This document shows positions 1 to 64,000 of a stretch of 64,000 bases of DNA, one piece after another. Both the position numbers and the translations under genes were made by a program. Source of the stretch: an uncultured Chloroflexia bacterium (GTDB taxonomy: Bacteria; Chloroflexota; Limnocylindria; Limnocylindrales; CSP1-4); assembly GCA_963713285.1 (NCBI GenBank), contig CAVQLA010000008.1, positions 67,733-131,732 on the forward strand. Direction: 5' to 3'. Numbering within the stretch: the first letter of the stretch is position 1; each line of letters opens with the position of its first letter. The notes below the pieces were generated by a model. It searched no databases, had not been told where the DNA came from, and was given only the letters and a program-made list of their open reading frames with translations.

Positions 1-869
1 TGATCCGGTGGGTCCAGGAGCTGTCGACCGCCGAGTTCGTGACCGCAGTCCTCGGCCTTCTCATCGGCCTGTTGATGGGGCTCCTGCTGGGCTTCCCGCT
101 GGCCGGGTTCCCGCCCCCGCTCGGGACGTGGCTGCCGATTGGCGTCTCGGTGACGCTGGGGCTTGGGATGGCCGGCCTGACGGTGGCCAAGCGGCATGAC
201 CTCATCCTCGCGGCCGAGGCGATCGGGATCCTGCGGCACCGGGGCGAGGAGCCGGAGGGCGCGCGGCGAGGGGAGCCGCTCGTCGTCGTGGACACGAGCG
301 CGATCATCGACGGCCGGATCGCCGACATCGCCGAGGCCGGCTTCCTGCAGGGAACGCTGGTCGTGCCGCGGGTCGTCCTCGAGGAGCTCCAGCGGATCGC
401 CGACAGCCCCGACACGATGCGTCGAGCGCGGGGCCGGCGTGGCCTCGAGATCGTCGCGCGCCTCCAGAAGGAGGACCGGGTGCCCGTCGAGATCATCGAC
501 GACACGCTCCCCGAGATTGCCGAGGTGGACGCCAAGCTCGTCGCCATGGCGCGGGCCCGGGGCGGCGTCATCCTCACGAACGACTTCAACCTCAACCGCG
601 TCGCCGAGATCTCGGGGCTGCAGGTGATGAACGTCAACTCCCTGGCCAACGCCCTCAAGCCGGCCGTCCTGCCGGGCGAGGAGCTCCGCGTGCGGGTCAT
701 CCAGGAGGGCAAGGAGGCCGGCCAGGGCGTCGGCTTCCTGGACGACGGGACGATGATCGTCGTGGAGGGCGGGGCGCGCCTCCTCGACCGGGAGGTCGGC
801 GTCGTGGTCACGCGCGTCCTGCAGACGGTCGCGGGGCGGATGATCTTCGCCCAGCCGCGCCCCGAGTGA
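1..869 (+). CDS. PIN/TRAM-domain membrane protein (YacL-like), 5' end probably outside window
   Basis: N-terminal hydrophobic helices, PIN-like core (VVVDTSAIIDGR...LTNDFNL) and C-terminal TRAM-like beta region. Open in frame to window start. Stop overlaps ispDF start (GTGAGC at 866). The yacL-ispD-ispF-cysS order matches Bacillus. Confidence 0.6.
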   Translation, partial: IRWVQELSTAEFVTAVLGLLIGLLMGLLLGFPLAGFPPPLGTWLPIGVSVTLGLGMAGLTVAKRHDLILAAEAIGILRHRGEEPEGARRGEPLVVVDTSAIIDGRIADIAEAGFLQGTLVVPRVVLEELQRIADSPDTMRRARGRRGLEIVARLQKEDRVPVEIIDDTLPEIAEVDAKLVAMARARGGVILTNDFNLNRVAEISGLQVMNVNSLANALKPAVLPGEELRVRVIQEGKEAGQGVGFLDDGTMIVVEGGARLLDREVGVVVTRVLQTVAGRMIFAQPRPE

Positions 870-2089
870 GCGCGGTCGACGTCGTCGTCGTCGCCGGCGG
901 CGCCAGCACGCGGATGGCCGGCCTCGACAAGCTGCGGGCGCCCATCGGCGACCGCCCGCTCCTCGCGTGGACGCTCGACGCGCTGGCGGCCGTCCCGGCC
1001 GTTCGGCGGATCCTCGTGGTGACGGCCGCCGAGCGGGTGGGCGAGGTCGCCGACGCCGCGTGGCTGCCGCCGATGGTGGTCGGGGTCGTCGCCGGCGGCG
1101 CCCGGCGCCAGGACTCCGTGGCGGCCGGGGTCGTGGCGCTGGGGGAGGGAGCGCCGGACGACGTCGTCCTGGTCCACGACGGCGCACGCCCCCTCGTGTC
1201 GGCCGCGCTCGTCGAGCGGGTCGCCGCTGCCGCTGCCGAGCACGGGGCCGCCATCCCGGTCGTGCCCATCGCGGAGACCCTCAAGCGCGTCGCCGACGGG
1301 CGCATCGCCGGCACGCTGGATCGCACCGCGCTCGCCGCCGCGCAGACCCCGCAGGGCATCCGCCGCGACGTCCTCGCCCGCGCCTGGGCAGAGGTGCCGC
1401 CCGGCGGCCCCGCGACCTGGACCGACGAGGCCGCCCTGCTCGAGGCCTGTAGAATCTCGGTGCATGCGGTCCCCGGTGAGTCGACGAACCTCAAGGTGAC
1501 GCTGCCCGACGACCTTGCCCGGGTCGAGGCGGCGCTGGTCGCGCGCGGCACCCTCGCCCCGGCTCGGCCGGCCGTCCGCGTCGGCTACGGCGACGACGGC
1601 CATCCGTTCGGCCCGGGCCGCCCCCTCGCCCTCGGCGGCCTCGTCATCGCGGACGCGCCGGCGCTCCACGGCCACTCGGACGGCGACGTCGCGCTCCACG
1701 CGGTGGGCGACGCGCTCCTCGGCGCGGCAGGCCTCGGAGACCTCGGCCGCCACTTCCCGGCGGGGCCGGCGACGCCCGCGGGGATCGCCAGCCGGGAGCT
1801 GCTGGCGACCTGTGTCGCACGCGTTCGGGCCGCCGGGTACGCCCCCGTCTCGGTGGACCTGACCCTGGTCGGCGCCCGGCCACGGCTCGCCGGGCGCCTC
1901 GACGCGATGGCGGCGGCGGTGGCCGAGATCATCGGGCTCCCGGCCGACCGCGTGAACGTGAAGGCGTCCACGGGCAATCTCGCCGGGTTCGAGGGGGCGG
2001 GTCGTGGCATCAGCGCCCGCGCGGTGGCCGTGGTCGCCGCGGCACCCGCCGTCCCCGCCGCGCCACCCGCCCCGGGAGCCCCGGCATGA
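866..2089 (+). CDS. ispDF: bifunctional 2-C-methyl-D-erythritol 4-phosphate cytidylyltransferase / MEcPP synthase (IspD-IspF fusion)
   Basis: N-terminal half has IspD motifs (VVVAGGASTRM, VLVHDGARP). C-terminal half has IspF motifs (GYGDDGHPF, HGHSDGDVALHA). Pro/Ala-rich tail at the C-terminus. Confidence 0.85.
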   Translation: MSAVDVVVVAGGASTRMAGLDKLRAPIGDRPLLAWTLDALAAVPAVRRILVVTAAERVGEVADAAWLPPMVVGVVAGGARRQDSVAAGVVALGEGAPDDVVLVHDGARPLVSAALVERVAAAAAEHGAAIPVVPIAETLKRVADGRIAGTLDRTALAAAQTPQGIRRDVLARAWAEVPPGGPATWTDEAALLEACRISVHAVPGESTNLKVTLPDDLARVEAALVARGTLAPARPAVRVGYGDDGHPFGPGRPLALGGLVIADAPALHGHSDGDVALHAVGDALLGAAGLGDLGRHFPAGPATPAGIASRELLATCVARVRAAGYAPVSVDLTLVGARPRLAGRLDAMAAAVAEIIGLPADRVNVKASTGNLAGFEGAGRGISARAVAVVAAAPAVPAAPPAPGAPA

Positions 2090-3498
2090 CGATCCGCCTC
2101 CACGACACGCTGCGCGGCGCGGTCGAAGCCCTCGAGCCGCTCGAGGCCGGCCACGTGCGCGTCTACTCCTGCGGCCCGACCGTCTACGGGCCGGCTCACG
2201 TCGGCAACTTCCGCTCGTTCCTCTTCGCCGACCTGCTCGTCCGGCACCTGCGCTGGCGCGGCCTGCGGGTCACCTGGGTGATGAACCTGACCGACGTGGA
2301 CGACAAGATCATCCGTGGCGCCGCAGAGGAGGGGATCGGCATCGACGCCCTTGCCGACCGGTGGATCGCCCGGTTCCTGGAGGACGCCCGGACGCTTCGC
2401 ATGACCCGCCCCGACGTGCTGCCGCGTGCCACGGAGCACATCCCGGAGATGGTCGCCCTCGTCGAGCGCCTCCTCGAGGCCGGGCATGCCTACCGCACCG
2501 ACGACGGCTCGATCTTCTTCCGGATCTCCAGCTGGCCCGCCTACGGACGGCTCGCCCGGCTGGATCCCGGGCGGCTGCGCGTCGGGGAGCGCGTTGCCGC
2601 GGACGAGTACTCGAAGGACGATGTTCGCGACTTCGTCCTGTGGAAGGCGCCCAAGGACGGCGAGCCGAGCTGGGAGACGGCGATCGGGCCGGGGCGTCCG
2701 GGCTGGCACCTGGAGTGCTCCGCGATGTCGATGCGCTACCTCGGTGAGACCTTCGACATCCACACCGGCGGCGTCGACCTGGTCTTCCCGCACCACGAGG
2801 ACGAGATCGCCCAGTCGGAGGCGGCGACCGGCACGCCGTTCGTGGGGACGTGGCTCCACTGCGCCCACCTCCAGATGGGCGGCCGCAAGATGGCCAAGTC
2901 GGACGGGAACATCGCCCGCGTCACGGAGCTCGTGGCGGACGGCGTCTCGCCGCGGGCCCTGCGGTACGCGCTCCTGGCGGCTCACTACCGGACCGGCCTC
3001 AACTTCAGCGACGAGTCGCTTGCGGCGGCCGGGGCGGCCGTGGAGCGGCTCGACGCGCTGGTCGGCGCGCTGGAGGCCTACCGGTCGGACGGGCTCGACG
3101 ACGCGGCACTCCCCGGTGTCCTGGCGGCCGCCAGGGATGCCTTCGGCGCGGCGCTCGACGACGACCTCGCGGTCTCGCCCGCCCTGGCCGCCCTCTTCGA
3201 CCTCGTCCGCGACCTCAATCGCCGGATCGCAGAGCGGACGCTCTCGACGGCAGATGCCGCGCGGGCCCTCGCCGCGGTGCGCGACCTCGACGAGGTGCTC
3301 GGGGTGCTCCCAGATCCGGTCGATGCGCTGCCCGCCGAGCTTGCCGCGCTCCTGGAGGCGCGCGCCGCGGCCCGTGCCGCGCGCGATTGGGCGGCCTCAG
3401 ATCGCCTCCGTGACGAGCTGGCCGCCGCCGGCGTGCTGGTCGAGGACACGCGTGACGGCCAGCGCTGGCGGCGGGCGGGGGGTGGGGCCGGTGCCTGA
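2086..3498 (+). CDS. cysS: cysteine--tRNA ligase
   Basis: HIGH-type motif (PAHVGN), KMSKS variant (KMAKS), and class I CysS architecture. ATG overlaps the ispDF stop. Confidence 0.9.
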   Translation: MTIRLHDTLRGAVEALEPLEAGHVRVYSCGPTVYGPAHVGNFRSFLFADLLVRHLRWRGLRVTWVMNLTDVDDKIIRGAAEEGIGIDALADRWIARFLEDARTLRMTRPDVLPRATEHIPEMVALVERLLEAGHAYRTDDGSIFFRISSWPAYGRLARLDPGRLRVGERVAADEYSKDDVRDFVLWKAPKDGEPSWETAIGPGRPGWHLECSAMSMRYLGETFDIHTGGVDLVFPHHEDEIAQSEAATGTPFVGTWLHCAHLQMGGRKMAKSDGNIARVTELVADGVSPRALRYALLAAHYRTGLNFSDESLAAAGAAVERLDALVGALEAYRSDGLDDAALPGVLAAARDAFGAALDDDLAVSPALAALFDLVRDLNRRIAERTLSTADAARALAAVRDLDEVLGVLPDPVDALPAELAALLEARAAARAARDWAASDRLRDELAAAGVLVEDTRDGQRWRRAGGGAGA

Positions 3499-5239
3499 CG
3501 GCCCGCCTCCGCCGCGTCGGCGGCGGGATGACGACCGCGATCCTCGCGGCCAGCGCCCCGGCGGCCCGGGCGGCCAGCGCCCAAACGGACAGGGCGGCCA
3601 GCGCCCAAACGGACAGGGCGGCCAGCGCCCAAGCGGCCCCGGGGGCCAGCGCCCCGGCGGCGCGCCCGGCCCCCGGGGCCGTGCTCCGGGATCGCGAGGT
3701 CCGGCCGCGCGTGCCCCCGGCCCGACGTCGGGCCGTGCGGGCTCGTGGGACACGCACGGCGCCGGCCCCCGCCGTGGGGCGGACGCCGGCTCCCGTCCGC
3801 CGGGGCAACCCCTGAAGGGACACCGCCCGCCGGGTGCCCGGCCGCCGGGTTCCCGTCATCCCGGCGCGCGTCCGCCGGGGTTCCGTCCGACATCGCGCGG
3901 CGCGTGGCCCGGCGGCGGCGCGTGGTCCGGCGGCGGCGCGTGGCCCGGCGAGAGCCGCACGGGTGAGCCGGGGCCCGGGACGTTCCGGCCGCCCGGTCCG
4001 CACCCGGCGCACCGGGGTTCCCATCCCGGCACGCCACGCCAGCGCTACCGCCCGCCCGTCGGCCCGCCGCCCACCCGCCCGGGCATGCGCATGGGCTCGG
4101 GCTGGGCCCCCGACCGCGACGAGGTCCCGCCGTCCCACCCCACCGAGGTGCACCGGCAGGGCCCCGGTCCGGCCGACCACGCCCCGCGGCAGGGACCGCC
4201 CCGGGGGATGCCGCCCGATCGGCGCCGGGGTCCATACCCGGGCCGGGCCCCCGTGCCGGGTCCACGGGTGTGGGGGCACACGACCCCTGCCGCCCCGGCC
4301 GCCGCCCTGCCGCCCGAGGCGGTGCTGGCCGACGGGGAGGAGATCGTGGCCGGCCGCCACCCGGTGGAGGAGGCGTTCGTGGCCGGCCGTCCGGCCCTTC
4401 GGCTCCTGGTCACTCCCGGTCGCCGAGACGCCCTCGAACGCCTCGTGCTCCACGCCACGACGTTGCGGATCCCCGTCGTCGAGATCGAGGGCGGCTCCCT
4501 GACGGCCGTCACGGGCTTCGACGGCCACCAGGGCGTCGCCCTCGTCGTGACCGCGCGACCGGCGGCCGGGATGGCCGACATCCTCGCCCGGGCGATCGAG
4601 CGCCACGAGCCGGCCCTCGTCCTCGCCCTCGACTCGCTGGAGGATCCGCAGAACGTCGGGACGCTGCTGCGCAGCGCGGAGGCGGCGGGCGTGCACGGCG
4701 TCGTCTTCCCCACGCGCCGCCAGGCGCCGCTCTCCGCGGCGGCGATCAAGGCATCGGCCGGCGCCACCGAGCATCTGCTCCTGGCCCAGGTCGACGACCT
4801 GCCGGGAACGCTGGCGGACCTCCACGTGCGGGGCCTCCGGATCGTCGGGACGGACGCGGAGGCGTCGCTCACCTACCGCGAGGCGGATCTCCAGGGCCCG
4901 CTGGTGCTCGTCGTGGGCAGCGAGGGGAGGGGGCTCGCCCCGGCAATCCGCCGGCGCTGCGACCTGCTCGTCCGGATCCCGATGCGGGGGCGGATCGAGT
5001 CGCTCAACGCGGCCGTCGCTGGCTCGGTGCTGGTCTTCGAGGCGGCCGCCCAGCGGGGGCTTCCGGAACGGCCCGGCGGGCCCGCGCGAATGCGGGCCGT
5101 GGAGCCCGCGCCGGGGCAGCCTGCCGAGCTCCAGCCCGCCCTCGAGCCGACCGACCTCGACCCCGGGGCGGGACCACCGGCGGAGGTCGGTCCCCACCCG
5201 CAGGACCCCGGCGAGGACGGCGAGATCGAGCGCGCTTGA
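3491..5239 (+). CDS. rlmB: TrmH/SpoU-family 23S rRNA 2'-O-methyltransferase (RlmB-like) with long Arg/Gly/Pro-rich low-complexity N-terminal region; start uncertain (alternative ATG at 4208)
   Basis: C-terminal 340 aa is a clear SpoU methylase (EIVAGRHPVEEA..., LDSLEDPQNVGTLLRSAEAAGV, ESLNAAVAGSV). The frame is open from GTG 3491, which overlaps the cysS stop. No convincing RBS is seen at ATG 4208. Confidence 0.55.
   Translation: MPDGPPPPRRRRDDDRDPRGQRPGGPGGQRPNGQGGQRPNGQGGQRPSGPGGQRPGGAPGPRGRAPGSRGPAARAPGPTSGRAGSWDTHGAGPRRGADAGSRPPGQPLKGHRPPGARPPGSRHPGARPPGFRPTSRGAWPGGGAWSGGGAWPGESRTGEPGPGTFRPPGPHPAHRGSHPGTPRQRYRPPVGPPPTRPGMRMGSGWAPDRDEVPPSHPTEVHRQGPGPADHAPRQGPPRGMPPDRRRGPYPGRAPVPGPRVWGHTTPAAPAAALPPEAVLADGEEIVAGRHPVEEAFVAGRPALRLLVTPGRRDALERLVLHATTLRIPVVEIEGGSLTAVTGFDGHQGVALVVTARPAAGMADILARAIERHEPALVLALDSLEDPQNVGTLLRSAEAAGVHGVVFPTRRQAPLSAAAIKASAGATEHLLLAQVDDLPGTLADLHVRGLRIVGTDAEASLTYREADLQGPLVLVVGSEGRGLAPAIRRRCDLLVRIPMRGRIESLNAAVAGSVLVFEAAAQRGLPERPGGPARMRAVEPAPGQPAELQPALEPTDLDPGAGPPAEVGPHPQDPGEDGEIERA
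3548..3650. repeat. about 3.5 tandem copies of a 24-nt unit (ggccagcgcccaaacggacagggc) inside the rlmB low-complexity region
   Basis: Direct read of sequence. Encodes GQRPNGQG-type repeats in frame. Confidence 0.8.
3895..3950. repeat. 3 tandem copies of an 18-nt unit (cgtggYccggcggcggcg) inside the rlmB low-complexity region
   Basis: Direct read. Encodes GGGAW(P/S) repeats in frame. Confidence 0.75.
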
Positions 5240-5265
5240 CCGTGGTCCGCCTGCCCGAATATGAT
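5236..5265 (+). promoter_or_regulatory. sigma-70-type promoter (TTGACC-N18-TATGAT) for the tRNA-tuf-rpmG-secE-nusG transcription unit
   Basis: Near-consensus -35 and -10 hexamers with an 18-nt spacer. The -35 overlaps the rlmB stop codon. The first tRNA starts about 40 nt downstream. Confidence 0.55.
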
Positions 5266-5308
5266 GGCCGTTGCGCCTCGGAGACGACTGCGGTGTTCTC
5301 CTGCGCCC

Positions 5309-5384
5309 GCCGACGTAGCTCAATTGGCAGAGCAGCGGTTTTGTAAACCGCCGGTTCCGGGTTCGAGTCCCGTCGTCGGCTCCA
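5309..5384 (+). tRNA. tRNA-Thr (anticodon TGT), CCA encoded
   Basis: Cloverleaf: acceptor GCCGACG/CGTCGGC, anticodon stem GCGGT/ACCGC, loop TTTGTAA, T-loop TTCGAGT. Confidence 0.9.
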
Positions 5385-5450
5385 ACTGAACAACGTCACC
5401 GCCCGGGCGCCACCACGGTGCCGCAGCCACGCCCGGTCGTTCGTCTCCGT

Positions 5451-5535
5451 GGGTAGGTTGAGCAGGTGGTGAGCTCAGCTGACTGTAAATCAGCCGTCTT
5501 CGACTGTAGAGGTTCAATTCCTCTCCTGCCCACCA
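5451..5535 (+). tRNA. tRNA-Tyr (anticodon GTA), long variable arm, CCA encoded
   Basis: Acceptor GGGTAGG/CCTGCCC (one G-U pair), anticodon loop CTGTAAA, long extra arm, T-loop TTCAATT. Confidence 0.85.
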
Positions 5536-5557
5536 CCATCAATCCCGGCACCCTCGG

Positions 5558-5633
5558 GCCCAGATAGCTCAGCTGGCAGAGCACATCCTTGGTAAGGATG
5601 AGGTCATGGGTTCAAGTCCCATTCTGGGCTCCA
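5558..5633 (+). tRNA. tRNA-Thr (anticodon GGT), CCA encoded
   Basis: Acceptor GCCCAGA/TCTGGGC, anticodon stem CATCC/GGATG, loop TTGGTAA, T-loop TTCAAGT. Confidence 0.9.
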
Positions 5634-5673
5634 CCACCCCAGTCGGCCCCCCACATAGCAGGTAGACGCGCAC

Positions 5674-6870
<1,197 letters not shown>

Positions 6871-6877
6871 GGACGAG

Positions 6878-7045
6878 ATGGCCAAAGCCGCCGAGAACCG
6901 CCCGATCGTCCAGCTCGCCTGCACCGAGTGCAAGACGCGGACGTACACGACCCGCAAGAACAAGCGGAATGATCCGAACCGGATCGAGCTCCGGAAGTAT
7001 TGTCCGCGTGAACGTCGCCATACCCTGCATCGTGAGGCGAAGTAG
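6878..7045 (+). CDS. rpmG: 50S ribosomal protein L33 (55 aa)
   Basis: Not in the ORF track because it is under 60 aa. [33 protein letters not shown]...[14 protein letters not shown] matches L33. RBS GGGACGAG upstream. Confidence 0.85.
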
Positions 7046-7057
7046 GGAGCGATCCAC

Positions 7058-7133
7058 AGGGGTGTAGCTCAATTGGCAGAGCACCGGTCTCCAAAACCGG
7101 CGGTTGTAGGTTCGAGTCCTATCGCCCCTGCCA
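7058..7133 (+). tRNA. tRNA-Trp (anticodon CCA), CCA encoded
   Basis: Acceptor AGGGGTG/CGCCCCT, anticodon stem CCGGT/ACCGG, loop CTCCAAA. Confidence 0.9.
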
Positions 7134-7168
7134 CTCCTCCTCGTAGCTAGAGAGCAAGTAGCCGAACC

Positions 7169-7357
7169 GTGCGTCGCCTCCGTCGCTATCTCCAGGAATC
7201 CTGGTCCGAGCTCAAGAAGGTCGCCTGGCCCACGCGGGACCAGGTCCGCAACCTGACGGTGCTCGTCTTCGTCGTGAGCGCCGCGATCGGCGTCTTCATC
7301 TCCTTCTGGGATCTCGTCTTCACCGAGGTCGTCCGGCTCATCACGCCGACGGCGTAG
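7169..7357 (+). CDS. secE: preprotein translocase subunit SecE
   Basis: 62 aa with a single TM helix. KKVAWPTRDQV motif. Position between tRNA-Trp and nusG. Confidence 0.85.
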   Translation: MRRLRRYLQESWSELKKVAWPTRDQVRNLTVLVFVVSAAIGVFISFWDLVFTEVVRLITPTA

Positions 7358-7363
7358 GGGACG

Positions 7364-7930
7364 ATGATGACCGAGAGCGTCCGCGCGCCCGAGAAGCGCT
7401 GGTACGTGATCCACACGTACTCCGGTTACGAGAACAAGGTCAAGGCCAACCTCGAGCACCGCATCGAATCGATGGGCATGGAGGACAAGATCTTCCAGGT
7501 CCTCGTTCCGATGGAGGACGAGATCGAGATCAAGCAGGGCCAGCGGCACACCGTCCAGAAGAAGGTGTTCCCGGGCTACGTGCTCGTCGAGATGATCTAC
7601 GACCCCGAGTCGTGGTACGTCGTCCGGAACACCCCGGGCGTGACGAGCTTCGTCGGCACGGGCAACCTTCCCGGCGCCCGCAGCGAGCCGATCCCGCTGG
7701 AGGAGCACGAGGTCAAGTCGATCCTCCGCCAGATGGGCGTGGAGACCCCGAAGTATCGCGTCGCGTTCACGAAGGGCCAGAGCGTCCGTGTCACCGACGG
7801 GCCGTTCGCCGAGTTCGTCGGCACGGTCGACGAGGTCGATCCCGAGCGCAACAAGGTCAAGGTCCTCGTGAGCATCTTCGGCCGCGAGACGCCCGTCGAG
7901 CTCGACCTCCTGCAGGTCGAGAAGCTCTGA
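7364..7930 (+). CDS. nusG: transcription termination/antitermination factor NusG
   Basis: NGN domain ([15 protein letters not shown]) plus KOW ([18 protein letters not shown]). Confidence 0.9.
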
Positions 7931-7952
7931 GCGAAAGGAACCCAACCCCACC

Positions 7953-8378
7953 GTGGCCAAGAAGATCCGAATCGTCCTGACCCTGCAGCTGCCTGCCGGC
8001 AAGGCAACCCCGGCGCCGCCCGTCGGTACGGCGCTCGGCCCGCACGGCATCAACATCGTGGAGTTCACGAAGTCCTACAACGAGAAGACCGCCGACAAGG
8101 CCGGCCAGATCATCCCGGCCCAGATCACGATCTTCGAGGATCGCTCGTTCACGTTCATCCTCAAGACCCCGCCCGCCGCCGACCTCCTGCGCAAGGCCGC
8201 CGGCGTCGACAAGGGCTCGTCGATGACGGGTCGCGAGCAGGCCGGCACCATCACGCGCGACCAGCTCCGCGAGATCGCGACGATCAAGCTCGCCGACCTC
8301 AACGCCAACGACATCGAGGCCGCCATGCGCCAGGTCGAGGGCACCGCTCGCAGCATGGGCATCGAGGTCGCCGGGTGA
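7953..8378 (+). CDS. rplK: 50S ribosomal protein L11
   Basis: [22 protein letters not shown] motif. Confidence 0.95.
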
Positions 8379-8423
8379 CCCCGGCGCCCGAGGTCGCCGG
8401 GTGACCCCGGCGCCCGAGGTCGC
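8364..8423. repeat. 2.3 tandem copies of a 26-nt unit (gaggtcgccgggtgaccccggcgccc) that includes the last codons and the stop of rplK
   Basis: Direct read. Copy 1 is 8364-8389, copy 2 is 8390-8415, and a partial copy 3 is 8416-8423. Confidence 0.85.
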
Positions 8424-8548
8424 AGGCTAGGGCTGCGACCGGGGTCGCAGGCTAGGCCTGCAACCGCGTCACCTCCGGCCACTCGGCCGGACGGCGACCC
8501 CACGAGACGGGGGAGGCCGGAACGCCGGCCGCCAGCGAGGATCCCGAC
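8379..8548 (+). promoter_or_regulatory. rplK-rplA intergenic leader with repeats and mutually exclusive hairpins (candidate L1 autoregulatory leader)
   Basis: GTCGCAG(8420-8426)/CTGCGAC(8433-8439)/GTCGCAG(8445-8451) allow alternative pairings. Position upstream of rplA. Function inferred only. Confidence 0.3.
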
Positions 8549-9256
8549 ATGGCCAAGCACGGCAAGAAGTACACGGAAGCCGCCAAGCTCGTCGACCGGA
8601 CGAAGGCCTACGCGCCGGCCGAGGCAGCTGCGCTCGTCAAGCAGACCGCGGTGGTCAGCTTCGATCCCTCCGTCGAGGCCCACATCCGCCTCGGCGTCGA
8701 TCCCCGGCATGCGGACCAGATGGTCCGCGGCACCGTCGTCCTCCCGCACGGGACGGGCAAGATCGTGCGCGTGGCCGTCTTCGCCCAGGGCGAGAAGGCC
8801 CAGGAAGCCCTGCGCGCCGGCGCGGACGAGGTCGGCGGCGAGGACCTGGTCAAGAAGATCGAGGGCGGCTGGCTCGAGTTCGACGTCGCGGTCGCGACCC
8901 CGGACATGATGGGCATGGTCGGCAAGCTCGGCAGGATCCTCGGCCGGCGCGGCCTCATGCCGAACCCCAAGGCCGGGACCGTGACCTTCGACATCGAGCG
9001 GGCTATCGGCGAGGTCAAGGCCGGGCGCGTCGAGTTCAAGGTCGACAAGGGAGCCATCCTTCACGTCCCCGTCGGCAAGGCGAGCTTCTCCGAGGAGGCG
9101 ATCGCCGCCAACCTGGCCGCCCTGCTCGACGCCGTCAACCGGGCCAGGCCGTCCGGGGCGAAGGGCACCTACCTCAAGGGCGTGACCATCGCGAGCACGA
9201 TGGGCCCGGGCATCCGCGTGGACCTCCCGGCGCTCCTGGCGGCCGCCGCCGCCTGA
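8549..9256 (+). CDS. rplA: 50S ribosomal protein L1
   Basis: L1 family ([12 protein letters not shown]..., [11 protein letters not shown]). Confidence 0.95.
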
Positions 9257-9625
9257 CCGATGCTGCCCGGCGCAGGCGCTCCGGGCGACGATCGGCTACC
9301 ATCCCGCAGCGCGACCCGCCGCCCGGCGCGTCGCACCAGATCGAAGACGGACCGCCGCAGACAGCCTGCGCCCGCGGGCCGCCTCGCCGGTGCCCCGCAC
9401 GGGCCCGGCGCGACGGCCGGGGCTTGATCCGCCGGACCGGACCGCCGCCCGTGGGAACGAGTCGCGGGGACGCCGACGAGCACGCCGAGGCAGGACCACG
9501 ACCGATCCCCCTCCCCGGGGAGGATCCGCGCGGACCCTGCAAGACGCGAGGGAGACACCGTCTGGCAGGGGCCCCGCCCGGCGGGTCCACCGGCGCGCCG
9601 GACGCGCGTGACACGAGAGGGTTGC
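9257..9625 (+). promoter_or_regulatory. 369-nt structured leader upstream of rplJ (candidate L10(L12)4 autoregulatory leader)
   Basis: Long GC-rich non-coding spacer with several palindromes (e.g. CCTCCCCGGGGAGG). Analogous position to the L10 leader of E. coli and Gram-positives. Confidence 0.35.
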
Positions 9626-10153
9626 ATGCCGACCGAGGCGAAGCGCGCCACCGTTGCCGAGCTCCGCGATGACCTCGCGGGGAGCAGCGTGCTGATCACC
9701 ACCGAGTACCGCGGCCTGCGGGTCCGCGAGATCGGCGAGATTCGTCGCGCGCTTCGGAAGAACAACGTCACCTACCGGGTCGTCAAGAACCGCCTCATGC
9801 GGATCGCGGCCGAGCAGGAGGGGAACGAGGGCGTCGCGGCCCTCCTCCACGGACCGTCGGCCATCGCGTTCGGGTCTGGCGACGAGGCCGCCGTCGCCAA
9901 GACGGTCCTCGACGCCGTCCGGCCCTACAAGCTCGTCAAGGTCACCGGCGCGGTCGTCGGCGGCCGGGCCATGGACGCCGCCGGCGTGCAGACGCTCGCG
10001 ACGCTGCCGCCGCGCGAGGTCCTCCTGGCGCAGATGGCCGGAGCCTTCAACGCCCCTGCCACGCAGGTCGCCGGCCTCCTCGTTGCGAGCCTGCGCAACC
10101 TGGGCTCCGCGCTCGCGCAGCTCTCGGAGCAGAAGGCGCAGACCGGCGCGTAG
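9626..10153 (+). CDS. rplJ: 50S ribosomal protein L10
   Basis: MPTEAKRATVAEL... is an L10 N-terminus. ATG is preceded by GAGAGGG. The track ORF starts at an upstream GTG (9608). Confidence 0.85.
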   Translation: MPTEAKRATVAELRDDLAGSSVLITTEYRGLRVREIGEIRRALRKNNVTYRVVKNRLMRIAAEQEGNEGVAALLHGPSAIAFGSGDEAAVAKTVLDAVRPYKLVKVTGAVVGGRAMDAAGVQTLATLPPREVLLAQMAGAFNAPATQVAGLLVASLRNLGSALAQLSEQKAQTGA

Positions 10154-10216
10154 CGCCACCCGACGACCCCATCCCGACCGCCCGCCCCGGCGGGCCCACC
10201 CAAGGAGCACCACCCG

Positions 10217-10609
10217 ATGGCCACTCTCACCCAGGAGCAGATCCTCGACGCGATCGGCGCCATGACTCTCGTCGAGGTCAGCGAGTTCGTCAAGAAGTTC
10301 GAGGAGAAGTTCGGCGTCACCGCGGCCGCCCCGGTCGCCGTCGCCGCTGCCGCCCCCGCCGCGGGCGCCGCCCCGGCCGCCGCGGCCGAGGAGGAGCAGA
10401 CCGAGTTCTCGGCGATCCTCACCGAGATCGGCCCGAACAAGATCCCGGTCATCAAGGTCGTCCGCGAGCTCACCGGGCTCGGCCTCAAGGAGGCGAAGGA
10501 CCTCGTCGACGCGTTCCCCAAGCCGGTGAAGGAGGGGATCGCCAAGGACGAGGCCGAGAAGATCAAGGCCGCCCTCGAGGAGCAGGGCGCGAAGGTCGAG
10601 ATCAAGTAG
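10217..10609 (+). CDS. rplL: 50S ribosomal protein L7/L12
   Basis: N-terminal dimerisation domain, Ala/Pro hinge, C-terminal [19 protein letters not shown]. Confidence 0.95.
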
Positions 10610-10633
10610 CGACCGCCGTCATCCGTCGCCACG

Positions 10634-10657
10634 GTCGGGCGCCGTCCTGCGCCCGAC
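10634..10657 (+). terminator. 9-bp stem hairpin (GTCGGGCGC-cgtcct-GCGCCCGAC) after rplL; attenuator or terminator without a U-tract
   Basis: Perfect inverted repeat read directly. Position corresponds to the rplL-rpoB attenuator of E. coli. Confidence 0.45.
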
Positions 10658-10717
10658 CGTCGTCGCGGCCCCAGCGCCGGGCGGTGACCCTCGTCACCGA
10701 CCCGGCCGTTGGCACGT

Positions 10718-10746
10718 TTGACAGACGGGAGAATCGCGGTACACTT
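10718..10746 (+). promoter_or_regulatory. sigma-70-type promoter (TTGACA-N16/17-TACACT) upstream of rpoB
   Basis: Consensus -35 hexamer and good -10 hexamer about 60 nt upstream of the rpoB ATG. Confidence 0.55.
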
Positions 10747-10804
10747 TCCAATTCCGTGAGCGCGGCCCTTCCCCCTCTCCCCCTCCTCCGCCAAGGAGCG
10801 GTTC

Positions 10805-14269
<3,465 letters not shown>

Positions 14270-14379
14270 CCCGCCACCCACGCACCCATCACGCGGAGCC
14301 GGTGCTCGGCCGGCCCGGCTCCGCTCGCACCCGGTCCGAATCGCGCCACTGAGGGCCCGCTGCGGCGCGGAGGAGAACG

Positions 14380-18895
<4,516 letters not shown>

Positions 18896-19085
18896 TCAGC
18901 CGGCGGGTCCGAGGGTCTTTGACACTCGTCCGGGCCCGCTGGTACACTCCCCGCTTGCGTGCCATGACCGGCAGGTCGTGGTCGTCTGCGCCCCGCGCCA
19001 CCGGCGGGGGGACCGACCGGCCGAGCCGCCCGACGAGGGCGATCACGGTCGACCACCACTGCGACGAGAAAGGGACAGCGTCTCC

Positions 19086-19520
19086 GTGCCGACGATCAGC
19101 CAGCTCGTGCGCCACGGCCGGAAGCCGAAGATCTCGAAGGTCAAGGCCCCGGCGATGCGCAAGATCTGGAACAGCCTCGACCAGCGCCAGACCCCGATTC
19201 CGGGCGCCCCCCAGAAGCGCGGCGTCTGCCTGCAGGTGCGCACGATGACGCCGAAGAAGCCGAACTCCGCGCTGCGGAAGATCGCCCGCGTCCGGCTCTC
19301 GAACCAGATGGAGGTCACGGCCTACATCCCCGGGATCGGCCACAACCTCCAGGAGCACTCCGTCGTGCTCGTGCGCGGCGGCCGGGTCAAGGACCTCCCG
19401 TCGGTCAAGTACCACATCATCCGCGGGACGCTCGACACCGCCGGCGTCCGCGATCGCAAGCAGGGCCGCTCGAAGTACGGGGCCAAGGCCACCGCCCAGC
19501 TGCCCGGCCAGAAGAAGTAG
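19086..19520 (+). CDS. rpsL: 30S ribosomal protein S12 (GTG start)
   Basis: [15 protein letters not shown]...[10 protein letters not shown]...[18 protein letters not shown]. Confidence 0.9.
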
Positions 19521-19529
19521 CAGGGACCC

Positions 19530-19997
19530 ATGCCGCGCCGCGCCAGCATCCCCCGCAAGGCCAAGTACGAGGCGACGCCCGTCAACCGGACGACCGCCCG
19601 CATCACGGCGAAGCTCATGAACGACGGCAAGCGCAACCTTGCCGACCGGATCCTGCGCCAGGCGCTCGCGCGCGCCGAGGCGCAGGCCAATCGCCCCGGC
19701 CTCGAGGTCCTCGAGGCGGCCCTTCGCAACGCGACGCCGATCATCGAGGTCAAGCCGCGCCGCGTCGGGGGTGCCACCTACCAGGTCCCGGTCGAGATCC
19801 GCGGCGATCGCCGGCTCTCGCTCGGCGTGCGCTGGCTCGTCCAGGCCGCCCGCAAGCGCAACGGCAAGAGCATGAGCGAGAAGCTCGCGGCCGAGTTCGT
19901 CGACGCGTCGAACGGCCTGGGCGCCGCCGTGAAGCGCCGCGAGGACACCCACAAGATGGCCGAGGCGAACAAGGCCTTCAGCCACTTCAAGTGGTAG
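19530..19997 (+). CDS. rpsG: 30S ribosomal protein S7
   Basis: S7 family. Position between rpsL and fusA. Confidence 0.95.
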
Positions 19998-20013
19998 GCC
20001 CGGAGCGTCGCTG

Positions 20014-22089
20014 ATGGCCCGACTCGTCTCCCTGGCGCGCACCCGGAACATCGGGATCATCGCGCACATCGATGCCGGCAAGACGACCGTCACCGAGCGG
20101 ATCCTCTTCTACACGAAGAAGATCTACAAGCTCGGCGAGGTCCACGAGGGCGCGGCCACGATGGACTGGATGCCCCAGGAGCAGGAGCGGGGCATCACCA
20201 TCACGGCCGCGGCCACGACGTGCTTCTGGGACGAGCATCGCATCAACATCATCGATACGCCCGGGCACGTGGACTTCACCATGGAAGTGGAGCGCAGCCT
20301 GCGCGTCCTCGACGGCGCGGTCGTCATCTTCGACGGCGTGGCCGGGGTGGAGCCCCAGTCGGAGACGGTCTGGCGCCAGGCCGATCGCTACCGCGTGCCC
20401 CGCATCTGCTTCATCAACAAGCTCGACCGGACGGGCGCCGATTTCTGGCGCTGCGTCGGGATGATCGAGGATCGCCTGGGTGCCAACGCGGTGCCGGTCC
20501 AGATCCCCATCGGGTCGGAGGACTCGTTCGCCGGCGTCATCGACCTGGTGCGGATGGAGGCGATCCTGTATCGCGATGACCTCGGCTCCGAGATCGACGT
20601 CGTGGCGATCCCGGCCGACCTCGTGGCCGAGGCGCGCAAGCACCGCGAGAAGCTCGTCGAGGCAGTCGCCGAGATGGACGACGACCTGATGCACAAGTAC
20701 CTCGAGGGCGAGGAGCTCACCGAGGCCGAGCTGGTGCACGGGCTGCGCCTCGGGACGCTGCAGTACCGCATCGTGCCGGTGCTGACCGGGTCGGCGCTCA
20801 AGAACAAGGGCATCCAGCCCATGCTCGACGCCGTCGTCGCGTACCTGCCGTCGCCGCTCGACGTGCCGCCGGTCATCGGCGAGCATCCGGTGACGCACGC
20901 CGAGGTCCTCCGGACCGTGGACGACGGCGAGCCCTTCAGCGCCCTCGCCTTCAAGATCGCCGCCGACCCGTTCGTCGGCAAGCTGGCCTTCTTCCGCGTC
21001 TACTCCGGGACGCTCAAGTCGGGCTCGTACATCCTGAACTCGACGAAGGGCCGGAAGGAGCGCATCGGGCGCATCCTCCAGATGCACGCCAACCACCGCG
21101 AGGAGATCGAGGAGGTCCACGCCGGCGACATCGCCGCCGCGGTCGGCCTCAAGGAGACGTACACCGGCGACACGCTCGCCGATCCCGATCACCCGGTGAT
21201 CCTCGAGTCGATGACCTTCCCGGAGCCGGTCATCGAGGTGAAGATCGAGCCCAAGACGAAGGCCGACCAGGACAAGATGGGCCTGGCCCTGCAGCGCCTC
21301 TCGGAGGAGGACCCGACGTTCCGGGTCAAGACCGACGAAGAGAGCGGCGAGACCCTGATCGCCGGGATGGGCGAGCTCCACCTCGACGTGCTCGTCGACC
21401 GGATGGTCCGCGAGTTCAAGGTCGTGGCCAACATCGGCAAGCCGCAGGTCTCCTATCGCGAGACGATCCGCCGGCTCGCCGAAGGGAACGGGCGCTTCGT
21501 GCGCCAGACGGGCGGCAAGGGCCAGTACGGCCACGTCATCCTCAAGCTGGAGCCCCTCGAGAAGGGGAGCGGGATCGAGTTCCTCGACAAGACCGTCGGC
21601 GGCACGATCCCCCGGGAGTACATGCGCGCGATCGATCACGGCATCCGCGGGGCGCTCGAGACGGGCGTCTATGCCGGGTATCCGATGGTCGACGTCCGCG
21701 CCACGGTCATCGACGGGTCCTACCACGAGGTGGACTCGAGCGAGATGGCGTTCAAGATCGCCGCCTCGATGGCGGTGAAGGACGCCGTGGAGAAGGCCAG
21801 CCCAACCATCCTCGAGCCGATGATGCGGGTCGAGGTCACGATGCCGGAGCAGTTCATGGGCGACGTCATCGGCGACCTGAACCGCCGCCGCGGCCACGTC
21901 GAGGGGATGGACGCCCGCGGCTCGACGCAGGTCGTCCGCGCGTTCGTCCCGCTCGCCGAGATGTTCGGGTACGCCACGGACCTGCGGTCGATGACCGAGG
22001 GCCGGGCCAGCTACTCGATGGAGCTGTCGCACTACGCAGAGGTCCCCGGCAACCTCGCCGCGGAGCTCGTCCAGAAGTCCAGGGTCTAG
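20014..22089 (+). CDS. fusA: elongation factor G
   Basis: 691 aa. AHIDAGKTT and DTPGHVDF motifs. Confidence 0.95.
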
Positions 22090-22160
22090 CAGTCGGGAAG
22101 GCCGGCGACGGACGTCCCCAGCGGGATCCGGACGCGGCGAGGAGCCAGGGAGCAACGACG

Positions 22161-23357
<1,197 letters not shown>

Positions 23358-23364
23358 GGACGAG

Positions 23365-23673
23365 ATGCCGAAGCAGCGGATCCGGATCCGCCTCAAGGCC
23401 TACGATCACCGCCTGCTGGATCAGTCCGCGGCGCAGATCGTGGAGACCGCCCAGCGCACCGGGGCCGACGTCGTCGGCCCGGTGCCTCTGCCGACCCGGA
23501 TCGAGAAATTCACCGTGCTCCGGTCGCCCTTCATCGACAAGGACAGCCGCGAGCAGTTCGAGATCCGGACCCACAAGCGCCTCGTGGACATCCTCGACCC
23601 GTCGGCGAAGACCGTCGACGCCCTGATGCGACTCTCGCTGGCGGCGGGCGTCGACATCGAGATCAAGATGTGA
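23365..23673 (+). CDS. rpsJ: 30S ribosomal protein S10
   Basis: [19 protein letters not shown]... Confidence 0.95.
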
Positions 23674-23812
23674 TGACTCCTCACTCGCTCACCCGGCCCA
23701 TGGCGGCGTTGTCGCCTGCGCCGCTCACTCACGCACGCTGGGGTGCGCTCGTTCGCGTGCTCGGCTCCGCCTTGCCCTGGGCGCAGCTGAGCGGCGAGGA
23801 GGGACCTGCGCG

Positions 23813-24421
23813 ATGACGATCGGATTGATCGGCCGCAAGGTCGGCATGACCCAGGTCTTCCAGGACGACGGGACGATGATCCCGGTGAGCGTCGTCGCCA
23901 TCGAGCCCAACACGGTGACGCGCCTCCGGACGACCGAGCGGGACGGCTACACGGCCATCCAGCTCGGGATCGAGCCCAAGCGCAAGCTCACCAGGCCCGA
24001 GGCCGGGCAGCTGAAGGACCTTCCCAAGGTCGCGGTCATCCGCGAGTTCCGCGTCGACGACCTCGGCGAGTACGAGGTCGGCCAGACGCTGGACGTCAGC
24101 CTCTTCGCCGCCGGCGACCTCATCCACGTCACCGGCCAGTCGAAGGGCAAGGGCTTCGCCGGCACCGTGAAGCGCCACAACTTCCGCCGGGGCCCGAAGA
24201 CCCACGGCTCCGACCACCACCGCGAGCCCGGCTCGATCGGCCCCGGCACGACGCCGGGTCGCGTCTACCGCGGCAGCCGGATGGCGGGGCACATGGGCGA
24301 CGAGCGGATCACCGTCAAGAAGCTGCAGGTGGTGCGCGCCGACCTCGACCGGAACCTCCTCCTCGTGAAGGGGTCCGTCCCCGGGGCGCCCAACGCGCTC
24401 GTTCTCGTGAAGAAGGCCTGA
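23813..24421 (+). CDS. rplC: 50S ribosomal protein L3
   Basis: L3 family. The 139-nt spacer after rpsJ is unusually long. Confidence 0.9.
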   Translation: MTIGLIGRKVGMTQVFQDDGTMIPVSVVAIEPNTVTRLRTTERDGYTAIQLGIEPKRKLTRPEAGQLKDLPKVAVIREFRVDDLGEYEVGQTLDVSLFAAGDLIHVTGQSKGKGFAGTVKRHNFRRGPKTHGSDHHREPGSIGPGTTPGRVYRGSRMAGHMGDERITVKKLQVVRADLDRNLLLVKGSVPGAPNALVLVKKA

Positions 24422-24423
24422 CG

Positions 24424-25047
24424 ATGCCCCAGACCACCCTCTATGCCCGCAGCGGCGACGCGATCGGGACGGTCGAGCTCTCCGACGAGCTCTTCGCCGC
24501 GCCCGTGAACGCCGGCGTCATGCACCAGGCCGTGATCGCGCAGCTTGCCGGTCGCCACCTGGGCACCCACGACACCAAGACCCGCGGCGAGGTCCGCGGC
24601 GGCGGGAAGAAGCCGTACCGCCAGAAGGGGACCGGGCGCGCCCGCCAGGGCTCCCGCACCGCGCCGCACTACGCGGGCGGCGGCGTCGTCTTCGGCCCGC
24701 ACCCGCGCAGCTACGCGCAGCGCCTGCCGCGGCGGATGAAGCGCCTGGCCCTGCGCGGGGCGCTGACCGCCAAGCTCAACGACGGCGCGATCAAGGTGCT
24801 CGACGCCTTCGCGCTCGCCGAGATCCGGACCAAGGATCTCCTGGGGGTTCTCGGGAACCTGCAGGCCAGCGGCCGCGTGCTGATCGTCGCCCCCGCGCGC
24901 GACGAGAAGCTCGACCTCTCGGCGCGCAACCTGCCGACCGTCGAGGTGCTCCTCGCCGACTCGCTCAACATCGTCGACCTGCTCAAGGCTGACATCGTCG
25001 TCATCGAGCAGCCCGCGCTCGCGCGCCTCGAGGAGGTGTACGCGTGA
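24424..25047 (+). CDS. rplD: 50S ribosomal protein L4
   Basis: L4 family. Confidence 0.9.
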
Positions 25048-25346
25048 CGCTCACCGCCCACGACGTCATCGTCCGGCCGATCATCAGCGAGAAGTCGATG
25101 GACGAGTCCGGCCGCGGCAAGTACACGTTCGAGGTCCACGGCGACGCCTCCAAGATCCAGGTCAAGGCGGCCGTCGAGGAGCTCTTCAAGGTCCAGGTCA
25201 CCAAGGTCAACGTCCTGACGACGAAGGCCAAGGAGAAGCGCCGCGGCACCAAGCGCGGGCGGATCTCGGGCTGGACCACTCCCTGGCGCAAGGCGATCGT
25301 GACGCTCGCCGCCGGCCAGAAGATCGAATTCTTCGAGGGGGTGTAG
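25044..25346 (+). CDS. rplW: 50S ribosomal protein L23
   Basis: L23 family. GTGA overlap with rplD. Confidence 0.9.
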
Positions 25347-25348
25347 CG

Positions 25349-26179
25349 ATGCCGCTCCGCAGCTACAAGGCCACCTCGCCCGGCCGGCGGTTCATGACCC
25401 GCTCGACGTTCGAGGAGATCACGACCCGCGAGCCGTACAAGCCGCTCCTCGAACCGATGAAGCGCGGCTCGGGCCGCAACAACCAGGGCCGTCTCACCGT
25501 CCGCCATCGCGGCGGCGGCGAGAAGCGCCACTACCGGATCATCGACTTCAAGCGCGACAAGTTCGGCGTCCCCGCGAAGGTCGCGACCGTCGAGTACGAC
25601 CCGAACCGGTCGGCCCGCATCGGGCTCCTCCACTACCGGGACGGCGAGAAGCGCTACATGCTCCTGCCGCACGGCCTCAAGGTGGGCGACGTCGTCGTCG
25701 CCGGCCCCGACGCCGAGGCCCGGGTGGGGAACGCGCTCCCGCTGGCCAACATCCCGCTCGGCACGACGATCCACAACATCGAGCTCGTGCCCGGCAAGGG
25801 CGGCCAGATCGTCCGCTCCGCGGGCGGGAGCGCCCAGCTCCTGGCCAAGGAGGGCGACTACGCGACGATCCGCCTCCCCTCGGGGGAGATGCGTCGCGTC
25901 CCCCTGCGCTGCATCGCCACGGTCGGCCAGGTCTCGAACCTGGACCACGAGAACCAGAGCCTCGGCAAGGCCGGTCGGGCTCGCCACATGGGCCTCCGCC
26001 CGGAGACCCGGGGTGTCGCGATGACGCCGCGGGACCATCCCCACGGCGGCGGCGAGGGCAAGTCCCCGACGGGCATGCCCCCCAAGACCCCGTGGGGCAA
26101 GCCCGCGATGGGCTATCGCACCGCGAAGGGCAAGCGGCCGAACCGGCTGGTTGTCCGGTCGCGGCACCGCAAGTCGTAA
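25349..26179 (+). CDS. rplB: 50S ribosomal protein L2
   Basis: L2 family (…GGGEGK…). Confidence 0.95.
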
Positions 26180-26194
26180 CGGAGGAACCGGAGC

Positions 26195-26479
26195 ATGTCG
26201 CGTTCGGTCAAGAAGGGACCGTACGTCGAGGCGCGGCTCCTCGGCCGCGTCCAGGAGATGAACAAGCGGAACGAGCGGAAGGTCGTCAAGACCTGGTCGC
26301 GCGCGTCCGTCGTCTTCCCCGATTTCATCGGGCACACCGTCGCCGTCTACAACGGGCGCAAGCACGTGCCCGTCTTCGTCACCGAGAACATGGTCGGTCA
26401 TCGCTTCGGGGAGTTCGCTCCCACCCGCACGTTCCGCGGGCACGAGAAGAAGACCGACCGTTCCTCGTCGCTCAGGTAG
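26195..26479 (+). CDS. rpsS: 30S ribosomal protein S19
   Basis: S19 family. Confidence 0.95.
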
Positions 26480-26490
26480 GGGGCCGGATC

Positions 26491-26829
26491 GTGCGCGTCT
26501 CCGCCACCGCCAAGTACCTCCGCGGGTCCACCCGCAAGGCCGACCTCGTCGTGCGCGCCATTCGCGGCCGCCGGGCCGAGGACGCCGCCGCGATCCTGCG
26601 GTTCATGCCGCAGGGAGCGGCACGCGACGTCGCCCGCGTCCTCGCGAGCGCCACCGCCAATGCCGAGAACAACCACAACCTTCCGGCCGACAGCCTCGTC
26701 ATCGTGGAGGCCCTCGCCAACGAGGGGCCCACGATGAAGCGCTGGCGACCGCGGGCCCAGGGCCGGGCGTTCCCGATCCACAAGCCCATGACTCACATCA
26801 CGATCGTCCTCGAGGATCGGGAGGCCTAG
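26491..26829 (+). CDS. rplV: 50S ribosomal protein L22 (GTG start; track ORF begins upstream at 26092)
   Basis: VRVSATAKYLRGSTRKADLV... GTG preceded by AGGTAGGGGG. Stop abuts the rpsC ATG. Confidence 0.85.
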   Translation: MRVSATAKYLRGSTRKADLVVRAIRGRRAEDAAAILRFMPQGAARDVARVLASATANAENNHNLPADSLVIVEALANEGPTMKRWRPRAQGRAFPIHKPMTHITIVLEDREA

Positions 26830-27519
26830 ATGGGACACAAGGTCCACCCCTACGGCTTCCGCCTGGGGACCACGCGCACTTGGACCGCGAAGTGGTACGC
26901 CGACAAGGAGTACACGACCCTCCTGAAGGAGGACATCGCGATCCGCCGCCTCGTGGAGCGGCGCCTTGCCAACGCCAGCGTGAGCGGCGTGGAGATCGAG
27001 CGCGGCATCAACTACGTGACCGTGACGATCCACACCGCCAAGCCGGGCATCGTCATCGGCAAGGGCGGTGCCAACGTCGAGATCCTGCGCAAGCAGATCG
27101 GCGACCTCACGAAGCCGCGCAAGGTGAAGCTGGAGATCAAGGAGATCCGCCAGCCCGAGCTCGATGCGTACCTCGTGGCGATGAACATCGCCCAGCAGCT
27201 CTCGCGGCGGATCGCGTTCCGCAAGGCGATGAAGCAGGGCATCCAGCGGACCATGAAGGCGGGCGCGAAGGGCGTCAAGATCGCCGTCGCCGGCCGCCTG
27301 GGCGGCTCCGAGATGGCCCGCCGCGAGTGGGACCGCGAAGGCCGGATCCCGCTCGGCACGCTCCGCGCCGACATCAGCTACGGCTACGTCCTCTCGCGGA
27401 CGACGTACGGCACGATCGGCGTGAAGGTCTGGATCTACCGGGGCGACGTCCCCGACCAGCGGGCCGCCCGGCCCACGGCCGCCCCGGCGGCCGTGCCGGC
27501 CGCCGCCCAGGGAGGCTGA
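26830..27519 (+). CDS. rpsC: 30S ribosomal protein S3
   Basis: KH domain and S3 C-terminal domain. Confidence 0.95.
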
Positions 27520-27523
27520 CGCG

Positions 27524-27943
27524 ATGCTGATGCCTCGCCGCGTCAAACACCGCAAGGTGATGCGCGGACGGATGTCGGGCCAGGCGAAGGGCGGCACGGC
27601 CGTCTCCTTCGGCGAGTACGGGCTCGCCACGCTTGAGCCCGCCTGGATCACGAGCCGCCAGATCGAGGCGGCCCGGCGCGCCATGACCCGCTCGGTCAAG
27701 CGCGGCGGCAAGATCTGGATCCGCATCTTCCCGGACAAGCCGGCGACGAAGAAGCCGGCCGAGACCCGGATGGGCTCCGGCAAGGGAGCGCCCGACCACT
27801 GGGTCGCGGTCGTTCGGCCCGGACGGATCCTGTTCGAGATGGCCGGGGTCGACCGTGCCTCGGCGGTGGAGGCGATGCGCCTTGCCAGCCACAAGCTGCC
27901 GGTCGCCACGCGCTTCATCGTGAAGGACGAGGAGGGCGCGTGA
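27524..27943 (+). CDS. rplP: 50S ribosomal protein L16
   Basis: [17 protein letters not shown]... Confidence 0.95.
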
Positions 27944-28143
27944 TGGACATCGACAAGGTGCGCGCCCTCACGGACGCCGAGCTGGAGCAGGCGCTCACGG
28001 ACGCCAAGCGGGACCTCTGGCAGGCCCGCTTCGAGCTCGCGACGCGCCAGCTGAAGGACTACACCGCGATCTCCGGCAGCCGCCGGACCATCGCCCGGAT
28101 CCTCACCGTGCAGCACGAGCGCAAGCTCGGCAAGACGGCGTAG
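27940..28143 (+). CDS. rpmC: 50S ribosomal protein L29
   Basis: L29 family, 67 aa. Confidence 0.9.
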
Positions 28144-28153
28144 GGGGCCGGCC

Positions 28154-28573
28154 ATGGCAGGAGCAACACACGTGCAGGGCAAGCGCAAGACGAAGGTCGG
28201 GCGCGTTGTCAGCGACAAGATGGACAAGACGATCGTCGTCTCCGTCGAGCGCCTGACGCGCCACCGCCTCTACAAGCGCGTCATCCGGATGACGACGAAG
28301 TTCGCCGTCCACGACGAGCTCAACCAGGCCAAGGTGGGGGACACGGTCCTCATCGAGGAGTCGCGCCCGCTCTCGCGGACCAAGCGCTGGCGCCTCGTCG
28401 AGGTCACCTCCCGCGCCGGCGAGGATCGGCCGACCGAGATCGTGGCCGAGGAAGCGGCGACGACCGAGGCGATCCACGCGGTCGCCCATCCCGGCCGGGC
28501 GCATGCCGATGCCGGTGACGCCGCCGCTGCTGCGGCGGACGCCGCTGCGGCAGCGGGGGAGGCCGAGGCGTGA
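28154..28573 (+). CDS. rpsQ: 30S ribosomal protein S17 with an Ala/Asp-rich C-terminal extension of about 50 aa
   Basis: S17 core ([19 protein letters not shown]...). The extension is ...[23 protein letters not shown]. Confidence 0.9.
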
Positions 28574-28938
28574 TCCAGCAGCAGTCGCGGCTGCGCGTCG
28601 CGGACAACACCGGGGCGCGCGTGATCCAGTGCATCCGGGTCATGGGCCGCTCGCGGAAGACGACCGCCGAGGTCGGCGACGTGATCGTCGCCAGCGTCAA
28701 GCAGGCGATCCCGAACGCCGCCGTCAAGAAGGGCGACGTCGTGCGCGCCGTGATCGTGCGCACGGCGAAGGAGTACGGGCGTCCGGACGGCAGCTACATC
28801 CGTTTCGACGAGAACGCGGCCGTCCTCATCAACAACCAGGGCAATCCCCGCGGGACCCGGATCTTCGGCCCCGTCGCCCGCGAGCTGCGGGACCGGAACT
28901 ACATGAAGATCGTCTCGCTCGCGCCGGAGGTGCTCTAG
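28570..28938 (+). CDS. rplN: 50S ribosomal protein L14
   Basis: [17 protein letters not shown]... Confidence 0.95.
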
Positions 28939-29340
28939 ATGGGCCGTGCCGTCGCTCCCCGGATGACCAAGGTCCCCGAGATCCGCACCGGCGACACCGT
29001 CCTCGTGCTGGCCGGCAAGGATGCCGGCAAGCGCGGCGAGGTGCGGCGCATCGAGCGCCCCGCGCTCGTCGGGCAGCCCTACCGCGTCGTCGTCGAGGGC
29101 CTCAACGTCGCCAAGCGGCACACCAAGCCGCGCCCGCGGATGAACCAGGCCGACCGCACGCCGCGCATGCAGCAGGGCGGGATCATCGACAAGCCGATGC
29201 CCGTCGCGATCGGCCGGGTCATGCTCGTCTGCCCACGCTGCGATCGCCCGACGCGGATCCGTCACCTGGAGCTCGAGACCGGCGCCCGCGTGCGTGCGTG
29301 CGCGCGCTGCGGCCAGGCCGTGGAGGTGAAGGGCGCGTGA
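28939..29340 (+). CDS. rplX: 50S ribosomal protein L24 with C-terminal CxxC...CxxC zinc-ribbon-like extension
   Basis: KOW core ([21 protein letters not shown]). The C-terminus reads [37 protein letters not shown]. Confidence 0.9.
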
Positions 29341-29879
29341 GCAATCGCCTGAAGGAGCGCTACACGGCCGAGGTCGTGCCCGCACTCACCAAGCACTTCG
29401 AGTACCAGAACCCGATGCAGGTGCCGCGTGTCGAGAAGATCGTGGTGAACATCGGGCTCGGCGAGGCGCTCACCAACGCCAAGGCGGTCGAGGCCGCCGT
29501 CGGCGACCTCGCCCTCATCACCGGCCAGAAGCCGATCGTGACGAAGGCGAAGCGCTCGATCGCCCAGTTCCGCCTGCGGACCGGGAACACGATCGGGGCC
29601 AAGGTCACGCTCCGCGGCGAGCGGATGTGGGACTTTCTCGAGCGCCTGACCACCGTGGCTCTCCCGCGCATCCGCGACTTCCGGGGCATCCCCGGCAAGT
29701 CGTTCGACGGGCGCGGCAACTACAGCCTCGGGCTCCGCGAGCAGCTCGCGTTCCCCGAGATCGATTACGACAAGGTCGACCGTCTCCGCGGGCTGGAGAT
29801 CAGCATCGTGACGACGGCGAAGACCGACGAGGAGTCCCGCAAGATGCTGGAGCTCCTCGGCATGCCCTTCGCCGGCTGA
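29337..29879 (+). CDS. rplE: 50S ribosomal protein L5 (GTG start overlapping the rplX stop)
   Basis: [44 protein letters not shown]... The track ORF 28503..29879 is an upstream read-through. Confidence 0.9.
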
Positions 29880-29895
29880 GCGGGGGAGGAGACCA

Positions 29896-30081
29896 ATGGC
29901 CAAGAAGTCCCTGATCGCGAAGGCAAAGCGCGGCACGAAGCACAAGGTGCAGACGTATCACCGTTGCACCGTGTGCGGACGGCCGCGCGCATACATGCGC
30001 CGCTTCGCGCTCTGTCGAATCTGCTTCCGGGAGCGCGCCCTCGTGGGCGAGCTGCCGGGAGTGACCAAGTCCAGCTGGTGA
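29896..30081 (+). CDS. rpsZ: 30S ribosomal protein S14 type Z (zinc-binding, 61 aa)
   Basis: CTVCGRP...CRICFRE C4 motif. Confidence 0.9.
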
Positions 30082-30088
30082 GCCGCCG

Positions 30089-30487
30089 ATGAACGTGTCC
30101 GATCCGATCGCCGACATGCTCACGCGGATCCGCAACGCGTCGCGGGCGCATCACCTCGAGGTGGTCGTTCCCGCGTCCCGCGTGAAGCGCGAGATTGCCC
30201 GCATCCTCGTGGAGGAAGGGTTCATCTCCGGCTTCAGCGAGGAGCGTGACGGGCCCGCGCAGCTCCTGCGGCTCACCCTCAAGTACGTCGACGGCAAGGC
30301 GCCGGTCGTGTCCGGGCTCAAGCGCATCAGCAAGCCCGGCCTCCGCGTCTACGCCCGGAAGACCGATATCCCGCGGGTCCTCGGTGGTCTCGGGATCGTC
30401 ATCGTCAGCACCAGCCAGGGGATCATGACCGGCCAGCAGGCGCGCAAGGCGCAGCTCGGCGGGGAAGTCCTGGCGTACGTCTGGTAG
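30089..30487 (+). CDS. rpsH: 30S ribosomal protein S8
   Basis: [17 protein letters not shown]... Confidence 0.95.
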
Positions 30488-30498
30488 GGGGGACGGCG

Positions 30499-31050
30499 AT
30501 GTCGCGCATCGGTCGCCAGCCGATCCCGGTCCCGGCCGGGGTCGAGGTCAGCTTCGACGGTCCGGTCATCACGGTGTCCGGCCCCAAGGGGACCCTGACC
30601 CGCTCGCTGCCGCCGGCGATGACGGTCGAGCCGTCGGAGGGGACGCTGGTCGTCACCCGCCCGTCCGAGGCGAAGGGGCACAAGCAGCTCCACGGCCTCA
30701 CCCGGACGCTCGTCGCGAACATGGTCGAAGGCGTCACCACCGGCTACCGGAAGACGCTCGAGATCTCCGGCGTCGGCTATCGCGCCCAGAAGATCGGCGA
30801 CAAGCTCCAGCTCAACCTGGGCTACAGCCACCCGGTGGAGATCGCGCCCCCCGAGGGCATCTCCTTCGACGTGGAGAGCCCGGTCAAGCTGGCCGTCGTC
30901 GGGATCGACAAGGAGCTCGTCGGGCAGGTCGCGGCGAAGGTCCGCGCCACCCGGAAGCCGGAGCCCTACAAGGGCAAGGGCGTCCGGTACTCCGGCGAGG
31001 TGATCCGCCGAAAGGCCGGCAAGGCCGGGAAGATCGGCGGAAAGAAGTAG
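30499..31050 (+). CDS. rplF: 50S ribosomal protein L6
   Basis: [17 protein letters not shown]... Confidence 0.95.
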
Positions 31051-31069
31051 TAACGAAGGGACGTCCGAG

Positions 31070-31432
31070 ATGACGAAGGCCGCCTCGCGCGGCGCCGCGC
31101 GGCAGAAGCGGCACGAGCGGATCCGCCTCCGCGTGGAGGGCACCGCCGGTCGCCCGCGTCTCGCGGTCTTCCGCAGCATCAACCACATCTACGCCCAGGT
31201 GATCGACGATTCGGCGGGCACCACGCTCGCCGCCGCCTCCACGCTGGAGCCCTCCTTCAAGGGCTCCACGCAGACGAAGGTCGAGGAGGCCAAGATCGTC
31301 GGCCGTCTGGTCGCCGAGCGGGCCCGCACCGCCGGCGTCGAGCAGGTCGTCTTCGACCGTTCCGGGTTCCGGTACCACGGTCGCGTGAAGAACCTGGCCG
31401 ACGCCGCCCGGGAAGCCGGTCTCGACTTCTAG
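31070..31432 (+). CDS. rplR: 50S ribosomal protein L18
   Basis: L18 family. Confidence 0.9.
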
Positions 31433-31445
31433 GAGGAGACCGACC

Positions 31446-31979
31446 GTGGCCAGGATCGATCCTGCGAAGCTGACGCTCGAGGAGCGGGTCGTCCAGATCA
31501 ACCGCGTTGCGAAGGTCGTCAAGGGCGGCCGCCGCTTCAGCTTCAGCGCCGTCGTCGTCGTCGGCGACGGGCAGGGGCATGTCGGCGCGGGGCTCGGGAA
31601 GGCCGGCGAGGTCCCCGAGGCGATCCGCAAGGGCGTCGAGGACGCGAAGAAGAACCTCATCCGCATCCCCACGATCGGGACCACGATCCCGCACGAGGTG
31701 AACGCGGAGTACTCGGCGGCCAGGGTGATGCTGAAGCCCGCCTCGCAGGGGACGGGCGTCATCGCCGGCGGCTCCGTGCGCGCGGTCGTGGAGGCGGCCG
31801 GCGTGCGCGACATCCTCACCAAGGTGCACGGCTCGACGAACCCGGTGAACGTCGTCCGGGCCACGGTCGAGGCGCTGCGCGACCTCAAGTCCGCGGAGGA
31901 GCTGAGCGCCCGGCGTGGCGTTCCGGTACGGGTGACCGTGGCCGGCCAGCCGACCGGGGAGGTCGTCGATGCCCGGTAA
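31446..31979 (+). CDS. rpsE: 30S ribosomal protein S5
   Basis: [28 protein letters not shown]. Confidence 0.95.
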
Positions 31980-32181
31980 GCTCCGCGTCACGCAGGTCAA
32001 GAGCACCATCAGCCACATCGAGCGGAACCGGGCCACCGCCCGGGCCCTCGGCCTGCGCCGCATCGGCGACACGGTCGAGGTGCCGGACAACGCCGCCACG
32101 CGGGGGATGGTCCGGCAGGTCCGCTTCCTCGTGACCGTCGAGGAGCTCCCCGAGACCGCCCCGGAGAAGAAAAAGCGATGA
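31969..32181 (+). CDS. rpmD: 50S ribosomal protein L30
   Basis: L30 family, 70 aa. Confidence 0.85.
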
Positions 32182-32768
32182 AGCTCCACGATCTCCGGCC
32201 GCCGGCCGGAGCCCACACGAAGAAGACCCGGGTCGGGCGCGGCATCGCGGCCGGCAAGGGCAAGACGGCCGGCCGCGGCACCAAGGGCCAGAAGTCCCGC
32301 GCGGGCTCCTCGATCCCGCCGTGGTTCGAGGGCGGCCAGACGCCGCTCCACATCCGGATCCCGAAGCTGCGCGGTTTCCGCAACGTCAACCGGATCGAGT
32401 ACGAGGTCGTCAACGTCGGCCGCATCAGCGCCGCCGCCGAGACGGGCCGCCTCCCGGAGGGCGAGAAGGGCGCACCGATCGCCGTCACGCAGGAGCTCCT
32501 CCGCGTGGCAGGCCTCGTCCGCAGCCTCGACAAGCCGCTCAAGATCCTGGGCGGGGGCGACGTCGGCCGGCCCCTGTTCGTCGTCGCGGATGCCTTCACG
32601 AAGAGCGCCCGCGAGAAGATCGAGGCGGCGGGCGGCAGCGTTCAACTCCTCGAGATCCCGACGAGCCCGCTCGCGGCGCTCGGCGTGGGGTCCGCGGCGG
32701 GTGACGATGCTCCCGCCGCGAACGGGTCCGCGGCGGGTGACGATGCTCCCGCCGCGAACGGGGTCTAG
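32178..32768 (+). CDS. rplO: 50S ribosomal protein L15 with extended C-terminus containing a perfect 12-aa tandem repeat
   Basis: L15 core ([22 protein letters not shown]). C-terminal [12 protein letters not shown] x2. Confidence 0.9.
32690..32761. repeat. perfect 36-bp tandem duplication (2 copies) at the 3' end of rplO
   Basis: gtccgcggcgggtgacgatgctcccgccgcgaacgg at 32690-32725 is repeated exactly at 32726-32761. Confidence 0.9.
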
Positions 32769-32777
32769 GCCGCACCG

Positions 32778-34061
32778 ATGTTCGAGTCCCTCCTCAACGC
32801 CTTCCGTGCGCCCGACATCCGTCGGCGCATCCTGTTCGTCCTCGGGATCCTGATCATCTTCCGTGCCCTGGCCCACGTGCCGGTGCCGGGAGCGGACCCG
32901 CAGGCGTTGGCGGATTTCTTCGAGAACAACGCCCTCTTCGGGCTCCTCGACCTATTCTCCGGCGGCGGGCTCTCGCAGTTCTCCGTCGTGGGACTCGGCG
33001 TCAACCCCTACATCAACGCCTCGATCATCATGCAGCTGATGACCGGGGTCGTCCCCTCGCTCCAGGCGCTCCAGCGCGAGGGCGAGTACGGCCGCAACAA
33101 GATCAACCAGTACACCCGCTACCTGTCGGTCCCGCTGGCGCTCCTGCAGAGCTACGGCTTCCTGGCGCTCCTCAACTCCCAGGGCGTCCTGACGACCGAC
33201 TTCAGCCTCTCCTCGTTCGCGACCGTGACGCAGATCGTCACCCTGACGGCCGGTTCCGTCCTCCTCATGTGGCTCGGTGAGCTCATCACGGAGAAGGGGA
33301 TCGGGAACGGGATCAGCTTCATCATCTTCGCCGGCATCGTGTCGCGGGTCCCGACCGGGATCATCCGCTTCCTCGAGAGCCCGAACATCGTGCAGGGGGT
33401 CGTCTTCGCGGCCTTTGCCGTCGTCGCCGTGGCGGTGATCGTCTACATCACCGAGGGCCAGCGCCGCATCCCCGTCCAGTACGCGAGCCGCGTCCGCGGC
33501 CGGCGGATGTACCAGGGCGGGACCACGTTCCTGCCCCTGCGGGTGAACCAGGCCGGCGTCATCCCGATCATCTTCGCCGTCAGCATCCTGCTCTTCCCGA
33601 GCCAGATCGCGGGCTACTTCACGAGCTCCGACATCCAGATCGTGAGCGACGTGGCGACCTTCATCGTCAACACCTTCGGCCCGCAGAGCCCGGTCATCTA
33701 CGGCAGCATGTACTTCCTGCTGACGGTCGGGTTCACCTACTTCTACACCGCGTTCACCTTCAAGCCCGACGAGACCGCGGAGCAGCTGCGCAAGAACGGC
33801 GGGTTCATCCCCGGGATCCGGCCCGGTCGCCCGACCCAGGACTACCTGGCCCGGGTCGTCAACCGGATCACCGTCGCGGGCGCGCTCTTCCTGGGCACGA
33901 TCGCCGTGATGCCGTTCGTCATCTCCGTGTTCTTCCCCGGGTCCTCGGCGCTCTCCCTGGGTGGGACGAGCCTCCTGATCGCGGTCAGCGTGGTCGTGGA
34001 GACGATGAAGCAGCTCGAGGCCCAGCTCCTCATGCGCAGCTACGAAGGCTTCATCCGATGA
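32778..34061 (+). CDS. secY: preprotein translocase subunit SecY
   Basis: 10-TM SecY family, 427 aa. Confidence 0.95.
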   Translation: MFESLLNAFRAPDIRRRILFVLGILIIFRALAHVPVPGADPQALADFFENNALFGLLDLFSGGGLSQFSVVGLGVNPYINASIIMQLMTGVVPSLQALQREGEYGRNKINQYTRYLSVPLALLQSYGFLALLNSQGVLTTDFSLSSFATVTQIVTLTAGSVLLMWLGELITEKGIGNGISFIIFAGIVSRVPTGIIRFLESPNIVQGVVFAAFAVVAVAVIVYITEGQRRIPVQYASRVRGRRMYQGGTTFLPLRVNQAGVIPIIFAVSILLFPSQIAGYFTSSDIQIVSDVATFIVNTFGPQSPVIYGSMYFLLTVGFTYFYTAFTFKPDETAEQLRKNGGFIPGIRPGRPTQDYLARVVNRITVAGALFLGTIAVMPFVISVFFPGSSALSLGGTSLLIAVSVVVETMKQLEAQLLMRSYEGFIR

Positions 34062-34089
34062 CGACGGTGATGGAGGGAGCGCCGGCACC

Positions 34090-34761
34090 ATGAGAGTCCT
34101 CGTCCTTCTCGGCGCGCCCGGAGCCGGCAAGGGCACGCAGGCCCACGTCCTCGCCCGCCACCTCGGGCTTCCGCGGGTGGCGACCGGCGATCTCTTCCGC
34201 GCGGCCGTGCGCGAGGGCACGCCGCTCGGGCTGGCGGCCAAGGAGTACATGGACCGCGGCGCGCTCGTCCCCGACGAGGTGACGGTGGGGATGCTCCTCG
34301 AGCGCCTCGCCGCGCCCGACGCCGCCCGCGGAGTCATCCTCGACGGCTTCCCGCGGACACGCTCCCAGGCCGAGGCGCTCGACCGTGCGCTGGACGAGCG
34401 GGCGGCGGCGGTGGAGGCGGCCCTCCTCGTGGACGTCCCTCCCGACGAGCTGCTCGCACGCCTGTCCGGGCGCTGGCTCTGCGAGGCGGCCGGCCACACC
34501 TACCACGAGGTCGCGTACCCGCCGCGCGTCCCCGGCATCTGCGACATCTGCGGCTCGCGCCTCATCCAGCGCGACGACGACAAGCCGGAGGTCGTCAGGG
34601 CGCGCCTCGAGAAGCAGCTCGGCGCCCTGGAGGACGTCGTCGACCACTACCGCGCCGCGGGGGTCCTCCAGACGGTGGACGGGCGTCGGCCGATCGCCGC
34701 GGTCACGAACGACCTCCTCGACTGCATCGAGCCGGTGCCCTACTGGCGCACGCACCCGTGA
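34090..34761 (+). CDS. adk: adenylate kinase (long lid variant, C/H/C/C metal site)
   Basis: GAPGAGKGTQ P-loop. Lid CEAAGHTYH...CDICG. Confidence 0.9.
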   Translation: MRVLVLLGAPGAGKGTQAHVLARHLGLPRVATGDLFRAAVREGTPLGLAAKEYMDRGALVPDEVTVGMLLERLAAPDAARGVILDGFPRTRSQAEALDRALDERAAAVEAALLVDVPPDELLARLSGRWLCEAAGHTYHEVAYPPRVPGICDICGSRLIQRDDDKPEVVRARLEKQLGALEDVVDHYRAAGVLQTVDGRRPIAAVTNDLLDCIEPVPYWRTHP

Positions 34762-35504
34762 TCACGCGCAAGTCGCCGGCCGAGATCGCCACGATGCGGC
34801 GGGCCGGCCGCGTGGTCGCCGAGGTCCTCGCCCTCGTGGAGGAGGAGCTGCGCCCCGGGGTCTCGACGGCGCGCCTCGACGCGCTGGCCGAGGCGCACAT
34901 CCGGAAGGCCGGCGCCACGCCGTCGTTCAAGGGCTACTTCGGCTACCCGTCGTCGCTGTGCATCTCGATCGACCGCGAGGTCGTCCATGGGATCCCGGGA
35001 TCCCGGGTGATCCGAGACGGCCAGGTCGTCTCCGTGGACGCGGGCGCGATCGTCGACGGCTGGCACGGGGACGCCGCCCGGACGTTCATCGTGGGCGATG
35101 CCCCGCAGGCCGTCTGCGACCTCGTGGAGACGACGCGACTGGCCCTCGAGGCCGGGATCGCGGCCGGCCGGCCCGGGAACCGGATCTGGGACATCTCGGC
35201 GGCCGTCGAGGACGTCGCGCTGCCGCGCGGGTACGGGATCGTGCGTCCGTATGTCGGGCACGGCATCGGCACCTCGATGCACGAGGAGCCCCAGGTCCCG
35301 AACTACCGCACGAAGACGCGGGGGATCGAGCTGGCGCCGGGGATCTGCCTGGCGATCGAGCCGATGTTCACGCTCGGCTCCGCCGACGTGGAGACCCTCG
35401 CGGACGGCTGGACCGTGGTCACGCGGGACGGGTCGCTCGCGGCCCACTGGGAGGATTCGATCGCCGTGACCGAGAACGGGCCGGAGGTCCTGACCCGGCT
35501 GTGA
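34758..35504 (+). CDS. map: type I methionine aminopeptidase
   Basis: M24A fold with metal ligands (D..D..H..E..E). Confidence 0.9.
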   Translation: MITRKSPAEIATMRRAGRVVAEVLALVEEELRPGVSTARLDALAEAHIRKAGATPSFKGYFGYPSSLCISIDREVVHGIPGSRVIRDGQVVSVDAGAIVDGWHGDAARTFIVGDAPQAVCDLVETTRLALEAGIAAGRPGNRIWDISAAVEDVALPRGYGIVRPYVGHGIGTSMHEEPQVPNYRTKTRGIELAPGICLAIEPMFTLGSADVETLADGWTVVTRDGSLAAHWEDSIAVTENGPEVLTRL

Positions 35505-35611
35505 GCGGCATCGCCGGCGCTTGCCGGATCGAGCGAATGTTGGTACGCTACGCGTTCGTGCGCCCGGCTTCGGCCGGCGCATGATCATGTGACGAAGGCA
35601 TAAGGGAGCCC

Positions 35612-35830
35612 GTGGGCAAGAAGGACGCCATCGAGGTCGAAGGGACCGTCATCGAACCGCTTCCGAACACCATGTTCGCAGTGGAGCTCGAGAACGGCCA
35701 CCGTGTCCTTGCCCACATCAGCGGGAAGCTCCGGATGAACTTCATCCGGATCCTGCCGGGCGACCGGGTCCGGGTCGAGCTTTCCCCGTACGACCTCACC
35801 CGGGGTCGCATCACGTACCGGCTCAAGTAG
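35612..35830 (+). CDS. infA: translation initiation factor IF-1
   Basis: S1-like OB fold, 72 aa (…[16 protein letters not shown]…). Confidence 0.9.
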
Positions 35831-35862
35831 CCGGCAGCATTCCTGAAGCGAAGAGGGTCCCG

Positions 35863-35976
35863 TTGAAAGTCCGAGCCTCCGTGAAGGCCCGCTGCGACAA
35901 CTGCAAGGTGATTCGCCGCCACGGGACCGTCATGGTCATCTGCGCCAACCCGAAGCACAAGCAGCGGCAGGGCTAG
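35863..35976 (+). CDS. rpmJ: 50S ribosomal protein L36 (37 aa, TTG start, zinc form C-x2-C-x12-C-x4-H)
   Basis: Not in the ORF track. (L)[46 protein letters not shown]. Confidence 0.8.
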
Positions 35977-35980
35977 ACGT

Positions 35981-36352
35981 ATGGCACGGATTGCGGGCGT
36001 CGACATCCCGCGCGAGAAGCGCGTCGAGATCGCCCTGACGTACATCTTCGGGATCGGGCTCCCCACGAGCCAGAAGATCCTCCAGCAGACGAACGTCAAC
36101 CCCGACACCCGGGTCCGGGACCTCACCGAGGACCAGGTCAACCGGCTGCGGGAGGTGATCGACCGCCGCTACAAGGTGGAGGGCGACCTCCGTCGCGAAG
36201 TGGCGCTCAACATCAAGCGTCTCATCGAGATCGGCTCGTACCGCGGCCTCCGCCACCGGCGGAACCTCCCGGTCCGCGGCCAGCGCACGAAGACGAATGC
36301 TCGCCAGCGGCGCGGTCCGAAGCGGACCGTCGGCGCACGGCGCAAGAAGTAA
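35981..36352 (+). CDS. rpsM: 30S ribosomal protein S13
   Basis: [26 protein letters not shown]. Confidence 0.95.
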
Positions 36353-36370
36353 GAGGGACGAGTCGGACGC

Positions 36371-36766
36371 ATGGCCGATCGGAAGCGTGCTCCCAAGCAG
36401 CGCAGGCGGGAGCGGAAGAACGTGCCCCAGGGGCACGTGCACATCCAGGCGACCTTCAACAACACGATCGTCACGATCACCGACCAGACCGGGAACGTGA
36501 TCAGCTGGGGATCGGCAGGGGTCGTCGGGTTCAAGGGCTCCCGCAAGAGCACGCCCTATGCCGCCGCGCTGTCCGCCGACTCCGCCGCCAAGAAGGCGAT
36601 GGAGCACGGGATGCGCCAGGTCGAGGTCTACGTGAAGGGCCCCGGCGCCGGTCGCGAGCAGGCGATCCGGTCGCTGCAGGCCGCCGGCCTCGAAGTCACC
36701 GCCATCACCGACGTCACCCCGATCCCGCACAACGGATGCCGCCCGCCCAAGCGGCGCCGCGTCTGA
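36371..36766 (+). CDS. rpsK: 30S ribosomal protein S11
   Basis: S11 family. Confidence 0.95.
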
Positions 36767-36782
36767 CCGGAGCTTCCGCCCC

Positions 36783-37409
36783 ATGGCTCGCTACACCGAT
36801 CCTGTCTGCCGGCTGTGCCGGCGCGAGGGCGCCAAGCTCTTCCTGAAGGGCTCGCGCTGCTACACGAAGAAGTGCGCGTTCGAGCGCCGCCCGTCCCCTC
36901 CCGGTCAGCACGGCGTCCGCCGCCGCAAGGTCGGGGACTACGGGCTGCAGCTCCGCGAGAAGCAGAAGGTCCGCCGGATCTACCGCGTCCTCGAGAGGCA
37001 GTTCCGAACCTACTTCGACGCGGCCGAGTCGCGCCCCGGCGTGACCGGCGAGAACCTGCTGCGCCTCCTGGAGCTCCGGATGGACAATGTCGTCTTCCGG
37101 CTTGGGATCGCTCCGTCGCGCGACGCCGCGCGCCAGCTCGTGACGCACGGTCACTTCGCCGTGAACGGCCGGCCCACGAACATCCCCTCGTACCAGCTCA
37201 AGCCCGGCGACACGATCGCGGTGCGCGAGTCGCGGCGCGACCGGGGGCCGTTCAAGGTCGCCAAGGAGAACCTCCGCTCCGTCTCCGTGCCGGAGTGGCT
37301 CACCCTCGACCCGGCGACGCTGACCGGGACGATCGCCGCCGCGCCGCGGCGTGACCAGATGCCGCTCGAGCTCAACGAGCAGCTCGTGGTCGAGTACTAC
37401 TCGAGGTAG
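36783..37409 (+). CDS. rpsD: 30S ribosomal protein S4
   Basis: N-terminal Zn-ribbon-like CRLCRREG...C..KKC plus S4 domain. Confidence 0.95.
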
Positions 37410-37418
37410 CCCCGCCCC

Positions 37419-38435
37419 ATGATCGAACTCGAGACCACGACCCAGATCGAGCCCGTCGCGGAGCAGGGCTCGTACGCCAAGTACGAGGCCGGGCCTCTGC
37501 CGGCCGGCTACGGCACGACCCTCGGGAACGCGCTGCGGCGCGTCCTCCTCTCCTCGCTCGAGGGAGCGGCCGTCACCTCCATCCAGATCCGTGACGTCTA
37601 CCACGAGTTCACGACGATCGCCGGCGTCAAGGAAGACGTCACGCAGATCGTCCTGAACATCAAGAAGCTCCGCCTGCGGGGCTTCGCCGCCCACCCGGTG
37701 CAGCTCAAGCTGATCAAGTCGGGTGCCGGCACCGTGACCGCCGCGGACATCCTCGAATCGGCCGATGTCGAGATCGTCAACCCGGACCAGGTGCTGCTGA
37801 CGCTCGACGCGGACGACGTCCAGATCGAGATGGACCTCACGGTGGAGCGCGGGGTCGGCTACCTCGCAGCCGAGCGCCCCGAGGGACTCCCGATCGGCGT
37901 GATCCCCGTCGACGCCATCTTCACCCCGGTGCGGAAGGTCAACTTCCACGTCGAGAACACGCGCGTCGGCCAGATGACGAACTACGACAAGCTGACGCTC
38001 GAGATCGAGACCGACGGCACGGTGACCCCCGAGGACGCCCTGGGCAAGGCCGCCGACATCCTCGTCCGCCAGTTCGCGCTGTTCGCCAACGTCGGCGCCG
38101 CCGCCGTGCCGGTCGTCACCGCGTCGGGCGCGCCGCAGATCCCGGCGAACATGCTGGAGATGCCGATCGAGGAGCTCGACCTCCCGATGCGGGCCTACAA
38201 CTCGCTCAAGCGCAACAACATCGTCAAGGTCGGGCAGCTGCTCCAGCTCTCCGACGACGAGCTCCTCCGGATGCGCAACTTCGGCAAGAAGTCGCTCGAC
38301 GAGATGAAGGAGCGCCTGCGCATGCGGGGCTTCCTCATCCCCGAGAGCGACGCGCCCGACCTGGACGGGATCGACGAGGACGAGGAGCTCGGCGACGACC
38401 TGCAGGACGGCGACGCGCCGTTCGAGGAGGGCTGA
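37419..38435 (+). CDS. rpoA: DNA-directed RNA polymerase subunit alpha
   Basis: NTD and CTD of alpha, 338 aa. Confidence 0.95.
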   Translation: MIELETTTQIEPVAEQGSYAKYEAGPLPAGYGTTLGNALRRVLLSSLEGAAVTSIQIRDVYHEFTTIAGVKEDVTQIVLNIKKLRLRGFAAHPVQLKLIKSGAGTVTAADILESADVEIVNPDQVLLTLDADDVQIEMDLTVERGVGYLAAERPEGLPIGVIPVDAIFTPVRKVNFHVENTRVGQMTNYDKLTLEIETDGTVTPEDALGKAADILVRQFALFANVGAAAVPVVTASGAPQIPANMLEMPIEELDLPMRAYNSLKRNNIVKVGQLLQLSDDELLRMRNFGKKSLDEMKERLRMRGFLIPESDAPDLDGIDEDEELGDDLQDGDAPFEEG

Positions 38436-38438
38436 GCG

Positions 38439-38792
38439 ATGGCCCACCGGATCGCCGGGCGCAAGCTGTCGCGGACCCACAGCCCGCGCATGGCCCTCTA
38501 CGCCAACCTGATCGTGGCGGTCCTGCGCTACGAGCGGGTCAAGACGACCGAGGCGAAGGCCAAGGAGATCCGCCCGCAGGTCGAGCGCATGATCACGCTT
38601 GCCAAGCGCGGCGACCTCGCCGCCCGGCGCACGGTCGTCGCGGAGCTTCCCAACGAGCCGCTCGTCATCAAGAAGCTCTTCGATGAGATCGCCCCCAAGT
38701 ATGCCGACCGCACCTCCGGGTACACCCGCCTGGTGCACATCGGCCAGCGAGCCGGTGACGCGGCCCCGATCGTCCAGATCGAGCTCGTCTGA
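38439..38792 (+). CDS. rplQ: 50S ribosomal protein L17
   Basis: L17 family. Confidence 0.95.
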   Translation: MAHRIAGRKLSRTHSPRMALYANLIVAVLRYERVKTTEAKAKEIRPQVERMITLAKRGDLAARRTVVAELPNEPLVIKKLFDEIAPKYADRTSGYTRLVHIGQRAGDAAPIVQIELV

Positions 38793-38824
38793 CCGGCCAG
38801 AAACGAGAGTCGCCGCTCCGCCGG

Positions 38825-39625
38825 ATGAAGCGCAGCGGCGACGCGCAAGGCGCCCGAGAGGGCGCCCCCGTGCGCTATCGCGCGCGGGTCGAATACGACG
38901 GAACGGACTTCGCCGGGTTCCAGGCCCAGCCGGGCACCCGGACGGTCCAGGGAGAGCTCGAGGCCGCGCTCGCCTCGCTCACCGGCGGACGCCGGGTGCG
39001 GGTGGACGCGGCGGGACGGACCGACGCGGGAGTCCATGCGGCAGGCCAGGTGATCGCCTTCACCTACCGCGGGAGGCTCGCGGCGGCGGAGCTCGGAAGG
39101 GCGCTCGATGCGCTCCTGCCGGGGGACGTCGCGATCCGGGACCTCCGGCATGTGCCGGCCGGGTTCCACCCACGCTACGCGGCGCGGTATCGGGAGTACC
39201 GCTATACCGTCTGGAACGGGCCGCGCAGCCCGCTCCGCGAGCGCTTCGCGCTCGGGGTGCGGGCCCCGCTCGACACCGCCGCGATGGCGCGAGCCGCGTC
39301 GACCCTGGAGGGCCGGCACGACTTCTCCGCCTTTGGGGCGGCGGACCGGCAACCGGTCCGGACCCTTCACCGGGTCCGGGTCCGGAGGGACGGCCCGCTC
39401 GTGACGATCGACGTCAGGGGCGACGCCTTCCTGCGCCAGATGGTCCGGCGGATCGCTGCGGCCCTCCTCCTGGTGGGGCGTGGCGAGGTCGAGGAGTCGG
39501 CGGTGGCCGAGGCGCTCGCGTCGAGGACGCCGGCCTTCAACGGGGCAGTTGCCCCGGCGAGGGGACTCTGCCTGCGGCGGGTCGTCCTGGGACGGCCGGC
39601 CGGGGAGATGAACGGAGACAGATGA
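38825..39625 (+). CDS. truA: tRNA pseudouridine(38-40) synthase
   Basis: YRARVEYDGTDFAGFQ..., catalytic RTDAGVHA. Confidence 0.85.
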   Translation: MKRSGDAQGAREGAPVRYRARVEYDGTDFAGFQAQPGTRTVQGELEAALASLTGGRRVRVDAAGRTDAGVHAAGQVIAFTYRGRLAAAELGRALDALLPGDVAIRDLRHVPAGFHPRYAARYREYRYTVWNGPRSPLRERFALGVRAPLDTAAMARAASTLEGRHDFSAFGAADRQPVRTLHRVRVRRDGPLVTIDVRGDAFLRQMVRRIAAALLLVGRGEVEESAVAEALASRTPAFNGAVAPARGLCLRRVVLGRPAGEMNGDR

Positions 39626-40053
39626 CCACGAAGACGTACACGCTCCGCGAGGCGGAGATCGAGCGACGCTGGTACGTCGTCGACGCGACGGACGAGACGC
39701 TCGGCCGGCTCGCGTCGCGGATCGCCCGCGTCCTCGAGGGCAAGCACAAGCCGACCTACACGCCGAACCTCGATTCCGGCGACCACGTGATCGTGCTGAA
39801 CGCCGGGAAGGTCGCCGTGTCGCGGGACAAGCTGACCTCGAAGGTCTACGCGCGGCACAGCGGCTACCCGCAGGGCTACAAGGAGGAGACGCTGGGTCAC
39901 CTCCTCGAGCGTCGCCCGGAGGAGGTCCTCCGGCGTGCCGTGAAGGGGATGCTGCCGCACAACCGGCTCGGCGCCAAGCAGCTCCGCAAGCTCAAGATCT
40001 ACGCCGGCTCGGACCATCCCCACCAGGCCCAGCGGCCCGAGCCCCTGGCCTGA
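39622..40053 (+). CDS. rplM: 50S ribosomal protein L13 (ATGA overlap with truA)
   Basis: [22 protein letters not shown]... The track ORF 38599..40053 is an upstream read-through. Confidence 0.9.
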
Positions 40054-40069
40054 CGAGGAGCATGCCTCG

Positions 40070-40468
40070 ATGACCACACCTGCCTACTTCCAGGGCACAG
40101 GGCGCCGCAAGACGTCCGTCGCCCGCGTGCGCCTCATGGCCGGCGAGGGCGAGATCGTCGTCAACGGCCGGTCGCTTGAGCAGCACTTCGGCAACGCCGT
40201 CTCGGAGAGCGATCTCCGGATGCCCTTCCGGGTCACCGGGACCGAGGGCCGCTACAACGCCATGATCAAGGTGGAGGGCGGCGGGGTCACCGGCCAGGCC
40301 GGGGCCATCCGCCACGGCATCGCCCGGGCGCTCCTGACCGTCGATCCCGAGGGCTACCGCCTGCCGCTCCGCCAGGCCGGCTTCCTCACCCGCGACCCGC
40401 GGATGAAGGAGCGCAAGAAGTACGGTCTCAAGCGGGCCCGCAAGGCGCCGCAGTACACCAAGCGCTGA
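40070..40468 (+). CDS. rpsI: 30S ribosomal protein S9
   Basis: S9 family, ends ...KRAPQYTKR. Confidence 0.95.
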
Positions 40469-40498
40469 TCTGGTGGGCGCCGCGGGCGCCGCGCGATC

Positions 40499-41482
40499 AT
40501 GGGCACGCGCGGCGTCCCGCGCGGGGCGCCCGCTCCGTCTCCGGAGCCGGCCGCGATGACAGAGACGCTCTTCGAACGCTACAAGGAGGCCCTGCGGGCC
40601 GGCCACGTGGCAGTCGTGCGCGGTCGCCTCGAGGAGGCCGTGAGCGCCTACCGCGAGGCCGTGGCGATCGCCCCCGACCGGGCGGTGCCGCACGGCTCCC
40701 TCGGCAGCGTCCACCTGCGCCTCGGCGAGCCCGAGGCGGCGCTCGCCGCGTACGACGCGGCGCTGGCGATCGCCCCCGACGACGATCCGGCGACGCTCGG
40801 CAGGGCCCAGGCCCTGGTCGTCCTCCGCCGCACGGCCGAGGCGGCGGCGACGTACGACCACCTTGCCGACCTGCGGGACGCGGGGGACCGGGCGACCGAC
40901 GCTGTCGAGGCCGCGAGGCGGGCGCTCGCGATCGAGCCGTCCGATGCCCGGCGTGTCCGCCATGCCGCGCTCGTGGAGCGGCTCCGGGCGACCGCCGGGC
41001 CGGCCGCGACGGGCGAGGGTGTCGCGGAGATCGTCGGCGACGCCGGCGCCGGGGAGGCCGGCGAGCCCGCCGGGGAGCCGAGCACCGAGCCCAACGGGGA
41101 GCCCGCGGCGGCCCCGTCCGAGCCGCCCGGCCCCGACCCGGAAGCGCTGGTCGCGGCCGCCGAGGCGGCCGCTGCCCGGGGCGACGTGGACGCCGCCGCC
41201 TCGGCCGCGCTCCTGGCGGCCGAGGCCTACCGGTCCCGGGGCCACGCCGTCGCGGCGTTCGACGTCTGCCTCCTGGGGATCGGCGCTCGCCCGGCGGACG
41301 TGGACCTCCACCTGCTCCTGGCCGACCTCGCCGCCGGCCGCGGGTGGACCGGGCAGGCCGGCGACACGTACCGCAACCTGCTCCGCCTGGTCGAGCTCGA
41401 CGGCGACGCGGTGCTCGCCGGGAGGATCCGCGGCCTGGCGGCGGAGCACCTGCCCGGCGATCCGCGGTTCGGACCCGCCTGA
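40499..41482 (+). CDS. TPR-repeat protein (hypothetical); start may be the internal ATG at about 40556
   Basis: Repeated 34-aa TPR-like units (AYREAVAIAPD, AYDAALAIAPDD, ARRALAIEPSD). Confidence 0.45.
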   Translation: MGTRGVPRGAPAPSPEPAAMTETLFERYKEALRAGHVAVVRGRLEEAVSAYREAVAIAPDRAVPHGSLGSVHLRLGEPEAALAAYDAALAIAPDDDPATLGRAQALVVLRRTAEAAATYDHLADLRDAGDRATDAVEAARRALAIEPSDARRVRHAALVERLRATAGPAATGEGVAEIVGDAGAGEAGEPAGEPSTEPNGEPAAAPSEPPGPDPEALVAAAEAAAARGDVDAAASAALLAAEAYRSRGHAVAAFDVCLLGIGARPADVDLHLLLADLAAGRGWTGQAGDTYRNLLRLVELDGDAVLAGRIRGLAAEHLPGDPRFGPA

Positions 41483-41563
41483 CCTTCGAGCCGCCCGTCC
41501 GGGACGTTCGCCGAGAGGACGTTCGCCGGAGGCCCGGGAGGCCGGTGCTACACTCACCGGACG

Positions 41564-42502
41564 ATGTCCGAGCTCCTCGAGTCGATCGCCGGCCAGATCC
41601 GGCTGGCCACGCTCGTCGACATCGGGCTGACCGCCGTCGTCATCTACTGGGTCTTCAGCCTCATCCGCGGGACTCGGGCGGTTCGGCTCGTGATCGGCGT
41701 CAGCGTGATCCTCGCGATCTACGCGGTGGCCCAGGCCGCCGGCCTGCGGCTGTTCACCCAGCTGCTCCAGGCGGGCGCGGTGGTGGGCCTCTTCGCCTTG
41801 GTCGTCGTCTTCCAGCCCGAGCTGCGGCGCGGCCTCGAGCGGCTCGGCCGGGTGGGGTCGTTCGCGTGGCTGCTCTCGCCGGCCGACCAGCGGACGGCGG
41901 ATCGCGTCGCATCCACGGTTGCCCGGGCCGCGACCCGCCTCGCCGCGGCACGCGCCGGAGCGCTGGTCGTCATCGAGCGCGAGACCGGCCTGGAGGAGAT
42001 CGCCGAGACCGGCGTGATGATCCACGGCGACCTCACCTCGGACCTGCTCGAGGCGCTGTTCATCCCGCGCGGCGCCCTCCACGACGGCGCCGTCATCGTG
42101 CGCGGCGAGACGATCGTGGCCGCCGGGGCGCTCCTGCCGCTCGCCGAGACCACCCTGCAGGCCGAACGCTACGGGACGCGGCATCGGGCCGCGCTCGGCA
42201 TCACCGAGCAGACGGATGCGGTCGTCGTCGTCGTCTCGGAGGAGACCGGCCAGGCCAGCCTCGTCGAGCGGGCGCGGATCCGGCGCAACCTCGACGAGGC
42301 GCAGCTCACGCGGGCGCTCACGGCGCTCCTCCGGCCGGAGCGCCGGGGCGACGCGCTCCGTGACCGCCTCGGCCGGCCGGGTTCCTCGGCGGGTGGCCTG
42401 CGCCGCGCCGCGCTCGGCAACCTGGGGCGCACCGCGCGCGACGCGGGCGCGGACGAACCCCGCGACGACGTTCCCGGCGCGGCGGCCGGGGCGGGGCGCT
42501 GA
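41564..42502 (+). CDS. cdaA: diadenylate cyclase CdaA (DisA_N/DAC domain)
   Basis: Three N-terminal TM helices. DAC motifs DGAVIV and TRHRAALG. Followed by cdaR and glmM as in Firmicutes. Confidence 0.75.
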   Translation: MSELLESIAGQIRLATLVDIGLTAVVIYWVFSLIRGTRAVRLVIGVSVILAIYAVAQAAGLRLFTQLLQAGAVVGLFALVVVFQPELRRGLERLGRVGSFAWLLSPADQRTADRVASTVARAATRLAAARAGALVVIERETGLEEIAETGVMIHGDLTSDLLEALFIPRGALHDGAVIVRGETIVAAGALLPLAETTLQAERYGTRHRAALGITEQTDAVVVVVSEETGQASLVERARIRRNLDEAQLTRALTALLRPERRGDALRDRLGRPGSSAGGLRRAALGNLGRTARDAGADEPRDDVPGAAAGAGR

Positions 42503-42507
42503 CCTCG

Positions 42508-43788
42508 ATGCGCTCCGTCGTCGCGTTCGTGGTCCGCAACTGGCCGCTCAAGATCGCGGCCATCCTGCTCGCGACGCTGCTCTACGCCGGGCTCATCGTG
42601 TCGGCGTCGGCGGAGACCTTCCAGGGCCGGGTCCCGATCGAGATCCTCAACCAGCCGGAGGAGACGTACGTCCTGGGCGACCTGCCGGACGTGACGACGG
42701 TCCGCTATCTCGCGCTCGGCGCGGATCGCCCCCAGGTCACCTCGTCGACGTTCACGGCGACGGTCGACCTGTCGGACGCCCGCGCCGTGGCAGGCGCCCC
42801 GCCGCAGAGCGTCCCGGTGATCGTCCAGTCGATCGACCCGGCGATCCAAGTGATCGACTTCTCGCCGTCCCGCGTGGCCGTCCGCCTGGACCCGCTGGTC
42901 ACGAGCGAGGTCCCCGTGCGCGTCGACCTGGGCGTGGTCCCGCCCGGCCTCGACGTGCGCGAGCCGGTGGTCGCGCCCGACACCGTCCGGGTCTCCGGGC
43001 CGGAATCGGCGGTCCGGTTCGTGACGGCCGCCCAGGCGCGGGTGCGCATCGATCCGTCGGGCCTCGACGTCAACGAGACCGTCGGCCTGGAGCCGATCGA
43101 CGCCAGCGGCGAGGTCGTCGACGGCGTCGACGTCCAGCCCAGCTCGGCGCGCGTGACGATCCAGATCGGCAGCCAGCTGGCCACCCGGACGCTCCCCGTC
43201 AACGCCGTCGTGACGGGCACGCCGGACCCGGCCGTGGAGATCACCGGCGTCGACGTCCAGCCGGTGCTCGTCACCGTGGAGGGCGAGGCCGACGCGCTGG
43301 CGGGCGTCGTCTCGATCGACACCCGGCCGGTGTCGGTCTCGGGGGCGACCACCGACATCGACACGCAGGTGGGCCTCGCGCTGCCCGAGGGCGTCGCGGC
43401 CCTCGGTGTCGACCAGGTGCAGGTGGTCATCACGATCCGCCCGCGCTCCGGCACGCGCACCTTCGAGGCCGGCCTCGAGATCGTCAACGCGAACCCCGGC
43501 CTGGAGTACCGTCCCGCGGTGGACCGCGTGCTGCTGACCGTCGGCGGCACGCTGGAGGCCCTCGACGCGGTGGACCCGACCCGCATCGTCGCCCGCCTCG
43601 ACGTGGCCGGGCTCGGTCCGGGCACGAGCGCGGTGGCGGTGACGGTCCAGCTCCCGGCCGGCGTCAGCCTCGTCTCCGCGTCTCCCCAGGAGGTGTCCGT
43701 GACCGCGACGCCCGTCGCCACGCCCACGCCGGCCCCCACGTCGCAGGCCGCACCCGTCGAATCGCCGACGCCCAGCCTTGCGCCGTGA
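42508..43788 (+). CDS. cdaR: CdaA regulator CdaR (YbbR-like repeat protein)
   Basis: N-terminal TM anchor then repeated YbbR-like beta domains. Position between cdaA and glmM. Confidence 0.65.
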   Translation: MRSVVAFVVRNWPLKIAAILLATLLYAGLIVSASAETFQGRVPIEILNQPEETYVLGDLPDVTTVRYLALGADRPQVTSSTFTATVDLSDARAVAGAPPQSVPVIVQSIDPAIQVIDFSPSRVAVRLDPLVTSEVPVRVDLGVVPPGLDVREPVVAPDTVRVSGPESAVRFVTAAQARVRIDPSGLDVNETVGLEPIDASGEVVDGVDVQPSSARVTIQIGSQLATRTLPVNAVVTGTPDPAVEITGVDVQPVLVTVEGEADALAGVVSIDTRPVSVSGATTDIDTQVGLALPEGVAALGVDQVQVVITIRPRSGTRTFEAGLEIVNANPGLEYRPAVDRVLLTVGGTLEALDAVDPTRIVARLDVAGLGPGTSAVAVTVQLPAGVSLVSASPQEVSVTATPVATPTPAPTSQAAPVESPTPSLAP

Positions 43789-43790
43789 CG

Positions 43791-45122
43791 ATGGGACGCC
43801 TCTTCGGGACGGACGGGATCCGCGGCGTAGCCAACGTCGACCTCCGGGCGCCGCTGGCGTACGCGCTCGGGCGCGCGGTGGCCCACGAGCTCGCCGGGGC
43901 GGGCGGCGCCCTGGTGGTCGGCCGGGACACCCGGCGCTCGGGCGGCATGCTCGTGGCGTCGATCGCCGCGGGCGCGGCCAGCCTGGGAAGCGACGTCCAC
44001 GTGGTGGGGGTCCTCCCGACGCCGGCGCTCGCCTTCCTTGCCGGATCGGGGGCGTTCGCCGCCGGCGTGATGGTGTCCGCCTCCCACAACCCGGCCGACG
44101 ACAACGGCCTGAAGGTGCTCGACAGCCGGGGCCTCAAGCTCGACGAGCCCGCGGAGGACGCCCTGGAGCAGCTCATCTGGCGCGCCGAGGAGCTCGGCGG
44201 GCCGCGGAACGCCGGGATCGGCCGCCTCGTCGACGCCTCCGACCTCGCCGATCTCTACCGTGAGGACCGTGTCCGCCTCGCCCGGTCCACGCCGTGCGAT
44301 CTCCACATCGTCCTCGACTGCGCCAACGGGGCCGGCGGCGTGACGGCGCCGGAGATCCTCGCGGCCACCGGCGCCCGGATCGACGTGATCCACAACGCGC
44401 CCGACGGCGTGAACATCAACGCCGGCTGCGGGGCCACGGCCCCGGCATCCCTCGCCGCCGAGGTCGTCGCCCGCGGCGCCGACCTGGGCTTTGCCCTCGA
44501 CGGCGATGCCGACCGGCTGGTCGTCGTAGACCGGCACGGTCACGTGGTGGACGGCGACCAGCTTCTCGGCGTCTGCGCCCTCGACCGCCTGGCGCGCGCG
44601 GCGCTCCCGGGCGGGATCCTCGTCGTGACGGTCCTCTCGAACGGCGGTCTCGAGGCGGCCCTCCGGGCGGCCGGCGGCCACCTCGTCCGCACCCCGGTGG
44701 GCGACAAGTACATCCTCGAGGGGATGCAGGTGACCGGTGCCGGGCTCGGCGGCGAGAAGAGCGGCCACGTCATCGTGCTCGAGCATGCGAGCTCGGGCGA
44801 CGGCGTCGTGACCGGCCTCGAGCTGCTGGGGATCCTGGGCCGCGCGGGCCGGCCGATCGACGAGCTGGCGACGGCGATCCCGCTCTTCCCCCAGGAGCAG
44901 CGCGCCGTCCCGGCCCGCCGCAAGGAGCAGTGGGAGGCGGACCCGGTCCTCGGGGCGGCAATCGAGGAGGCGCGCGAGCGGCTCGGGTCGGGCGGCCGCG
45001 TCCTCGTCCGGCCGTCGGGAACAGAGCCGGCCCTGCGGATCATGGTCGAGGGAGCGGACGCCGCCGCGGTGGCCGAGCTGGCCGAGATGCTCGCTGCCGT
45101 GGCGGGCGAGCGCCTACACTAG
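43791..45122 (+). CDS. glmM: phosphoglucosamine mutase
   Basis: MGRLFGTDGIRG... Active-site SASHNPADDNG. GDGDADR Mg site. The track ORF 42216..45122 is an upstream read-through. Confidence 0.9.
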   Translation: MGRLFGTDGIRGVANVDLRAPLAYALGRAVAHELAGAGGALVVGRDTRRSGGMLVASIAAGAASLGSDVHVVGVLPTPALAFLAGSGAFAAGVMVSASHNPADDNGLKVLDSRGLKLDEPAEDALEQLIWRAEELGGPRNAGIGRLVDASDLADLYREDRVRLARSTPCDLHIVLDCANGAGGVTAPEILAATGARIDVIHNAPDGVNINAGCGATAPASLAAEVVARGADLGFALDGDADRLVVVDRHGHVVDGDQLLGVCALDRLARAALPGGILVVTVLSNGGLEAALRAAGGHLVRTPVGDKYILEGMQVTGAGLGGEKSGHVIVLEHASSGDGVVTGLELLGILGRAGRPIDELATAIPLFPQEQRAVPARRKEQWEADPVLGAAIEEARERLGSGGRVLVRPSGTEPALRIMVEGADAAAVAELAEMLAAVAGERLH

Positions 45123-45177
45123 GGCCCCGGCGGGCGCCGGCGCGGATGCCCGGCGCAACGGAGGTGGGTTCAGGCGC

Positions 45178-47007
45178 ATGTGCGGAATCGTCGGCTACAC
45201 GGGACCTCGCGCGGCGGGCCCGATCCTCATGGAGGGACTGCGGCGCCTGGAGTACCGGGGCTACGACTCCGCCGGGATCGCCCTCGTGACCGAGGCCGGC
45301 GACCTCTTCGTGGAGAAGAAGGCCGGCAAGCTGGCCAACCTCGCCACGGCGATCGAGGATCGCACGCCGAGCTCCGGGATCGGTCTGGCGCACACGCGCT
45401 GGGCGACGCACGGCCGGCCCAACGACCTCAACGCGCACCCCCACGTGGACTGCACCGGGGAGATCACGGTCATCCACAACGGGATCATCGAGAACTTCCG
45501 CGAGCTCCGCGACGGGCTCGAGGCGCGCGGCCACCATCTCGCCTCGGAGACCGACACGGAGGCCCTGGCCCACCTGGTCGAGGAGGCATACCGCGGCGAC
45601 CTGGCCGCGGCCGTGCGGGCGGCGCTCGCGCGGGCCGAGGGGGCGTACGCCGTCGCCGTCATGCATCGGGGCGAGCCCGATCGGCTCGTCGGGGCCCGGA
45701 TGAACGTGCCGCTCGTGGTCGGGATCGGGGACGGCGAGACGTTCCTCGCCTCGGACGTGGCGGCGATCCTGGCCCACACCAACCGGGTCGTCTTCCTGGA
45801 GGAGGGCGACGTCGCCGACCTGCGGCCGTGGGGGATCACGATCACCGACGTGGCGGGGACGCCCGTCTCGCGCGCCGTCACCGAGGTCACGTGGACTGCC
45901 GAGGACGCCGAGAAGGGCGGCTACGAGCACTTCATGCTCAAGGAGATCCACGAGCAGCCACAGGCGCTGCGCCAGTGCGTGGCCGGGCGCGTGGCGCCGG
46001 ACGGCACGCTCCGCCTGGAGGAGCTGGCGCCGCTGGCGGACGTCTTCCGGACGATCACCCGCGTGGAGCTCGTCGCCTGCGGGACGGCCTCCTACGCATC
46101 GCTCGTGGGCGCCGCGCTGATCGAGAAGTGGGCCGGGATCCCCGCCCGCCTCACCGTCGGGTCGGAGTTCCGCTACAGCCCGCCACCGCTCGATGCGACG
46201 ACGCTCGTGATCGCCGTGACCCAGTCCGGCGAGACGGCCGACACGATCGCCCCGACGCGCTACGCCCGCGAGCGGGGCTGCCCGATCGTCGCCGTCACGA
46301 ACACCGTCGGGTCGGCGATCACCCGCGAGGCCGACGCCGTCCTCTTCCTGCAGGCGGGGCCCGAGATCGCCGTCGCGGCGTCGAAGACCTTCACGACCCA
46401 GGTTGCCACGCTGGTGATGGTGGCCGCCGCGATCGCCCACGCCCGGGGCGCGCTGCCGATCGAGGAGGAGCGCGCGCTCGTCGCCGCCCTTCGCGAGCTT
46501 CCCGACGCGGCCCAGCGCGCCCTCGACGCGTGTGCCGGCGTGCCCGACCTCGCCCGCCGCTACGTCAACAGCCGCGGCTTCATGTTCGTCGGCCGCGGGA
46601 CCTCCTACCCGGCCGCGCTCGAGGGCGCCCTCAAGCTCAAGGAGGTCAGCTACGTCCATGCCGAGGGGTACGCGGCCGGCGAGCTGAAGCACGGTCCGAT
46701 CAGCCTGCTCGACGCCGAGTGCCCGCTCGTGGCCGTCGCCACGCGCTCGACCGTCTACGACAAGCTGATGAGCAACGTGATGGAGGGCCGTGCGCGCGAC
46801 GCGCGCGTCATCGCCGTGGCGACGGAGGGCGACGCGCAGATCGACCGGTTCGCGGACGACGTGCTGTGGGTCCCCGACACGCTTGAGGCGCTGAGCCCGA
46901 TCCTCGCGATCATCCCGCTCCAGCTCTTCGCCTACCACACGGCCGTCGCCCGGGGCACGGACGTCGACCAGCCGCGCAACCTGGCGAAGTCGGTCACGGT
47001 CGAGTAG
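45178..47007 (+). CDS. glmS: glutamine--fructose-6-phosphate aminotransferase
   Basis: N-terminal MCGIVGY. Two SIS domains. Ends ...KSVTVE. Confidence 0.95.
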   Translation: MCGIVGYTGPRAAGPILMEGLRRLEYRGYDSAGIALVTEAGDLFVEKKAGKLANLATAIEDRTPSSGIGLAHTRWATHGRPNDLNAHPHVDCTGEITVIHNGIIENFRELRDGLEARGHHLASETDTEALAHLVEEAYRGDLAAAVRAALARAEGAYAVAVMHRGEPDRLVGARMNVPLVVGIGDGETFLASDVAAILAHTNRVVFLEEGDVADLRPWGITITDVAGTPVSRAVTEVTWTAEDAEKGGYEHFMLKEIHEQPQALRQCVAGRVAPDGTLRLEELAPLADVFRTITRVELVACGTASYASLVGAALIEKWAGIPARLTVGSEFRYSPPPLDATTLVIAVTQSGETADTIAPTRYARERGCPIVAVTNTVGSAITREADAVLFLQAGPEIAVAASKTFTTQVATLVMVAAAIAHARGALPIEEERALVAALRELPDAAQRALDACAGVPDLARRYVNSRGFMFVGRGTSYPAALEGALKLKEVSYVHAEGYAAGELKHGPISLLDAECPLVAVATRSTVYDKLMSNVMEGRARDARVIAVATEGDAQIDRFADDVLWVPDTLEALSPILAIIPLQLFAYHTAVARGTDVDQPRNLAKSVTVE

Positions 47008-47015
47008 GCGCGGCC

Positions 47016-47603
47016 GTGGACGCGACGCCGCCGATCCCGGCCGGGACGGCCGAGCTGGGCCTCGACATCATCCGCGTCGACCGCATTCGCGAGGCGCTCG
47101 ACCGCTTCGGCGAGCGCTTCGTCGGGCGGGTCCTCACCGCGGCGGAGGCCCGCTACGTCCGGGGCCGGCCCGAGACGTTCGCCGGGCGCTGGGCGGCCAA
47201 GGAGGCCGTCAGCAAGGTCCTGGGGCTCGGCGTCCGAGGCATCGGCTGGCGCGACATCGAGATCGAGCGGCTGCCCACGGGCCAGCCGGCGGTGCGGCTC
47301 CACGGGCGTGCGGCGGCCCGCGCCGACCAGCTGGGTCTCGACCGGGTTGCCGTCAGCATCACTCACGAACGGGAGTACGCGCTGGCGATCGCCTTCGGCA
47401 TCCGCCGCAGCGGCGGTCGGTACGTCCTGCCGCCGGACATCGACGAGCGCCTCGACGAACGCGAGCAGGCGCTCCTCCGGCGCATGGACCGCCTCCGGGC
47501 GCTCGCCGGCGAGGCGGCCGTGCTCGAGGCGCGGACCGGCGCCGGGGGCACGCGGGAGGCGGGAGGCCCCGCCGGTGCCGCGCGGGAGGCGGCCCGTGAC
47601 TGA
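47016..47603 (+). CDS. acpS: holo-[acyl-carrier-protein] synthase with C-terminal extension
   Basis: GLDIIRVDRI...WAAKEAVSKVLG core. About 70 extra C-terminal residues. Confidence 0.75.
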   Translation: MDATPPIPAGTAELGLDIIRVDRIREALDRFGERFVGRVLTAAEARYVRGRPETFAGRWAAKEAVSKVLGLGVRGIGWRDIEIERLPTGQPAVRLHGRAAARADQLGLDRVAVSITHEREYALAIAFGIRRSGGRYVLPPDIDERLDEREQALLRRMDRLRALAGEAAVLEARTGAGGTREAGGPAGAAREAARD

Positions 47604-48588
47604 GCTCGAGCAGCTCGACGAGCGCCTCGCCGCGGCGCTCCTGCCGCCCCGGCCCGCCCGCGGCCACAAGGGCACGTTCGGCAAGCTGCTCGTCGTGGCC
47701 GGGTCCCTCGACTACGCCGGCGCCGCGCTCCTCGTCTGCCAGGCCGCCGGGCGCGCCGGCGCCGGCCTCGTGACGCTGGCGGTGCCCGAGTCGCTCCAGC
47801 CGCTGTTCGCGGCCAAGGTCGTGGAGGCGACGACGATGCCGCTCGACGAGGACGACGTCGAGGAGGTCGACCCGGAGCCGGCGCTGGCGCGCATCCTCGA
47901 CCACGACCACGACGCGCTGGTCATCGGGCCCGGCCTGCGGCCATCGCTCGCAACCGGCGAGCTGGTGCGGGGCGTCCTCGGCCCGGCGGCCGGCGACGAC
48001 GCCTGCCCGGCGGTCGTCGACGCCGAGGCACTGCGGACCCTGGCGGCGGAGGACGGGTGGTGGGAGGGCGTCCGCCGCCGGTCGGTCCTGACGCCCCACG
48101 CGGGGGAGTTCGCCCGCCTGCGGGCCGCCTCAGGCATCTCGCCCGGTGCCGACGGCGATCTCAACGAGGACGACGAGGCGCGCCGCGAGGCGGCCTGCGA
48201 CGCCGCGGTGACCTGGGGTCACGTCGTCGTGCTCAAGGGGGCCCGCACGGTGATCGCCGCGCCGGACGGAAGCGCGGCAGGCGCCCCGTTCGAGAACCCC
48301 GGGCTGGCCACGGGCGGGACCGGCGACGTGCTGTCCGGCACGATCGGGGCGCTCCTCGCGCAGGGCCTCGGCCCCTATGCCGCGGCGCGCCTGGGCGTGT
48401 ACCTCCACGGCATGGCCGGGGACGCGGCGCGGGCGCGGATCGGCGACGCGGGGCTCCTCGCCGGGGACCTCCCCCTCGAGATCGCCCTGGCGCGCCGGCG
48501 CCTGGCCGCGGACGCGGAGCGGCGGGCCGGCGGGCGTGTCGGCTTCCGCGAATCGGCCGCCGGGACACAGCCGACCGACTCCGCGTGA
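47596..48588 (+). CDS. nnrD: ADP-dependent NAD(P)H-hydrate dehydratase (YjeF C-terminal domain)
   Basis: KGTFGKLLVVAGS..., GPGLR..., TPHAGEFARL, GGTGDVLSG motifs. Confidence 0.85.
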   Translation: MTELEQLDERLAAALLPPRPARGHKGTFGKLLVVAGSLDYAGAALLVCQAAGRAGAGLVTLAVPESLQPLFAAKVVEATTMPLDEDDVEEVDPEPALARILDHDHDALVIGPGLRPSLATGELVRGVLGPAAGDDACPAVVDAEALRTLAAEDGWWEGVRRRSVLTPHAGEFARLRAASGISPGADGDLNEDDEARREAACDAAVTWGHVVVLKGARTVIAAPDGSAAGAPFENPGLATGGTGDVLSGTIGALLAQGLGPYAAARLGVYLHGMAGDAARARIGDAGLLAGDLPLEIALARRRLAADAERRAGGRVGFRESAAGTQPTDSA

Positions 48589-49928
48589 CCGGGTCCGACC
48601 GGGGCGTCCCCGGGGTCGAGACGCGCCTCCGCCTGGCCGGCCTGCCGGCCCTGCCCCGCACGGCGTGGCTGGAGATCGACCTCGACCGCCTGGCCGGCAA
48701 CGTGGCCGCCATCCGCGCGGCGCTTCCGCGGGGCGTCACCCTCGAGGTGGTGGTGAAGGCCGATGCCTACGGCCACGGCGCCGTCCCGATCGCGTGGGCG
48801 GCCCTTGCGGCGGGTGCCCGCGGCCTCTGCGTGGCGACCCTGGACGAGGCCCTGGAGATCCGGCAGGCCGGCATCGAGGCGCCCATGCTCGTCCTCTTCC
48901 CGATCCCCCCGGCGGCCGCGCCCGTGGCCGCCCGTGCCGGGGTCGCGATCGCCGCGGGCGACGCCGGCCTCCTCGCCGATGCCCTCGCGGCGTATGCCGC
49001 CGCCCGCCGGCGCGCCCGCCGGGAGCTGCCGGCCCTCGGCATCCAGCTCGCGCTCGAGACGGGGCTGGGCCGGGACGGCCTCGCGCCGGAGGAGGCCGTC
49101 GCGGCTGCTCGTGGCGTGGCGGCCACCCCCGGGGCCGTGCTCCTGGGTGCCTGGTCCCACCTCCAGGCTCCCGCGGACCGGGCCCGCACCGACGACCAGG
49201 TGGATCGCTTCACGGCGGCCCTCGCGGCGCTCGGCAAGGCGGGTGTCGTCGTGGCCCATCGCCACGTCCTGGCCTCGGGCGGGCTCCTGGCGGTGGAGCG
49301 GCTCGTCGGCGGCGAGCGTCCCGTCTTCGACGGTCTGCGTGTCGGGCTGGCCGCCTACGGCATCGTGCCCGAGGGCCTGCCGATCGGCGCCGCGGCGTCG
49401 GGCATCCACGCGGGCCTCCGGCCGATCCTGTCGTTGCGAGCGCGCCCGATCCGGGTCGCCGACCTGCCGCCCGGCACGGGCATCAGCTACGGGCCGAGCT
49501 TCATCACGACCCGCCCGAGCCGGATCGCCACGCTGCCGGTCGGCTACGCGGACGGGTGGGCGCGGATCCTCTCGAACCGGGCGACGGCCCTCGTGCGCGG
49601 CGTCCGTGTCCCGCTCGTCGGCAACGTGGCCATGGACGCCGTCATGGCGGACGTCACGGACGTCCCCGGATCCCCGGTCACGGAGGCCGACGAGTTCGTC
49701 CTCATCGGGCAGCAGGGGGACGACGAGATCACCGCGGCAGAGGTGGCGCAGGAGCGCACCACGATCAGCTGGGAGGTGGTCGCGGCGATGGCCCGGCGCC
49801 TGCCCCGGGTGTACACTGCGCGGGCCGTGGCGGTCGGAATCCGCACGCTCACCGAGGATCGGGGGACATGGCGCGGCTTGCGCTCTGGAACGGCGACATC
49901 TGCGACCTCGAGGTCGACGCGATCGTGA
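48585..49928 (+). CDS. alr: alanine racemase (GTGA overlap with nnrD); the C-terminus may be artificially long
   Basis: PLP-site motif VVKADAYGHG. Overlaps the downstream macro-domain gene by 61 nt. Confidence 0.85.
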   Translation: MTGSDRGVPGVETRLRLAGLPALPRTAWLEIDLDRLAGNVAAIRAALPRGVTLEVVVKADAYGHGAVPIAWAALAAGARGLCVATLDEALEIRQAGIEAPMLVLFPIPPAAAPVAARAGVAIAAGDAGLLADALAAYAAARRRARRELPALGIQLALETGLGRDGLAPEEAVAAARGVAATPGAVLLGAWSHLQAPADRARTDDQVDRFTAALAALGKAGVVVAHRHVLASGGLLAVERLVGGERPVFDGLRVGLAAYGIVPEGLPIGAAASGIHAGLRPILSLRARPIRVADLPPGTGISYGPSFITTRPSRIATLPVGYADGWARILSNRATALVRGVRVPLVGNVAMDAVMADVTDVPGSPVTEADEFVLIGQQGDDEITAAEVAQERTTISWEVVAAMARRLPRVYTARAVAVGIRTLTEDRGTWRGLRSGTATSATSRSTRS

Positions 49929-50401
49929 ACCCCGCGAACGTCACGCTCTGGATGTCCACGGGCGTCGCCGGGGCGATCAAGCGCCGAGGAGGGGACGCGA
50001 TCGAGTTCGCCGCCGTCCGCCAGGCCCCCGTCCAGCTGGGCGGCGCCGTCGTCACCGATGCGGGGAGCCTCGCCGCCCGCTGGGTGATCCATGCCGTCTC
50101 CCTCGACCACCAGCGCCGGACCAGCGCGGAGGCGATCGCGGCGGCCGTCCGCAGCGCCTTCACCCGCGCCCGCGAGCTGGGCGTGGAGACGCTCGCCATC
50201 CCGGCGCTCGGCACCGGCGTCGGGGGCTTCCCCCTGGACGAGGCGGCCCGCATCACGGTCGCCACGGTGCGGGCCGAGGTCGGCCGGCTGCCGCGGCTCC
50301 ACACGGTGACGTTCGCCCTGCGCGGCGCCGCCGCCTACGAGGCCTTCCGGGCCGCGCTCGCGGCCCCCGCCCCGGCGCCGTCGATCGGTGGCCCGGTGTG
50401 A
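49868..50401 (+). CDS. stand-alone macro-domain protein (MacroD/YmdB-like ADP-ribose or O-acetyl-ADP-ribose hydrolase family)
   Basis: NGDICDLEVDAIVNPANVTLWMSTGVAGAIKRRGG..., HAVSL..., AIPALGTGVGGFP match macro-domain signatures. RBS GGGGGAC. Confidence 0.75.
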   Translation: MARLALWNGDICDLEVDAIVNPANVTLWMSTGVAGAIKRRGGDAIEFAAVRQAPVQLGGAVVTDAGSLAARWVIHAVSLDHQRRTSAEAIAAAVRSAFTRARELGVETLAIPALGTGVGGFPLDEAARITVATVRAEVGRLPRLHTVTFALRGAAAYEAFRAALAAPAPAPSIGGPV

Positions 50402-50694
50402 CCGGGCCTGCCGGCGAGATCCCGACCCCCGAGCAGCGCGCCGAGCTCGTCGAGGAGGTCGCCCGCGAGATCCTGCTCCACGGCATGACCGGCCCGGCGA
50501 TGCTCTTCCTGCAGGCCAGCATGCCCGACGGGATGGTGCCGGGCAGCGCGATGCTCTTCTTCGATCCCGTGCTGCGCCGGCTCTTCGGTGACGCGAACAC
50601 GCCCGCATCTGCGATCCTCGCCGACGAGCTCGGGATCGAGCAGCTCATCGATCGGCTCGAGGAGCTCGACGAGGACGTGAGCTGGGACGCGTGA
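50398..50694 (+). CDS. hypothetical 98-aa protein (no recognisable domain)
   Basis: GTG overlaps the macro stop (GTGTGA). Stop overlaps the start of the next gene. Acidic C-terminus (EELDEDVSWDA). Confidence 0.4.
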   Translation: MTGPAGEIPTPEQRAELVEEVAREILLHGMTGPAMLFLQASMPDGMVPGSAMLFFDPVLRRLFGDANTPASAILADELGIEQLIDRLEELDEDVSWDA

Positions 50695-52367
50695 CCCAGG
50701 CGGCCCCCCCGGAGGGCGCGACCGGGGCGGCGCCGACGGCCGCGCTGGACCTGCGGGTCGGCGCCTTCGCGACCCTGGACCGGGGCACGGCCACCTGCGC
50801 GGCCGCGCTCGTCGGGCGGGTTGCCGGACGCCGGCGCCTCCTCGTCGCGGCGGCCGTGCCCGCGGGAGCCGATCCGGACGAGCTGGTCGCGGTCCTCTCC
50901 GCCAGGGTCCGGGTCGCCGATCGGGCGCTCGCCGACGAGCTCGGGCTCGCGCCGGACGACGCCGGCTCCGACGTCGGCGCCCGGGGCGAGCCCCCGGCGG
51001 CGCTTCCCCGGATCCAGGCAATCGGCAGCCCTGCCCCCCTCGCGGCCGTCGTGGCGGCGACGGAGGAGACCCGCCGCCGCCTCGACGCCGACGCCAGCGC
51101 CGCCGGCTGGCGCACCGTCGGCGCCAGCGCGGAGCGTGACGACCCGCTGGCAGTGACGCGCCTCGCCACGCGCCCCGACGTCTCCACCCTCATCGTCGGG
51201 ACGGGCGACCCTGCCAGCGTGGACGAGCGGGACCTCCTCGGGGAGCTGGTTGCGCTCGCCGCGGGGATCGCGGAGCGCCGACAGGACCTGGGCGTCGTCC
51301 TCGTCGGCGCCGTCGCGTCCCGCGCCGCGGACTTCCCCCTCGCGACCGCCGTGCTGCTGGTGCCCAGGCCGCACGGCGACCCCGCCACGGACCTCCGGGG
51401 GATCCTCGCCGCCCACCGGGCGGGCCCGGGCGACCCACGCCAGGCGTTGGCCGCCGTGACCGGGACCATCGCCGAGGTGCTCGACCTCCGCGTGGAGCTT
51501 CTCGACATCGGCATGAGCGGCGCGCTGCGGGCGCGGGCGGAGCCCGGCCCGCGGGCCGGGGACCCCGCCCGGGTCGTCGCCGTGGAGGTGCCGGATGCCG
51601 TCCTGGGGTTGGCCGACGACGACGCCGCCCTCGACCGCGTCGAGGCGTGGGCGACGCTCGGCATCGATCGCGCGCGCCTGCGGGACCGGCTCGCGGAGCT
51701 TCGCCTGAGCCCGTGGGTCGACCTCGGCGGCGAGGGGGCGCTGCTGCGCGCCGCGGCGCTGCGCGCCGCCCTCGAACGCCTCGACGCCGTCACCGCGGCG
51801 GAGCTGGGCGGGCCGGCCCCCGACCTGGTGGTCCTGGCCGGTGGGTCCTGGTCGGCGATCCCGGCCCCGGCGGCCCTCCTCGTCCTGGCGGATGGCCTGC
51901 GCCGGCCGGGTGTCGTCCAGGTCGCTCTCGACCCGGCTCGCCTCCTCGCCCCGCTCGGGACGATCGAGGACGACGATGAGCGCCGCGCGCTGCTCGGCGA
52001 CCTGGTCGGCGATGCGCTCGTGCCGCTCGGCACGCTCGCGGTCGCCCGCGGGATCCGCGGCGGTCGCGCGGCCGGCCATCTCCGGCTCGTCGCCCGCGAG
52101 GCGCCCGTCGACCTCGCCCTTGCCGCGGGCCGGCTCGGCCTCGTCGACCTGCCTCCCGGAGAGGCCGGAGAGGCGAGCCTTGCCTTCCGCTCGCCGGTCG
52201 ACCTCGGCGTACGAGGCCGGCGCTTCGCCGTCCCCGCGACCGGCGGCCTCGCCGGCCTCGTCGTGGATCTGCGCGACATCCCGCTGCGGCTCCCGGAGCG
52301 CGCGGACGAGCGCCGGGACCTCCTCGCCGGCTGGGAGGCTGCGCTCTGGCCGGAGCGCGACCGGTGA
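50691..52367 (+). CDS. hypothetical 558-aa Ala/Leu/Arg-rich protein; weak resemblance to ASKHA (actin/Hsp70-like ATPase) motifs
   Basis: LDRGTATCAAALVG resembles a phosphate-1 motif. STLIVGTGDPAS and DLVVLAGGSWSAIPAP resemble phosphate-2/adenosine motifs. Translationally coupled on both sides. Confidence 0.45.
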   Translation: MTQAAPPEGATGAAPTAALDLRVGAFATLDRGTATCAAALVGRVAGRRRLLVAAAVPAGADPDELVAVLSARVRVADRALADELGLAPDDAGSDVGARGEPPAALPRIQAIGSPAPLAAVVAATEETRRRLDADASAAGWRTVGASAERDDPLAVTRLATRPDVSTLIVGTGDPASVDERDLLGELVALAAGIAERRQDLGVVLVGAVASRAADFPLATAVLLVPRPHGDPATDLRGILAAHRAGPGDPRQALAAVTGTIAEVLDLRVELLDIGMSGALRARAEPGPRAGDPARVVAVEVPDAVLGLADDDAALDRVEAWATLGIDRARLRDRLAELRLSPWVDLGGEGALLRAAALRAALERLDAVTAAELGGPAPDLVVLAGGSWSAIPAPAALLVLADGLRRPGVVQVALDPARLLAPLGTIEDDDERRALLGDLVGDALVPLGTLAVARGIRGGRAAGHLRLVAREAPVDLALAAGRLGLVDLPPGEAGEASLAFRSPVDLGVRGRRFAVPATGGLAGLVVDLRDIPLRLPERADERRDLLAGWEAALWPERDR

Positions 52368-53347
52368 ACGGCCTCGCGCTCGTGCCCACGCGCCGGCTGC
52401 TCGTGGAGCGGCCGCGCGTGGTCGTCCCCCTGCTGCCCGGCGACCGGGTCGTCGTCACCATCGGAGCGTCGGTCGTCCCCGGCGACCTGCTGGCGGAGCG
52501 CGTTCGCGATCCGCGCCTCGTCGAGACCGGCGACGGCGACAGTGGTTCCGGGACCACGCATCCGGGCTCCTGGGTCGCCGCGGAAGCCGGCCGGCGCGGC
52601 ACCGCGCCGGCCGGCGAGCTTCTCTTCGAGCACGGGGGGCGGCGTCGCATCGCGACGGGCCCGCATCCCGATCTCGTCGCAGCCCCGGGCGCGGGCAGGG
52701 TGACGGCGATCCACCCGGGTGTCGAGATCGTGCTCGAGCTCGAGGGTGTCGGCATCCCCGGGTGCGAGCTGCTCGGCGATCCTGGGCACGGCCGCCTGGC
52801 GTTGCTGCCGGGCGACGGGGACGGGCGCGTCCCGCTCGACGTGGCTCATGCCGGCGCGATCGTCGTCTTCCCGGGGCGCGCGGACGCCGAGACGCTCACC
52901 CGCGCCCGGGCCATGGGCATCGCCGGGGCGGTGGTGCCGGCGCTCGCCGAGCGCGATCGGCGCGACGTCGTGGCCTCCGAGGCGCGCCAGCGGGCCGGCC
53001 TCCATCGCCTCGCCCCCTTCCCGGTGCTCGTCGTCGACGGCTACCTGCGTCGCCCCCTGGCGAGCCCCGTGCGCGAGATCCTCGCCGGCCTCGCGGGGGT
53101 CGAGGTCGGGCTCGTGGGTGGGCCGCCCCTGCTGATCGCGCCCGTGGCCGAGGGCGAGGTCGCCCGACCGGACGTGGAGCTCGTGCGGGTGCGGGGCGGC
53201 TCCGAGGTGGGTCGCGAGGGCCGGTTCCTGGGCCTCGCCGGCCCCCGGCGCCTGCCGGGTGGCGTGGTCGCCGAGGCGGGCCGCGTGCACCTCGACGACG
53301 GCCGCGACGTCGTCATCGCGCTCGGTGACCTCGAGCGCTTCGTCTAA
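52364..53347 (+). CDS. hypothetical 327-aa protein (no recognisable domain)
   Basis: GTGA overlap with the previous gene. Gly/Val/Pro-rich. Followed by a hairpin, then tsaE. Confidence 0.4.
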   Translation: MNGLALVPTRRLLVERPRVVVPLLPGDRVVVTIGASVVPGDLLAERVRDPRLVETGDGDSGSGTTHPGSWVAAEAGRRGTAPAGELLFEHGGRRRIATGPHPDLVAAPGAGRVTAIHPGVEIVLELEGVGIPGCELLGDPGHGRLALLPGDGDGRVPLDVAHAGAIVVFPGRADAETLTRARAMGIAGAVVPALAERDRRDVVASEARQRAGLHRLAPFPVLVVDGYLRRPLASPVREILAGLAGVEVGLVGGPPLLIAPVAEGEVARPDVELVRVRGGSEVGREGRFLGLAGPRRLPGGVVAEAGRVHLDDGRDVVIALGDLERFV

Positions 53348-53429
53348 GGGGGCCCGCCCCGCGGCGGCGGATCGCGGGCCGGTTCGTGTGCGGGTCCTCG
53401 GACCCCGGCGCTTCTTGTAGGCTCTTGCG

Positions 53430-53900
53430 GTGACACCGCCCTCCGCCGCCGTCCGGCGGACCAGCCCCTCGGCCGCCGCGACGCGCGCCCTCGGCGTGCG
53501 CCTCGGCGCAGCCGCCGCCGCCGGCGACGTGATCGCCCTGGTGGGTCCGCTCGGCGCCGGCAAGACCGAGCTGGCGCGCGGGATCGCGCGGGGCCTCGAC
53601 GTCGAGGAGCCGATCACGTCCCCGACCTTCATCCTGGTCGCCGAGCACCCCGGGCGCGCGACGCTCTTCCACGTCGACTGCTACCGCCTCGCCGGTGCGG
53701 CCGACGCCCTGGCCGCGGGGATCCTCGACGAGCGCGCGGCGGAGGGCGTCACCGTCGTCGAGTGGGCCGACCGGATCGGCGCGGCCCTGCCGCCGGGACG
53801 CCTGGAGATCGTGATCGACGGCGCCGGCGATGAGCCCCGCACGCTCGACCTGCGGGCGACGGACGCCCGCCACGCGCGCCTGCTGGAGGCCGTGGCGTGA
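53430..53900 (+). CDS. tsaE: tRNA threonylcarbamoyladenosine biosynthesis protein TsaE
   Basis: Walker A GPLGAGKT. TsaE/YjeE family. Confidence 0.85.
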   Translation: MTPPSAAVRRTSPSAAATRALGVRLGAAAAAGDVIALVGPLGAGKTELARGIARGLDVEEPITSPTFILVAEHPGRATLFHVDCYRLAGAADALAAGILDERAAEGVTVVEWADRIGAALPPGRLEIVIDGAGDEPRTLDLRATDARHARLLEAVA

Positions 53901-54628
53901 CGGGCCGGCCGGTCGCCGGGACCGCAGCGCCCTTCCTCGCGATCGACACCGCGACGTCGACGGCGGTGCTGGCGCTGGGCGCCCGCGACGGGACGCTCCT
54001 CGCCGCGGATGCGTGGGAGGCCGGGCATCGCCACGCGGAGGAGTTGCTCTCCCGGATCGCGGCCCTGCTGAGCGCGGCCGGGATCGGGCGTCCCGGACCG
54101 GGGGCGCTGGCGGGCGTGGTCGTCGGGACCGGGCCGGGCGGCTTCACCGGCCTCCGGGTGGGGCTTGCGACGGCCCGCGGGATCGCCCGGGCGAGCGGCG
54201 CGCCGCTGATCGGCGTGCCGACAGGGGTTGCGCTCGCCGCCGCCGCGCGGACGGGGGGAGTCGTGGCGCCGGACGCCGCCGTTGCGGTCCTCCTGCCGGC
54301 CGGCCCGGCCGGGCGCTACCTCGTGCGCGAGGGGCACGCGGAGCTCGCGCCCGCGGCGGACGGCTCGGCCGGCGAGGACGCCCCCGGCGACTGGTCCCGG
54401 GACGCCGTCCTCGTGGCGGTGGACCTCGCCGGGCGGGCGCCCGCCGACGCCGTGGCCCGCGGCGCGGCCGCGCAGGCAGGCCTTGCGGGGGTGCTCGTCG
54501 CCCTGGGTGCGGCGCGGCTCCGCGCAGGTGAGGACGACGGGGAGACGCTGGCCCCGGAGTACGTGACGCTGCCGCGCGGGGTGGCCGCGGCCGCGGGGGA
54601 GGTGGCATGGTCGCCCGCCCACCCCTGA
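53897..54628 (+). CDS. tsaB: tRNA threonylcarbamoyladenosine biosynthesis protein TsaB
   Basis: LAIDTATSTAVLAL... YeaZ-like inactive Kae1 homologue. Confidence 0.8.
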   Translation: MTGRPVAGTAAPFLAIDTATSTAVLALGARDGTLLAADAWEAGHRHAEELLSRIAALLSAAGIGRPGPGALAGVVVGTGPGGFTGLRVGLATARGIARASGAPLIGVPTGVALAAAARTGGVVAPDAAVAVLLPAGPAGRYLVREGHAELAPAADGSAGEDAPGDWSRDAVLVAVDLAGRAPADAVARGAAAQAGLAGVLVALGAARLRAGEDDGETLAPEYVTLPRGVAAAAGEVAWSPAHP

Positions 54629-55149
54629 GGTTCGTCATCGAACGGATGACGCACGCCGACCTTGCCGCCGTTCAGGCGATCGAGAAGGCGAGCTTCACCA
54701 CGCCTTGGCCGTCGTACGCCTACCGCAACGAGCTCGAGACGAACCGCCTCGCCCACTACCTCGTCGTCCGCGCCGGGCGCGAGGTGATCGCGTACGCCGG
54801 CGTGTGGCTGATGGTCGACGAGGCGCACGTGACCACGTTCGCCGTAGCGCCCGCGTGGCGCCGCCGGCGCATCGGCGAGCGCCTCATCCTCGCCCTCCTC
54901 GACCTGGCCATCGCGCGCGGGGCCCGCGAAGCGACCCTCGAGGTGCGGCTCTCGAACCTGGGGGCGCGCCGGCTCTACGAGAGGTACGGGTTCCGCCCGG
55001 TCGGCATCCGCCCGCGCTACTACAGCGACGACCACGAGGACGCCCTGATCATGACGACGGAGCCGCTGGAGGCGCCGGCGATGGTGGCTCGCCTCGCGAG
55101 GCGGCGTGCCGAGCTTGACGCCCTGCCGGACCCCGAGGCGCCGGCATGA
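54607..55149 (+). CDS. rimI: ribosomal-protein-alanine N-acetyltransferase
   Basis: GNAT fold (…[16 protein letters not shown]…). Conserved tsaB-rimI-tsaD order. Confidence 0.8.
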   Translation: MVARPPLRFVIERMTHADLAAVQAIEKASFTTPWPSYAYRNELETNRLAHYLVVRAGREVIAYAGVWLMVDEAHVTTFAVAPAWRRRRIGERLILALLDLAIARGAREATLEVRLSNLGARRLYERYGFRPVGIRPRYYSDDHEDALIMTTEPLEAPAMVARLARRRAELDALPDPEAPA

Positions 55150-56345
55150 GCCGCGGCGGCGTCGGCGGCGGCAGCAGCAGCGGCCTCCTCCTGGCCGTCG
55201 AGTCCTCGTGCGACGAGACCGGCGTCGCCCTCCTCGACGGTCCCCGCCGGATCGTCGCCCAGGCCGTCGCGAGCCAGGTCGCGCTCCATGCCGGGACCGG
55301 GGGCATCGTGCCGGAGCTCGCCGCGCGGGCGCACCTGCGCTGGATCGATCCGGCTCTCGACGAGGTCCTCGAGGCGGCCGGCGCGACGCTCGCCGACGTG
55401 CGGGCCGTCGCCGTCACGGCCGGCCCGGGGCTCGTCGGCTCGCTGCTCGTCGGCCTCGCGTACGCCAAGGCGGTCGCCTGGTCGCTCGAGGTCCCGCTCG
55501 TCGGGGTCAACCACCTCGAGGGGCACCTGTACGCGGCCTGGCTCCTCGACCCGGGCGAGGCGGAGCGGCCCGAGCCGGCGTTCCCGCTCGTCGCGCTCGT
55601 CGTGTCGGGGGGCCACACGTTCCTCGTCGAGATGCGGGACCACCTTGCCTACCGGCTCCTGGGCGAGACGGTCGACGACGCGGCCGGCGAGGCGTTCGAC
55701 AAGGCCGGGCGCCTCCTCGGCCTGGGCTACCCCGGCGGGCCGGCGATCGCCGCGGCCGCCGCCGACGCGGCCGGGCCGGTCGAGCGCCTGCCGCGGGCCT
55801 GGCTCGGCGACTCGTTCGACTTCAGCTTCTCGGGGCTCAAGACCGCCCTCCGCCGGCTCGTCGAGGCGGAGCTGCACGCGGCCGGCCTGCCGTCGGCGGA
55901 GGACGGCGGGCACCTCCCGGCCGGGCGCGTTGCCGCGCTCGCGGCGGCCTTCCAGGACAGCGTCGTCGACGTCCTGGCCGCCAAGACGCTGCGGGCGACG
56001 GAGGCCACCGGCGCCCGAACGGTCGTGGTCGGCGGCGGAGTGGCATCGAACGAAGCCCTGCGCGCCCGGCTGGCGGCGGGTGCCGCCGCCCTCGGCGTCG
56101 ACCTCGTCATCCCGCGTCCGGGGCTCTGCACGGACAACGGGGCGATGATCGGCGCTGCCGGCGCCCGCCGCCTCGCCGCCGGCGAGCGCGCCGGCCTCGA
56201 CCTCGGCGTCCGCGCGTCGTGGCCGCTCGCCCGCCCGGCCGGCGCCCCGACCTCGCGCCGTCCGCCGACGCGCGGCGCGGCGGCCCGCGCGTATGCCGCG
56301 GCGCGGGACGCGGAGGCGGATGCCGCGGGGCGGGTCACCCGGTGA
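55146..56345 (+). CDS. tsaD: tRNA N6-adenosine threonylcarbamoyltransferase
   Basis: Kae1/TsaD motifs (LAVESSCDETGVAL, GVNHLEGH, VSGGHTFL). Confidence 0.9.
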   Translation: MSRGGVGGGSSSGLLLAVESSCDETGVALLDGPRRIVAQAVASQVALHAGTGGIVPELAARAHLRWIDPALDEVLEAAGATLADVRAVAVTAGPGLVGSLLVGLAYAKAVAWSLEVPLVGVNHLEGHLYAAWLLDPGEAERPEPAFPLVALVVSGGHTFLVEMRDHLAYRLLGETVDDAAGEAFDKAGRLLGLGYPGGPAIAAAAADAAGPVERLPRAWLGDSFDFSFSGLKTALRRLVEAELHAAGLPSAEDGGHLPAGRVAALAAAFQDSVVDVLAAKTLRATEATGARTVVVGGGVASNEALRARLAAGAAALGVDLVIPRPGLCTDNGAMIGAAGARRLAAGERAGLDLGVRASWPLARPAGAPTSRRPPTRGAAARAYAAARDAEADAAGRVTR

Positions 56346-57256
56346 GCGGCACGCGCGCGCCGATCCGCCTCGATCCCGGCGCCGTGCGGCGGACGCTCCG
56401 CGAGGCCGGCCTCCGGGCGCAGCGGCGCTTCTCCCAGAACTTCCTCGTCGACGTGGAGGTCCTCGAGGACATCCTGGCGGCCGCTGCGCCGGCCCCGGAC
56501 CGGCGGGTCCTCGAGATCGGGCCGGGACTGGGGATCCTGACCGGTGGGCTGCTCGGGGCCGGTGCCCGGGTCACCGCCGTAGAGATCGACCGCGGGATGG
56601 TCGCCCACCTGCGCGAGGCCTTCGCCCTCGAGCTCGCGGCCGGCACGCTGATCCTCGTGGAGGGGGACGTGCTCGACGAGGATCTCGCCGCCCTGGTCGC
56701 CGCCCCCTACGACGTCGTGGCGAACCTGCCCTACCACGTGACGAGCCCCGTGCTGCACCGGCTCCTCGGCGGTGAGGCGGGGCCGCGCCCCGAGCGCTGT
56801 GTCCTCATGGTCCAGCGCGAGGTGGCCGAGCGGATCGCGGCACCCCCCGGCGGGATGAGCTATCTCTCGGTGTTCGTCCAGTACCACGCCGCCGCGTCGA
56901 TCGTCCGTCGCGTCCCGCGCGCGGCGTTCGAGCCGGCCCCGGCGGTCGAATCGGCGATCCTCGCGCTCGACGTGCGCGCCCCCGACGCGCTCGGCCGCCT
57001 GCCCGTCGCGATGGAGGACAGCCTCTGGCGGCTCGTGCAGGCCGGCTTCCGCGAGCGGCGCAAGATGCTCCACAACGTGCTGCCGCGCCAGCTGCCGATC
57101 GAGCCGGCCACGGTCGCGGCCGCGCTCGAGGCGGCCGGGATCGACGGCGATCGCCGGCCCCAGACGCTGGGAGTGGGGGAGTGGATCGCCCTGCTGGGCG
57201 CGCTCGGGCCGATCCCGGAGGATCGCCGCGGCCGGCGGTCGGACGCGCCGGGATGA
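56342..57256 (+). CDS. rsmA: 16S rRNA (adenine1518-N6/adenine1519-N6)-dimethyltransferase
   Basis: GQNFLVD, VLEIGPGLGILT, NLPYHVTSP motifs. The track ORF 55106..57256 is an upstream read-through. Confidence 0.9.
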   Translation: MSGTRAPIRLDPGAVRRTLREAGLRAQRRFSQNFLVDVEVLEDILAAAAPAPDRRVLEIGPGLGILTGGLLGAGARVTAVEIDRGMVAHLREAFALELAAGTLILVEGDVLDEDLAALVAAPYDVVANLPYHVTSPVLHRLLGGEAGPRPERCVLMVQREVAERIAAPPGGMSYLSVFVQYHAAASIVRRVPRAAFEPAPAVESAILALDVRAPDALGRLPVAMEDSLWRLVQAGFRERRKMLHNVLPRQLPIEPATVAAALEAAGIDGDRRPQTLGVGEWIALLGALGPIPEDRRGRRSDAPG

Positions 57257-58299
57257 GCGATCCCGTCGGCCGCGTGACGCCGGTCGTGCGCGTGGCCCCC
57301 GCCAAGCTCAACCTGACCCTGGCCATCGTGGGCCGGCGCGCCGACGGCTTCCACGCCCTCCACTCGGTGATGGCGCCGCTCGACCTGGCCGACTGGCTGG
57401 CGCTCAGCCCCGCCCACGGCCCGCGAGACCGGCTGCACGTCGTCGGCCCGGACGGGGCGCCGGAGCCGGAGCTCGGCCCGGCCGAGGACAACCTGGTCCT
57501 GCGGGCGATCCGTGCGGTCCGGGCGGCCGTCCGGTCCGCCGGCGACGACCGGCCCCTGCCCCCCCTGGCGGCTCGCCTCGAGAAGCGGATCCCCGCCGCC
57601 GCCGGCCTCGGCGGCGGCTCGTCGGACGCGGCGGCCGCGCTGGACGGGGCGCTCGAGGCCTGGGGGGCCGGCGACGCGCTCGCCCCGGACACCCGGGCGG
57701 CCCTCGCCGCCTCGCTCGGCTCCGACTGTCCCTTCTTCCTCGCTGGCGGCTGGGCGCTCGTCGAGGGGCGCGGAGAGCAGGTCTCGCCGCTGCCTGCCCC
57801 GCGGGGAGAGGCGCCTGGAGTCCTGCTCGTGACCCCGGCCATCGGCGTGTCGACGCCGGCGGTCTTCGCCCGGTATGCCGCGGGCATCCGTCCCGTGGGG
57901 GCGGCCACGCTGGCGTCGTCGCGCTACCTCGCCGGGGAGCTGCAGGCCGGCCTGACGACGACGCGCCTGATCGAGCGCGCCGGCGTCCTGTCGGTGGCCA
58001 ACGACCTGGTGCCGGCGACGAGCGACCTGGTCCCGGCGCTCACCTCCGCCCGACGAGCGCTGGCCCGGCTGCTGGAACGCCCGGTCGGCCAGTCCGGGTC
58101 GGGCCCGACGCTCTGGGCGCTCTCGCCGTCGAAGGCCGATGCGGTCGGGGACGCGGCCATCGTCCGCGCCGCGCTGGCCGACGGCCTGCTCTCGTTCCCG
58201 GGCGACCGGCCCCCGTTCGTCGCCGCCGCTGCGGTCGTCGGCACCCAGGCGACGAGCGTCGCCACCGTCCATCCACACGCCACCCCGTCGTCCCGATAG
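57253..58299 (+). CDS. ispE: 4-diphosphocytidyl-2-C-methyl-D-erythritol kinase
   Basis: GHMP kinase. APAKLNLTLAIVGRRADGFH and PAAAGLGGGSSDAAA motifs. ATGA overlap with rsmA. Confidence 0.85.
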   Translation: MSDPVGRVTPVVRVAPAKLNLTLAIVGRRADGFHALHSVMAPLDLADWLALSPAHGPRDRLHVVGPDGAPEPELGPAEDNLVLRAIRAVRAAVRSAGDDRPLPPLAARLEKRIPAAAGLGGGSSDAAAALDGALEAWGAGDALAPDTRAALAASLGSDCPFFLAGGWALVEGRGEQVSPLPAPRGEAPGVLLVTPAIGVSTPAVFARYAAGIRPVGAATLASSRYLAGELQAGLTTTRLIERAGVLSVANDLVPATSDLVPALTSARRALARLLERPVGQSGSGPTLWALSPSKADAVGDAAIVRAALADGLLSFPGDRPPFVAAAAVVGTQATSVATVHPHATPSSR

Positions 58300-58317
58300 C
58301 GTCCAAGGAGGATCGCC

Positions 58318-58704
58318 ATGCCCCGCACGCCCGTCGCCACCTCGCTCGCCCCGGCCGCCCTCGGCCCGTACAGCCAGGCCATCGCCGCCGGCGGCTTCCT
58401 GTTCTGCTCCGGCCAGCTCGGCCTCGACCCGGCGACCGGCGAGTTCGCCGGCCCCGACGTCGAGACCCAGGCCGAGCGCGCCCTGGCGAACCTCCGGAAC
58501 GTCCTCGACGCGGCCGGCTGTACCTTCGAGGATGTCGTGAAGACGACGATCTTCCTCGCCGACATGGCCGACTTCGCGGCCGTCAATTCGGTCTACGGAC
58601 GGTTCGTGAGCGACCCGCCGCCGGCCCGCTCCACGGTCCAGGTCGCGGCGCTCCCGAAGGGCGGCCGGGTCGAGATCGAGGCCACCGCCCGCCTGCGCGG
58701 CTGA
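58318..58704 (+). CDS. ridA: RidA/YjgF-family reactive enamine/imine deaminase
   Basis: 128 aa. ALGPYSQA..., TTIFLADMADFAAVN, RSTVQV...LPKGGRVEIEA. Confidence 0.85.
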   Translation: MPRTPVATSLAPAALGPYSQAIAAGGFLFCSGQLGLDPATGEFAGPDVETQAERALANLRNVLDAAGCTFEDVVKTTIFLADMADFAAVNSVYGRFVSDPPPARSTVQVAALPKGGRVEIEATARLRG

Positions 58705-58775
58705 GGCCGCACCTTCAGTCCGATCGATACTTCGTGGAGCTCCGACTACTGCAGCTTCGACCTGTGGAGCGATCC
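58705..58775 (+). pseudogene. relic of the 3' end of a gene paralogous to 59707-60141, left upstream of the first lipoprotein copy
   Basis: ttcgtggagctccgactactgcagcttcgacctgtggagcgatccatga aligns with the last 48 nt of the 59707-60141 gene (…ADYRSFDLWSDP*). The upstream reading frame is destroyed. Confidence 0.4.
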
Positions 58776-59342
58776 ATGAGCACTGCTCGAACCCTTCGTC
58801 TGGCTGCAGGTCTGGCACTCCTCGCTGCGTTGGTGGTCGGCTGCGTCGCGCCCGGTGCGAGCCCGACGCCGGTGCCCTCGCCCGCAGGCTCGGCCACGGC
58901 CGCGCCGTCGCTGGCGACGACCCCGGCCGCCAGCCCCACGCCCGATCTGCGGCCCGTCCCCCTCCCGCCCGGTGGCATCTACTCCGGAGAGGTCGTGGAC
59001 CCGGCCCTCGCCACCCTGCCGCTCGAGGAGGCGCTTGCGATCGGCCGGGCCGTCCCGCCGCTTGCTCCGGAGAACAACTGGATCGGGACGAACCCCGTCG
59101 CCCGCCTGATGACCCTCACCAACAGCCACCCGGAGGACGGCTTCGGGCCGCTCGTCGCCTGGGTGATCGTGACGGACGACGCCGCGCCCTTCGGCGGGAC
59201 CGGCCTTCCCACGACGAGCTCGCCGCCGCCGTACAACGGCACGCTCTCCTGGACCATCGTCGGGATGGACGGCAACGTCCTGGACCACGTTCAGGTCGGA
59301 TACTTCGCGCCGAACAGCCCCCCGCCGTTGCCGCGCGACTGA
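58776..59342 (+). CDS. predicted lipoprotein (copy 1), Pro/Ala/Ser/Thr linker plus globular domain
   Basis: Signal peptide with lipobox L-V-V-G-C. Paralogue at 60138..60704. Confidence 0.6.
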   Translation: MSTARTLRLAAGLALLAALVVGCVAPGASPTPVPSPAGSATAAPSLATTPAASPTPDLRPVPLPPGGIYSGEVVDPALATLPLEEALAIGRAVPPLAPENNWIGTNPVARLMTLTNSHPEDGFGPLVAWVIVTDDAAPFGGTGLPTTSSPPPYNGTLSWTIVGMDGNVLDHVQVGYFAPNSPPPLPRD

Positions 59343-59406
59343 CCCGCCGCGGGCCGGCCGATCGGCCCTTGACCGGGGGTATCGTCGGCGCGACGATGTC
59401 GACCCG

Positions 59407-59691
59407 ATGGTGCTCCGATCGGCGCTCCTCGCCCTCGCCGCCGTCCTGGCCCTGCTGGTCAGCCCCCGGGCAGCGCGGGCGGACGACTGCCTCGACGAGG
59501 CGACCCACCTCTTCGTCGGTGGTCACGAGGGTGCTCTCATCTCGACGAGCACGGGCGTGGCGGCCGATGCGGTGCCCAGGAACCCGACGCTCTGCACGCG
59601 CCAGGCCGGGCAGCCGCTCAGCGCCTACGAGAGCGCGTCAGCGGCCTGGGCGATGATCTACAGCACGGCCGATCCCTTCTACTACCACTAG
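59407..59691 (+). CDS. small secreted protein (94 aa, 2 Cys), hypothetical
   Basis: Signal peptide MVLRSALLALAAVLALLVSPRAARA with an AxA cleavage site. No known domain. Confidence 0.5.
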   Translation: MVLRSALLALAAVLALLVSPRAARADDCLDEATHLFVGGHEGALISTSTGVAADAVPRNPTLCTRQAGQPLSAYESASAAWAMIYSTADPFYYH

Positions 59692-59706
59692 GTCGGGTGG
59701 GCGAGA

Positions 59707-60141
59707 GTGCGTGGCGAGACCGCGGCGGTCTGGTTCTCGGAGTGGAACGACGGCTCCACTCCGACGACACGCAAGTCAACGTACTCTCCAACGTGGGGCA
59801 CCCGGTATCGCCTGGTGGTGCGATACACCACGCTCTGGAACAGGTACGTCCTGCTCGACTCGGACGGGTCCATGGTCTGGAACGCCCCCGACGACCCAAC
59901 CAGCCACTCGTGGTATCCGACCGACGCCACGTACGCAGCCGAGACCTGGAACCACGGGGACCGGACCCCCGGCACCTCCTCGCTCAAGGCGCGCCTTGAC
60001 ACCCTCCGCTGGTACGACGAGAACGGCGACATCGTCTACGCCTACATCCCGTCTGTTGACCGCTTCAACGACTACTCGTCGACCTACCACGCCTCGTGGG
60101 GTGCCGACTACCGCAGCTTCGACCTGTGGAGCGATCCATGA
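59707..60141 (+). CDS. hypothetical 144-aa Trp/Tyr/Asn/Thr-rich protein, lower GC than surroundings
   Basis: GTG start after GGGTGGGCGAGAG. ATGA overlap with lipoprotein copy 2. Rich in W/Y/N/T/S/D. No signal peptide. Confidence 0.5.
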   Translation: MRGETAAVWFSEWNDGSTPTTRKSTYSPTWGTRYRLVVRYTTLWNRYVLLDSDGSMVWNAPDDPTSHSWYPTDATYAAETWNHGDRTPGTSSLKARLDTLRWYDENGDIVYAYIPSVDRFNDYSSTYHASWGADYRSFDLWSDP

Positions 60142-60704
60142 TCACCTCCAGCACCCTCCGGCTCGCCACCGGCCTGGCGCTCCTCAGCGCCCTCCTCGCC
60201 GGGTGCGTGGCGCCGGCTGCGAGCCCGACGCCGGTGCCCTCGCCCGCAGGCTCGGCCACGGCCGCGCCGTCGCTGGCGACGACCCCGGCCGCCAGCCCCA
60301 CGCCCGATCTGCGGCCCGTCCCCCTCCCGCCCGGTGGCATCTACTCCGGAGAGGTCGTGGACCCGGCCCTCGCCACCCTGCCGCTCGAGGAGGCGCTTGC
60401 GATCGGCCGGGCCGTCCCGCCGCTTGCCCCGGAGAACAACTGGGTCGGAACGAACCCGGTCGCGCGCCTGATGACCCTCACCAACAGCCACCCGGAGGAC
60501 GGCTTCGGGCCGCTGCTTGCGTGGGTGATCGTGACGGACGACGCGCCGCCCTTCCGTGGCACCGGGCTCCCGACGACGAGCTCGCCCCCGCCGTACCTCG
60601 GCACGCTCTCCTGGACGATCGTCGGCATGGACGGCACCCTCCTCGACCAGGTCCAGGGGCGCTACTTCGTGCCGAACAGCCCGCCGCCGCTGCCGCGGGA
60701 CTGA
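60138..60704 (+). CDS. predicted lipoprotein (copy 2)
   Basis: Signal peptide with lipobox L-L-A-G-C. The 5' half is about 270 nt identical to copy 1 and the 3' half is diverged. Confidence 0.6.
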   Translation: MITSSTLRLATGLALLSALLAGCVAPAASPTPVPSPAGSATAAPSLATTPAASPTPDLRPVPLPPGGIYSGEVVDPALATLPLEEALAIGRAVPPLAPENNWVGTNPVARLMTLTNSHPEDGFGPLLAWVIVTDDAPPFRGTGLPTTSSPPPYLGTLSWTIVGMDGTLLDQVQGRYFVPNSPPPLPRD

Positions 60705-60712
60705 CTGCGCCC

Positions 60713-60765
60713 GGGCGTCTCGCGACGCCCGTCGGTGTCGGAGGGCCGCGACGCCGACCGTCGCG
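60713..60765 (+). terminator. two tandem GC-rich hairpins (GGGCGTC-tcgc-GACGCCC and CGCGACG-ccgac-CGTCGCG) after the lipoprotein cassette
   Basis: Perfect inverted repeats read directly. No U-tract, as is common in high-GC genomes. Confidence 0.45.
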
Positions 60766-61263
60766 CGGCAAGGGACGTTGTGGCCGGGGTACGGGTGCGC
60801 CCCTGCTCACGGCCGCGCCAGGGCCAACGGCAACCCGGGGAGTGGGGCGGCGTGACGGGCGCCGACGGCGGCCATACCGGGTCTCGCGCCAGTGAGGCTG
60901 GCGGGGACGGCGGCGTCCGTGCTCACGTCGCCCCCGGAAGTCGCGGTTCGACCGGCGACGTGAGCGTGCAGACCACCGATCCTGCCAGTGCGGCTGGCAT
61001 CGACCCGCGCACGGAGCCTGAGGTGCCCGTGGCCCTGGCAGTCCGGGCGCAATGCCAGCCCGGCTGGCGCGATGCCGAGTTCCGCGTCCCTCGGCGTCGA
61101 TGTGTCCCTGCGGCCCCCACGAGCGCCCGTCGGTTGACGAACCGGCAGGCGCGCCCCTACGATCCCGGCACCACATGACAGCCGAACCAGCAACGCCGGA
61201 CGACCGTCGCCCGGACCCCGAGCCCATCGCGCTCGCGGGTCGCCCCGTCCGCACCGCCCCGCG

Positions 61264-62703
61264 ATGACCCATCCCGTTGCCGTCGTGCTCGCCGGGGGGC
61301 TCGGCACGCGCATGAAATCCGGCACTCCCAAGCTCCTGCACCCCCTGTGCGGGCGCCCGATGCTGGCGTTCGTCCTGGACGCGGCCCGCGCGGCGACCGG
61401 TGCCGATCCCGTCGTGGTCGTCTCGCCGGCCACCGCCGCGGTGCGCGACGCGTTCCCCGCCGGCGTCATGTTCGCGCTCCAGGAGCGGCCGGACGGCACC
61501 GGCGACGCCCTCCGGGCCGGGCTGGCGGCCGTCCCGGTCGACGCCGACGAGATCGCCGTGATCAACGGCGACGTCCCCCTCCTCGAGGCCGACCTGGTCG
61601 CCGGCGTGCTCGCCCGCCGCCGCGAGGCCGGCGCGGCACTGGCCCTGGTCTCGTTCGAGACGTGGGAGCCGGGCCGGCTGGGCCGCGTGATCCGGACCGA
61701 CGACGGGGAGACGGTCGCGCGGATCGTGGAGGCCAGAGACGCGACCCCCGACGAGCTGGCCGTCGGCGAGGTCAACGCCGGGCTCTACGCCTTCGACGCT
61801 GCCTGGCTGCGCGGCGCGATCGGGCGCCTGACACCATCGCCGGCCACGGGGGAGCTCTATCTGACCCAGCTCGTCGACCTGGCCCGCGCCGACGGGCGCC
61901 CGGTGGTGGCCCTCGAGGCCGACGACGACGGGACGCTCGACGGGATCAACGACCGGGTCCAGCTGGCCGAGGCGACGGCGATGCTCCGCGAGCGGATCAA
62001 CGTCGCCTGGATGCGGGCCGGGGTCACGATGCTCGACCCGGCCACGGCCTACGTCGATGCCGACGTGGAGCTGGCCCCGGACGTCACCCTGGAGCCGAAC
62101 GTCATCCTGCGCGGCGGCACGCGAATCGGGGAGGGGACCGTCATCGGCGCCGGGAGCCAGGTCATCGACAGCGAGGTCGGCCCACGCTGCCGCGTGTGGG
62201 CCAGCGTCCTCGAGCGCTCCACGGTGGAGGAGGGGACCACCATCGGGCCCTTCAGCCACCTGCGCCCCGGCAGCTCGATCGGGCCGGGCGTCGAGATCGG
62301 CAACTACGCCGAGGTCAAGAACAGCCGCCTCGACGCGGGCGTGAAGCAGCACCACGTGAGCTACCTCGGCGACGCCCACCTGGGCGAGGGGACGAACGTG
62401 GGCGCCGGCACGATCACCGCCAACTACGACGGCGTCCGCAAGCACCGCACCGAGATCGGCAAGGGGGTCTTCCTGGGCGTCGACACGATGCTGCGCGCCC
62501 CGGTGACGCTCGGCGACGGGTCGAAGACCGGGGCGGGAGCCGTGGTCACGAGGGACGTCCCGCCCGGCAAGCTGGCGGTCGGGGTTCCCGCCCGGATCCG
62601 CGACCCGCGACCCGCCGCTGCGCCGGCGGACGGAGGCGCGGTCACAGCAGACCCGGTCGAACCGGCGGCGGACCCGTCACCTCCTCGGGAGGGAGCCTCC
62701 TGA
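61264..62703 (+). CDS. glmU: bifunctional UDP-N-acetylglucosamine pyrophosphorylase / glucosamine-1-phosphate N-acetyltransferase
   Basis: N-terminal LAGGLGTRMKS. C-terminal left-handed beta-helix hexapeptide repeats. Confidence 0.9.
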   Translation: MTHPVAVVLAGGLGTRMKSGTPKLLHPLCGRPMLAFVLDAARAATGADPVVVVSPATAAVRDAFPAGVMFALQERPDGTGDALRAGLAAVPVDADEIAVINGDVPLLEADLVAGVLARRREAGAALALVSFETWEPGRLGRVIRTDDGETVARIVEARDATPDELAVGEVNAGLYAFDAAWLRGAIGRLTPSPATGELYLTQLVDLARADGRPVVALEADDDGTLDGINDRVQLAEATAMLRERINVAWMRAGVTMLDPATAYVDADVELAPDVTLEPNVILRGGTRIGEGTVIGAGSQVIDSEVGPRCRVWASVLERSTVEEGTTIGPFSHLRPGSSIGPGVEIGNYAEVKNSRLDAGVKQHHVSYLGDAHLGEGTNVGAGTITANYDGVRKHRTEIGKGVFLGVDTMLRAPVTLGDGSKTGAGAVVTRDVPPGKLAVGVPARIRDPRPAAAPADGGAVTADPVEPAADPSPPREGAS

Positions 62704-64000
62704 TGGGTTCTCTCACCGAGATCCTCATCGTCATCGGCCTGACGCTGCTGGCCGGCATCTTCGTGGCGGCCGAGATCGCCCTGGTCTCGATCCGGAGGAG
62801 CCGCGTCGAGCAGCTGGTGGACGAGCGGCATCGCGGCGCCGCCCGGGTGCGCCATCTTGTCGAGGATCCCGCCCGGTTCCTGGCCGTCATCCAGATCGCC
62901 ATCACGTTCATCGGCTTCCTCTCGTCGGCCGTGGCCGCCGTGGCCCTCACGACCGGCCTCGCCGAGCTGATCGGGAACATCGAGTGGCTGAAGGGCAGCG
63001 CGGAGGCCATCGCGCTGGTGATCGTCACGGTCCTCGTCTCACTCTTCTCGATCGTCGTCGGCGAGCTGGTCCCGAAGGCGCTCGCCCTCGCGTTTCCCGA
63101 CCGCACCGCCCTCCTGCTCGCCGGTCCCGTGGACATCCTCGGCCGGCTCCTCGCGCCGGTCGTCGCCGTCCTCACCGGCCTGACTCGCCTGATCGTCCGG
63201 CCCTTCGGGGCCGACGTGACGAAGGAGGCCCAGATCACCGCCGAGGAGCTCAAGCTCATCGTCGAGCGCGGGGGCGACGAGGGTGTCCTCGAAGCGGAGG
63301 AGGAGCAGATGATCCACGCGGTCATCGAGCTCGGGGAGCGCCGCGTGCACGAGGTGATGGTCCCCCGCATCGACATCGTGGGGATCGAGGCGGACTCCGA
63401 CCTCGAGACCGCCGTCGACCGGATCATCGCCGGGGGCCACAGCCGGCTCCCGGCCTGGGAGGGGTCCGTCGACGAGGTGGTGGGGATCCTGTACGCGAAG
63501 GACCTCCTGCCGATCCTGAAGGCCGACTCCGGCGAGCGACCCACCGTCCGGGCCCTCCTCCGGCCCCCCGTCTTCGTCCCGGAGTCGATGTCGATCGACG
63601 ACCTCCTCCACGAGTTCCAGCGGCGCAAGGTTCATCTCGCGATCGTGGGCGACGAGTACGGCGGCACCGCCGGCCTCGTCACGATCGAGGATCTTCTCGA
63701 GGAGATCGTCGGCGAGATCCAGGACGAGTACGACGCGGAAGAGGAGATGGTCGTCCGTCTCGACGACGGCCGGGTCCGCTTCGACGGGCGGGCGTCGGTC
63801 GACGAGCTCGAGGAGGCCTGGGACGACCTGGACCTCGACGAGCTCCTCGAGGACCGCGACGAGTACGACACGATCGGCGGCCTGGTCTTCCACCGGATCG
63901 GCGGCGTGCCGAAGCCGGGCGACGTGGTCGAGCTCGAGAGCCTCACGATCACGGTCGAGTCGACGGACGGGCGCCGGGTGTCGAAGGTGCTCGTGACCCG
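62703..64000 (+). CDS. CNNM/CorC-HlyC family membrane protein (DUF21 + CBS pair + CorC_HlyC), 3' truncated by window end
   Basis: Not in the ORF track because there is no stop before the window end. N-terminal TM helices, CBS pair (HEVMVPRIDIVGIEAD..., HLAIVGDEYGGTAGLVTIEDLLEEIVGEI), C-terminal transporter-associated domain. ATG overlaps the glmU stop (TGATG). Confidence 0.75.
   Translation, partial: MGSLTEILIVIGLTLLAGIFVAAEIALVSIRRSRVEQLVDERHRGAARVRHLVEDPARFLAVIQIAITFIGFLSSAVAAVALTTGLAELIGNIEWLKGSAEAIALVIVTVLVSLFSIVVGELVPKALALAFPDRTALLLAGPVDILGRLLAPVVAVLTGLTRLIVRPFGADVTKEAQITAEELKLIVERGGDEGVLEAEEEQMIHAVIELGERRVHEVMVPRIDIVGIEADSDLETAVDRIIAGGHSRLPAWEGSVDEVVGILYAKDLLPILKADSGERPTVRALLRPPVFVPESMSIDDLLHEFQRRKVHLAIVGDEYGGTAGLVTIEDLLEEIVGEIQDEYDAEEEMVVRLDDGRVRFDGRASVDELEEAWDDLDLDELLEDRDEYDTIGGLVFHRIGGVPKPGDVVELESLTITVESTDGRRVSKVLVT

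Follow-up and report, generated by a model that had tools for sequence, protein, structure and literature searches.

The window, a 64-kb stretch of DNA from a member of the Limnocylindria (Chloroflexota), contains four genes on the + strand that occupy the junction between alr and tsaE at positions 49868-53347, as determined from the ORF list and the GC3 frame plot. They encode proteins of 177, 98, 558 and 327 aa. The preliminary description had placed four overlapping genes in this alr-tsaE slot, and its arrangement and coordinates were found to be exact. The features of the region were as follows.

48585..49928, + strand: alr (alanine racemase), upstream anchor outside the module; start at 48585 or 48660
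49868-50401, + strand: macro gene, 177 aa
50398-50694, + strand: o98, 98 aa
50691-52367, + strand: o558, 558 aa
50775..50795, + strand: phosphate-1 motif of o558, L29-D30-R-G32-T-A-T35; D30 and G32 (nearly) invariant in 31 homologues
51504..51521, + strand: phosphate-2-like motif of o558, D272-I-G274-M-S-G277; G274 and G277 invariant in the alignment
51822..51845, + strand: adenosine motif of o558, D378-L-V-V-L-A-G384-G385; D378, L379, G384 and G385 invariant
52364-53347, + strand: o327 (Y), 327 aa
52874..52936, + strand: most conserved block of Y, in its swiveling domain, G171-R-A-D-A-E176-T-L-T-R-A-R-A-M-G-I-A-G-A-V-V191
53348..53429, no strand: spacer between o327 and tsaE, 82 nt, GC-rich, read from the sequence
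53430..53900, + strand: tsaE, downstream anchor outside the module; Pfam TsaE, E 1.9e-32

The stop codon of alr is at 49926-49928 and the final 61 nt of the gene overlap the macro gene, an overlap that was kept in the loci of the window's own (near) clade. Reading of the sequence showed a 4-nt overlap (GTGA) at each of the macro/o98, o98/o558 and o558/o327 junctions. No consensus promoter, terminator or Rfam family was found in the 82-nt spacer; since it is the sole non-overlapping junction of the stretch, it may be an operon boundary. The upstream anchor matched Pfam Ala_racemase_N (E 4.8e-45) and Ala_racemase_C (E 4.9e-39), and the flanking order by Pfam was cdaA-cdaR-glmM-glmS-acpS-nnr-alr, the slot, and tsaE-tsaB-rimI-tsaD-rsmA-ispE-ridA, with glmU also part of the surrounding core region. 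The c-di-AMP cyclase gene cdaA sits 8 kb upstream of the module, while nnr and ridA are damage-control/repair genes within the same co-directional housekeeping block.

All four genes are under purifying selection, like alr and tsaE. Compared with three orthologous loci, their dN/dS values were 0.14-0.39 (0.18-0.25 for the macro gene and 0.14-0.19 for o98), against 0.24-0.25 for alr and 0.22-0.23 for tsaE. Orthologues of all four in the same order were present in 43 genome loci and in dozens of metagenome loci, and homologues numbered in the hundreds. GC3 was 0.92-0.96 in precisely the four gene frames and the AF2 folds were confident. It can be stated with high confidence that the genes are real and that their fold and family identities are right.

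Limnocylindria are abundant, uncultured Chloroflexota of soil and freshwater, and every one of the ~130 related loci was from Limnocylindria/Chloroflexota. tsaE was directly downstream of Y in 58/58 loci. The window has a reduced, four-gene form without T1-T4, the four membrane-protein genes that lie between the small-protein gene and the ASKHA gene (the o558 orthologue) in most loci of the sister (far) clade. These genes have tight or overlapping junctions and encode a bitopic DUF6754 protein, a 6-TM protein, a bitopic protein with a soluble domain of ~200 aa and a 6-7-TM protein, respectively. A mobile insertion was rejected, as the same slot and order occur in two deep clades and the composition is like that of the flanks. 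In essentially all loci the ASKHA and Y genes are adjacent and share 4 nt (47/48 when sampled by Y). The sole exception, without an ASKHA gene upstream of Y, is a 2.9-kb contig (L102) that carries Y cut short at residue 79 and probably reflects a rearrangement or a chimeric assembly. Y is an obligate partner of the ASKHA protein, and the invariant core of the module is the translationally coupled pair of o558 and Y, usually preceded by o98, with the macro gene usually first and dispensable. As a whole, this is a true operon segment of housekeeping type, specific to the class Limnocylindria and inherited vertically. Searches of the literature on GlmL/ASKHA, DUF6754, PF13941/TIGR01319 and Limnocylindria turned up no paper about the module, in agreement with the preliminary description, which had seen it as a candidate for an undescribed module.

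The first gene had been described as a macro domain, and searches bore this out. The protein matched Pfam Macro (PF01661) with 98.2 bits (cut-off 22, E 4e-28) over profile positions 1-117 of 118, and its nearest PDB sequence match was 2DX6 (Thermus TTHA0132), aligned end to end with E 5e-29. By these matches it is assigned as a stand-alone macro domain of the TTHA0132 type, with a predicted ADP-ribose-binding or hydrolase fold. As in the stand-alone macro proteins MacroD/YmdB, AF1521 and TTHA0132, the NxAN...GVAGAI and GTGVGG loops are present. However, its first glycine-rich loop is S-T-G-V-A-G, unlike in those proteins, and a position at the head of an ASKHA module is undescribed for them. 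No NCBIfam equivalog cut-off was reached (best NF001664, 119.5 bits vs 200), and the DarG antitoxin model matched weakly in NCBIfam and PADLOC (40.6-40.8 bits; NCBIfam cut-off 250). No equivalog model thus places the protein among the O-acetyl-ADP-ribose deacetylases, the protein-ADP-ribose hydrolases or the DarG antitoxins. The macro gene was the first module gene in ~58/67 informative loci (~87%) across both clades, so the association with the other genes that had been described holds usually. It was absent from at least nine loci (L007, L010, L012, L031, L037, L044, L046, L047 and L049) in which other genes persist; forms C and A' of the module are without it. L010 retains a 44-aa macro remnant, its ASKHA protein and that of L007 fall inside the macro-containing near clade, and the gene is lost secondarily in some loci. 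Because it was cleanly lost while the other genes persisted, it is an accessory gene and not the core of the system. Most likely, the macro protein serves separate ADP-ribose-metabolite or de-ADP-ribosylation housekeeping, beside nnr and ridA.

Structure comparison showed that o558 has an ASKHA fold with two RNase-H-like lobes, which confirms the hint of ASKHA-ATPase-like motifs in the preliminary description. Its layout, with positions inferred from the DSSP pattern, comprises a flavodoxin-like insert in lobe I, a C-terminal beta domain and then a conserved, Trp-containing amphipathic helix. The phosphate-1 motif aligns with DxGS.WTK of the MutL-positive clade; the Lys of this motif (DxGSxWTK) is missing in the window's clade and ATPase activity of o558 is therefore not assured. 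The acidic residue and Gly of the phosphate-2-like motif are kept across both clades, and the adenosine motif aligns with DL[LV]IG.GR of the far clade. o558 itself had no Pfam or NCBIfam match at E ≤ 1, including none to FtsA, PilM or MreB in Pfam. A profile search from its family found the sister-clade protein P0368 (E 2e-31), which scored 86.5 bits against Pfam MutL/GlmL (PF13941, cut-off 27), and hhalign of full-length homologues of the near against the far clade gave a probability of 100% and E 1.1e-39. Shown transitively at the sequence level, o558 is thus assigned to a divergent branch of the GlmL/MutL family. The 558-aa protein does belong to a known family, by homology that runs through the sister clade and not by a direct match. 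The sister-clade orthologues carry the NCBI automatic name 'glutamate mutase L', yet the far clade misses the NCBIfam GlmL cut-offs (41.5 vs 204 and 38.7 vs 475). The name denotes a family and no demonstrated function here, and as a label it misleads, given the absence of any glutamate mutase. The best structural neighbours of o558 were FtsA and PilM, with 12-17% identity to proteins of the FtsA/PilM/EutJ type; structural matches also included glycerol, acetate, N-acetylglucosamine, pantothenate and levoglucosan kinases. PDB sequence-profile searches with the o98, o558 and o327 families gave nothing significant.

Y is predicted to be soluble and consists of an N-terminal barrel-sandwich-hybrid (BSH; lipoyl/RnfC-N/NqrA-like) region, a central swiveling beta/beta/alpha domain and a C-terminal KOW/SH3-like domain. 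In its most conserved block, E176, L178, R180, A181, R182, G185 and G188 are invariant across both clades. In our own unaided alignment this block appears to resemble the phospho-His loop of PEP-utilising enzymes, with Glu replacing His. Compared with the N-terminal region of NqrA/RnfC, Y has no FMN or Fe-S motifs and Rnf/Nqr membrane subunits were not detected; compared with the swiveling domains of RraA and PEP-utilisers, the phospho-His is missing. Y is further set apart from both groups by its KOW-like C-terminal domain and by its constant ASKHA partner. o98 is a small soluble protein with an acidic C-terminus, no predicted TM segment and the conserved core RGL..PA..FL.A.RP...A..F.P..R.LFG...L.D, and it aligns with the first gene of the module (80-96 aa) in both clades. 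Neither o327 (Pfam, NCBIfam and PADLOC) nor o98 (Pfam, NCBIfam, PADLOC and PDB) had a match, which accords with the earlier statement that the 98- and 327-aa proteins carry no assignable motifs.

GlmL/MutL proteins (PF13941; TIGR01319, NF040745) are ASKHA proteins encoded with B12-dependent glutamate mutase or related aminomutases and are presumed to be reactivating chaperones. To our knowledge, this reactivase role has been inferred in the literature and not demonstrated. o558 is similar to them in its ASKHA fold and in the phosphate-1, phosphate-2 and adenosine motifs, and its sister-clade orthologues pass the Pfam threshold. However, it exceeds the 450-position Pfam model by ~100 aa, with an extra conserved C-terminal beta domain, no glutamate mutase genes (glmS/mutS, glmE) are nearby, the neighbours are alr and tsaE in every locus, and it has an obligate partner, Y, that is undescribed for GlmL.

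In the preferred mechanism, o558 would bind and hydrolyse ATP at the conserved ASKHA site and, together with the swiveling domain of Y, would form a conformational machine of the chaperone or 'reactivase' type with a client encoded outside the module. It would be similar to the Hsp70-like reactivases of B12 enzymes, in which a swiveling domain and a small flavodoxin-like subunit accompany the ASKHA ATPase. Two such reactivases are DdrAB and GdrAB (PDB 2D0O and 1NBW). The alpha subunit of glycerol/diol dehydratase reactivase consists of an Hsp70-like ATPase with insert, linker and swiveling domains and works with a small beta subunit through ATP-driven subunit swapping (PMC7674605). In the module, by comparison, the swiveling domain is on a separate polypeptide, Y, fused to BSH and KOW-like domains, and the flavodoxin-like element is an insert in the o558 ATPase instead of a separate beta subunit. 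No sequence similarity to DdrAB/GdrAB was detectable and diol/glycerol dehydratase genes were absent in all loci. Further points against a reactivase are that neither the 64-kb window nor the 8-10 kb around the module in more than 130 loci contained an adenosylcobalamin enzyme or another obvious client, that o558 is without a direct family match and the sister clade is far under the NCBIfam GlmL cut-offs, that the nearest structural neighbours are FtsA and PilM, that the phosphate-1 Lys is lost in the window's clade, and that the interleaved membrane genes of the sister clade suggest a membrane-associated role which a reactivase does not explain. The reactivase or chaperone mechanism is possible but doubtful. 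Taken together, the housekeeping segment, its composition and a reactivase-like machine are put forward tentatively as the best explanation of the locus, at somewhat less than an even chance.

Alternatively, the soluble proteins could be the cytoplasmic part of a machine in the membrane or cell envelope, in which the ASKHA protein would act as an FtsA/PilM/MreB-like nucleotide-dependent scaffold docking on membrane partners, with Y and o98 as adaptor subunits. The partners would be T1-T4 in the far clade and, in the window's clade, would be encoded elsewhere or lost. The interleaving of T1-T4 between the small-protein and ASKHA genes in most far-clade loci, the nearby cell-wall precursor genes (cdaA-cdaR-glmM-glmS, alr, ispE and glmU) and the C-terminal amphipathic helix of o558, for which a membrane-targeting role may be inferred, are consistent with such a machine. 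By sequence, however, o558 groups with GlmL/MutL and not with FtsA, PilM or MreB: with FtsA/PilM/EutJ it shares the fold alone, with no sequence-profile relationship, a different (flavodoxin-like) insert and an extra C-terminal domain, and its context is alr/tsaE instead of ftsZ/ftsQ or pilNOPQ. No T1-T4 homologues were found in the window or in any near-clade locus (873 kb searched, around this slot only), all four window proteins are predicted to be soluble, and two far-clade loci (L046 and L047) have the ASKHA-Y pair alone. With the tree rooted at its midpoint, gaining the TM genes once was as parsimonious as losing them. Overall, a membrane machine is rather unlikely.

An ATP-dependent small-molecule enzyme is clearly improbable. 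In this case o558 would phosphorylate or activate a metabolite, perhaps of amino-sugar or D-amino-acid metabolism given the neighbours, and Y would contribute a swiveling domain that moves as a carrier or lid, much as the phospho-His domain does in PEP-utilising enzymes. GlmL proteins are relatives of the hydantoinase/oxoprolinase branch of ASKHA enzymes, and the kinases among the structural matches of o558, the invariant loop, acidic and rich in Arg, that both clades share in the swiveling domain of Y and the metabolic operon context point in the same direction. However, Pfam and NCBIfam gave no Hydantoinase_A, Hydantoinase_B or kinase family match, the position of the phospho-His is apparently occupied by Glu in our alignment, no substrate-binding signature was found, and the sister-clade membrane proteins would remain unexplained.

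The preliminary description had suggested an ADP-ribosylation-reversal or nucleotide-signalling module, with the macro protein as effector or sensor and the ATPase and the two other proteins as partners. The first position of the macro gene in most informative loci of both deep clades indicates an old association, and the macro/o98 overlap, the weak DarG similarity and cdaA upstream also fit. Nevertheless, cdaA-cdaR-glmM is a well-known independent operon, clean deletions of the macro gene occurred several times with o98, ASKHA and Y still maintained by selection, and no ADP-ribosyltransferase, DarT, sirtuin, TIR, cyclase or effector was found in the module, which leaves the suggestion unsupported and very unlikely. 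PADLOC identified no system: apart from the macro/DarG match it gave nothing for o98, o558, o327 or the T1-T4 and Y proteins of the sister clade. A defence island or a toxin-antitoxin (DarTG) system was rejected: partner genes are lacking (no DarT-like neighbour of the macro gene, and no ADP-ribosyltransferase or defence gene near the module), and the module's constant place within a core housekeeping block, seen across the class, argues against such an island. Finally, all six frames of the region carry long ORFs, but the proviso that the 98-, 558- and 327-aa ORFs might be non-coding artefacts of a 78% GC genome with no homologues was refuted by their GC3, homologues, dN/dS, AF2 folds and conserved synteny, which leave it a negligible chance.

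The module is located in the most conserved housekeeping block and is under selection class-wide; it therefore probably serves something basic for Limnocylindria cells. Evidently, the GlmL branch of the ASKHA superfamily was recruited with a fixed new partner and sometimes with four membrane proteins. It is conceivable, though unlikely, that the ASKHA-Y pair and o98 constitute an undescribed class-wide housekeeping machine of Limnocylindria, either ATP-driven and reactivase-like with a client other than a B12 enzyme, or the engine of a T1-T4 membrane complex. In the first case, possible clients would be damaged PLP enzymes such as the adjacent upstream Alr, on which the pair might act in repair or cofactor exchange; Alr is documented to suffer 2-aminoacrylate damage in vivo (PMC9127364), and ridA belongs to the same gene block. 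In the second case, the sister clade would have retained a new membrane complex of four subunits, driven from the cytoplasm by the pair. At present, the module is a well-delimited experimental target rather than a mechanistic discovery. If true, either reading would give a new functional class in the GlmL/ASKHA radiation and a new partner architecture (BSH, swivel and KOW-like). Finding the job of the module would widen the functional range of reactivase-like ATPases and may reveal a cofactor-repair or envelope system.

The window had a GC content of approximately 78% and, as a consequence, long ORFs were present in all six frames. The codon-position GC plot picked out one coding frame per position, and the four genes that a preliminary description had placed between alr and tsaE on the + strand were exactly those supported by the plot:

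Genes of the module supported by the codon-position GC plot
49868-50401, + strand, macro gene, 177 aa
50398-50694, + strand, o98 (the small protein), 98 aa
50691-52367, + strand, o558 (the ASKHA protein), 558 aa
52364-53347, + strand, o327 (Y), 327 aa

Direct reading of the sequence bore out the reported chain of overlapping start and stop codons. The alr gene ended at 49928, 61 nt within the macro gene, the macro/o98, o98/o558 and o558/o327 junctions were 4-nt GTGA overlaps, and an 82-nt GC-rich spacer was found between o327 and tsaE. Pfam searches agreed with the described slot, with glmS, acpS, nnr and alr upstream and tsaE, tsaB, rimI and tsaD downstream, and beyond these genes cdaA, cdaR and glmM extended the upstream flank and rsmA, ispE, ridA and glmU the downstream flank. 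The whole-window gene call showed that the slot continued one co-directional housekeeping block with tuf, rpoB- and rpoC-sized genes, ribosomal-protein-sized genes and glmMS.

Other features of the window were also recorded. At 41564-45122, cdaA (c-di-AMP cyclase, DAC domain), cdaR (YbbR repeats) and glmM lay directly 5' of glmS, a Firmicutes-type order found here in a Chloroflexota genome. Two EF-Tu-like gene copies (5674-6870 and 22161-23357, 398 aa each) were identical at 1195/1197 nt, which would fit gene conversion between tuf duplicates. Approximately 2.5 kb between ridA and glmU (58705-61263) was absent from related genomes, in which glmU follows ridA within ~200 nt. This segment had ORFs of 156 aa and 202 aa with no Pfam match, the latter with a lipoprotein-like N-terminus, and a 300-nt direct repeat (58732-59031 and 60094-60393; 90% identity, spacing 1362 nt); it looks like a strain-specific insertion with partial tandem duplication. 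An 84-nt tRNA-Gly(gcc) called by ARAGORN at 25919-26002 (- strand), where Rfam reported none, was antisense within a strongly coding + strand ORF (25349-26179) and is probably a false positive.

Hundreds of homologues were found for each of o558 and o327, all unnamed or 'hypothetical' and without precomputed Pfam domains. A scan of species-representative genomes produced 43 loci, all of them (43/43) in MAGs of Chloroflexota that carry the label Limnocylindrales/Limnocylindria or 'uncultured Chloroflexia', and nearly all had the order alr-macro-o98-o558-o327-tsaE-tsaB-rimI-tsaD with the overlapping junctions kept. Against three orthologous loci, substitutions clustered at third codon positions and dN/dS was 0.18-0.25 for macro, 0.14-0.19 for o98, 0.21-0.39 for o558 and 0.20-0.27 for o327, with 0.24-0.25 for alr and 0.22-0.23 for tsaE as comparison genes. 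Because of these homologues, the synteny with its overlaps, the third-position bias and the low dN/dS, a reading of the ORFs as non-coding artefacts was excluded. Frameshifts and fused or split ORFs over alr, macro, ASKHA, Y and tsaD were seen in loci from long-read MAGs (L012, L014, L017, L033, L034, L041, L042 and L053); these look like assembly indel errors and not pseudogenes, so gene calls in those assemblies need care.

No direct match of o558 was found in Pfam, NCBIfam or PDB sequences. Its AlphaFold model, built from 31 homologues, was confident (pLDDT 86, pTM 0.86), and Foldseek against the PDB returned ASKHA proteins only (PilM, Hsp70/DnaK, glycerol kinase, acetate kinase, FtsA, Ppx/GppA and activases), which confirmed the fold suspected earlier from faint motifs and assigned o558 to the ASKHA family. 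The matches were distant (E ~1e-5, low TM-scores); FtsA and PilM were the best structural neighbours, without o558 belonging to either family. The phosphate-1 (L-D30-R-G32-T-A-T), phosphate-2 (D272-I-G274-M-S-G277) and adenosine (D378-L-x3-A-G384-G385) motifs were conserved, and the phosphate-1 Lys was lost in the window's clade. An exhaustive o558 profile search gave 927 representatives at 50% identity, of which the most distant full-length homologues matched Pfam PF13941 'MutL', the GlmL family (86.5 bits for P0368, one such homologue, vs a cut-off of 27). When the profile of the window's subfamily was compared with that of the PF13941-matching subfamily, the probability was 100% and E was 1.1e-39 over 508 columns. 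These homologues and this link make o558, judged by sequence, a highly diverged ASKHA protein of the GlmL/MutL branch. The earlier view that it had no assignable family therefore held for direct matches and gave way through the sister subfamily. Still, o558 could not be equated with GlmL: membership was reached transitively only, the defining association with a glutamate mutase gene failed, as did the NCBIfam equivalog cut-offs, and even the PF13941-matching sister proteins named 'glutamate mutase L' by NCBI (hosts Limnocylindria or Chloroflexota MAGs) missed the NCBIfam GlmL cut-offs by far.

The 98- and 327-aa proteins were, as first described, without a counterpart in the family libraries searched. 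Nothing matched o98 in Pfam, NCBIfam, PADLOC or PDB, and in every lineage having one it aligned with the module's first small gene. Orthologues of Y gave mutually consistent sub-threshold Pfam matches, RPOC_hybrid, RnfC_N and Biotin_lipoyl N-terminally and KOW C-terminally, and the block G171-RADAETLTRARAMGIAGAVV-191 was almost invariant family-wide.

The slot was surveyed by lookups of divergent ASKHA homologues and by a metagenome scan seeded with Y, not ASKHA. Five module forms were seen, every one between (nnr-)alr and tsaE:

Forms of the module across related loci (L numbers are homologous loci)
Form A, macro-small-T1-T2-T3-T4-ASKHA-Y: L051, L052, L054, L092, L112, L116, L119, L129, L132 and many partial loci
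Form A', small-T1-T2-T3-T4-ASKHA-Y (A without macro): L044
Form B, macro-small-ASKHA-Y: the window, most near-clade loci and L050
Form B', small-ASKHA-Y: L007, L010, L012, L031, L037, L049
Form C, ASKHA-Y alone: L046, L047

Among loci sampled by Y, the ASKHA gene was directly 5' of Y in 47/48, the sole exception being a short contig on which Y is truncated, and tsaE was directly 3' of Y in 58/58. In L050 (1-2755), nnr was directly followed by macro-small-ASKHA-Y with no alr in the slot, so the link of the module with alr is not absolute. In the ASKHA tree the near clade, which includes the window, held forms B and B', and the far clade held A, A' and C. The macro and small proteins were present in both clades, and T1-T4 were confined to one sub-clade, a distribution that may reflect gain or loss. 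T1-T4 form a conserved group of membrane proteins: T1 is a bitopic DUF6754 protein, T2 a 6-TM protein, T3 a bitopic protein with a ~200-aa soluble domain and T4 a 6-7-TM protein. The set lay between the small protein and ASKHA genes at 3112-6004 in L044 and 5990-9004 in L051, and likewise in the other form A loci named. Except for DUF6754, T1-T4 had no family matches, and no mention of them was found in the literature.

The macro protein was confirmed as a macro domain of the Macro family (Pfam Macro, 98.2 bits vs a cut-off of 22). Its nearest solved relative was the stand-alone Thermus TTHA0132 (2DX6, E 5e-29), followed by the macro domains of PARP14, MacroD and macroH2A, and it fell below every NCBIfam equivalog cut-off. 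Constant co-occurrence with the 558- and 327-aa genes, raised in the preliminary description, was not found; by our tally over genome and metagenome locus lookups, macro was present in ~58/67 informative loci. A 44-codon macro remnant in L010 and the nesting of L007 and L010 among macro-containing relatives in the ASKHA tree indicate that these absences of macro, in L007 and L010, are secondary losses. The gene is best seen as an often co-inherited yet dispensable housekeeping gene beside the damage-control genes nnr and ridA.

The invariant core consisted of an ASKHA-fold protein, whose nucleotide site looked intact, and its swiveling-domain partner, the two being translationally coupled; this core lies in a housekeeping operon and is conserved throughout a bacterial class. 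Among characterised systems, an Hsp70-like ASKHA ATPase is known to occur together with a swiveling domain and a flavodoxin-like element only in B12-dependent dehydratase reactivases, and GlmL is presumed to serve glutamate mutase as these serve dehydratases. In the dehydratase reactivases, ATP hydrolysis detaches a small subunit from the swiveling domain and so powers replacement of the damaged cofactor (PMC7674605). By analogy, o558 and Y could form an ATP-driven chaperone or reactivase-like machine with a client encoded elsewhere. This reading is favoured because the dehydratase reactivases share the domain set and GlmL is the sequence family of o558. It is held tentatively, well short of an even chance, because of the absence of a nearby client, the FtsA/PilM neighbours, the sister-clade membrane proteins and the lost phosphate-1 Lys; no B12 enzyme or other client was found near the module in any locus examined.

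The main rival, rather doubtful, is that the soluble module proteins are the cytoplasmic part of a membrane or envelope machine. The T1-T4 genes within the sister-clade module, the likeness of o558 to FtsA/PilM and the NqrA/RnfC likeness, and the cell-wall-precursor genes around the slot argue for it; a TM helix was predicted in none of the four window module proteins, and no T1-T4 homologues were found in the slot surroundings of the window or any near-clade locus. The most novel interpretation, an unlikely one, is that the module either reactivates non-B12 enzymes, for instance PLP enzymes like the neighbouring Alr, which 2-aminoacrylate is known to attack (PMC9127364), or powers a new membrane complex. 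An ATP-dependent small-molecule enzyme appears quite improbable, and the ADP-ribosylation or signalling module first proposed for these genes, highly so.

The module could not be placed in the DdrAB family or among defence systems, and searches of family libraries and the literature turned up no described counterpart of the small protein, of T1-T4 or of Y with its three domains. Overall, the module is rated as new and class-specific, with a GlmL-type ASKHA protein that was recruited into it. Conserved hypothetical operons are common in uncultured lineages, and the module represents a well-defined target more than a surprise.

Follow-up and report, generated by a model that had tools for sequence, protein, structure and literature searches.

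The 64-kb window, i.e., the whole stretch of DNA that was analysed, encodes a protein of 558 aa (T558) that is a far-diverged member of the GlmL/MutL (PF13941) branch of the ASKHA (actin/Hsp70-like) fold. The gene is a genuine one under purifying selection on a chromosome of Candidatus (Ca.) Limnocylindria (Chloroflexota), and in the window it is translationally coupled to the gene for a protein of 327 aa, p327. We favour the reading that this GlmL-derived ASKHA protein is paired with p327 as a two-protein unit acting on a client other than a neighbouring B12 mutase, as the locus encodes no such enzyme.

The T558 gene and its neighbours

The open reading frame of 558 codons described in the first-pass annotation is present at 50691..52367 on the + strand, with a GTG start and a TGA stop at 52365-52367. 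Its reality is supported by the GC content per codon position (0.88/0.57/0.93), which was compared with that of certain genes and is similar to glmS and tsaD, by the presence of the exact product in public gene calls and by 230 close homologues. The family search matched 909 cluster representatives, and full-length homologues reach down to ~25% identity. T558 evolves faster than its neighbours, with 42-77% identity compared to 76-92% for glmS from the same loci (two loci with a partial glmS alignment, at 54% and 64%, lie outside the latter range). The extreme residue bias noticed earlier was borne out, with A 20.8%, L 14.7%, R 11.1%, G 10.4%, V 9.3% and D 9.0%, and Lys, Asn and Tyr do not occur at all. 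This composition and two antisense open reading frames of 995 aa (50645-53632) and 608 aa (50253-52079) overlapping T558 could be taken to mean that T558 is spurious in high-GC DNA and that the real gene lies on the opposite strand. This is improbable in the extreme: the codon-position GC matches the + frame and not the antisense frames, a Pfam search of both antisense frames returned no domains, and neither full-length homologues at ~25% identity nor a confident fold prediction fits a spurious frame. The antisense frames were rejected as real genes.

T558 shares GTGA overlaps of 4 nt with its neighbours at both ends. The overlaps had been used earlier as an argument for the gene and they are real, but the upstream neighbour is a gene for a small protein of 98 aa (s98; 50398..50694, + strand) and not the open reading frame of 643 aa at 48763-50694. 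The latter is a chimera, as a GC3 frame plot over 48763-50694 revealed three successive frames, belonging to alr, a macro-domain gene and the real 98-aa gene. The product of s98 is found exactly in public gene calls and its gene has GTGA overlaps on both sides. The macro-domain gene (177 aa; 49868..50401, + strand; ATG start at 49868) was identified by a Pfam Macro match with an E-value of 5.7e-27. The alanine racemase gene alr (48585..49928, + strand; start at 48585; Pfam Ala_racemase_N and Ala_racemase_C) forms the constant left border of the locus and tsaE (53430..53900, + strand; Pfam and NCBIfam TsaE), followed by tsaB, rimI and tsaD, the constant right border, both supported by synteny. 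A promoter/terminator scan over 47000-56500 found no signals.

Fold, family and nucleotide site of T558

An AlphaFold2 model of T558 was obtained with a pLDDT of 86.9 and a pTM of 0.88. The best 50 PDB fold matches of this model are all ASKHA proteins (E 3e-6 to 4e-4), among them PilM, FtsA, glycerol kinase, Hsp70, Ppx/GppA, acetate kinase and BcrAD/HgdC, and no competing non-ASKHA fold occurs among these 50. The model shows two RNase-H-like lobes with a cleft in between, lobe I with the strands 25-31, 35-44 and 47-57 plus helices, and lobe II with the strands 268-274, 277-284, 294-300, 379-383 and 407-414 plus helices. The actin/Hsp70-like fold suspected from faint motifs is thereby confirmed by structure prediction. 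The TM-scores toward solved ASKHA structures are low, 0.2-0.35, which indicates that the lobe orientation and the decorations differ strongly from those structures.

Among the ASKHA families proposed earlier for a profile check, MutL/GlmL turned out to be the right one, a relation that becomes visible through distant relatives. T558 itself has no match in Pfam or NCBIfam, even at an E-value of 10; it does not reach the PF13941 gathering threshold of 27 bits, the best PF13941 value among its close homologues is an E-value of 0.25 for one homologue, and it has no match at the curated cutoffs of NF040745 and TIGR01319 (475 and 204 bits). Searches of PDB sequences by single-sequence phmmer and by hmmsearch with the family profile returned noise only (thioredoxin, E 0.077; PPCS, E 0.7). 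Conservation was assessed in a close set of 41 sequences and a distant set of 32 sequences. Within the distant set, 7 of 32 members match PF13941 with a best E-value of 2.2e-24, and 4 of those 7 exceed the gathering score of 27 bits with 39.7-86.5 bits. These four sister proteins (P0370, P0343, P0339 and P0373) are found by the T558 family profile at E-values of about 1e-30 to 1e-37, and the PF13941-positive sister proteins carry the NCBI name "glutamate mutase L". Using hhalign, the T558 family (A1) and the PF13941-positive sister group (A5) were aligned end to end over 510 columns with 99.96% probability and an E-value of 3.6e-39. Through the sister group, T558 is homologous to PF13941 family members over the whole domain, and the end-to-end alignment of these sisters with the T558 family profile shows that the ASKHA reading is right. 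The sister group itself lies far below the equivalog cutoffs: P0370 scores 38.7 bits compared to 475 for the GlmL equivalog NF040745 and 41.5 compared to 204 for TIGR01319, with the match to these models spanning the N-terminal ~200 residues only. No match to the Pfam FtsA/PilM models was found in T558 or in 73 scanned family members.

The three segments quoted in the first-pass annotation, LDRGTATCAAALVG (aa 29-42), STLIVGTGDPAS (~aa 164-176) and DLVVLAGGSWSAIPAP (aa 378-393), are all present; its assignments of phosphate-1 and adenosine hold, and phosphate-2 had been placed in the wrong part of the protein. The phosphate-1 loop TLDRGTATCA (aa 28-37; 50772..50801, + strand) forms the beta1-beta2 hairpin of domain I (strands 25-31 and 35-44), with D30-x-G32 at the end of strand 25-31, the position required by the fold. 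D30 is conserved in 38/41 close and 30/32 distant sequences, G32 in 41/41 and 31/32. The loop aligns with DxGSAWTK of the sister group, in which the Lys is the sole lysine kept invariant; this position is Ala in the T558 family (Ala37 in T558). Judging from this exchange, ATP hydrolysis by T558 may be weak or lost. The phosphate-2 hairpin VELLDIGMSGALRA (aa 268-281; 51492..51533, + strand) follows the connecting helix 249-264 and is made up of the strands 268-274 and 277-284 with which domain II begins, i.e., it is the first hairpin of lobe II. Corresponding to VDLGARYAT in the alignment with the sister group, the hairpin contains the actual phosphate-2 segment LLDIGMSG (aa 270-277), with the signature at aa 272-277: Asp or Glu at position 272 is found in 41/41 close and 30/32 distant sequences, G274 in 41/41 and 31/32, and G277 in 41/41 close sequences. 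The adenosine motif DLVVLAGGSWSAIP (aa 378-391; 51822..51863, + strand) covers strand 4 of domain II and the following turn (strand 379-383, helices 385-388 and 392-403). Within DLVVLAGG, the two glycines come right after strand 379-383, again where the fold requires them; D378 is conserved in 40/41 close and 29/32 distant sequences, G384 in 38/41 and 30/32, and G385 in 41/41 and 24/32.

The segment STLIVGTGDPAS formerly read as phosphate-2 is conserved (G170, D173 and P174) but lies in an insert of domain I, in surroundings modelled as strand 164-170 and helix 177-196. This Rossmann-like alpha/beta insert (aa ~105-225; 51003..51365, + strand) shows alternating beta/alpha elements over aa 107-224. 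It carries an invariant G139-W140 and the segment VSTLIVGTGDPA at 51180-51215, belonging to the former phosphate-2, followed by the conserved D178-E179-R180. The insert aligns with the LLAGGFD-motif region of the PF13941-positive sister group. Its PDB matches are generic alpha/beta proteins, namely MoaB (E 0.006, sister profile) and a short-chain dehydrogenase (SDR; E 0.004, insert-only profile). A MoaB/MogA-like insert was considered and rejected, as the insert-only profile matched the short-chain dehydrogenase instead and left a generic Rossmann-like signal.

The PF13941 model (450 positions) covers aa ~27-440 of T558 only, and the canonical GlmL models have a length of 448-459 positions. 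Outside of them lies a C-terminal extension of ~118 aa (aa 441-558; 52011..52364, + strand), a beta-rich domain (strands within 444-526) with a terminal helix (538-552). This extension is family-specific, and the motifs with the strongest conservation in the family, LVDLPPG, GGLAGLVVDLRDxPLRLPER, RR and W548, lie within it. The N-terminal tail (aa 1-24; 50691..50762, + strand) is probably disordered: it is variable in length among homologues, cannot be aligned and is modelled with low confidence (pLDDT <50 for aa 1-19).

The partner p327 and the locus in Ca. Limnocylindria

The gene for p327 (327 aa; 52364..53347, + strand) overlaps the end of T558 by GTGA and is its obligate partner gene. It follows T558 in 80/81 compact loci, and it follows the ASKHA gene in 5/5 sister-group loci with the gene complete on the contig; p327 is homologous to the sister-group partners across the layouts. 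Its 756 homologues contain no Pfam domain. In an AlphaFold2 model of p327 (pLDDT 86.5), lipoyl/barrel-sandwich-like hairpins make up the N-terminal part, the invariant motif DAETLTRARAMGIAG lies in an alpha/beta unit in the middle, and the C-terminal part forms a KOW-like barrel; the similarities of p327 to KOW, NusG-DII and lipoyl domains, by fold and by profile, are weak. A PEP-utilizer swiveling domain with a His to Glu exchange, considered for the central motif DAETLTRARAMGIAGAVV, was supported neither by a PDB profile search nor by Pfam (30 members) or Foldseek.

The host group Ca. Limnocylindria is a Chloroflexota class known from metagenome-assembled genomes only. In 85 loci a T558-type gene lies between alr and tsaE and is followed by p327; the divergent alignment A2 was left out of this locus search. 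The compact order alr-(macro)-s98-T558-p327-tsaE is found in 81 loci, all of which contain s98, the gene with which the module starts in most lineages. The macro-domain gene is found in 70/81 compact loci and is a variable neighbour rather than a constant part of the module. A sister lineage has a long layout (L082, L084-L086), a cluster of seven genes in which four membrane-protein genes, one of them encoding a DUF6754 protein, lie between the small protein and the ASKHA gene. The first gene of these long clusters encodes a protein of 83-88 aa homologous to s98 (hhalign 98.5%, E 2.2e-15; tblastn ~1e-15). The ASKHA gene is thus far mostly seen with such a helical-looking protein of ~90 aa upstream. 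The minimal layout alr-ASKHA-partner-tsaE is found in one locus (L087). The T558 locus is situated among genes for cell-wall precursors (glmM, glmS and alr). Neither the 64-kb window nor any locus examined contains a B12-mutase gene, and none of the loci examined has the glutamate mutase subunit genes glmS/glmE beside the ASKHA gene, which sets T558 apart from GlmL proper. PADLOC returned no match for any protein of these clusters (ASKHA protein, partner, small protein and the four membrane proteins), and an anti-phage defence system was rejected on this ground.

Possible role of T558 and p327

Over aa ~27-440, T558 shares with GlmL/MutL (PF13941; TIGR01319 glmL_fam; NF040745) the ASKHA fold and the same order of elements: a phosphate-1 hairpin, an alpha/beta insert with an LLAGG-type motif, a phosphate-2 hairpin and an adenosine motif. 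T558 differs from GlmL/MutL in the lack of a direct HMM match and of adjacent glmS/glmE, in the loss of the phosphate-1 Lys, in the ~118 extra C-terminal residues and in the company of the obligate p327 and usually a ~90-aa protein. The GlmL-related ornithine degradation protein Or-4 (NF040744) belongs to the same PF13941 superfamily and gives a weak match to P0370 (E 1.7e-5), but the score is 23.6 bits compared to a cutoff of 600 and no ornithine aminomutase genes are nearby. The B12-enzyme reactivases (diol or glycerol dehydratase reactivase DdrA/DdrB; EutA) pair a large ASKHA subunit, into which domains are inserted, with a smaller partner subunit, a plan for which PMC4682846 cites Mori and Toraya (1999). 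The arrangement of a large ASKHA subunit and a smaller partner resembles T558 and p327 and offers an analogy for a possible mode of action. None of these reactivases is among the top 50 PDB matches of T558, the fold search with the barrel-rich p327 of 327 aa gave weak KOW/NusG-type matches and no reactivase subunit, and the T558 locus lacks a B12 enzyme.

In the favoured reading, the ASKHA protein and p327 would form a two-protein unit, as suggested by their co-occurrence and gene overlap. Nucleotide binding or hydrolysis in the cleft between the lobes would drive a conformational change that is passed on to p327, comparable in kind to what happens between the large and the small subunit in chaperone or reactivase systems of the ASKHA type. 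As client, a class-specific cellular component would be more likely, and for the long cluster possibly a membrane complex. A more far-reaching version, which we put forward tentatively and consider less likely than not to hold in full, is a hitherto undescribed two-component ASKHA/p327 machine specific to Limnocylindria, which in some lineages would also include a small protein plus four membrane proteins. For this machine the GlmL scaffold would have been recruited to a non-B12 core function, e.g., in the biology of the envelope or the membrane, and would have become fixed at the alr-tsaE housekeeping locus in the genomes sampled.

Three further readings were weighed against the favoured one. 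T558 might be a true GlmL-type reactivating factor that releases damaged cobalamin in an ATP-driven manner from a B12-dependent mutase (glutamate mutase or ornithine/lysine aminomutase) encoded elsewhere in the genome. The homology to the PF13941/GlmL family and the NCBI name of the sister proteins fit this reading, and MutL/GlmL is treated in the literature as a reactivation chaperone of glutamate mutase, a role based on analogy with the diol dehydratase reactivase (PMC4682846) rather than on an assay. We regard it as unlikely, given that T558 is fixed between alr and tsaE in loci lacking a mutase subunit gene, that even the best sister protein stays far under both GlmL cutoffs, and that the additional C-terminal domain and the obligate p327 fall outside the published glmS-glmL-glmE arrangement. 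About equally unlikely is a role as an actin-like scaffold at the membrane, comparable to PilM/FtsA/GspL, that docks on membrane proteins and organises an envelope machine, of which the lineage in the window would keep a reduced form. PilM and FtsA are the best-scoring solved structures for T558 (ranks 1-6, 8 and 12; E 3e-6 to 5e-5), the sister lineage encodes the four membrane proteins directly upstream in the same cluster, and the surrounding cell-wall precursor genes would suit such a role. However, the sequence homology of T558 is to GlmL and not to FtsA/PilM, the TM-scores toward the latter are 0.22-0.36, and glycerol kinase, Hsp70, Ppx and acetate kinase reach similar scores. Moreover, neither the window nor any of the 81 compact loci nor the minimal locus contains the membrane genes, and the ASKHA/p327 pair persists there.

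That T558 has lost the phosphate-1 Lys which is invariant among the sister proteins also brings up the reading of T558 as a degenerate, nucleotide-independent ASKHA pseudo-enzyme that serves p327 as a structural subunit only, with which its faster evolution and the GC-driven, lysine-free composition would agree. This reading is slightly more doubtful still. The Asp and Gly of phosphate-1, the Asp/Glu and Gly of phosphate-2 and the Gly-Gly of the adenosine motif are nearly invariant across distances of ~25-30% identity, a conservation that would be difficult to account for if the cleft held no ligand. A Lys at that phosphate-1 position is also absent from many active ASKHA ATPases, e.g., Hsp70 and MreB.

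The reactivation of B12-dependent mutases is ascribed to the GlmL/MutL family on the basis of analogy alone. The retention of a GlmL-derived protein throughout a bacterial class, without an adjacent mutase and tied to p327 in a housekeeping operon, suggests that the GlmL scaffold serves other clients as well. The literature search returned no papers on PF13941 or DUF6754, with GlmL mentioned in passing only. T558 and p327 constitute a concrete pair for studies of complex formation, ATPase activity and client, with the seven-gene version as a further target. For the "hypothetical proteins" of the T558 type, a fitting annotation is divergent GlmL-family ASKHA proteins, and to call the sister group "glutamate mutase L" claims more than has been established.

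Coding status, ASKHA fold and conserved cleft signatures

The gene for the 558-aa protein extends on the + strand from a GTG at 50691 to a TGA at 52365-52367. That the gene is real follows from several results: G+C at the three codon positions (0.88/0.57/0.93), compared with the neighbouring genes as the first-pass annotation had proposed, resembles that of glmS (0.73/0.49/0.96) and tsaD (0.83/0.58/0.96), homologues exist and the identical product is present in public gene calls. Two antisense ORFs of 995 and 608 aa were rejected, as they miss this codon-position pattern and have no domain matches. At E <= 1e-3, 230 homologues were found, all unnamed or "hypothetical", with identities down to about 50% among the matches listed, and an exhaustive profile search matched 909 cluster representatives.

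The protein had been suggested to possess an actin/Hsp70-like (ASKHA) fold. This is supported by a confident AlphaFold2 model built from a 41-sequence alignment (pLDDT 86.9, pTM 0.88; values below 50 only at aa 1-19 and 91-101) and by a Foldseek search against the PDB, in which the best 50 of 70 matches at E <= 1e-3 were all ASKHA proteins, encompassing PilM, glycerol kinase, FtsA, Hsp70/DnaK/Hsp110, Ppx/GppA, acetate kinase and the BcrAD-type and HgdC-type ATPases. The TM-scores to the PDB matches were low (0.2-0.35) and, therefore, the core is common to ASKHA proteins but decorations and lobe arrangement differ. The predicted order of secondary-structure elements fits two RNase-H-like lobes: lobe I (strands 25-31, 35-44 and 47-57, helix 62-84) is followed by a Rossmann-like insert of alternating β/α structure (roughly aa 105-225), a connecting helix (249-264) and lobe II (strands 268-274, 277-284 and 294-300, long helices, strand 379-383, a helix and strand 407-414). 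The C-terminal domain is modeled as β-rich (444-526) with a final helix (538-552).

Phosphate-1 lies where it had been placed, at the first hairpin, with D30 conserved in 38/41 sequences of the close set and 30/32 of the distant set, and G32 in 41/41 and 31/32, respectively. The proposed adenosine motif also holds, as DLVVLAGG comes after strand 4 of lobe II and D378, G384 and G385 are conserved. The segment read as phosphate-2, STLIVGTGDPAS, is indeed conserved (G170, D173, P174; D178-E179-R180 just after it) but it sits in the insert, and the true phosphate-2 position is held by the hairpin VELLDIGMSGALRA (aa 268-281) with conserved [DE]272, G274 and G277. The first-pass annotation is thus confirmed in part: the ASKHA interpretation is supported, while its phosphate-2 and its upstream neighbor were wrong.

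Relationship to the GlmL/MutL family

No match to Pfam or NCBIfam was obtained with the protein, permissive thresholds included. The proposed profile search against MutL/GlmL was successful by way of distant family members, as 7/32 match Pfam PF13941 "MutL", four of them above the gathering threshold (86.5, 56.6, 43.5 and 39.7 bits vs 27). This entry is the GlmL family and not the mismatch-repair MutL. NCBI gives the best scorer, P0370, and many relatives the name "glutamate mutase L [Candidatus Limnocylindria bacterium]". The 558-aa protein is not a GlmL equivalog; even P0370 reaches only 38.7 and 41.5 bits vs cutoffs of 475 and 204, with a match confined to the N-terminal ~200 residues. The profile of the window family aligned with that of the PF13941-positive sister group over 510 columns (99.96% probability, E 3.6e-39), pairing DRGTATCA with DxGSAWTK (phosphate-1), TLIVGTGDP with WLLAGGFD (insert motif), LDIGMSGAL with VDLGARYAT (phosphate-2) and DLVVLAGG with DLLIGxGR (adenosine). 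From the PF13941 matches and this alignment it follows that the protein is a far-diverged GlmL-family ASKHA protein; the link is indirect but strong.

The PF13941 model covers aa ~27-440, and canonical GlmL models have 448-459 positions, hence the C-terminal ~118 residues constitute an extension. It carries the strongest motifs of the family (LVDLPPG, GGLAGLVVDLRDxPLRLPER, R541-R542 and W548). Within the GlmL/MutL family the protein is thus a new variant restricted to one class, set apart by this added C-terminal domain and an obligate partner, the 327-aa protein p327 (52364-53347).

Lysine is absent from the 983 aa of p327, the 558-aa protein and the upstream 98-aa protein s98 (50398-53347 in total), with 12 in glmS, 4 in tsaD, 2 in alr and 1 in the macro-domain protein. 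Close homologues of the ASKHA protein have 0-1 lysines each and 27/29 partner sequences have none. The sister group has 1-2, one being the invariant phosphate-1 lysine, which is Ala in the window family. The identity of the ASKHA protein across loci is 42-77% and that of glmS in the same loci mostly 76-92%. Such scarcity of lysine is consistent with rapid evolution driven by strong GC pressure.

Strict pairing with p327 across locus layouts

Among one genome per GTDB species, 196 relatives were found, the best 80 of which are, with few exceptions, from MAGs labelled Chloroflexota, Chloroflexia or Ca. Limnocylindria/Limnocylindrales. A few loci labelled Isosphaeraceae, Verrucomicrobiia or Anaerolineaceae share the Limnocylindria-type synteny and are probably mislabelled bins. 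Two contigs of one MAG (SMAG_U2991) each carry an ASKHA locus, with 54% and 45% identity to the protein, and this bin is probably a mix of two species.

The locus occurs in three layouts, each of them flanked by alr and tsaE. The compact one (81/81 compact loci) reads glmS-acpS-nnrD-alr-(macro)-s98-ASKHA-p327-tsaE-tsaB-rimI-tsaD; it contains the small protein in 81/81 and the partner in 80/81 loci, the exception being a contig end. The macro-domain gene is an optional neighbor of the module, since only 70/81 loci have it. The long layout, that of the PF13941-positive sister group, fills this slot as well, and four membrane-protein genes, encoding a DUF6754 protein (~280-297 aa) and proteins of ~205, ~261-287 and ~214 aa, lie between small protein and ASKHA gene. 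The resulting seven-gene cluster (small protein, DUF6754 protein, three membrane proteins, PF13941 protein, partner) was located in L082 (4862-8004), L084 (5788-9004), L085 (5801-9004) and L086 (3296-6499). The three other membrane proteins have no family match, and a literature search on DUF6754 found no papers. The minimal layout (L087, 3346-6098) consists of alr, ASKHA gene, partner and tsaE, without small protein or membrane genes. Partner proteins from different layouts are homologous (BLASTP E 2e-13; hhalign 99%, E 3e-18, 274 columns), as are the small proteins where present (hhalign 98.5%, E 2.2e-15; tblastn about 1e-15). The comparison of layouts leaves ASKHA protein and partner as invariant core.

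None of the 756 p327 homologues has a Pfam domain, and the structure search with the confident p327 model (pLDDT 86.5) gave no global match. Weak local similarities concern KOW/SH3-like barrels (uL24, eS4, Spt5), the T. maritima NusG insertion domain and Biotin_lipoyl_2; p327 can be read as lipoyl-like hairpins at the N-terminus, a central β-α-β unit with the invariant motif DAETLTRARAMGIAG and a C-terminal KOW-like barrel. A PEP-utilizer swiveling domain, suspected for the central motif, found no support in searches.

The ASKHA protein and p327 most likely form a complex in which nucleotide-dependent movement of the ASKHA lobes would act on or through the partner and, where membrane genes occur, on a membrane assembly. 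For GlmL itself, a reactivase role is drawn in PMC4682846, which cites Mori and Toraya (1999), only by analogy with the reactivase of diol dehydratase. Neither the window nor any locus examined contains a B12-dependent mutase gene, and a neighboring B12 enzyme would not be what the complex acts on; a reactivase acting in trans is a less likely alternative. Another is a membrane scaffold resembling PilM or FtsA; the four long-layout membrane genes are missing from the window and every compact locus. The lysine scarcity raises the possibility of altered ATP turnover, judging by composition, and a structural subunit independent of nucleotide is the third, likewise less likely, alternative to the proposed nucleotide-driven complex.

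Gene order and merged reading frames in the window

The + strand of the window (72% G+C) bears the cluster of rpoBC, ribosomal-protein and secY genes, then glmM, glmS, acpS, nnrD, alr and more genes, and after these tsaE, tsaB, rimI and tsaD. The 4-nt overlaps noted earlier on both sides of the gene are real GTGA overlaps (s98/ASKHA at 50691, ASKHA/partner at 52364), and a third one (macro/s98 at 50398) completes a chain from the macro-domain gene to the partner. The 643-aa ORF 48763-50694, previously taken as the upstream neighbor, is not a gene, as a GC3 frame plot revealed three successive coding frames. It merges parts of alr (48585-49928; Pfam Ala_racemase_N and C), the macro-domain gene (49868-50401; Pfam Macro, E 5.7e-27) and s98 (50398-50694; identical product among public gene calls), all on the + strand; long ORFs in this high-GC window fuse real genes. 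The last 61 nt of alr are shared with the macro-domain gene, which is of ADP-ribose-binding or hydrolase type. Similarly, the glmM domains of ORF 42216-45122 (968 aa) are confined to its final ~440 residues, the first half being covered by another coding frame (42508-43788). A scan of 47000-56500 revealed neither a sigma-70-like promoter nor an intrinsic terminator.

Two more ASKHA-fold genes, tsaB (53897-54628) and tsaD (55146-56345), are members of another family (Pfam TsaD) and lie downstream in this string of genes, at a distance of 1.5-3 kb. The alr-tsaE adjacency occurs without the module in other phyla, and thus a functional link to the 558-aa protein is not indicated. The tuf gene (EF-Tu, 398 aa) is present twice, upstream of the rpoBC region (5674-6870) and after fusA (22161-23357); the copies are 99.8% identical over 1197 nt of DNA, which suggests a recent gene conversion or duplication.

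Follow-up and report, generated by a model that had tools for sequence, protein, structure and literature searches.

The locus described here lies within a window of 64,000 nucleotides (the whole stretch of DNA analysed) from an uncultured Chloroflexia bacterium, and it comprises two paralogous lipoprotein genes with the gene of a secreted protein between them, the latter interrupted by a TAG codon. Its features and boundaries are as follows.

58318-58704, + strand: ridA, encoding a Rid family deaminase (PF01042, E 6e-44; TIGR00004, E 1e-48), the upstream boundary of the locus
58733..58779, + strand: relic of the 3' end of the peptidase-like gene, copied to a site upstream of lipoprotein copy 1, its DNA about 90% identical to 60090-60141
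58776-59342, + strand: lipoprotein copy 1, 188 aa, from the ORF and alignments
58856-59065, + strand: conversion tract in copy 1, matching 60218-60427 at all 210 nt
59407-60141, + strand: gene of a secreted 244-aa glutamic-peptidase-like protein, disrupted by TAG
59689-59691, + strand: nonsense TAG in place of CAG (Gln95), by comparison with L002 and L001
60138-60704, + strand: lipoprotein copy 2, 188 aa, its start overlapping the upstream stop (ATGA)
60218-60427, + strand: conversion tract in copy 2, whose sequence is of the copy-1 type
60718-61106, + strand: G+C-rich intergenic insert of 389 nt with long inverted repeats
61134..61163, + strand: promoter-like site TTGACG-18-TACGAT upstream of glmU
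61264-62703: glmU, the downstream boundary of the locus

The position of the block between ridA and glmU, which was part of the original prediction, was confirmed by the ORF list and, in the case of ridA, by the Pfam match; ridA is also the neighbour in L002, L007 and L013. No mobility or tRNA genes are adjacent to the locus. The hairpins that had been placed at its 3' border lie inside the 389-nt insert, and a search for an intrinsic terminator on the + strand found none. This insert, which is present in L007 and L013 and missing from L002, showed an RNA fold z-score of -3.3, and an Rfam search of 58000-61400 produced no match; it is probably not part of the module discussed below. A 147-aa ORF within it (60735-61178) was dismissed for its implausible composition. 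The promoter-like site is kept in the window, L007 and L002.

The block had also been described as having about 62% GC against about 72% in its surroundings, and hence as horizontally acquired. Exact calculation gave 71.4% for the block, 72.4% for the window and 74-75% for the flanking genes, and this erased the gap, an outcome that the prediction itself had named as weakening the idea of transfer; thus, horizontal acquisition receives no compositional support. A lower GC is limited to the 3' ORF of the disrupted gene (64.8%), because its first codon position stands at 51% and its product is rich in W, Y, T, S, N and D; its GC3 (88%) is typical here, the values for all the genes of the cassette being 88-94%.

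A secreted protein gene interrupted by a TAG codon

Between the lipoprotein genes, two small genes had been proposed (59407-59691 and 59707-60141). However, both belong to one frame, with a single TAG at 59689-59691 between them, and the intact orthologues are secreted proteins of 244 and 248 aa (range 244-248) with Gln at that codon. The codon context is CAC TAG GTC in the window and CAC CAG GTC in L002, and CAG is also found in L001. The protein predicted from the restored frame has a signal peptide at residues 1-25 (cleavage …AARA/DD), conserved cysteines C28 and C63, Q95 replaced by the stop, and E179.

The TAG was also detected in an independent Logan assembly, L014 (run ERR11561443), which is 100% identical to the window over 1125 nt, TAG included. 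An in-frame stop within a conserved domain, the existence of intact orthologues and the recurrence of the TAG in L014 are the marks of a nonsense pseudogene. Compared with L002, dN/dS was 0.15 before the stop and 0.20 after it, similar to the 0.16-0.17 of the housekeeping neighbours, and therefore purifying selection acted on both halves until recently. We rejected recoding of the TAG, or readthrough, as this codon is an ordinary stop here: of the 44 long ORFs with high GC3 in the window, 17 end with it. A suppressor tRNA was not found either.

Duplication and conversion of the lipoprotein genes

The two 188-aa lipoproteins are indeed paralogues, as had been proposed, with 89.1% identity in DNA and 90% in protein at an offset of 1362 nt. 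Copy 1 starts with a signal peptide and a lipobox, followed by a Pro/Ala/Ser/Thr linker, the conserved motif TPDLRPVPLPPG and about 120 aa of globular domain. The lipoboxes, read by eye from the sequence letters, are ...AALVVG/C in copy 1 and ...ALLAG/C in copy 2, in agreement with the bacterial lipoprotein pattern [LVI][ASTVI][GAS]C, and their Cys is kept in the full-length homologues. The family is rare, with only 12 clusters out of 5.8 billion proteins and no match in Pfam, NCBIfam or the PDB sequences; a search for related loci with the lipoprotein alignment returned only two genome loci and one metagenome locus.

An old duplication followed by later gene conversion was correctly recognised in the original prediction, although the converted segment was misplaced. 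Instead of the first 270 nt or so, the exact comparison showed identity over gene nucleotides 81-290, a tract of 210 nt in the middle of the gene that takes in the linker and some 33 residues at the start of the globular domain; the 80 nt before it, which encode the signal peptide and lipobox, reach only 67%. The 3' parts are 87% identical, with 18 synonymous and 11 non-synonymous codon differences. This 210-nt identity cannot be due to chance, because its flanks diverge by 13-33% and, in the sister genome L002, the two copies share only 89% identity over this tract. The pattern of a 210-nt tract at 100% between flanks at 67% and 87%, with L002 copies that were not homogenised, is that of gene conversion. 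In the 3' part, orthologues of the window and L002 are closer (93.5% for the first copies, 92.1% for the second) than paralogues (87.4% and 85.6%), whereas within the tract both copies of the window are nearer to copy 1 of L002 (94.3%) than to its copy 2 (89.5%).

The homology between both copies extends about 45 nt upstream of copy 1, where the sequence reads TSWSSDYCSFDLWSDP followed by a stop, compared with ASWGADYRSFDLWSDP and a stop before copy 2. This stretch is a relic of the gene in front of copy 2, namely of its 3' end, and it includes the GGAG ribosome-binding site and the ATGA overlap common to both copies. At the position of the relic, L002 and L007 retain only about the last 11-22 nt.

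The accessory status attributed to the locus was borne out by its relatives. In L007 and L013 there are only ridA, one lipoprotein gene and glmU, with the enzyme gene absent and a single chimeric lipoprotein gene kept; a collapse of the repeat during assembly could also have produced these enzyme-less contigs. At another locus, a more distant relative has a single pair, and in L001/L003 the pair sits between unrelated genes. Such polymorphism in presence or location (L007, L013, L001/L003) is as expected for a genomic island. The loss is asymmetric, since the enzyme gene is lost or broken and the partner retained in the window, L007 and L013, and solo partner genes are found in L004, L005 and L006.

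Fold and conserved residues of the putative enzyme family

The AF2 model obtained from 55 sequences of the family (pLDDT 92.9, pTM 0.87) is a single beta-sandwich; an alignment of 3 sequences had yielded an unusable model (pLDDT 38). In Foldseek, it matched scytalidoglutamic peptidase (SGP; E 1.6e-7) and neprosin (E 8e-7), each with probability 1.0, and glutamic peptidases were the top fold matches in both structure-search programs. The predicted model has the 7+7 antiparallel beta-sandwich of SGP/AGP and also the fold of the neprosin catalytic domain. The family amounts to about 70 bacterial sequence clusters, and its homologue P0057 has the domain fused to a Kelch beta-propeller. The family alignments are devoid of any conserved stretch of 7-10 residues.

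Q95 is present in 54 of the 55 members and E179 in all of them. With hhalign, Q95 was put on Q53 of SGP, though weakly (E 0.035; range against SGP 0.02-0.035), and the extended alignment put E179 on E136 within its low-confidence part, the global mode giving a meaningless alignment against SGP. For this comparison, the SGP sequence was checked against 1s2b and the dyads were compared by sequence alignment and spacing. At the sequence level, no Pfam match to PF01828 (Peptidase_A4) was obtained for the window ORFs (E<=1) or the 55 members (E<=0.1), nor was any match to PF03080 (Neprosin) or PF14365 (Neprosin_AP) found among these ORFs and members; NCBIfam gave no peptidase-family membership for the enzyme family, and a profile search of the PDB sequences did not recover 1S2B or 1Y43. 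The best reading is that of an unannotated bacterial family with a predicted glutamic-peptidase fold and a Gln/Glu pair. The original prediction had assigned no function, but fold and conserved residues suggest a glutamic-type peptidase.

Eqolisins (MEROPS G1; 1S2B/2IFW, 1Y43; PF01828) are likewise secreted beta-sandwich proteins of about 200 aa with a conserved, putatively equivalent Gln...Glu pair at near-identical spacing (83 residues between Q53 and E136 of SGP in mature numbering, versus 84 between Q95 and E179), and their motifs S-x-S-x-AW-x-M...Q-x-G and TAWVGIDG...LQTG align with this family. In contrast, the present family falls outside their Pfam and HMM models, with ~14% identity in structural alignments; it has a different conserved disulfide, C28-C63, and no pro-peptide. 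The conserved domain begins at C28, right after the predicted cleavage site, and this start together with the length of 244 aa leaves no room for a pro-region. Moreover, eqolisins are mainly fungal, whereas this family is bacterial, including an uncultured Chloroflexia MAG, and the gene here is coupled to that of a membrane-anchored partner. Known glutamic peptidases are active at acid pH and have pro-peptides, the eqolisins being endopeptidases insensitive to pepstatin; the source environment in this case is not known to be acidic.

Neprosin, the glutamic prolyl endopeptidase of Nepenthes (family G3; 7ZVC/7ZU8; PF03080, PF14365), has a Glu/Glu dyad (E188/E297), whereas the first position of the present family is Gln, again in 54/55 members. 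The E188Q mutant of neprosin is inactive, and the Glu plus the assistant position occupied by Gln or Glu are the sole active-site features common to G1 peptidases and neprosin (PMC9343461). Neprosin is also made as a zymogen; its pro-domain is all-beta and plugs the active site with Lys118. Such a pro-domain is absent from this family and, by analogy, a separate tethered protein might take over its role in latency. The Arg of the TPDLRPVPLP motif was considered as a plug similar to Lys118, and dropped, as it is missing in the L009 partner (TPD---IPMPPG). With YncM of Bacillus subtilis (4HFS) and HC7/DUF3472 (8PMU), the latter a larger protein crystallised with a glycopeptide, a sequence relationship to the family was not detected.

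Alternatively, the secreted protein would be a carbohydrate-active or carbohydrate-binding protein, that is, a concanavalin-like glucanase, a lectin or a di-glutamate glycopeptidase acting on cell-wall or environmental glycans, with the lipoprotein positioning or regulating it. We consider this unlikely: the top matches in both structure programs were glutamic peptidases, the family has a single invariant carboxylate where enzymes of the GH16 type, retaining or inverting, need two, the second conserved residue is a Gln at the eqolisin spacing, and no CAZy-type Pfam matches were obtained among the 55 members.

Partner genes and the proposed module

Each of the 6 family members whose surroundings were inspected has, directly downstream of the enzyme gene at -11 to +11 nt, a gene whose small product carries an N-terminal anchor or signal sequence. 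The partner of the distant member P0021, in L009, is homologous to the lipoproteins of the window (E 2e-10) and has a TM anchor in place of the lipobox; for the remoter members P0034 and P0042, homology of the partner to the lipoprotein was not detectable. The overlap between the stop of the upstream ORF and the start of copy 2, seen already in the original prediction, is repeated as an ATGA enzyme-partner arrangement in L002 and L001, and because of this overlap the enzyme gene and copy 2 are translationally coupled. To the eye, the partner may be PepSY-like (a helix and then strands ending in "DGTLLD"/"DATTGEF"); no Pfam PepSY match appeared even at E<=10, which leaves the resemblance a tentative lead.

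Co-transcribed pairs of a secreted protease and its inhibitor are known in KLIKK-potempin lipoproteins of Tannerella, AprA-AprI, staphopain-staphostatin and protealysin-emfourin. In these pairs, the small partner gene comes right after the protease gene, the partner shields the producing cell or controls latency and, in the case of potempin, it is a lipoprotein. Unlike the glutamic-type enzyme proposed here, their proteases are of the metallo or cysteine class, and no homology of the partner to inhibitors of the KLIKK, AprI, staphostatin or emfourin type was found. Gene linkage and the pattern of loss suggest that the partner is possibly an inhibitor.

A toxin/immunity or surface-receptor pair had been suggested, as a speculation, for the cassette. 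The direction of the toxin/immunity guess was right, in that an enzyme is accompanied by a tethered partner. As with the orphan immunity genes of toxin-immunity loci, the partner is duplicated and outlives the effector gene, and as in tandem paralogues under concerted evolution, direct repeats are subject to gene conversion and recombinational collapse. On the other hand, no recognised toxin domain, dedicated secretion system or polymorphic C-terminal toxin architecture is present here, and the effector has a plain Sec signal peptide.

Taken as a whole, the locus inclines us somewhat to read it as a two-component extracytoplasmic module whose enzyme has been inactivated and whose partner has been duplicated. 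The enzyme would be exported by the Sec route as a mature protein of ~220 aa, a beta-sandwich endopeptidase of the glutamic type in which E179 would activate the water with the assistance of Q95, as in the Gln53/Glu136 dyad of eqolisins. Its partner, a globular domain of ~120 aa that a lipid anchor and a Pro-rich tether would keep at the membrane's outer face, would bind the enzyme; a cognate inhibitor or a factor for self-protection is its likeliest role, and an anchor that keeps the enzyme at the cell surface is the alternative. The partner gene and the tail of the enzyme gene were duplicated before the split from L002, producing the order lipoprotein-enzyme-lipoprotein; in a later step, 210 nt of copy 1 overwrote copy 2 by gene conversion, and then a C-to-T change probably turned the Gln95 codon into TAG, so that both partner genes are intact but the enzyme gene is dead. 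Gene structure, stop codon, predicted fold, conserved residues, gene coupling, conversion tract and contigs devoid of the enzyme gene are results of the analysis, whereas peptidase activity and the part played by the partner are putative.

This last step depends on the TAG being real. If a methylated CCWGG site had led to a wrong base call or consensus here, the gene would be intact and the enzyme-partner module functional. The change, CCAGG to CTAGG, does fall on the inner C of a motif of the Dcm type, purifying selection is seen in both halves, the close relatives P0001 and P0019 are intact, and the L014 assembly may come from the same sample. Nevertheless, the TAG is present in that assembly of ERR11561443 with 100% identity over its 1125 nt, 322 other CCWGG sites of the window are unconverted, deamination of 5-methylcytosine makes such a site a genuine mutational hotspot too, and the gene was independently lost in L007 and L013, so that an error looks distinctly unlikely. 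The best reading is thus a recent inactivation of the enzyme gene in this genome.

A non-enzymatic surface complex, in which an adhesin or receptor is held by its anchor and the Gln and Glu are structural or bind a ligand, appears improbable. Peptidase activity is indeed deduced from fold and residues, the fusion of P0057 to a Kelch beta-propeller has a layout common in binding proteins, and YncM, the nearest bacterial structure, has no known function; against this, a single Glu of the buried-cleft type and a Gln that stay invariant at 20-30% identity are typical of catalysis, and the fold matches enzymes far more strongly than it does lectin-like binders. Finally, the model of two genes for a secreted 2-Cys and a cytoplasmic W/Y-rich protein on a low-GC, horizontally acquired island, for example a toxin/immunity pair, is hardly credible despite the 94-aa and 144-aa products annotated in the source record and the variable presence of the locus across relatives, since the intact orthologues already refute it, exact calculation removes the GC difference, and the ORFs make up the two co-linear halves of a conserved 244-aa domain whose model is a single beta-sandwich, the 144-aa ORF having half the fold and no signal peptide.

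A bolder form of the module seems rather unlikely to us, though worth stating: the enzymes would form a new bacterial glutamic-peptidase family at the MEROPS level, with a neprosin-like fold, an eqolisin-type Gln/Glu dyad, no pro-peptide and a membrane-tethered inhibitor, and would act as Sec-dependent contact or short-range antibacterial (or cell-wall-remodelling) effectors with the partner as immunity protein. If true, this would account for the duplication of the partner, its persistence as an orphan and its outlasting of the enzyme gene.

Since this genome probably has a dead enzyme, the biological significance of the locus lies with the family and not with this copy. To our knowledge, no catalytic class of proteases has been studied less than the glutamic peptidases. 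According to PMC9343461, only two eqolisins and neprosin have been structurally characterised, and only one bacterial member has been functionally assessed. The locus also illustrates how one nonsense codon can give rise to two plausible-looking "hypothetical proteins" in annotation, and how gene conversion and the recombinational collapse of short direct repeats operate on an accessory locus among close relatives. If the proposed reading is true, a bacterial family of ~70 clusters with an eqolisin-type dyad would widen the glutamic peptidase class, and the absence of a pro-domain together with a dedicated membrane-anchored partner suggests that its members may reach latency or localisation by another route.

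The interrupted putative enzyme gene

Two lipoprotein genes lie between ridA and glmU with a putative enzyme gene between them, as listed here by window position:

58318-58704, forward strand, ridA
58776-59342, forward strand, lipoprotein copy 1
59343-59406, 64-nt spacer
59407-60141, forward strand, enzyme gene, with an in-frame TAG at 59689-59691
60138-60704, forward strand, lipoprotein copy 2
60718-61106, forward strand, 389-nt insert
61264-62703, forward strand, glmU

ORFs 59407-59691 and 59707-60141, originally predicted to be two separate small genes, share one frame and are divided by this single TAG. A search with the joined translation revealed the intact proteins P0001 (244 aa, 91% identical) and P0002 (248 aa, 58% identical), with P0019 as a further intact variant, so that a single gene is present. 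At the stop site, the window reads CAC TAG GTC versus CAC CAG GTC in the related contig L002, and the dN/dS between both sequences was 0.15 upstream and 0.20 downstream of the stop, near the 0.16-0.17 of rsmA, ridA and glmU. Purifying selection therefore acted on both halves during most of the time since divergence, and the stop arose recently. In the window TAG serves as a normal stop codon, ending 17 of the 44 long high-GC3 ORFs, and no suppressor tRNA is present there.

The nonsense change (59686-59692), CCAGG to CTAGG, affects the inner C of a Dcm-type CCWGG motif, of which the window holds 322 sites compared to only 6 of CTAGG, and would fit deamination of 5-methylcytosine. The same position leaves room for a systematic base-calling error instead of a real mutation, but this is unlikely, as the Logan assembly L014 (run ERR11561443) is 100% identical to 59123-60247, TAG included. 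The L014 contig terminates within the lipoprotein repeats, as a true repeat would give.

The block had also been described as of low GC, whereas exact calculation gave 71.4%, compared to 72.4% in the whole window and 74-75% in ridA and glmU. The sole lower-GC ORF is 59707-60141 (64.8%; GC3 88%), because its first codon position is low (51%), reflecting a W/Y/T/S/N/D-rich composition. The 64-nt spacer contains a perfect 6-bp GC hairpin (GGGCCG-gccgat-CGGCCC) and a TTGACC hexamer 5′ of the enzyme gene, kept in L002; neither was flagged by the promoter/terminator scan. A single copy of the 389-nt insert (about 76% GC) is present in the window, separating copy 2 from the glmU promoter, and it carries long inverted repeats (e.g. 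60898-60932 with 60954-60988), with an RNA fold z-score of -3.3 and no match in Rfam. It is common to L007 (near-identical save for short tandem duplications) and L013, is missing from L002, and may be a MITE-like element, a leader or an sRNA.

The enzyme-like family and its putative catalytic pair

No match was found in Pfam, NCBIfam or PDB sequence searches for the window ORFs or 55 homologues. Searching 1.84 billion representative proteins exhaustively with a profile gave 67 matches at E<=1e-3, nearly all of 240-270 aa and matching end to end. In the alignment of 55 members, C28, C63, G97, E179 and G189 were invariant, Q95 was conserved in 54 and W241 in 51, and the consensus motifs were S-x-S-x-AW-x-M, YAQ-x-GY, GET-x4-DD-x-PGT and F-x-IWT. 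AlphaFold2 on this alignment produced a confident all-beta model (pLDDT 92.9, pTM 0.87).

The family was compared by hhalign with scytalidoglutamic peptidase (SGP; eqolisin, MEROPS G1; Gln53/Glu136 dyad), the sequence of which was checked against 1S2B. The only local alignment (E 0.035) placed S-x-S-x-AW-x-M...HQ95VGW on TAWVGIDG...LQ53TGF, and relaxed settings extended it to 181 columns, with E179 also placed on E136; the Gln-Glu spacing is 84 residues in the family versus 83 in SGP. The sole active-site features common to G1 enzymes and neprosin (G3) are the catalytic Glu and the position of its Gln/Glu assistant (PMC9343461). From this placement and these shared features, the family is read as glutamic-peptidase-like, with a putative eqolisin-type dyad on a neprosin-like scaffold. 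By sequence it belongs to neither G1 nor G3, and neprosin needs Glu where the bacterial family has Gln. No pro-peptide is present, because the domain starts directly after the signal peptide. In P0057 (538 aa), an N-terminal Kelch beta-propeller (Pfam E 7e-44) is fused to the peptidase-like domain. The window TAG deletes exactly the putative catalytic Gln and all residues downstream.

Duplication and conversion of the lipoprotein gene

As predicted, the 188-aa ORFs at 58776-59342 and 60138-60704 are paralogous lipoproteins, 89.1% identical in DNA and 90% in protein (ORF listing and exact ungapped comparison, offset 1362 nt). In both, a basic n-region leads into a hydrophobic core and then a lipobox (LVVG/C and LLAG/C); after a Pro/Ala/Ser/Thr linker come a conserved motif, TPDLRPVPLPPG, and a globular region of about 120 aa. 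Identity had been assigned to the first 270 nt or so, whereas it is confined to an internal tract of 210 nt:

Identity of copies 1 and 2 along the lipoprotein gene
nt 1-80, signal peptide and lipobox region: 67%
nt 81-290 (58856-59065 and 60218-60427), homogenised tract: 100%
nt 291-567, 3′ part: 87%, with 18 synonymous and 11 non-synonymous codon differences

Similarity continues for about 45 nt 5′ of copy 1, where the DNA reads ...TSWSSDYCSFDLWSDP*. By its sequence this is a remnant of the terminal codons of the gene preceding copy 2, which ends ...ASWGADYRSFDLWSDP*, and therefore the duplication took in the tail of that gene along with the lipoprotein gene.

Related loci
L002, ENA metagenome contig: tsaE-tsaB-rimI-tsaD-rsmA-ispE-ridA-lipoprotein-enzyme-lipoprotein-glmU, as in the window; enzyme gene intact
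L001/L003, MAG labelled "uncultured Chloroflexia bacterium": single enzyme-lipoprotein pair at another locus, between an HTH/Clp_N/rpsO group and a glycosyltransferase gene
L004, same MAG: solo lipoprotein paralogue adjoining lpdA
L007 (GCA_025490975.1) and L013 (JGI metagenome): ridA, one lipoprotein gene and glmU, without enzyme gene

In the 3′ part, orthologues of the window and L002 are 93.5% and 92.1% identical compared to 87.4% and 85.6% for paralogues; therefore, the duplication predates the split of the window genome from L002. Across the 210-nt tract, the identical window copies are each 94.3% identical to L002 copy 1 and 89.5% to copy 2, and the two copies of L002 differ by 11%, which indicates that copy 2 was converted by copy 1 in the window lineage, sequence constraint not being the cause. 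The single gene of L007 is chimeric, its 5′ end being of copy-1 type (94% to L002 copy 1) and its 3′ end, together with the flank beyond it, of copy-2 type (95-100% to L002 copy 2). This is exactly the product expected had the two direct repeats recombined; a reverse Campbell-type event or assembly collapse could also have produced it. Thus, old duplication, gene conversion and an accessory locus, with the enzyme gene absent from L007 and L013 and the pair elsewhere in L001/L003, stand from the original prediction; it fails on the two small genes, the low GC and the placement of the tract in the 5′ half.

Over the signal-peptide region (58776-58855), copy 1 has just 61-64% identity to the orthologues at the same position in L002 and L007; those two share 94% with one another, and identity in the neighbouring tract is 94%. 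A break this abrupt suggests that copy 1 recombined with an unsampled third allele. The dS against L002 was 0.24-0.32 for ridA and the cassette, below the flanking rsmA (0.50) and glmU (0.53), and blastn identity was 90.9% for the cassette versus 83% and 87% for the flanks (window 58318-60704 compared). One possible cause is that lineages exchanged this segment more recently.

The partner protein

The lipoprotein family is very small, with 12 clusters in a set of 5.8 billion proteins, and neither domain nor PDB sequence searches gave a match. In every enzyme family member with readable context, a small-protein gene with an N-terminal anchor or signal sequence lies directly 3′ of the enzyme gene, the junction being an ATGA overlap (window, L002), a TGATG overlap (L001), an 11-nt overlap (P0020 and P0021), a 7-nt gap (P0034, 957 to 965) or an 11-nt gap (P0042). 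The P0021 partner has full-length homology to the lipoproteins (E 2e-10), with a TM anchor replacing the lipobox; those of P0034 and P0042 have only architecture in common with them. The partner gene is found without the enzyme gene in L004, L005/L006, L007 and L013; the window retains it in intact form next to a broken enzyme gene.

In L004 (7860-10097), the solo paralogue has no stop before the lpdA (dihydrolipoyl dehydrogenase) frame, and the resulting 745-aa ORF may represent a fusion or stem from a missed stop or sequencing error. The more distant homologues of L005 (2922-6359) and L006 (3432-6247) belong to a different conserved cluster, encoding a GEGG-repeat protein (210 aa), a 174-aa membrane protein, a 305-aa polytopic membrane protein, the stop of which overlaps the lipoprotein start, the lipoprotein and a 193-aa acidic protein, with no Pfam domain in any.

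The genes are tightly coupled, the partner is tethered outside the cytoplasm, and its gene is duplicated and outlives the enzyme gene. This fits best with a binding partner that would restrain, or protect against, the putative enzyme, an anchoring or chaperone role being the main alternative. The locus is a decaying example of a putative enzyme-partner module, and its undescribed family is related to glutamic peptidases by the modelled fold. Its significance rests with the family and its partner and not with the inactivated window copy.

Follow-up and report, generated by a model that had tools for sequence, protein, structure and literature searches.

In protease-inhibitor and foldase operons such as staphopain-staphostatin, serralysin-Inh and lipase LipA-Lif, the gene for a secreted hydrolase is followed by a translationally coupled gene for a small dedicated partner, and Lif is membrane-anchored. 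The locus described here resembles these operons in that a W/Y-rich gene (WY) is directly followed by a coupled partner gene. However, this partner is without sequence relation or demonstrated structural relation to staphostatin, Inh or Lif.

The best structural match of the WY protein is to the eqolisins (MEROPS G1; 1S2B/2IFW, aspergilloglutamic peptidase, bacterial pepG1; PF01828), which like WY are secreted beta-sandwich proteins of about 200-220 residues. The match (E 2.3e-7, TM 0.56/0.64) includes the two-sheet 'half-pipe' fold of SGP/AGP. Eqolisin residues Q53, G55, W67 and E69 are reported to be catalytic or highly conserved (PMC6154417), and WY has Q-x-G and aromatic-x-E motifs that are collinear with them in a weak alignment. 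The surroundings of the conserved Glu are different, reading G-E-T...DD.PGT in WY and A-E-W-I-V-E-D in eqolisins. The biochemistry that defines the eqolisins is an acidic pH optimum together with pepstatin insensitivity (PMC3009609). In contrast to them, WY shows no detectable sequence membership (PF01828 absent, hhalign E 0.05), is made without an N-terminal propeptide (zymogen), and has a downstream gene whose product is a membrane-tethered partner. Neprosin, a prolyl endopeptidase of the glutamic class (G3; 7ZVB/7ZU8), is an equally good match (E 3e-7, TM 0.62/0.59) and shares the two-sheet sandwich and the cleft. Its catalytic pair is Glu/Glu (E188/E297), and an all-beta prodomain forms part of the same chain, in cis (PMC9343461), whereas WY has an invariant Gln as its first conserved polar residue and no prodomain.

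At the DNA level, the locus shares the features of ordinary tandem-duplication remnants and repeat-mediated deletions, namely direct repeats of about 0.6 kb around a unique gene, a gene-conversion tract, a truncated stub at the repeat end and, in relatives, collapse to one chimeric copy. The sole special point is that the stub bears the ribosome-binding site of the downstream gene. Taken alone, the stub is a routine duplication/deletion footprint, and its value is that of a pointer to a conserved two-gene module. Taken jointly, the observations suggest, with somewhat more confidence than doubt, that the stub stems from a duplicated module of WY and partner, that WY is glutamic-peptidase-like, that the lipoprotein is its tethered controller, and that the module is decaying.

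The stub ahead of the first lipoprotein gene

The window, that is the whole stretch of DNA analysed, is 64,000 nucleotides long. The features of the locus are listed in Table 1.

Table 1. Coordinates of the features of the WY-lipoprotein locus in the window.
Feature	Position	Strand	Remarks
ridA (Endoribonuclease L-PSP family)	58318..58704	+	Pfam PF01042, E 6e-44; upstream flank
WY-gene relic	58732..58779	+	last 15 codons plus stop, SWSSDYCSFDLWSDP-stop against SWGADYRSFDLWSDP-stop in the intact gene
Shine-Dalgarno GGAG of lipoprotein copy 1	58766..58769	+	inside the relic, 6 nt before ATG 58776
Lipoprotein copy 1 (A1)	58776..59342	+	188 aa, identical to P0003; family alignments
Apparent gene-conversion tract	58856..59065	+	210-nt run identical to 60218-60427; longest identical run
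WY (W/Y-rich gene)	59407..60141	+	244 codons, single reading frame, one in-frame stop
In-frame TAG in WY	59689..59691	+	CAG (Gln) in L001 and L002; context CCAGG to CTAGG
Lipoprotein copy 2 (A2)	60138..60704	+	188 aa, lipobox LLAGC; ATG overlaps the WY stop (ATGA)

A sequence-only reading of the window had noticed that the DNA ahead of lipoprotein copy 1 matches the end of WY, and had put the match by eye at 43 of 48 identities or better. Pairwise alignment of the relic (TCGTGGAGCTCCGACTACTGCAGCTTCGACCTGTGGAGCGATCCATGA) with the last 48 nt of WY (60094-60141) gave 44 of 48 identities without a gap, and the ATGA stop/start overlap is part of the match as described. A chance resemblance of unrelated high-GC 48-mers does not reach this level, as the runner-up 48-mer on both strands of the 64-kb window had only 27 of 48 identities (mean 13.3, sd 3.0). 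The match is in register with the lipoprotein repeat, at the same 1362-nt offset, and tblastn aligned WY residues 225-244 with window positions 58717-58776 (E = 0.005).

The loss of similarity and frame upstream of the match, also claimed by that reading, was borne out by shuffle tests, which found no WY likeness left of 58732. In the 27 nt that separate the relic from the ridA TGA stop (58702-58704), up to 58731, similarity to WY was no better than that of shuffles. Since the similarity ends at 58732, the relic comprises 48 nt and not the whole of 58705-58778, the span originally proposed.

No complete reading frame is present in the relic. The start and the body of the gene are absent, only the 15 codons and the stop being left, and upstream the frame leads straight to the ridA stop, 9 codons away. 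All four nucleotide differences from the intact gene are nonsynonymous (G to S, A to S, R to C), and one of them alters an Arg that is invariant in three WY orthologues, a pattern that would fit relaxed coding constraint. On these sequence comparisons, the relic is confirmed as a true pseudogene stub of the WY 3' end, fused to lipoprotein copy 1. Because it is a genuine WY remnant, the repeat unit extended into WY and did not start at the lipoprotein start. The direct repeat spans 615 nt, 58732-59346 and 60094-60708 being identical at 546 of 615 positions (88.8%). In the 210-nt tract, both lipoprotein copies of the window are nearer to A1 of the related locus L001 (94%) than to its A2 (89%), and the tract can be taken as a recent gene conversion between the copies, of A1-type sequence.

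The 3' end of the relic bears the lipoprotein Shine-Dalgarno sequence, which provides a reason for the retention of the stub. The equivalent GGAG of copy 2 (60128-60131) lies within the WY coding sequence. The core TGGAGCGATCC-[A/G]TG is retained in L001 and L004 and has become TGAAGCGATCG in L003 by mutation. Open reading frames beginning at GTG 58734 and GTG 60096 are artefacts of ORF listing, the true starts being ATG 58776 and ATG 60138, each with GGAG 6 nt upstream. Rfam gave no match in 56000-64000, and no promoter-like site was found inside the cassette. The two terminator-like matches look incidental.

WY and its predicted fold

The start of WY had earlier been placed at 59707. The actual start is at 59407, and the signal peptide and the in-frame amber codon had been overlooked. 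The Sec signal peptide, with cleavage at about ARA/DD after residue 25, is followed by a beta-sandwich domain of about 219 aa. The 244-aa precursor thus consists of the signal peptide and the fold, with no room for a prodomain; the conserved Cys28 and the first strand (residue 35) come directly after the signal peptide. The SGP precursor, by comparison, has 260 aa and the mature enzyme 206 aa.

Full-length intact homologues of WY are P0001 (91%) and P0002 (58%), and the family has 67 representatives at E<1e-3. Neither the window WY nor 42 family members had a Pfam or NCBIfam match. PF01828 (Peptidase_A4) gave no match at E <= 1 with the window fragments or with any of the 42 members, the Pfam Neprosin model did not match WY, and a PDB sequence search with the WY family profile returned nothing.

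An AF2 model of WY, in the form of the intact homologue P0001, was built from the 42-sequence alignment (pLDDT 93.7, pTM 0.87). Foldseek placed glutamic peptidases at ranks 1-8 (2ifr/2ifw/1s2b, 7zvb; E 2-4e-7, TM 0.56-0.65). For scytalidoglutamic peptidase (2ifr, 2ifw, 1s2b), E was 2.3-2.8e-7, with probability 1.0 and TM 0.54-0.65. For neprosin (7zvb, 9qr8, 7zvc, 7zu8, 7zva), E was 3.0-7.3e-7, and the mature forms had TMq 0.60-0.62 and TMt 0.57-0.59.

Q95, G97, E179 and G189 are invariant in all 42 family members. No polar residue other than this Gln and this Glu is invariant. They are 84 residues apart in WY, compared with 83 in SGP and 82 in pepG1, and would be putative counterparts of the eqolisin catalytic dyad, Q53 and E136. 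A weak local hhalign alignment placed W81/Q95/G97/F110/E112 of WY on W39/Q53/G55/W67/E69 of the eqolisins. E was 0.056 for the WY profile against SGP alone and 0.051 against a 61-sequence fungal G1 alignment, the latter with a different and unreliable path. As these alignments are nonsignificant (E ~0.05) and parameter-dependent, no sequence homology to eqolisins is claimed. For WY, whose unannotated family has the invariant Gln/Glu pair, the model predicts the rare fold of the glutamic peptidases (eqolisin G1 / neprosin G3). By sequence it is placed outside G1, G3 and all other curated families, and we regard the family as modestly novel.

Where the in-frame TAG stands, 42/42 family members have Gln, the predicted catalytic residue. 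Recoding of TAG was dismissed, because a TAG (58297-58299) normally ends the IspE-like ORF 57181-58299, the syntenic counterpart of the GHMP-kinase (IspE-like) gene in L001, L003 and L004.

Two other readings of WY have to be weighed. WY could be a non-catalytic or carbohydrate-active jelly-roll protein of the lectin or glucanase kind, and the lipoprotein a simple co-transcribed envelope protein. GH16 glucanases, xyloglucanases and galectins do form the lower Foldseek tier (E ~1e-3 to 1e-2), Peptidase_A4 and Neprosin both failed to match, and the equivalence of the catalytic Glu is putative. However, the glutamic peptidases that fill the first eight ranks outscore this tier by four orders of magnitude, the Gln and the Glu that alone are invariant among the polar residues have G1-like spacing, and the residues collinear with eqolisin Q53, G55, W67 and E69 point the same way, which makes a jelly-roll of this kind unlikely. 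The amber codon, for its part, may be an error of base calling or of assembly (a methylated CCWGG site could be the cause), and WY would then be intact and not decaying in this genome. We consider this the less likely case. The codon differs by a single C to T change in a CCAGG context and WY is otherwise without defects, dN/dS against L001 being 0.18 in each half, on either side of the stop. On the other hand, CCAGG is a classic hotspot of true C to T deamination, such changes occurring also as real mutations, and two sister lineages have lost WY independently, which shows that the gene is dispensable there.

WY and the lipoprotein as a pair

Lipoprotein copy 1 consists of a signal peptide with the lipobox LVVGC, a Pro/Thr-rich linker and a conserved C-terminal domain of about 125 aa. 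Both copies carry the lipobox pattern of Lgt/LspA substrates, [LVI][ASTVI][GAS]C (...AALVVGC in copy 1, ...SALLAGC in copy 2), and the lipobox Cys is kept in 8/8 lipoprotein-type homologues. More distant partners have a transmembrane anchor in place of the lipobox. Scans of the lipoproteins and distant partners against Pfam and NCBIfam assigned no family and gave only sub-threshold chance matches to unrelated families. The partner matched no known inhibitor model, and a PDB sequence search with the partner family profile returned nothing. PepSY (PF03413) had no match at E <= 10 in any partner protein. A resemblance of the partner to PepSY is an impression of sequence pattern.

The proposal that the two proteins form a functional pair gained support from homologues of WY (33-60% identity), each with a next gene that overlaps it and encodes a homologous partner tethered to the membrane. 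The pair of L002/L007, from a Chloroflexia MAG, stands alone at another locus. Where WY homologues are only 33-34% identical (L008, L009/L010, L013-L015), a homologous partner still overlaps the WY stop. The overlap is ATGA in the window and in L001, TGATG in L002, and 11 nt in L008, L009/L010 and L013-L015. Altogether, paired WY proteins span 33-91% identity, with alignable partners. Downstream neighbours of more distant WY members gave E 0.24-0.48 against the partner, and homology is not demonstrable at this level. Upstream of a distant lipoprotein homologue (L006) lies a gene for a membrane protein, and a WY-like ORF is absent. Sequence conservation thus supports the view that WY and its partner constitute a conserved two-gene unit, in which the lipoprotein, or elsewhere its TM-anchored homologue, would be the cognate membrane-tethered partner of WY.

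The conserved adjacency and the decay of the partner gene after loss of WY suggest that the partner may act on WY as an inhibitor or as a prodomain in trans. The earlier likening of the pair to toxin-immunity or chaperone-client arrangements can be regarded as a fair analogy, with a protease and a tethered inhibitor or foldase in the two roles. As WY and the lipoprotein are both exported, a cytoplasmic toxin-antitoxin system is excluded. As a tentative and rather doubtful extension, WY might represent a new, deeply divergent bacterial family of glutamic peptidases whose inhibitory or folding prodomain is a separate, membrane-tethered protein, the product of the next gene, which overlaps WY. 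Duplication of the lipoprotein gene, like the stub, would then be a trace of tuning of partner dosage or immunity. If biochemistry confirmed this, WY would extend one of the smallest protease classes by a new bacterial branch and would be a protease whose controlling domain comes in trans.

Origin of the stub and decay in relatives

The present order at the locus is stub-lipo1-WY-lipo2, between ridA and glmU. The joint reading would explain this order by duplication of the WY-partner module with a 1362-nt period, followed by reduction of the first WY copy to a stub. The stub would have been kept at least partly for the lipoprotein GGAG and overlapping start that lie in the last WY codons. WY, a Sec-secreted beta-sandwich without a prodomain of its own, would act at the cell surface, where the lipoprotein, most likely an inhibitor or 'prodomain in trans', would control or fold the peptidase. 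Decay would then have struck the predicted catalytic Gln by the amber codon here, and would have removed WY in two related lineages, with subsequent damage to the remaining lipoprotein gene.

In L001, the layout lipo-WY-lipo is identical and WY is intact. A1 of the window is orthologous to A1 of L001 (93.5% identity in the 3' part, where identity to A2 of the window is 87.7%) and A2 to A2 of L001 (92.4% in the 3' part). The duplication is therefore older than the split of the two. The synteny of ridA is the same in L001, L003 and L004. Lateral transfer of the cassette was rejected, since dS values are similar for ridA (0.24), A1 (0.29), A2 (0.25) and WY (0.32).

The claim that copy 1 once had a WY gene of its own stands in so far as a real WY 3' remnant precedes it; a complete WY gene is not found there, and scans of genomes and metagenomes revealed no WY-lipo-WY-lipo locus in relatives or elsewhere. 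Genome contigs searched with a 2-sequence WY alignment yielded only the known L002 locus, metagenome scans yielded no WY locus and, with the lipoprotein query, only the known L005 locus, and tblastn against plasmids yielded nothing. We nevertheless infer that copy 1 was formerly accompanied by a whole WY gene.

Alternatively, copy 1 may never have had a whole WY gene, and the stub may be a partial copy, comprising the WY 3' end and the lipoprotein gene, that was inserted upstream of the intact pair, or else, in this window, may stem from a WY-lipoprotein junction by a later patch or conversion. WY-lipo-WY-lipo occurs in no relative. The 48-nt form of the relic is found only in this window; L001, L003 and L004 share a form that is 45 nt shorter. 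Positions 58719-58837 of the window have no counterpart in these three, whose signal peptide differs. Flank identities (84% for L001, 92-94% among the window, L003 and L004) make L001 the outgroup, and the short form is then ancestral by parsimony. However, a tandem duplication followed by deletion needs only common mechanisms, whereas a single tandem duplication cannot set a partial copy upstream of an intact gene. Two imperfect repeats, CCGCAcCTTC (58706-58715) and CTGCAgCTTC (58749-58758), allow the step from long to short form by a simple deletion, and the reverse step requires a left junction without homology. In both cases, the common ancestor already had a WY 3' fragment joined to A1, and even the short L001 relic is significantly WY-like (score 27 versus 12.2 +/- 2.2 for shuffles, 0/2000). 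A partial copy as the origin is thus rather unlikely. It is very improbable that the match is a 5' element of lipoprotein genes, conserved for regulation or ribosome binding, which overlaps the WY end in copy 2 by chance. All strains retain the 3'-most ~15 nt (TGGAGCGATCC plus the start) with the GGAG Shine-Dalgarno, but the match runs about 30 nt past it in the WY codon register and is detectable by tblastn. Moreover, the same stretch in L002 diverges codon-wise, as coding sequence does, the L006 lipoprotein gene has a different gene upstream, and three relatives dropped most of the 48 nt while keeping the lipoprotein gene.

For duplication of the whole module followed by decay, the relatives provide further support. 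L001 has the shorter stub, and L003 and L004 have the stub only and no WY. In L003 and in L004/L005, one lipoprotein gene is left, whose 5' end is of the A1 type and whose 3' end is of the A2 type; the switch points differ. Loss of WY in these two lineages by recombination between the flanking lipoprotein repeats would be the best explanation, and decay of the WY-lipoprotein module is the best explanation for the clade. The single gene is damaged in L003, where the Shine-Dalgarno sequence has become GAAG and the family-invariant Trp129 Arg, and in L004 as well as the independently assembled L005, where the start has changed from GTG to GAG. The four related strains clearly illustrate how flanking direct repeats make a gene prone to deletion, and how loss of a companion is followed by decay of the partner gene.

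The fragment of the W/Y-rich gene upstream of lipoprotein copy 1

The sequence-only reading placed a relic of the W/Y-rich gene (WY) at 58705-58778, before lipoprotein copy 1 (A1). A WY 3' remnant is indeed present there, but it comprises only 48 nt (58732-58779). Its sequence, TCGTGGAGCTCCGACTACTGCAGCTTCGACCTGTGGAGCGATCCATGA, agrees with the last 48 nt of WY (60094-60141), TCGTGGGGTGCCGACTACCGCAGCTTCGACCTGTGGAGCGATCCATGA, in 44 of 48 positions (at least 43 had been claimed by eye), whereas the top unrelated 48-mer on both strands of the window reached 27/48 (mean 13.3, sd 3.0). The match contains the ATGA stop/start overlap, as claimed, and its offset of 1362 nt is that of the lipoprotein repeat (58732-59346 versus 60094-60708, 546/615 identical). 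Upstream, similarity is lost as described: the 27 nt from the ridA stop to 58731 show no relation to WY, which sets the length of the relic at 48 nt. At the protein level, the relic was detected by tblastn (E 0.005). Its translation reads SWSSDYCSFDLWSDP before the stop, compared to SWGADYRSFDLWSDP at the WY C-terminus; all four nucleotide differences are non-synonymous, and one removes an Arg that is invariant among WY orthologues. The relic is thus confirmed as real, and ordinary.

The 3' end of this stub is the ribosome-binding site of copy 1, which explains at least partly why the stub persists. The core TGGAGCGATCC and the start are kept in L001, a related locus with intact WY, and in the sister lineage L004, and are mutated in the sister lineage L003.

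In these three loci, GGCGCCGCATCTTCAGCTGGAGCGATCC directly follows the ridA stop and precedes the start codon. This form, 45 nt shorter than that of the window, still aligns with the WY 3' end (CCGCAGCTTCGACCTGTGGAGCGATCCATG; score 27 versus 12.2 +/- 2.2 for shuffles, 0/2000); the common ancestor therefore already had a WY 3' fragment joined to copy 1. Nothing in the relatives corresponds to window positions 58719-58837 (filler, 48-nt relic and copy-1 signal peptide). In one possible history, the long form is ancestral and the short form derived by deletion between the imperfect repeats 58706-58715 and 58749-58758. In the other, which parsimony on the flank tree favours, the long form was patched in later in the window. 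Profile searches of genome and metagenome contigs for intact copies in relatives turned up no second complete WY gene at any locus. That copy 1 formerly had its own WY partner, as the sequence-only reading proposed, would nevertheless be the simplest course of events, since one tandem duplication alone cannot place a partial copy upstream of an intact gene.

The copy 1 signal-peptide region (58776-58844) has 52-65% identity to every other copy and, by eye, many A/T-ending codons, compared to a genome of 72% GC. L001 and L003 share 66/69 positions in the lipoprotein signal-peptide region.

The WY gene, its amber codon and its predicted fold

The extent of WY as first read was too short. Two ORFs, one of 94 aa with a signal peptide (59407-59691) and one of 144 aa (59707-60141), lie in the same frame and are divided solely by a TAG at 59689-59691, so that a single interrupted frame runs from 59407 to 60141. 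The full-length homologues P0001 (244 aa, 91%) and P0002 (248 aa, 58%) have a Gln (CAG) at this position, which is the family-invariant, predicted catalytic Q95. TAG is a normal stop in this genome, since it also terminates a long ORF (57181-58299) whose syntenic counterpart in relatives is the IspE-like GHMP-kinase gene. The dN/dS of WY against L001 was 0.18 on either side of the TAG, so that the stop is either recent or an error. The underlying change, CCAGG to CTAGG, lies in the classic context of 5-methylcytosine (Dcm-type) deamination, plausibly also a base-calling trap. Compared to L001 6465-7199, identity is 84.5% over the first 453 nt of WY and 97.5% over the last 282 nt (7 differences); this mosaic divergence suggests a recombination breakpoint near 59860.

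Neither WY nor the lipoprotein matched Pfam or NCBIfam. An exhaustive HMMER search with a WY profile yielded 67 representatives (E<1e-3), most of 240-270 aa with signal peptides; the members sampled were all from metagenomes and either unnamed or "hypothetical". Only Q95, G97, E179 and G189 were invariant in an alignment of 42 sequences (25% mean identity), with C28 and C63 nearly so. The AlphaFold model based on this alignment was all-beta (pLDDT 93.7, pTM 0.87). In a Foldseek search of the PDB, ranks 1-8 were glutamic peptidases, including scytalidoglutamic peptidase (SGP) of the eqolisin family G1 (2ifr, 2ifw, 1s2b; E 2.3-2.8e-7) and neprosin of family G3 (7zvb and others; E 3-7e-7), with TM values of 0.54-0.65 among the top matches; a second tier of glucanases, galectins and LG domains began at about 1e-3. 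The assignment of the modelled fold to the glutamic-peptidase type is solid.

The dyad used by eqolisins is Gln/Glu, represented in SGP by Q53/E136 (PMC3009609), and their G55, W67 and E69 are highly conserved (PMC6154417). A weak local hhalign match (E 0.056) placed WY W81/Q95/G97/F110/E112 on SGP W39/Q53/G55/W67/E69; a repeat against a G1 alignment from fungi proved unstable. Gln and Glu are 84 residues apart in WY and 83 in SGP. Q95/E179 is a probable, putative equivalent of the catalytic dyad. Whereas enzymes of families G1 and G3 are zymogens that carry a prodomain in cis, WY has no room for one.

The membrane-tethered partner

The lipoprotein has a conserved domain of about 125 aa, preceded by a lipobox and a Pro/Thr linker. 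Three more distant WY homologues (P0011, P0012 and P0014, 33-34% identical to P0001) have an overlapping downstream gene with a product alignable to the lipoprotein, in which a TM anchor replaces the lipobox. Shared motifs are (I/V)PLP, G.VVDP, VG.(N/D)P(L/V).R(L/V), W(V/I)(I/L)(V/L)(T/S).D and, close to the C-terminus, PP.LP. A single WY and lipoprotein pair with TGATG overlap was found at an unrelated locus of an "uncultured Chloroflexia bacterium" (L002/L007, CAVRZZ010000010.1). Two remoter WY members have small secreted proteins of similar pattern 5-31 nt downstream, with insignificant homology to the lipoprotein (E 0.24-0.48), and no WY lies upstream of L006, a distant lipoprotein homologue. 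A secreted WY and a translationally coupled, membrane-tethered partner are thus shown to be conserved across lineages by the overlapping pairs.

We propose that WY acts as an active Gln/Glu peptidase, and that the partner binds it, either inhibiting it or serving in trans as a prodomain for its folding; a partner of this kind would be useless after WY loss. The earlier interpretation is supported in part: the duplicated WY fragment and the conserved pair stand, and toxin-immunity or chaperone-client is a reasonable analogy for an extracytoplasmic protease/partner pair. The pair is not a toxin-antitoxin system of the cytoplasmic type. More widely, the result is an unannotated family whose predicted fold is that of glutamic peptidases and which has a tethered partner dedicated to it, of modest novelty within a known enzyme class.

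In L002, the pair is flanked by an HTH gene/rpsO on one side and by a glycosyltransferase gene on the other. Small secreted proteins after WY-family genes in L012 (882-1406) and L016 (829-1284) have a helix and a "..VVIDAxTGxxL" pattern recalling PepSY-type domains, with significant matches neither to the lipoprotein profile nor to Pfam. In L013, a third gene (1464-2093; 209 aa, lipoprotein-like signal ...LLSSC) follows the pair.

Duplication, gene conversion and loss among relatives

L001 (ENA contig), with flanks about 84% identical to the window, has the order ridA, lipoprotein, intact WY, lipoprotein, glmU. In their 3' parts, window A1 is nearest to L001 A1 (93.5%) and window A2 (copy 2) to L001 A2 (92.4%), compared to 87.7% between the window copies, indicating that the duplication is older than the split of these lineages. 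The window copies share an identical run of 210 nt (58856-59065 and 60218-60427) and are about 88% identical outside it. As the run is A1-type in both, the sequences indicate recent gene conversion of copy 2 by copy 1. The locus shows both this conversion and a partial duplication with a stub.

The sister lineages L003 (GCA_025490975.1) and L004/L005, with flanks 94% identical to the window, have one lipoprotein gene between ridA and glmU, without WY. This gene is chimeric, and A2-type sequence continues downstream of it, as would be expected of direct-repeat recombination deleting WY. L003 and L004 have different switch points, and the deletions appear to have been independent. The lone partner gene was damaged after this loss: in L003, the Shine-Dalgarno GGAG is GAAG, the family-invariant Trp129 is Arg and a further Trp is Ser; in L004 and the independently assembled L005, the start GTG is GAG, and no other in-frame start is available. 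Decay of the locus in this clade takes the form of an amber codon in the window, at the predicted catalytic Gln, and of deletions in sister lineages.

Coordinates of ribosome-binding sites and chimeric lipoprotein genes
Feature	Locus	Position	Description
GGAG	window	58766-58769	6 nt 5' of copy 1 ATG, within stub
GGAG	window	60128-60131	copy 2 equivalent, within WY codons L-W-S
Chimeric single lipoprotein gene	L003	5874-6474	A1-type 5' end, A2-type 3' end
Chimeric single lipoprotein gene	L004	2618-3209	A1-type 5' end, A2-type 3' end
Chimeric single lipoprotein gene	L005	128-718	A1-type 5' end, A2-type 3' end

The cassette splits a conserved series of housekeeping genes (window about 52800-62700), with tsaE-tsaB-rimI-tsaD-rsmA-ispE-ridA before it and glmU after it; this series resembles the Bacillus ksgA...ispE-purR-yabJ-spoVG-gcaD-prs region. 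Lipoprotein 2 and glmU are separated by 560 nt of non-coding sequence (60705-61263), which is mostly absent from L001 and has no Rfam match; in L003, this gap carries local tandem duplications (6487-6530 and 6845-6905). A single promoter-like site lies in the window gap at 61134-61163.
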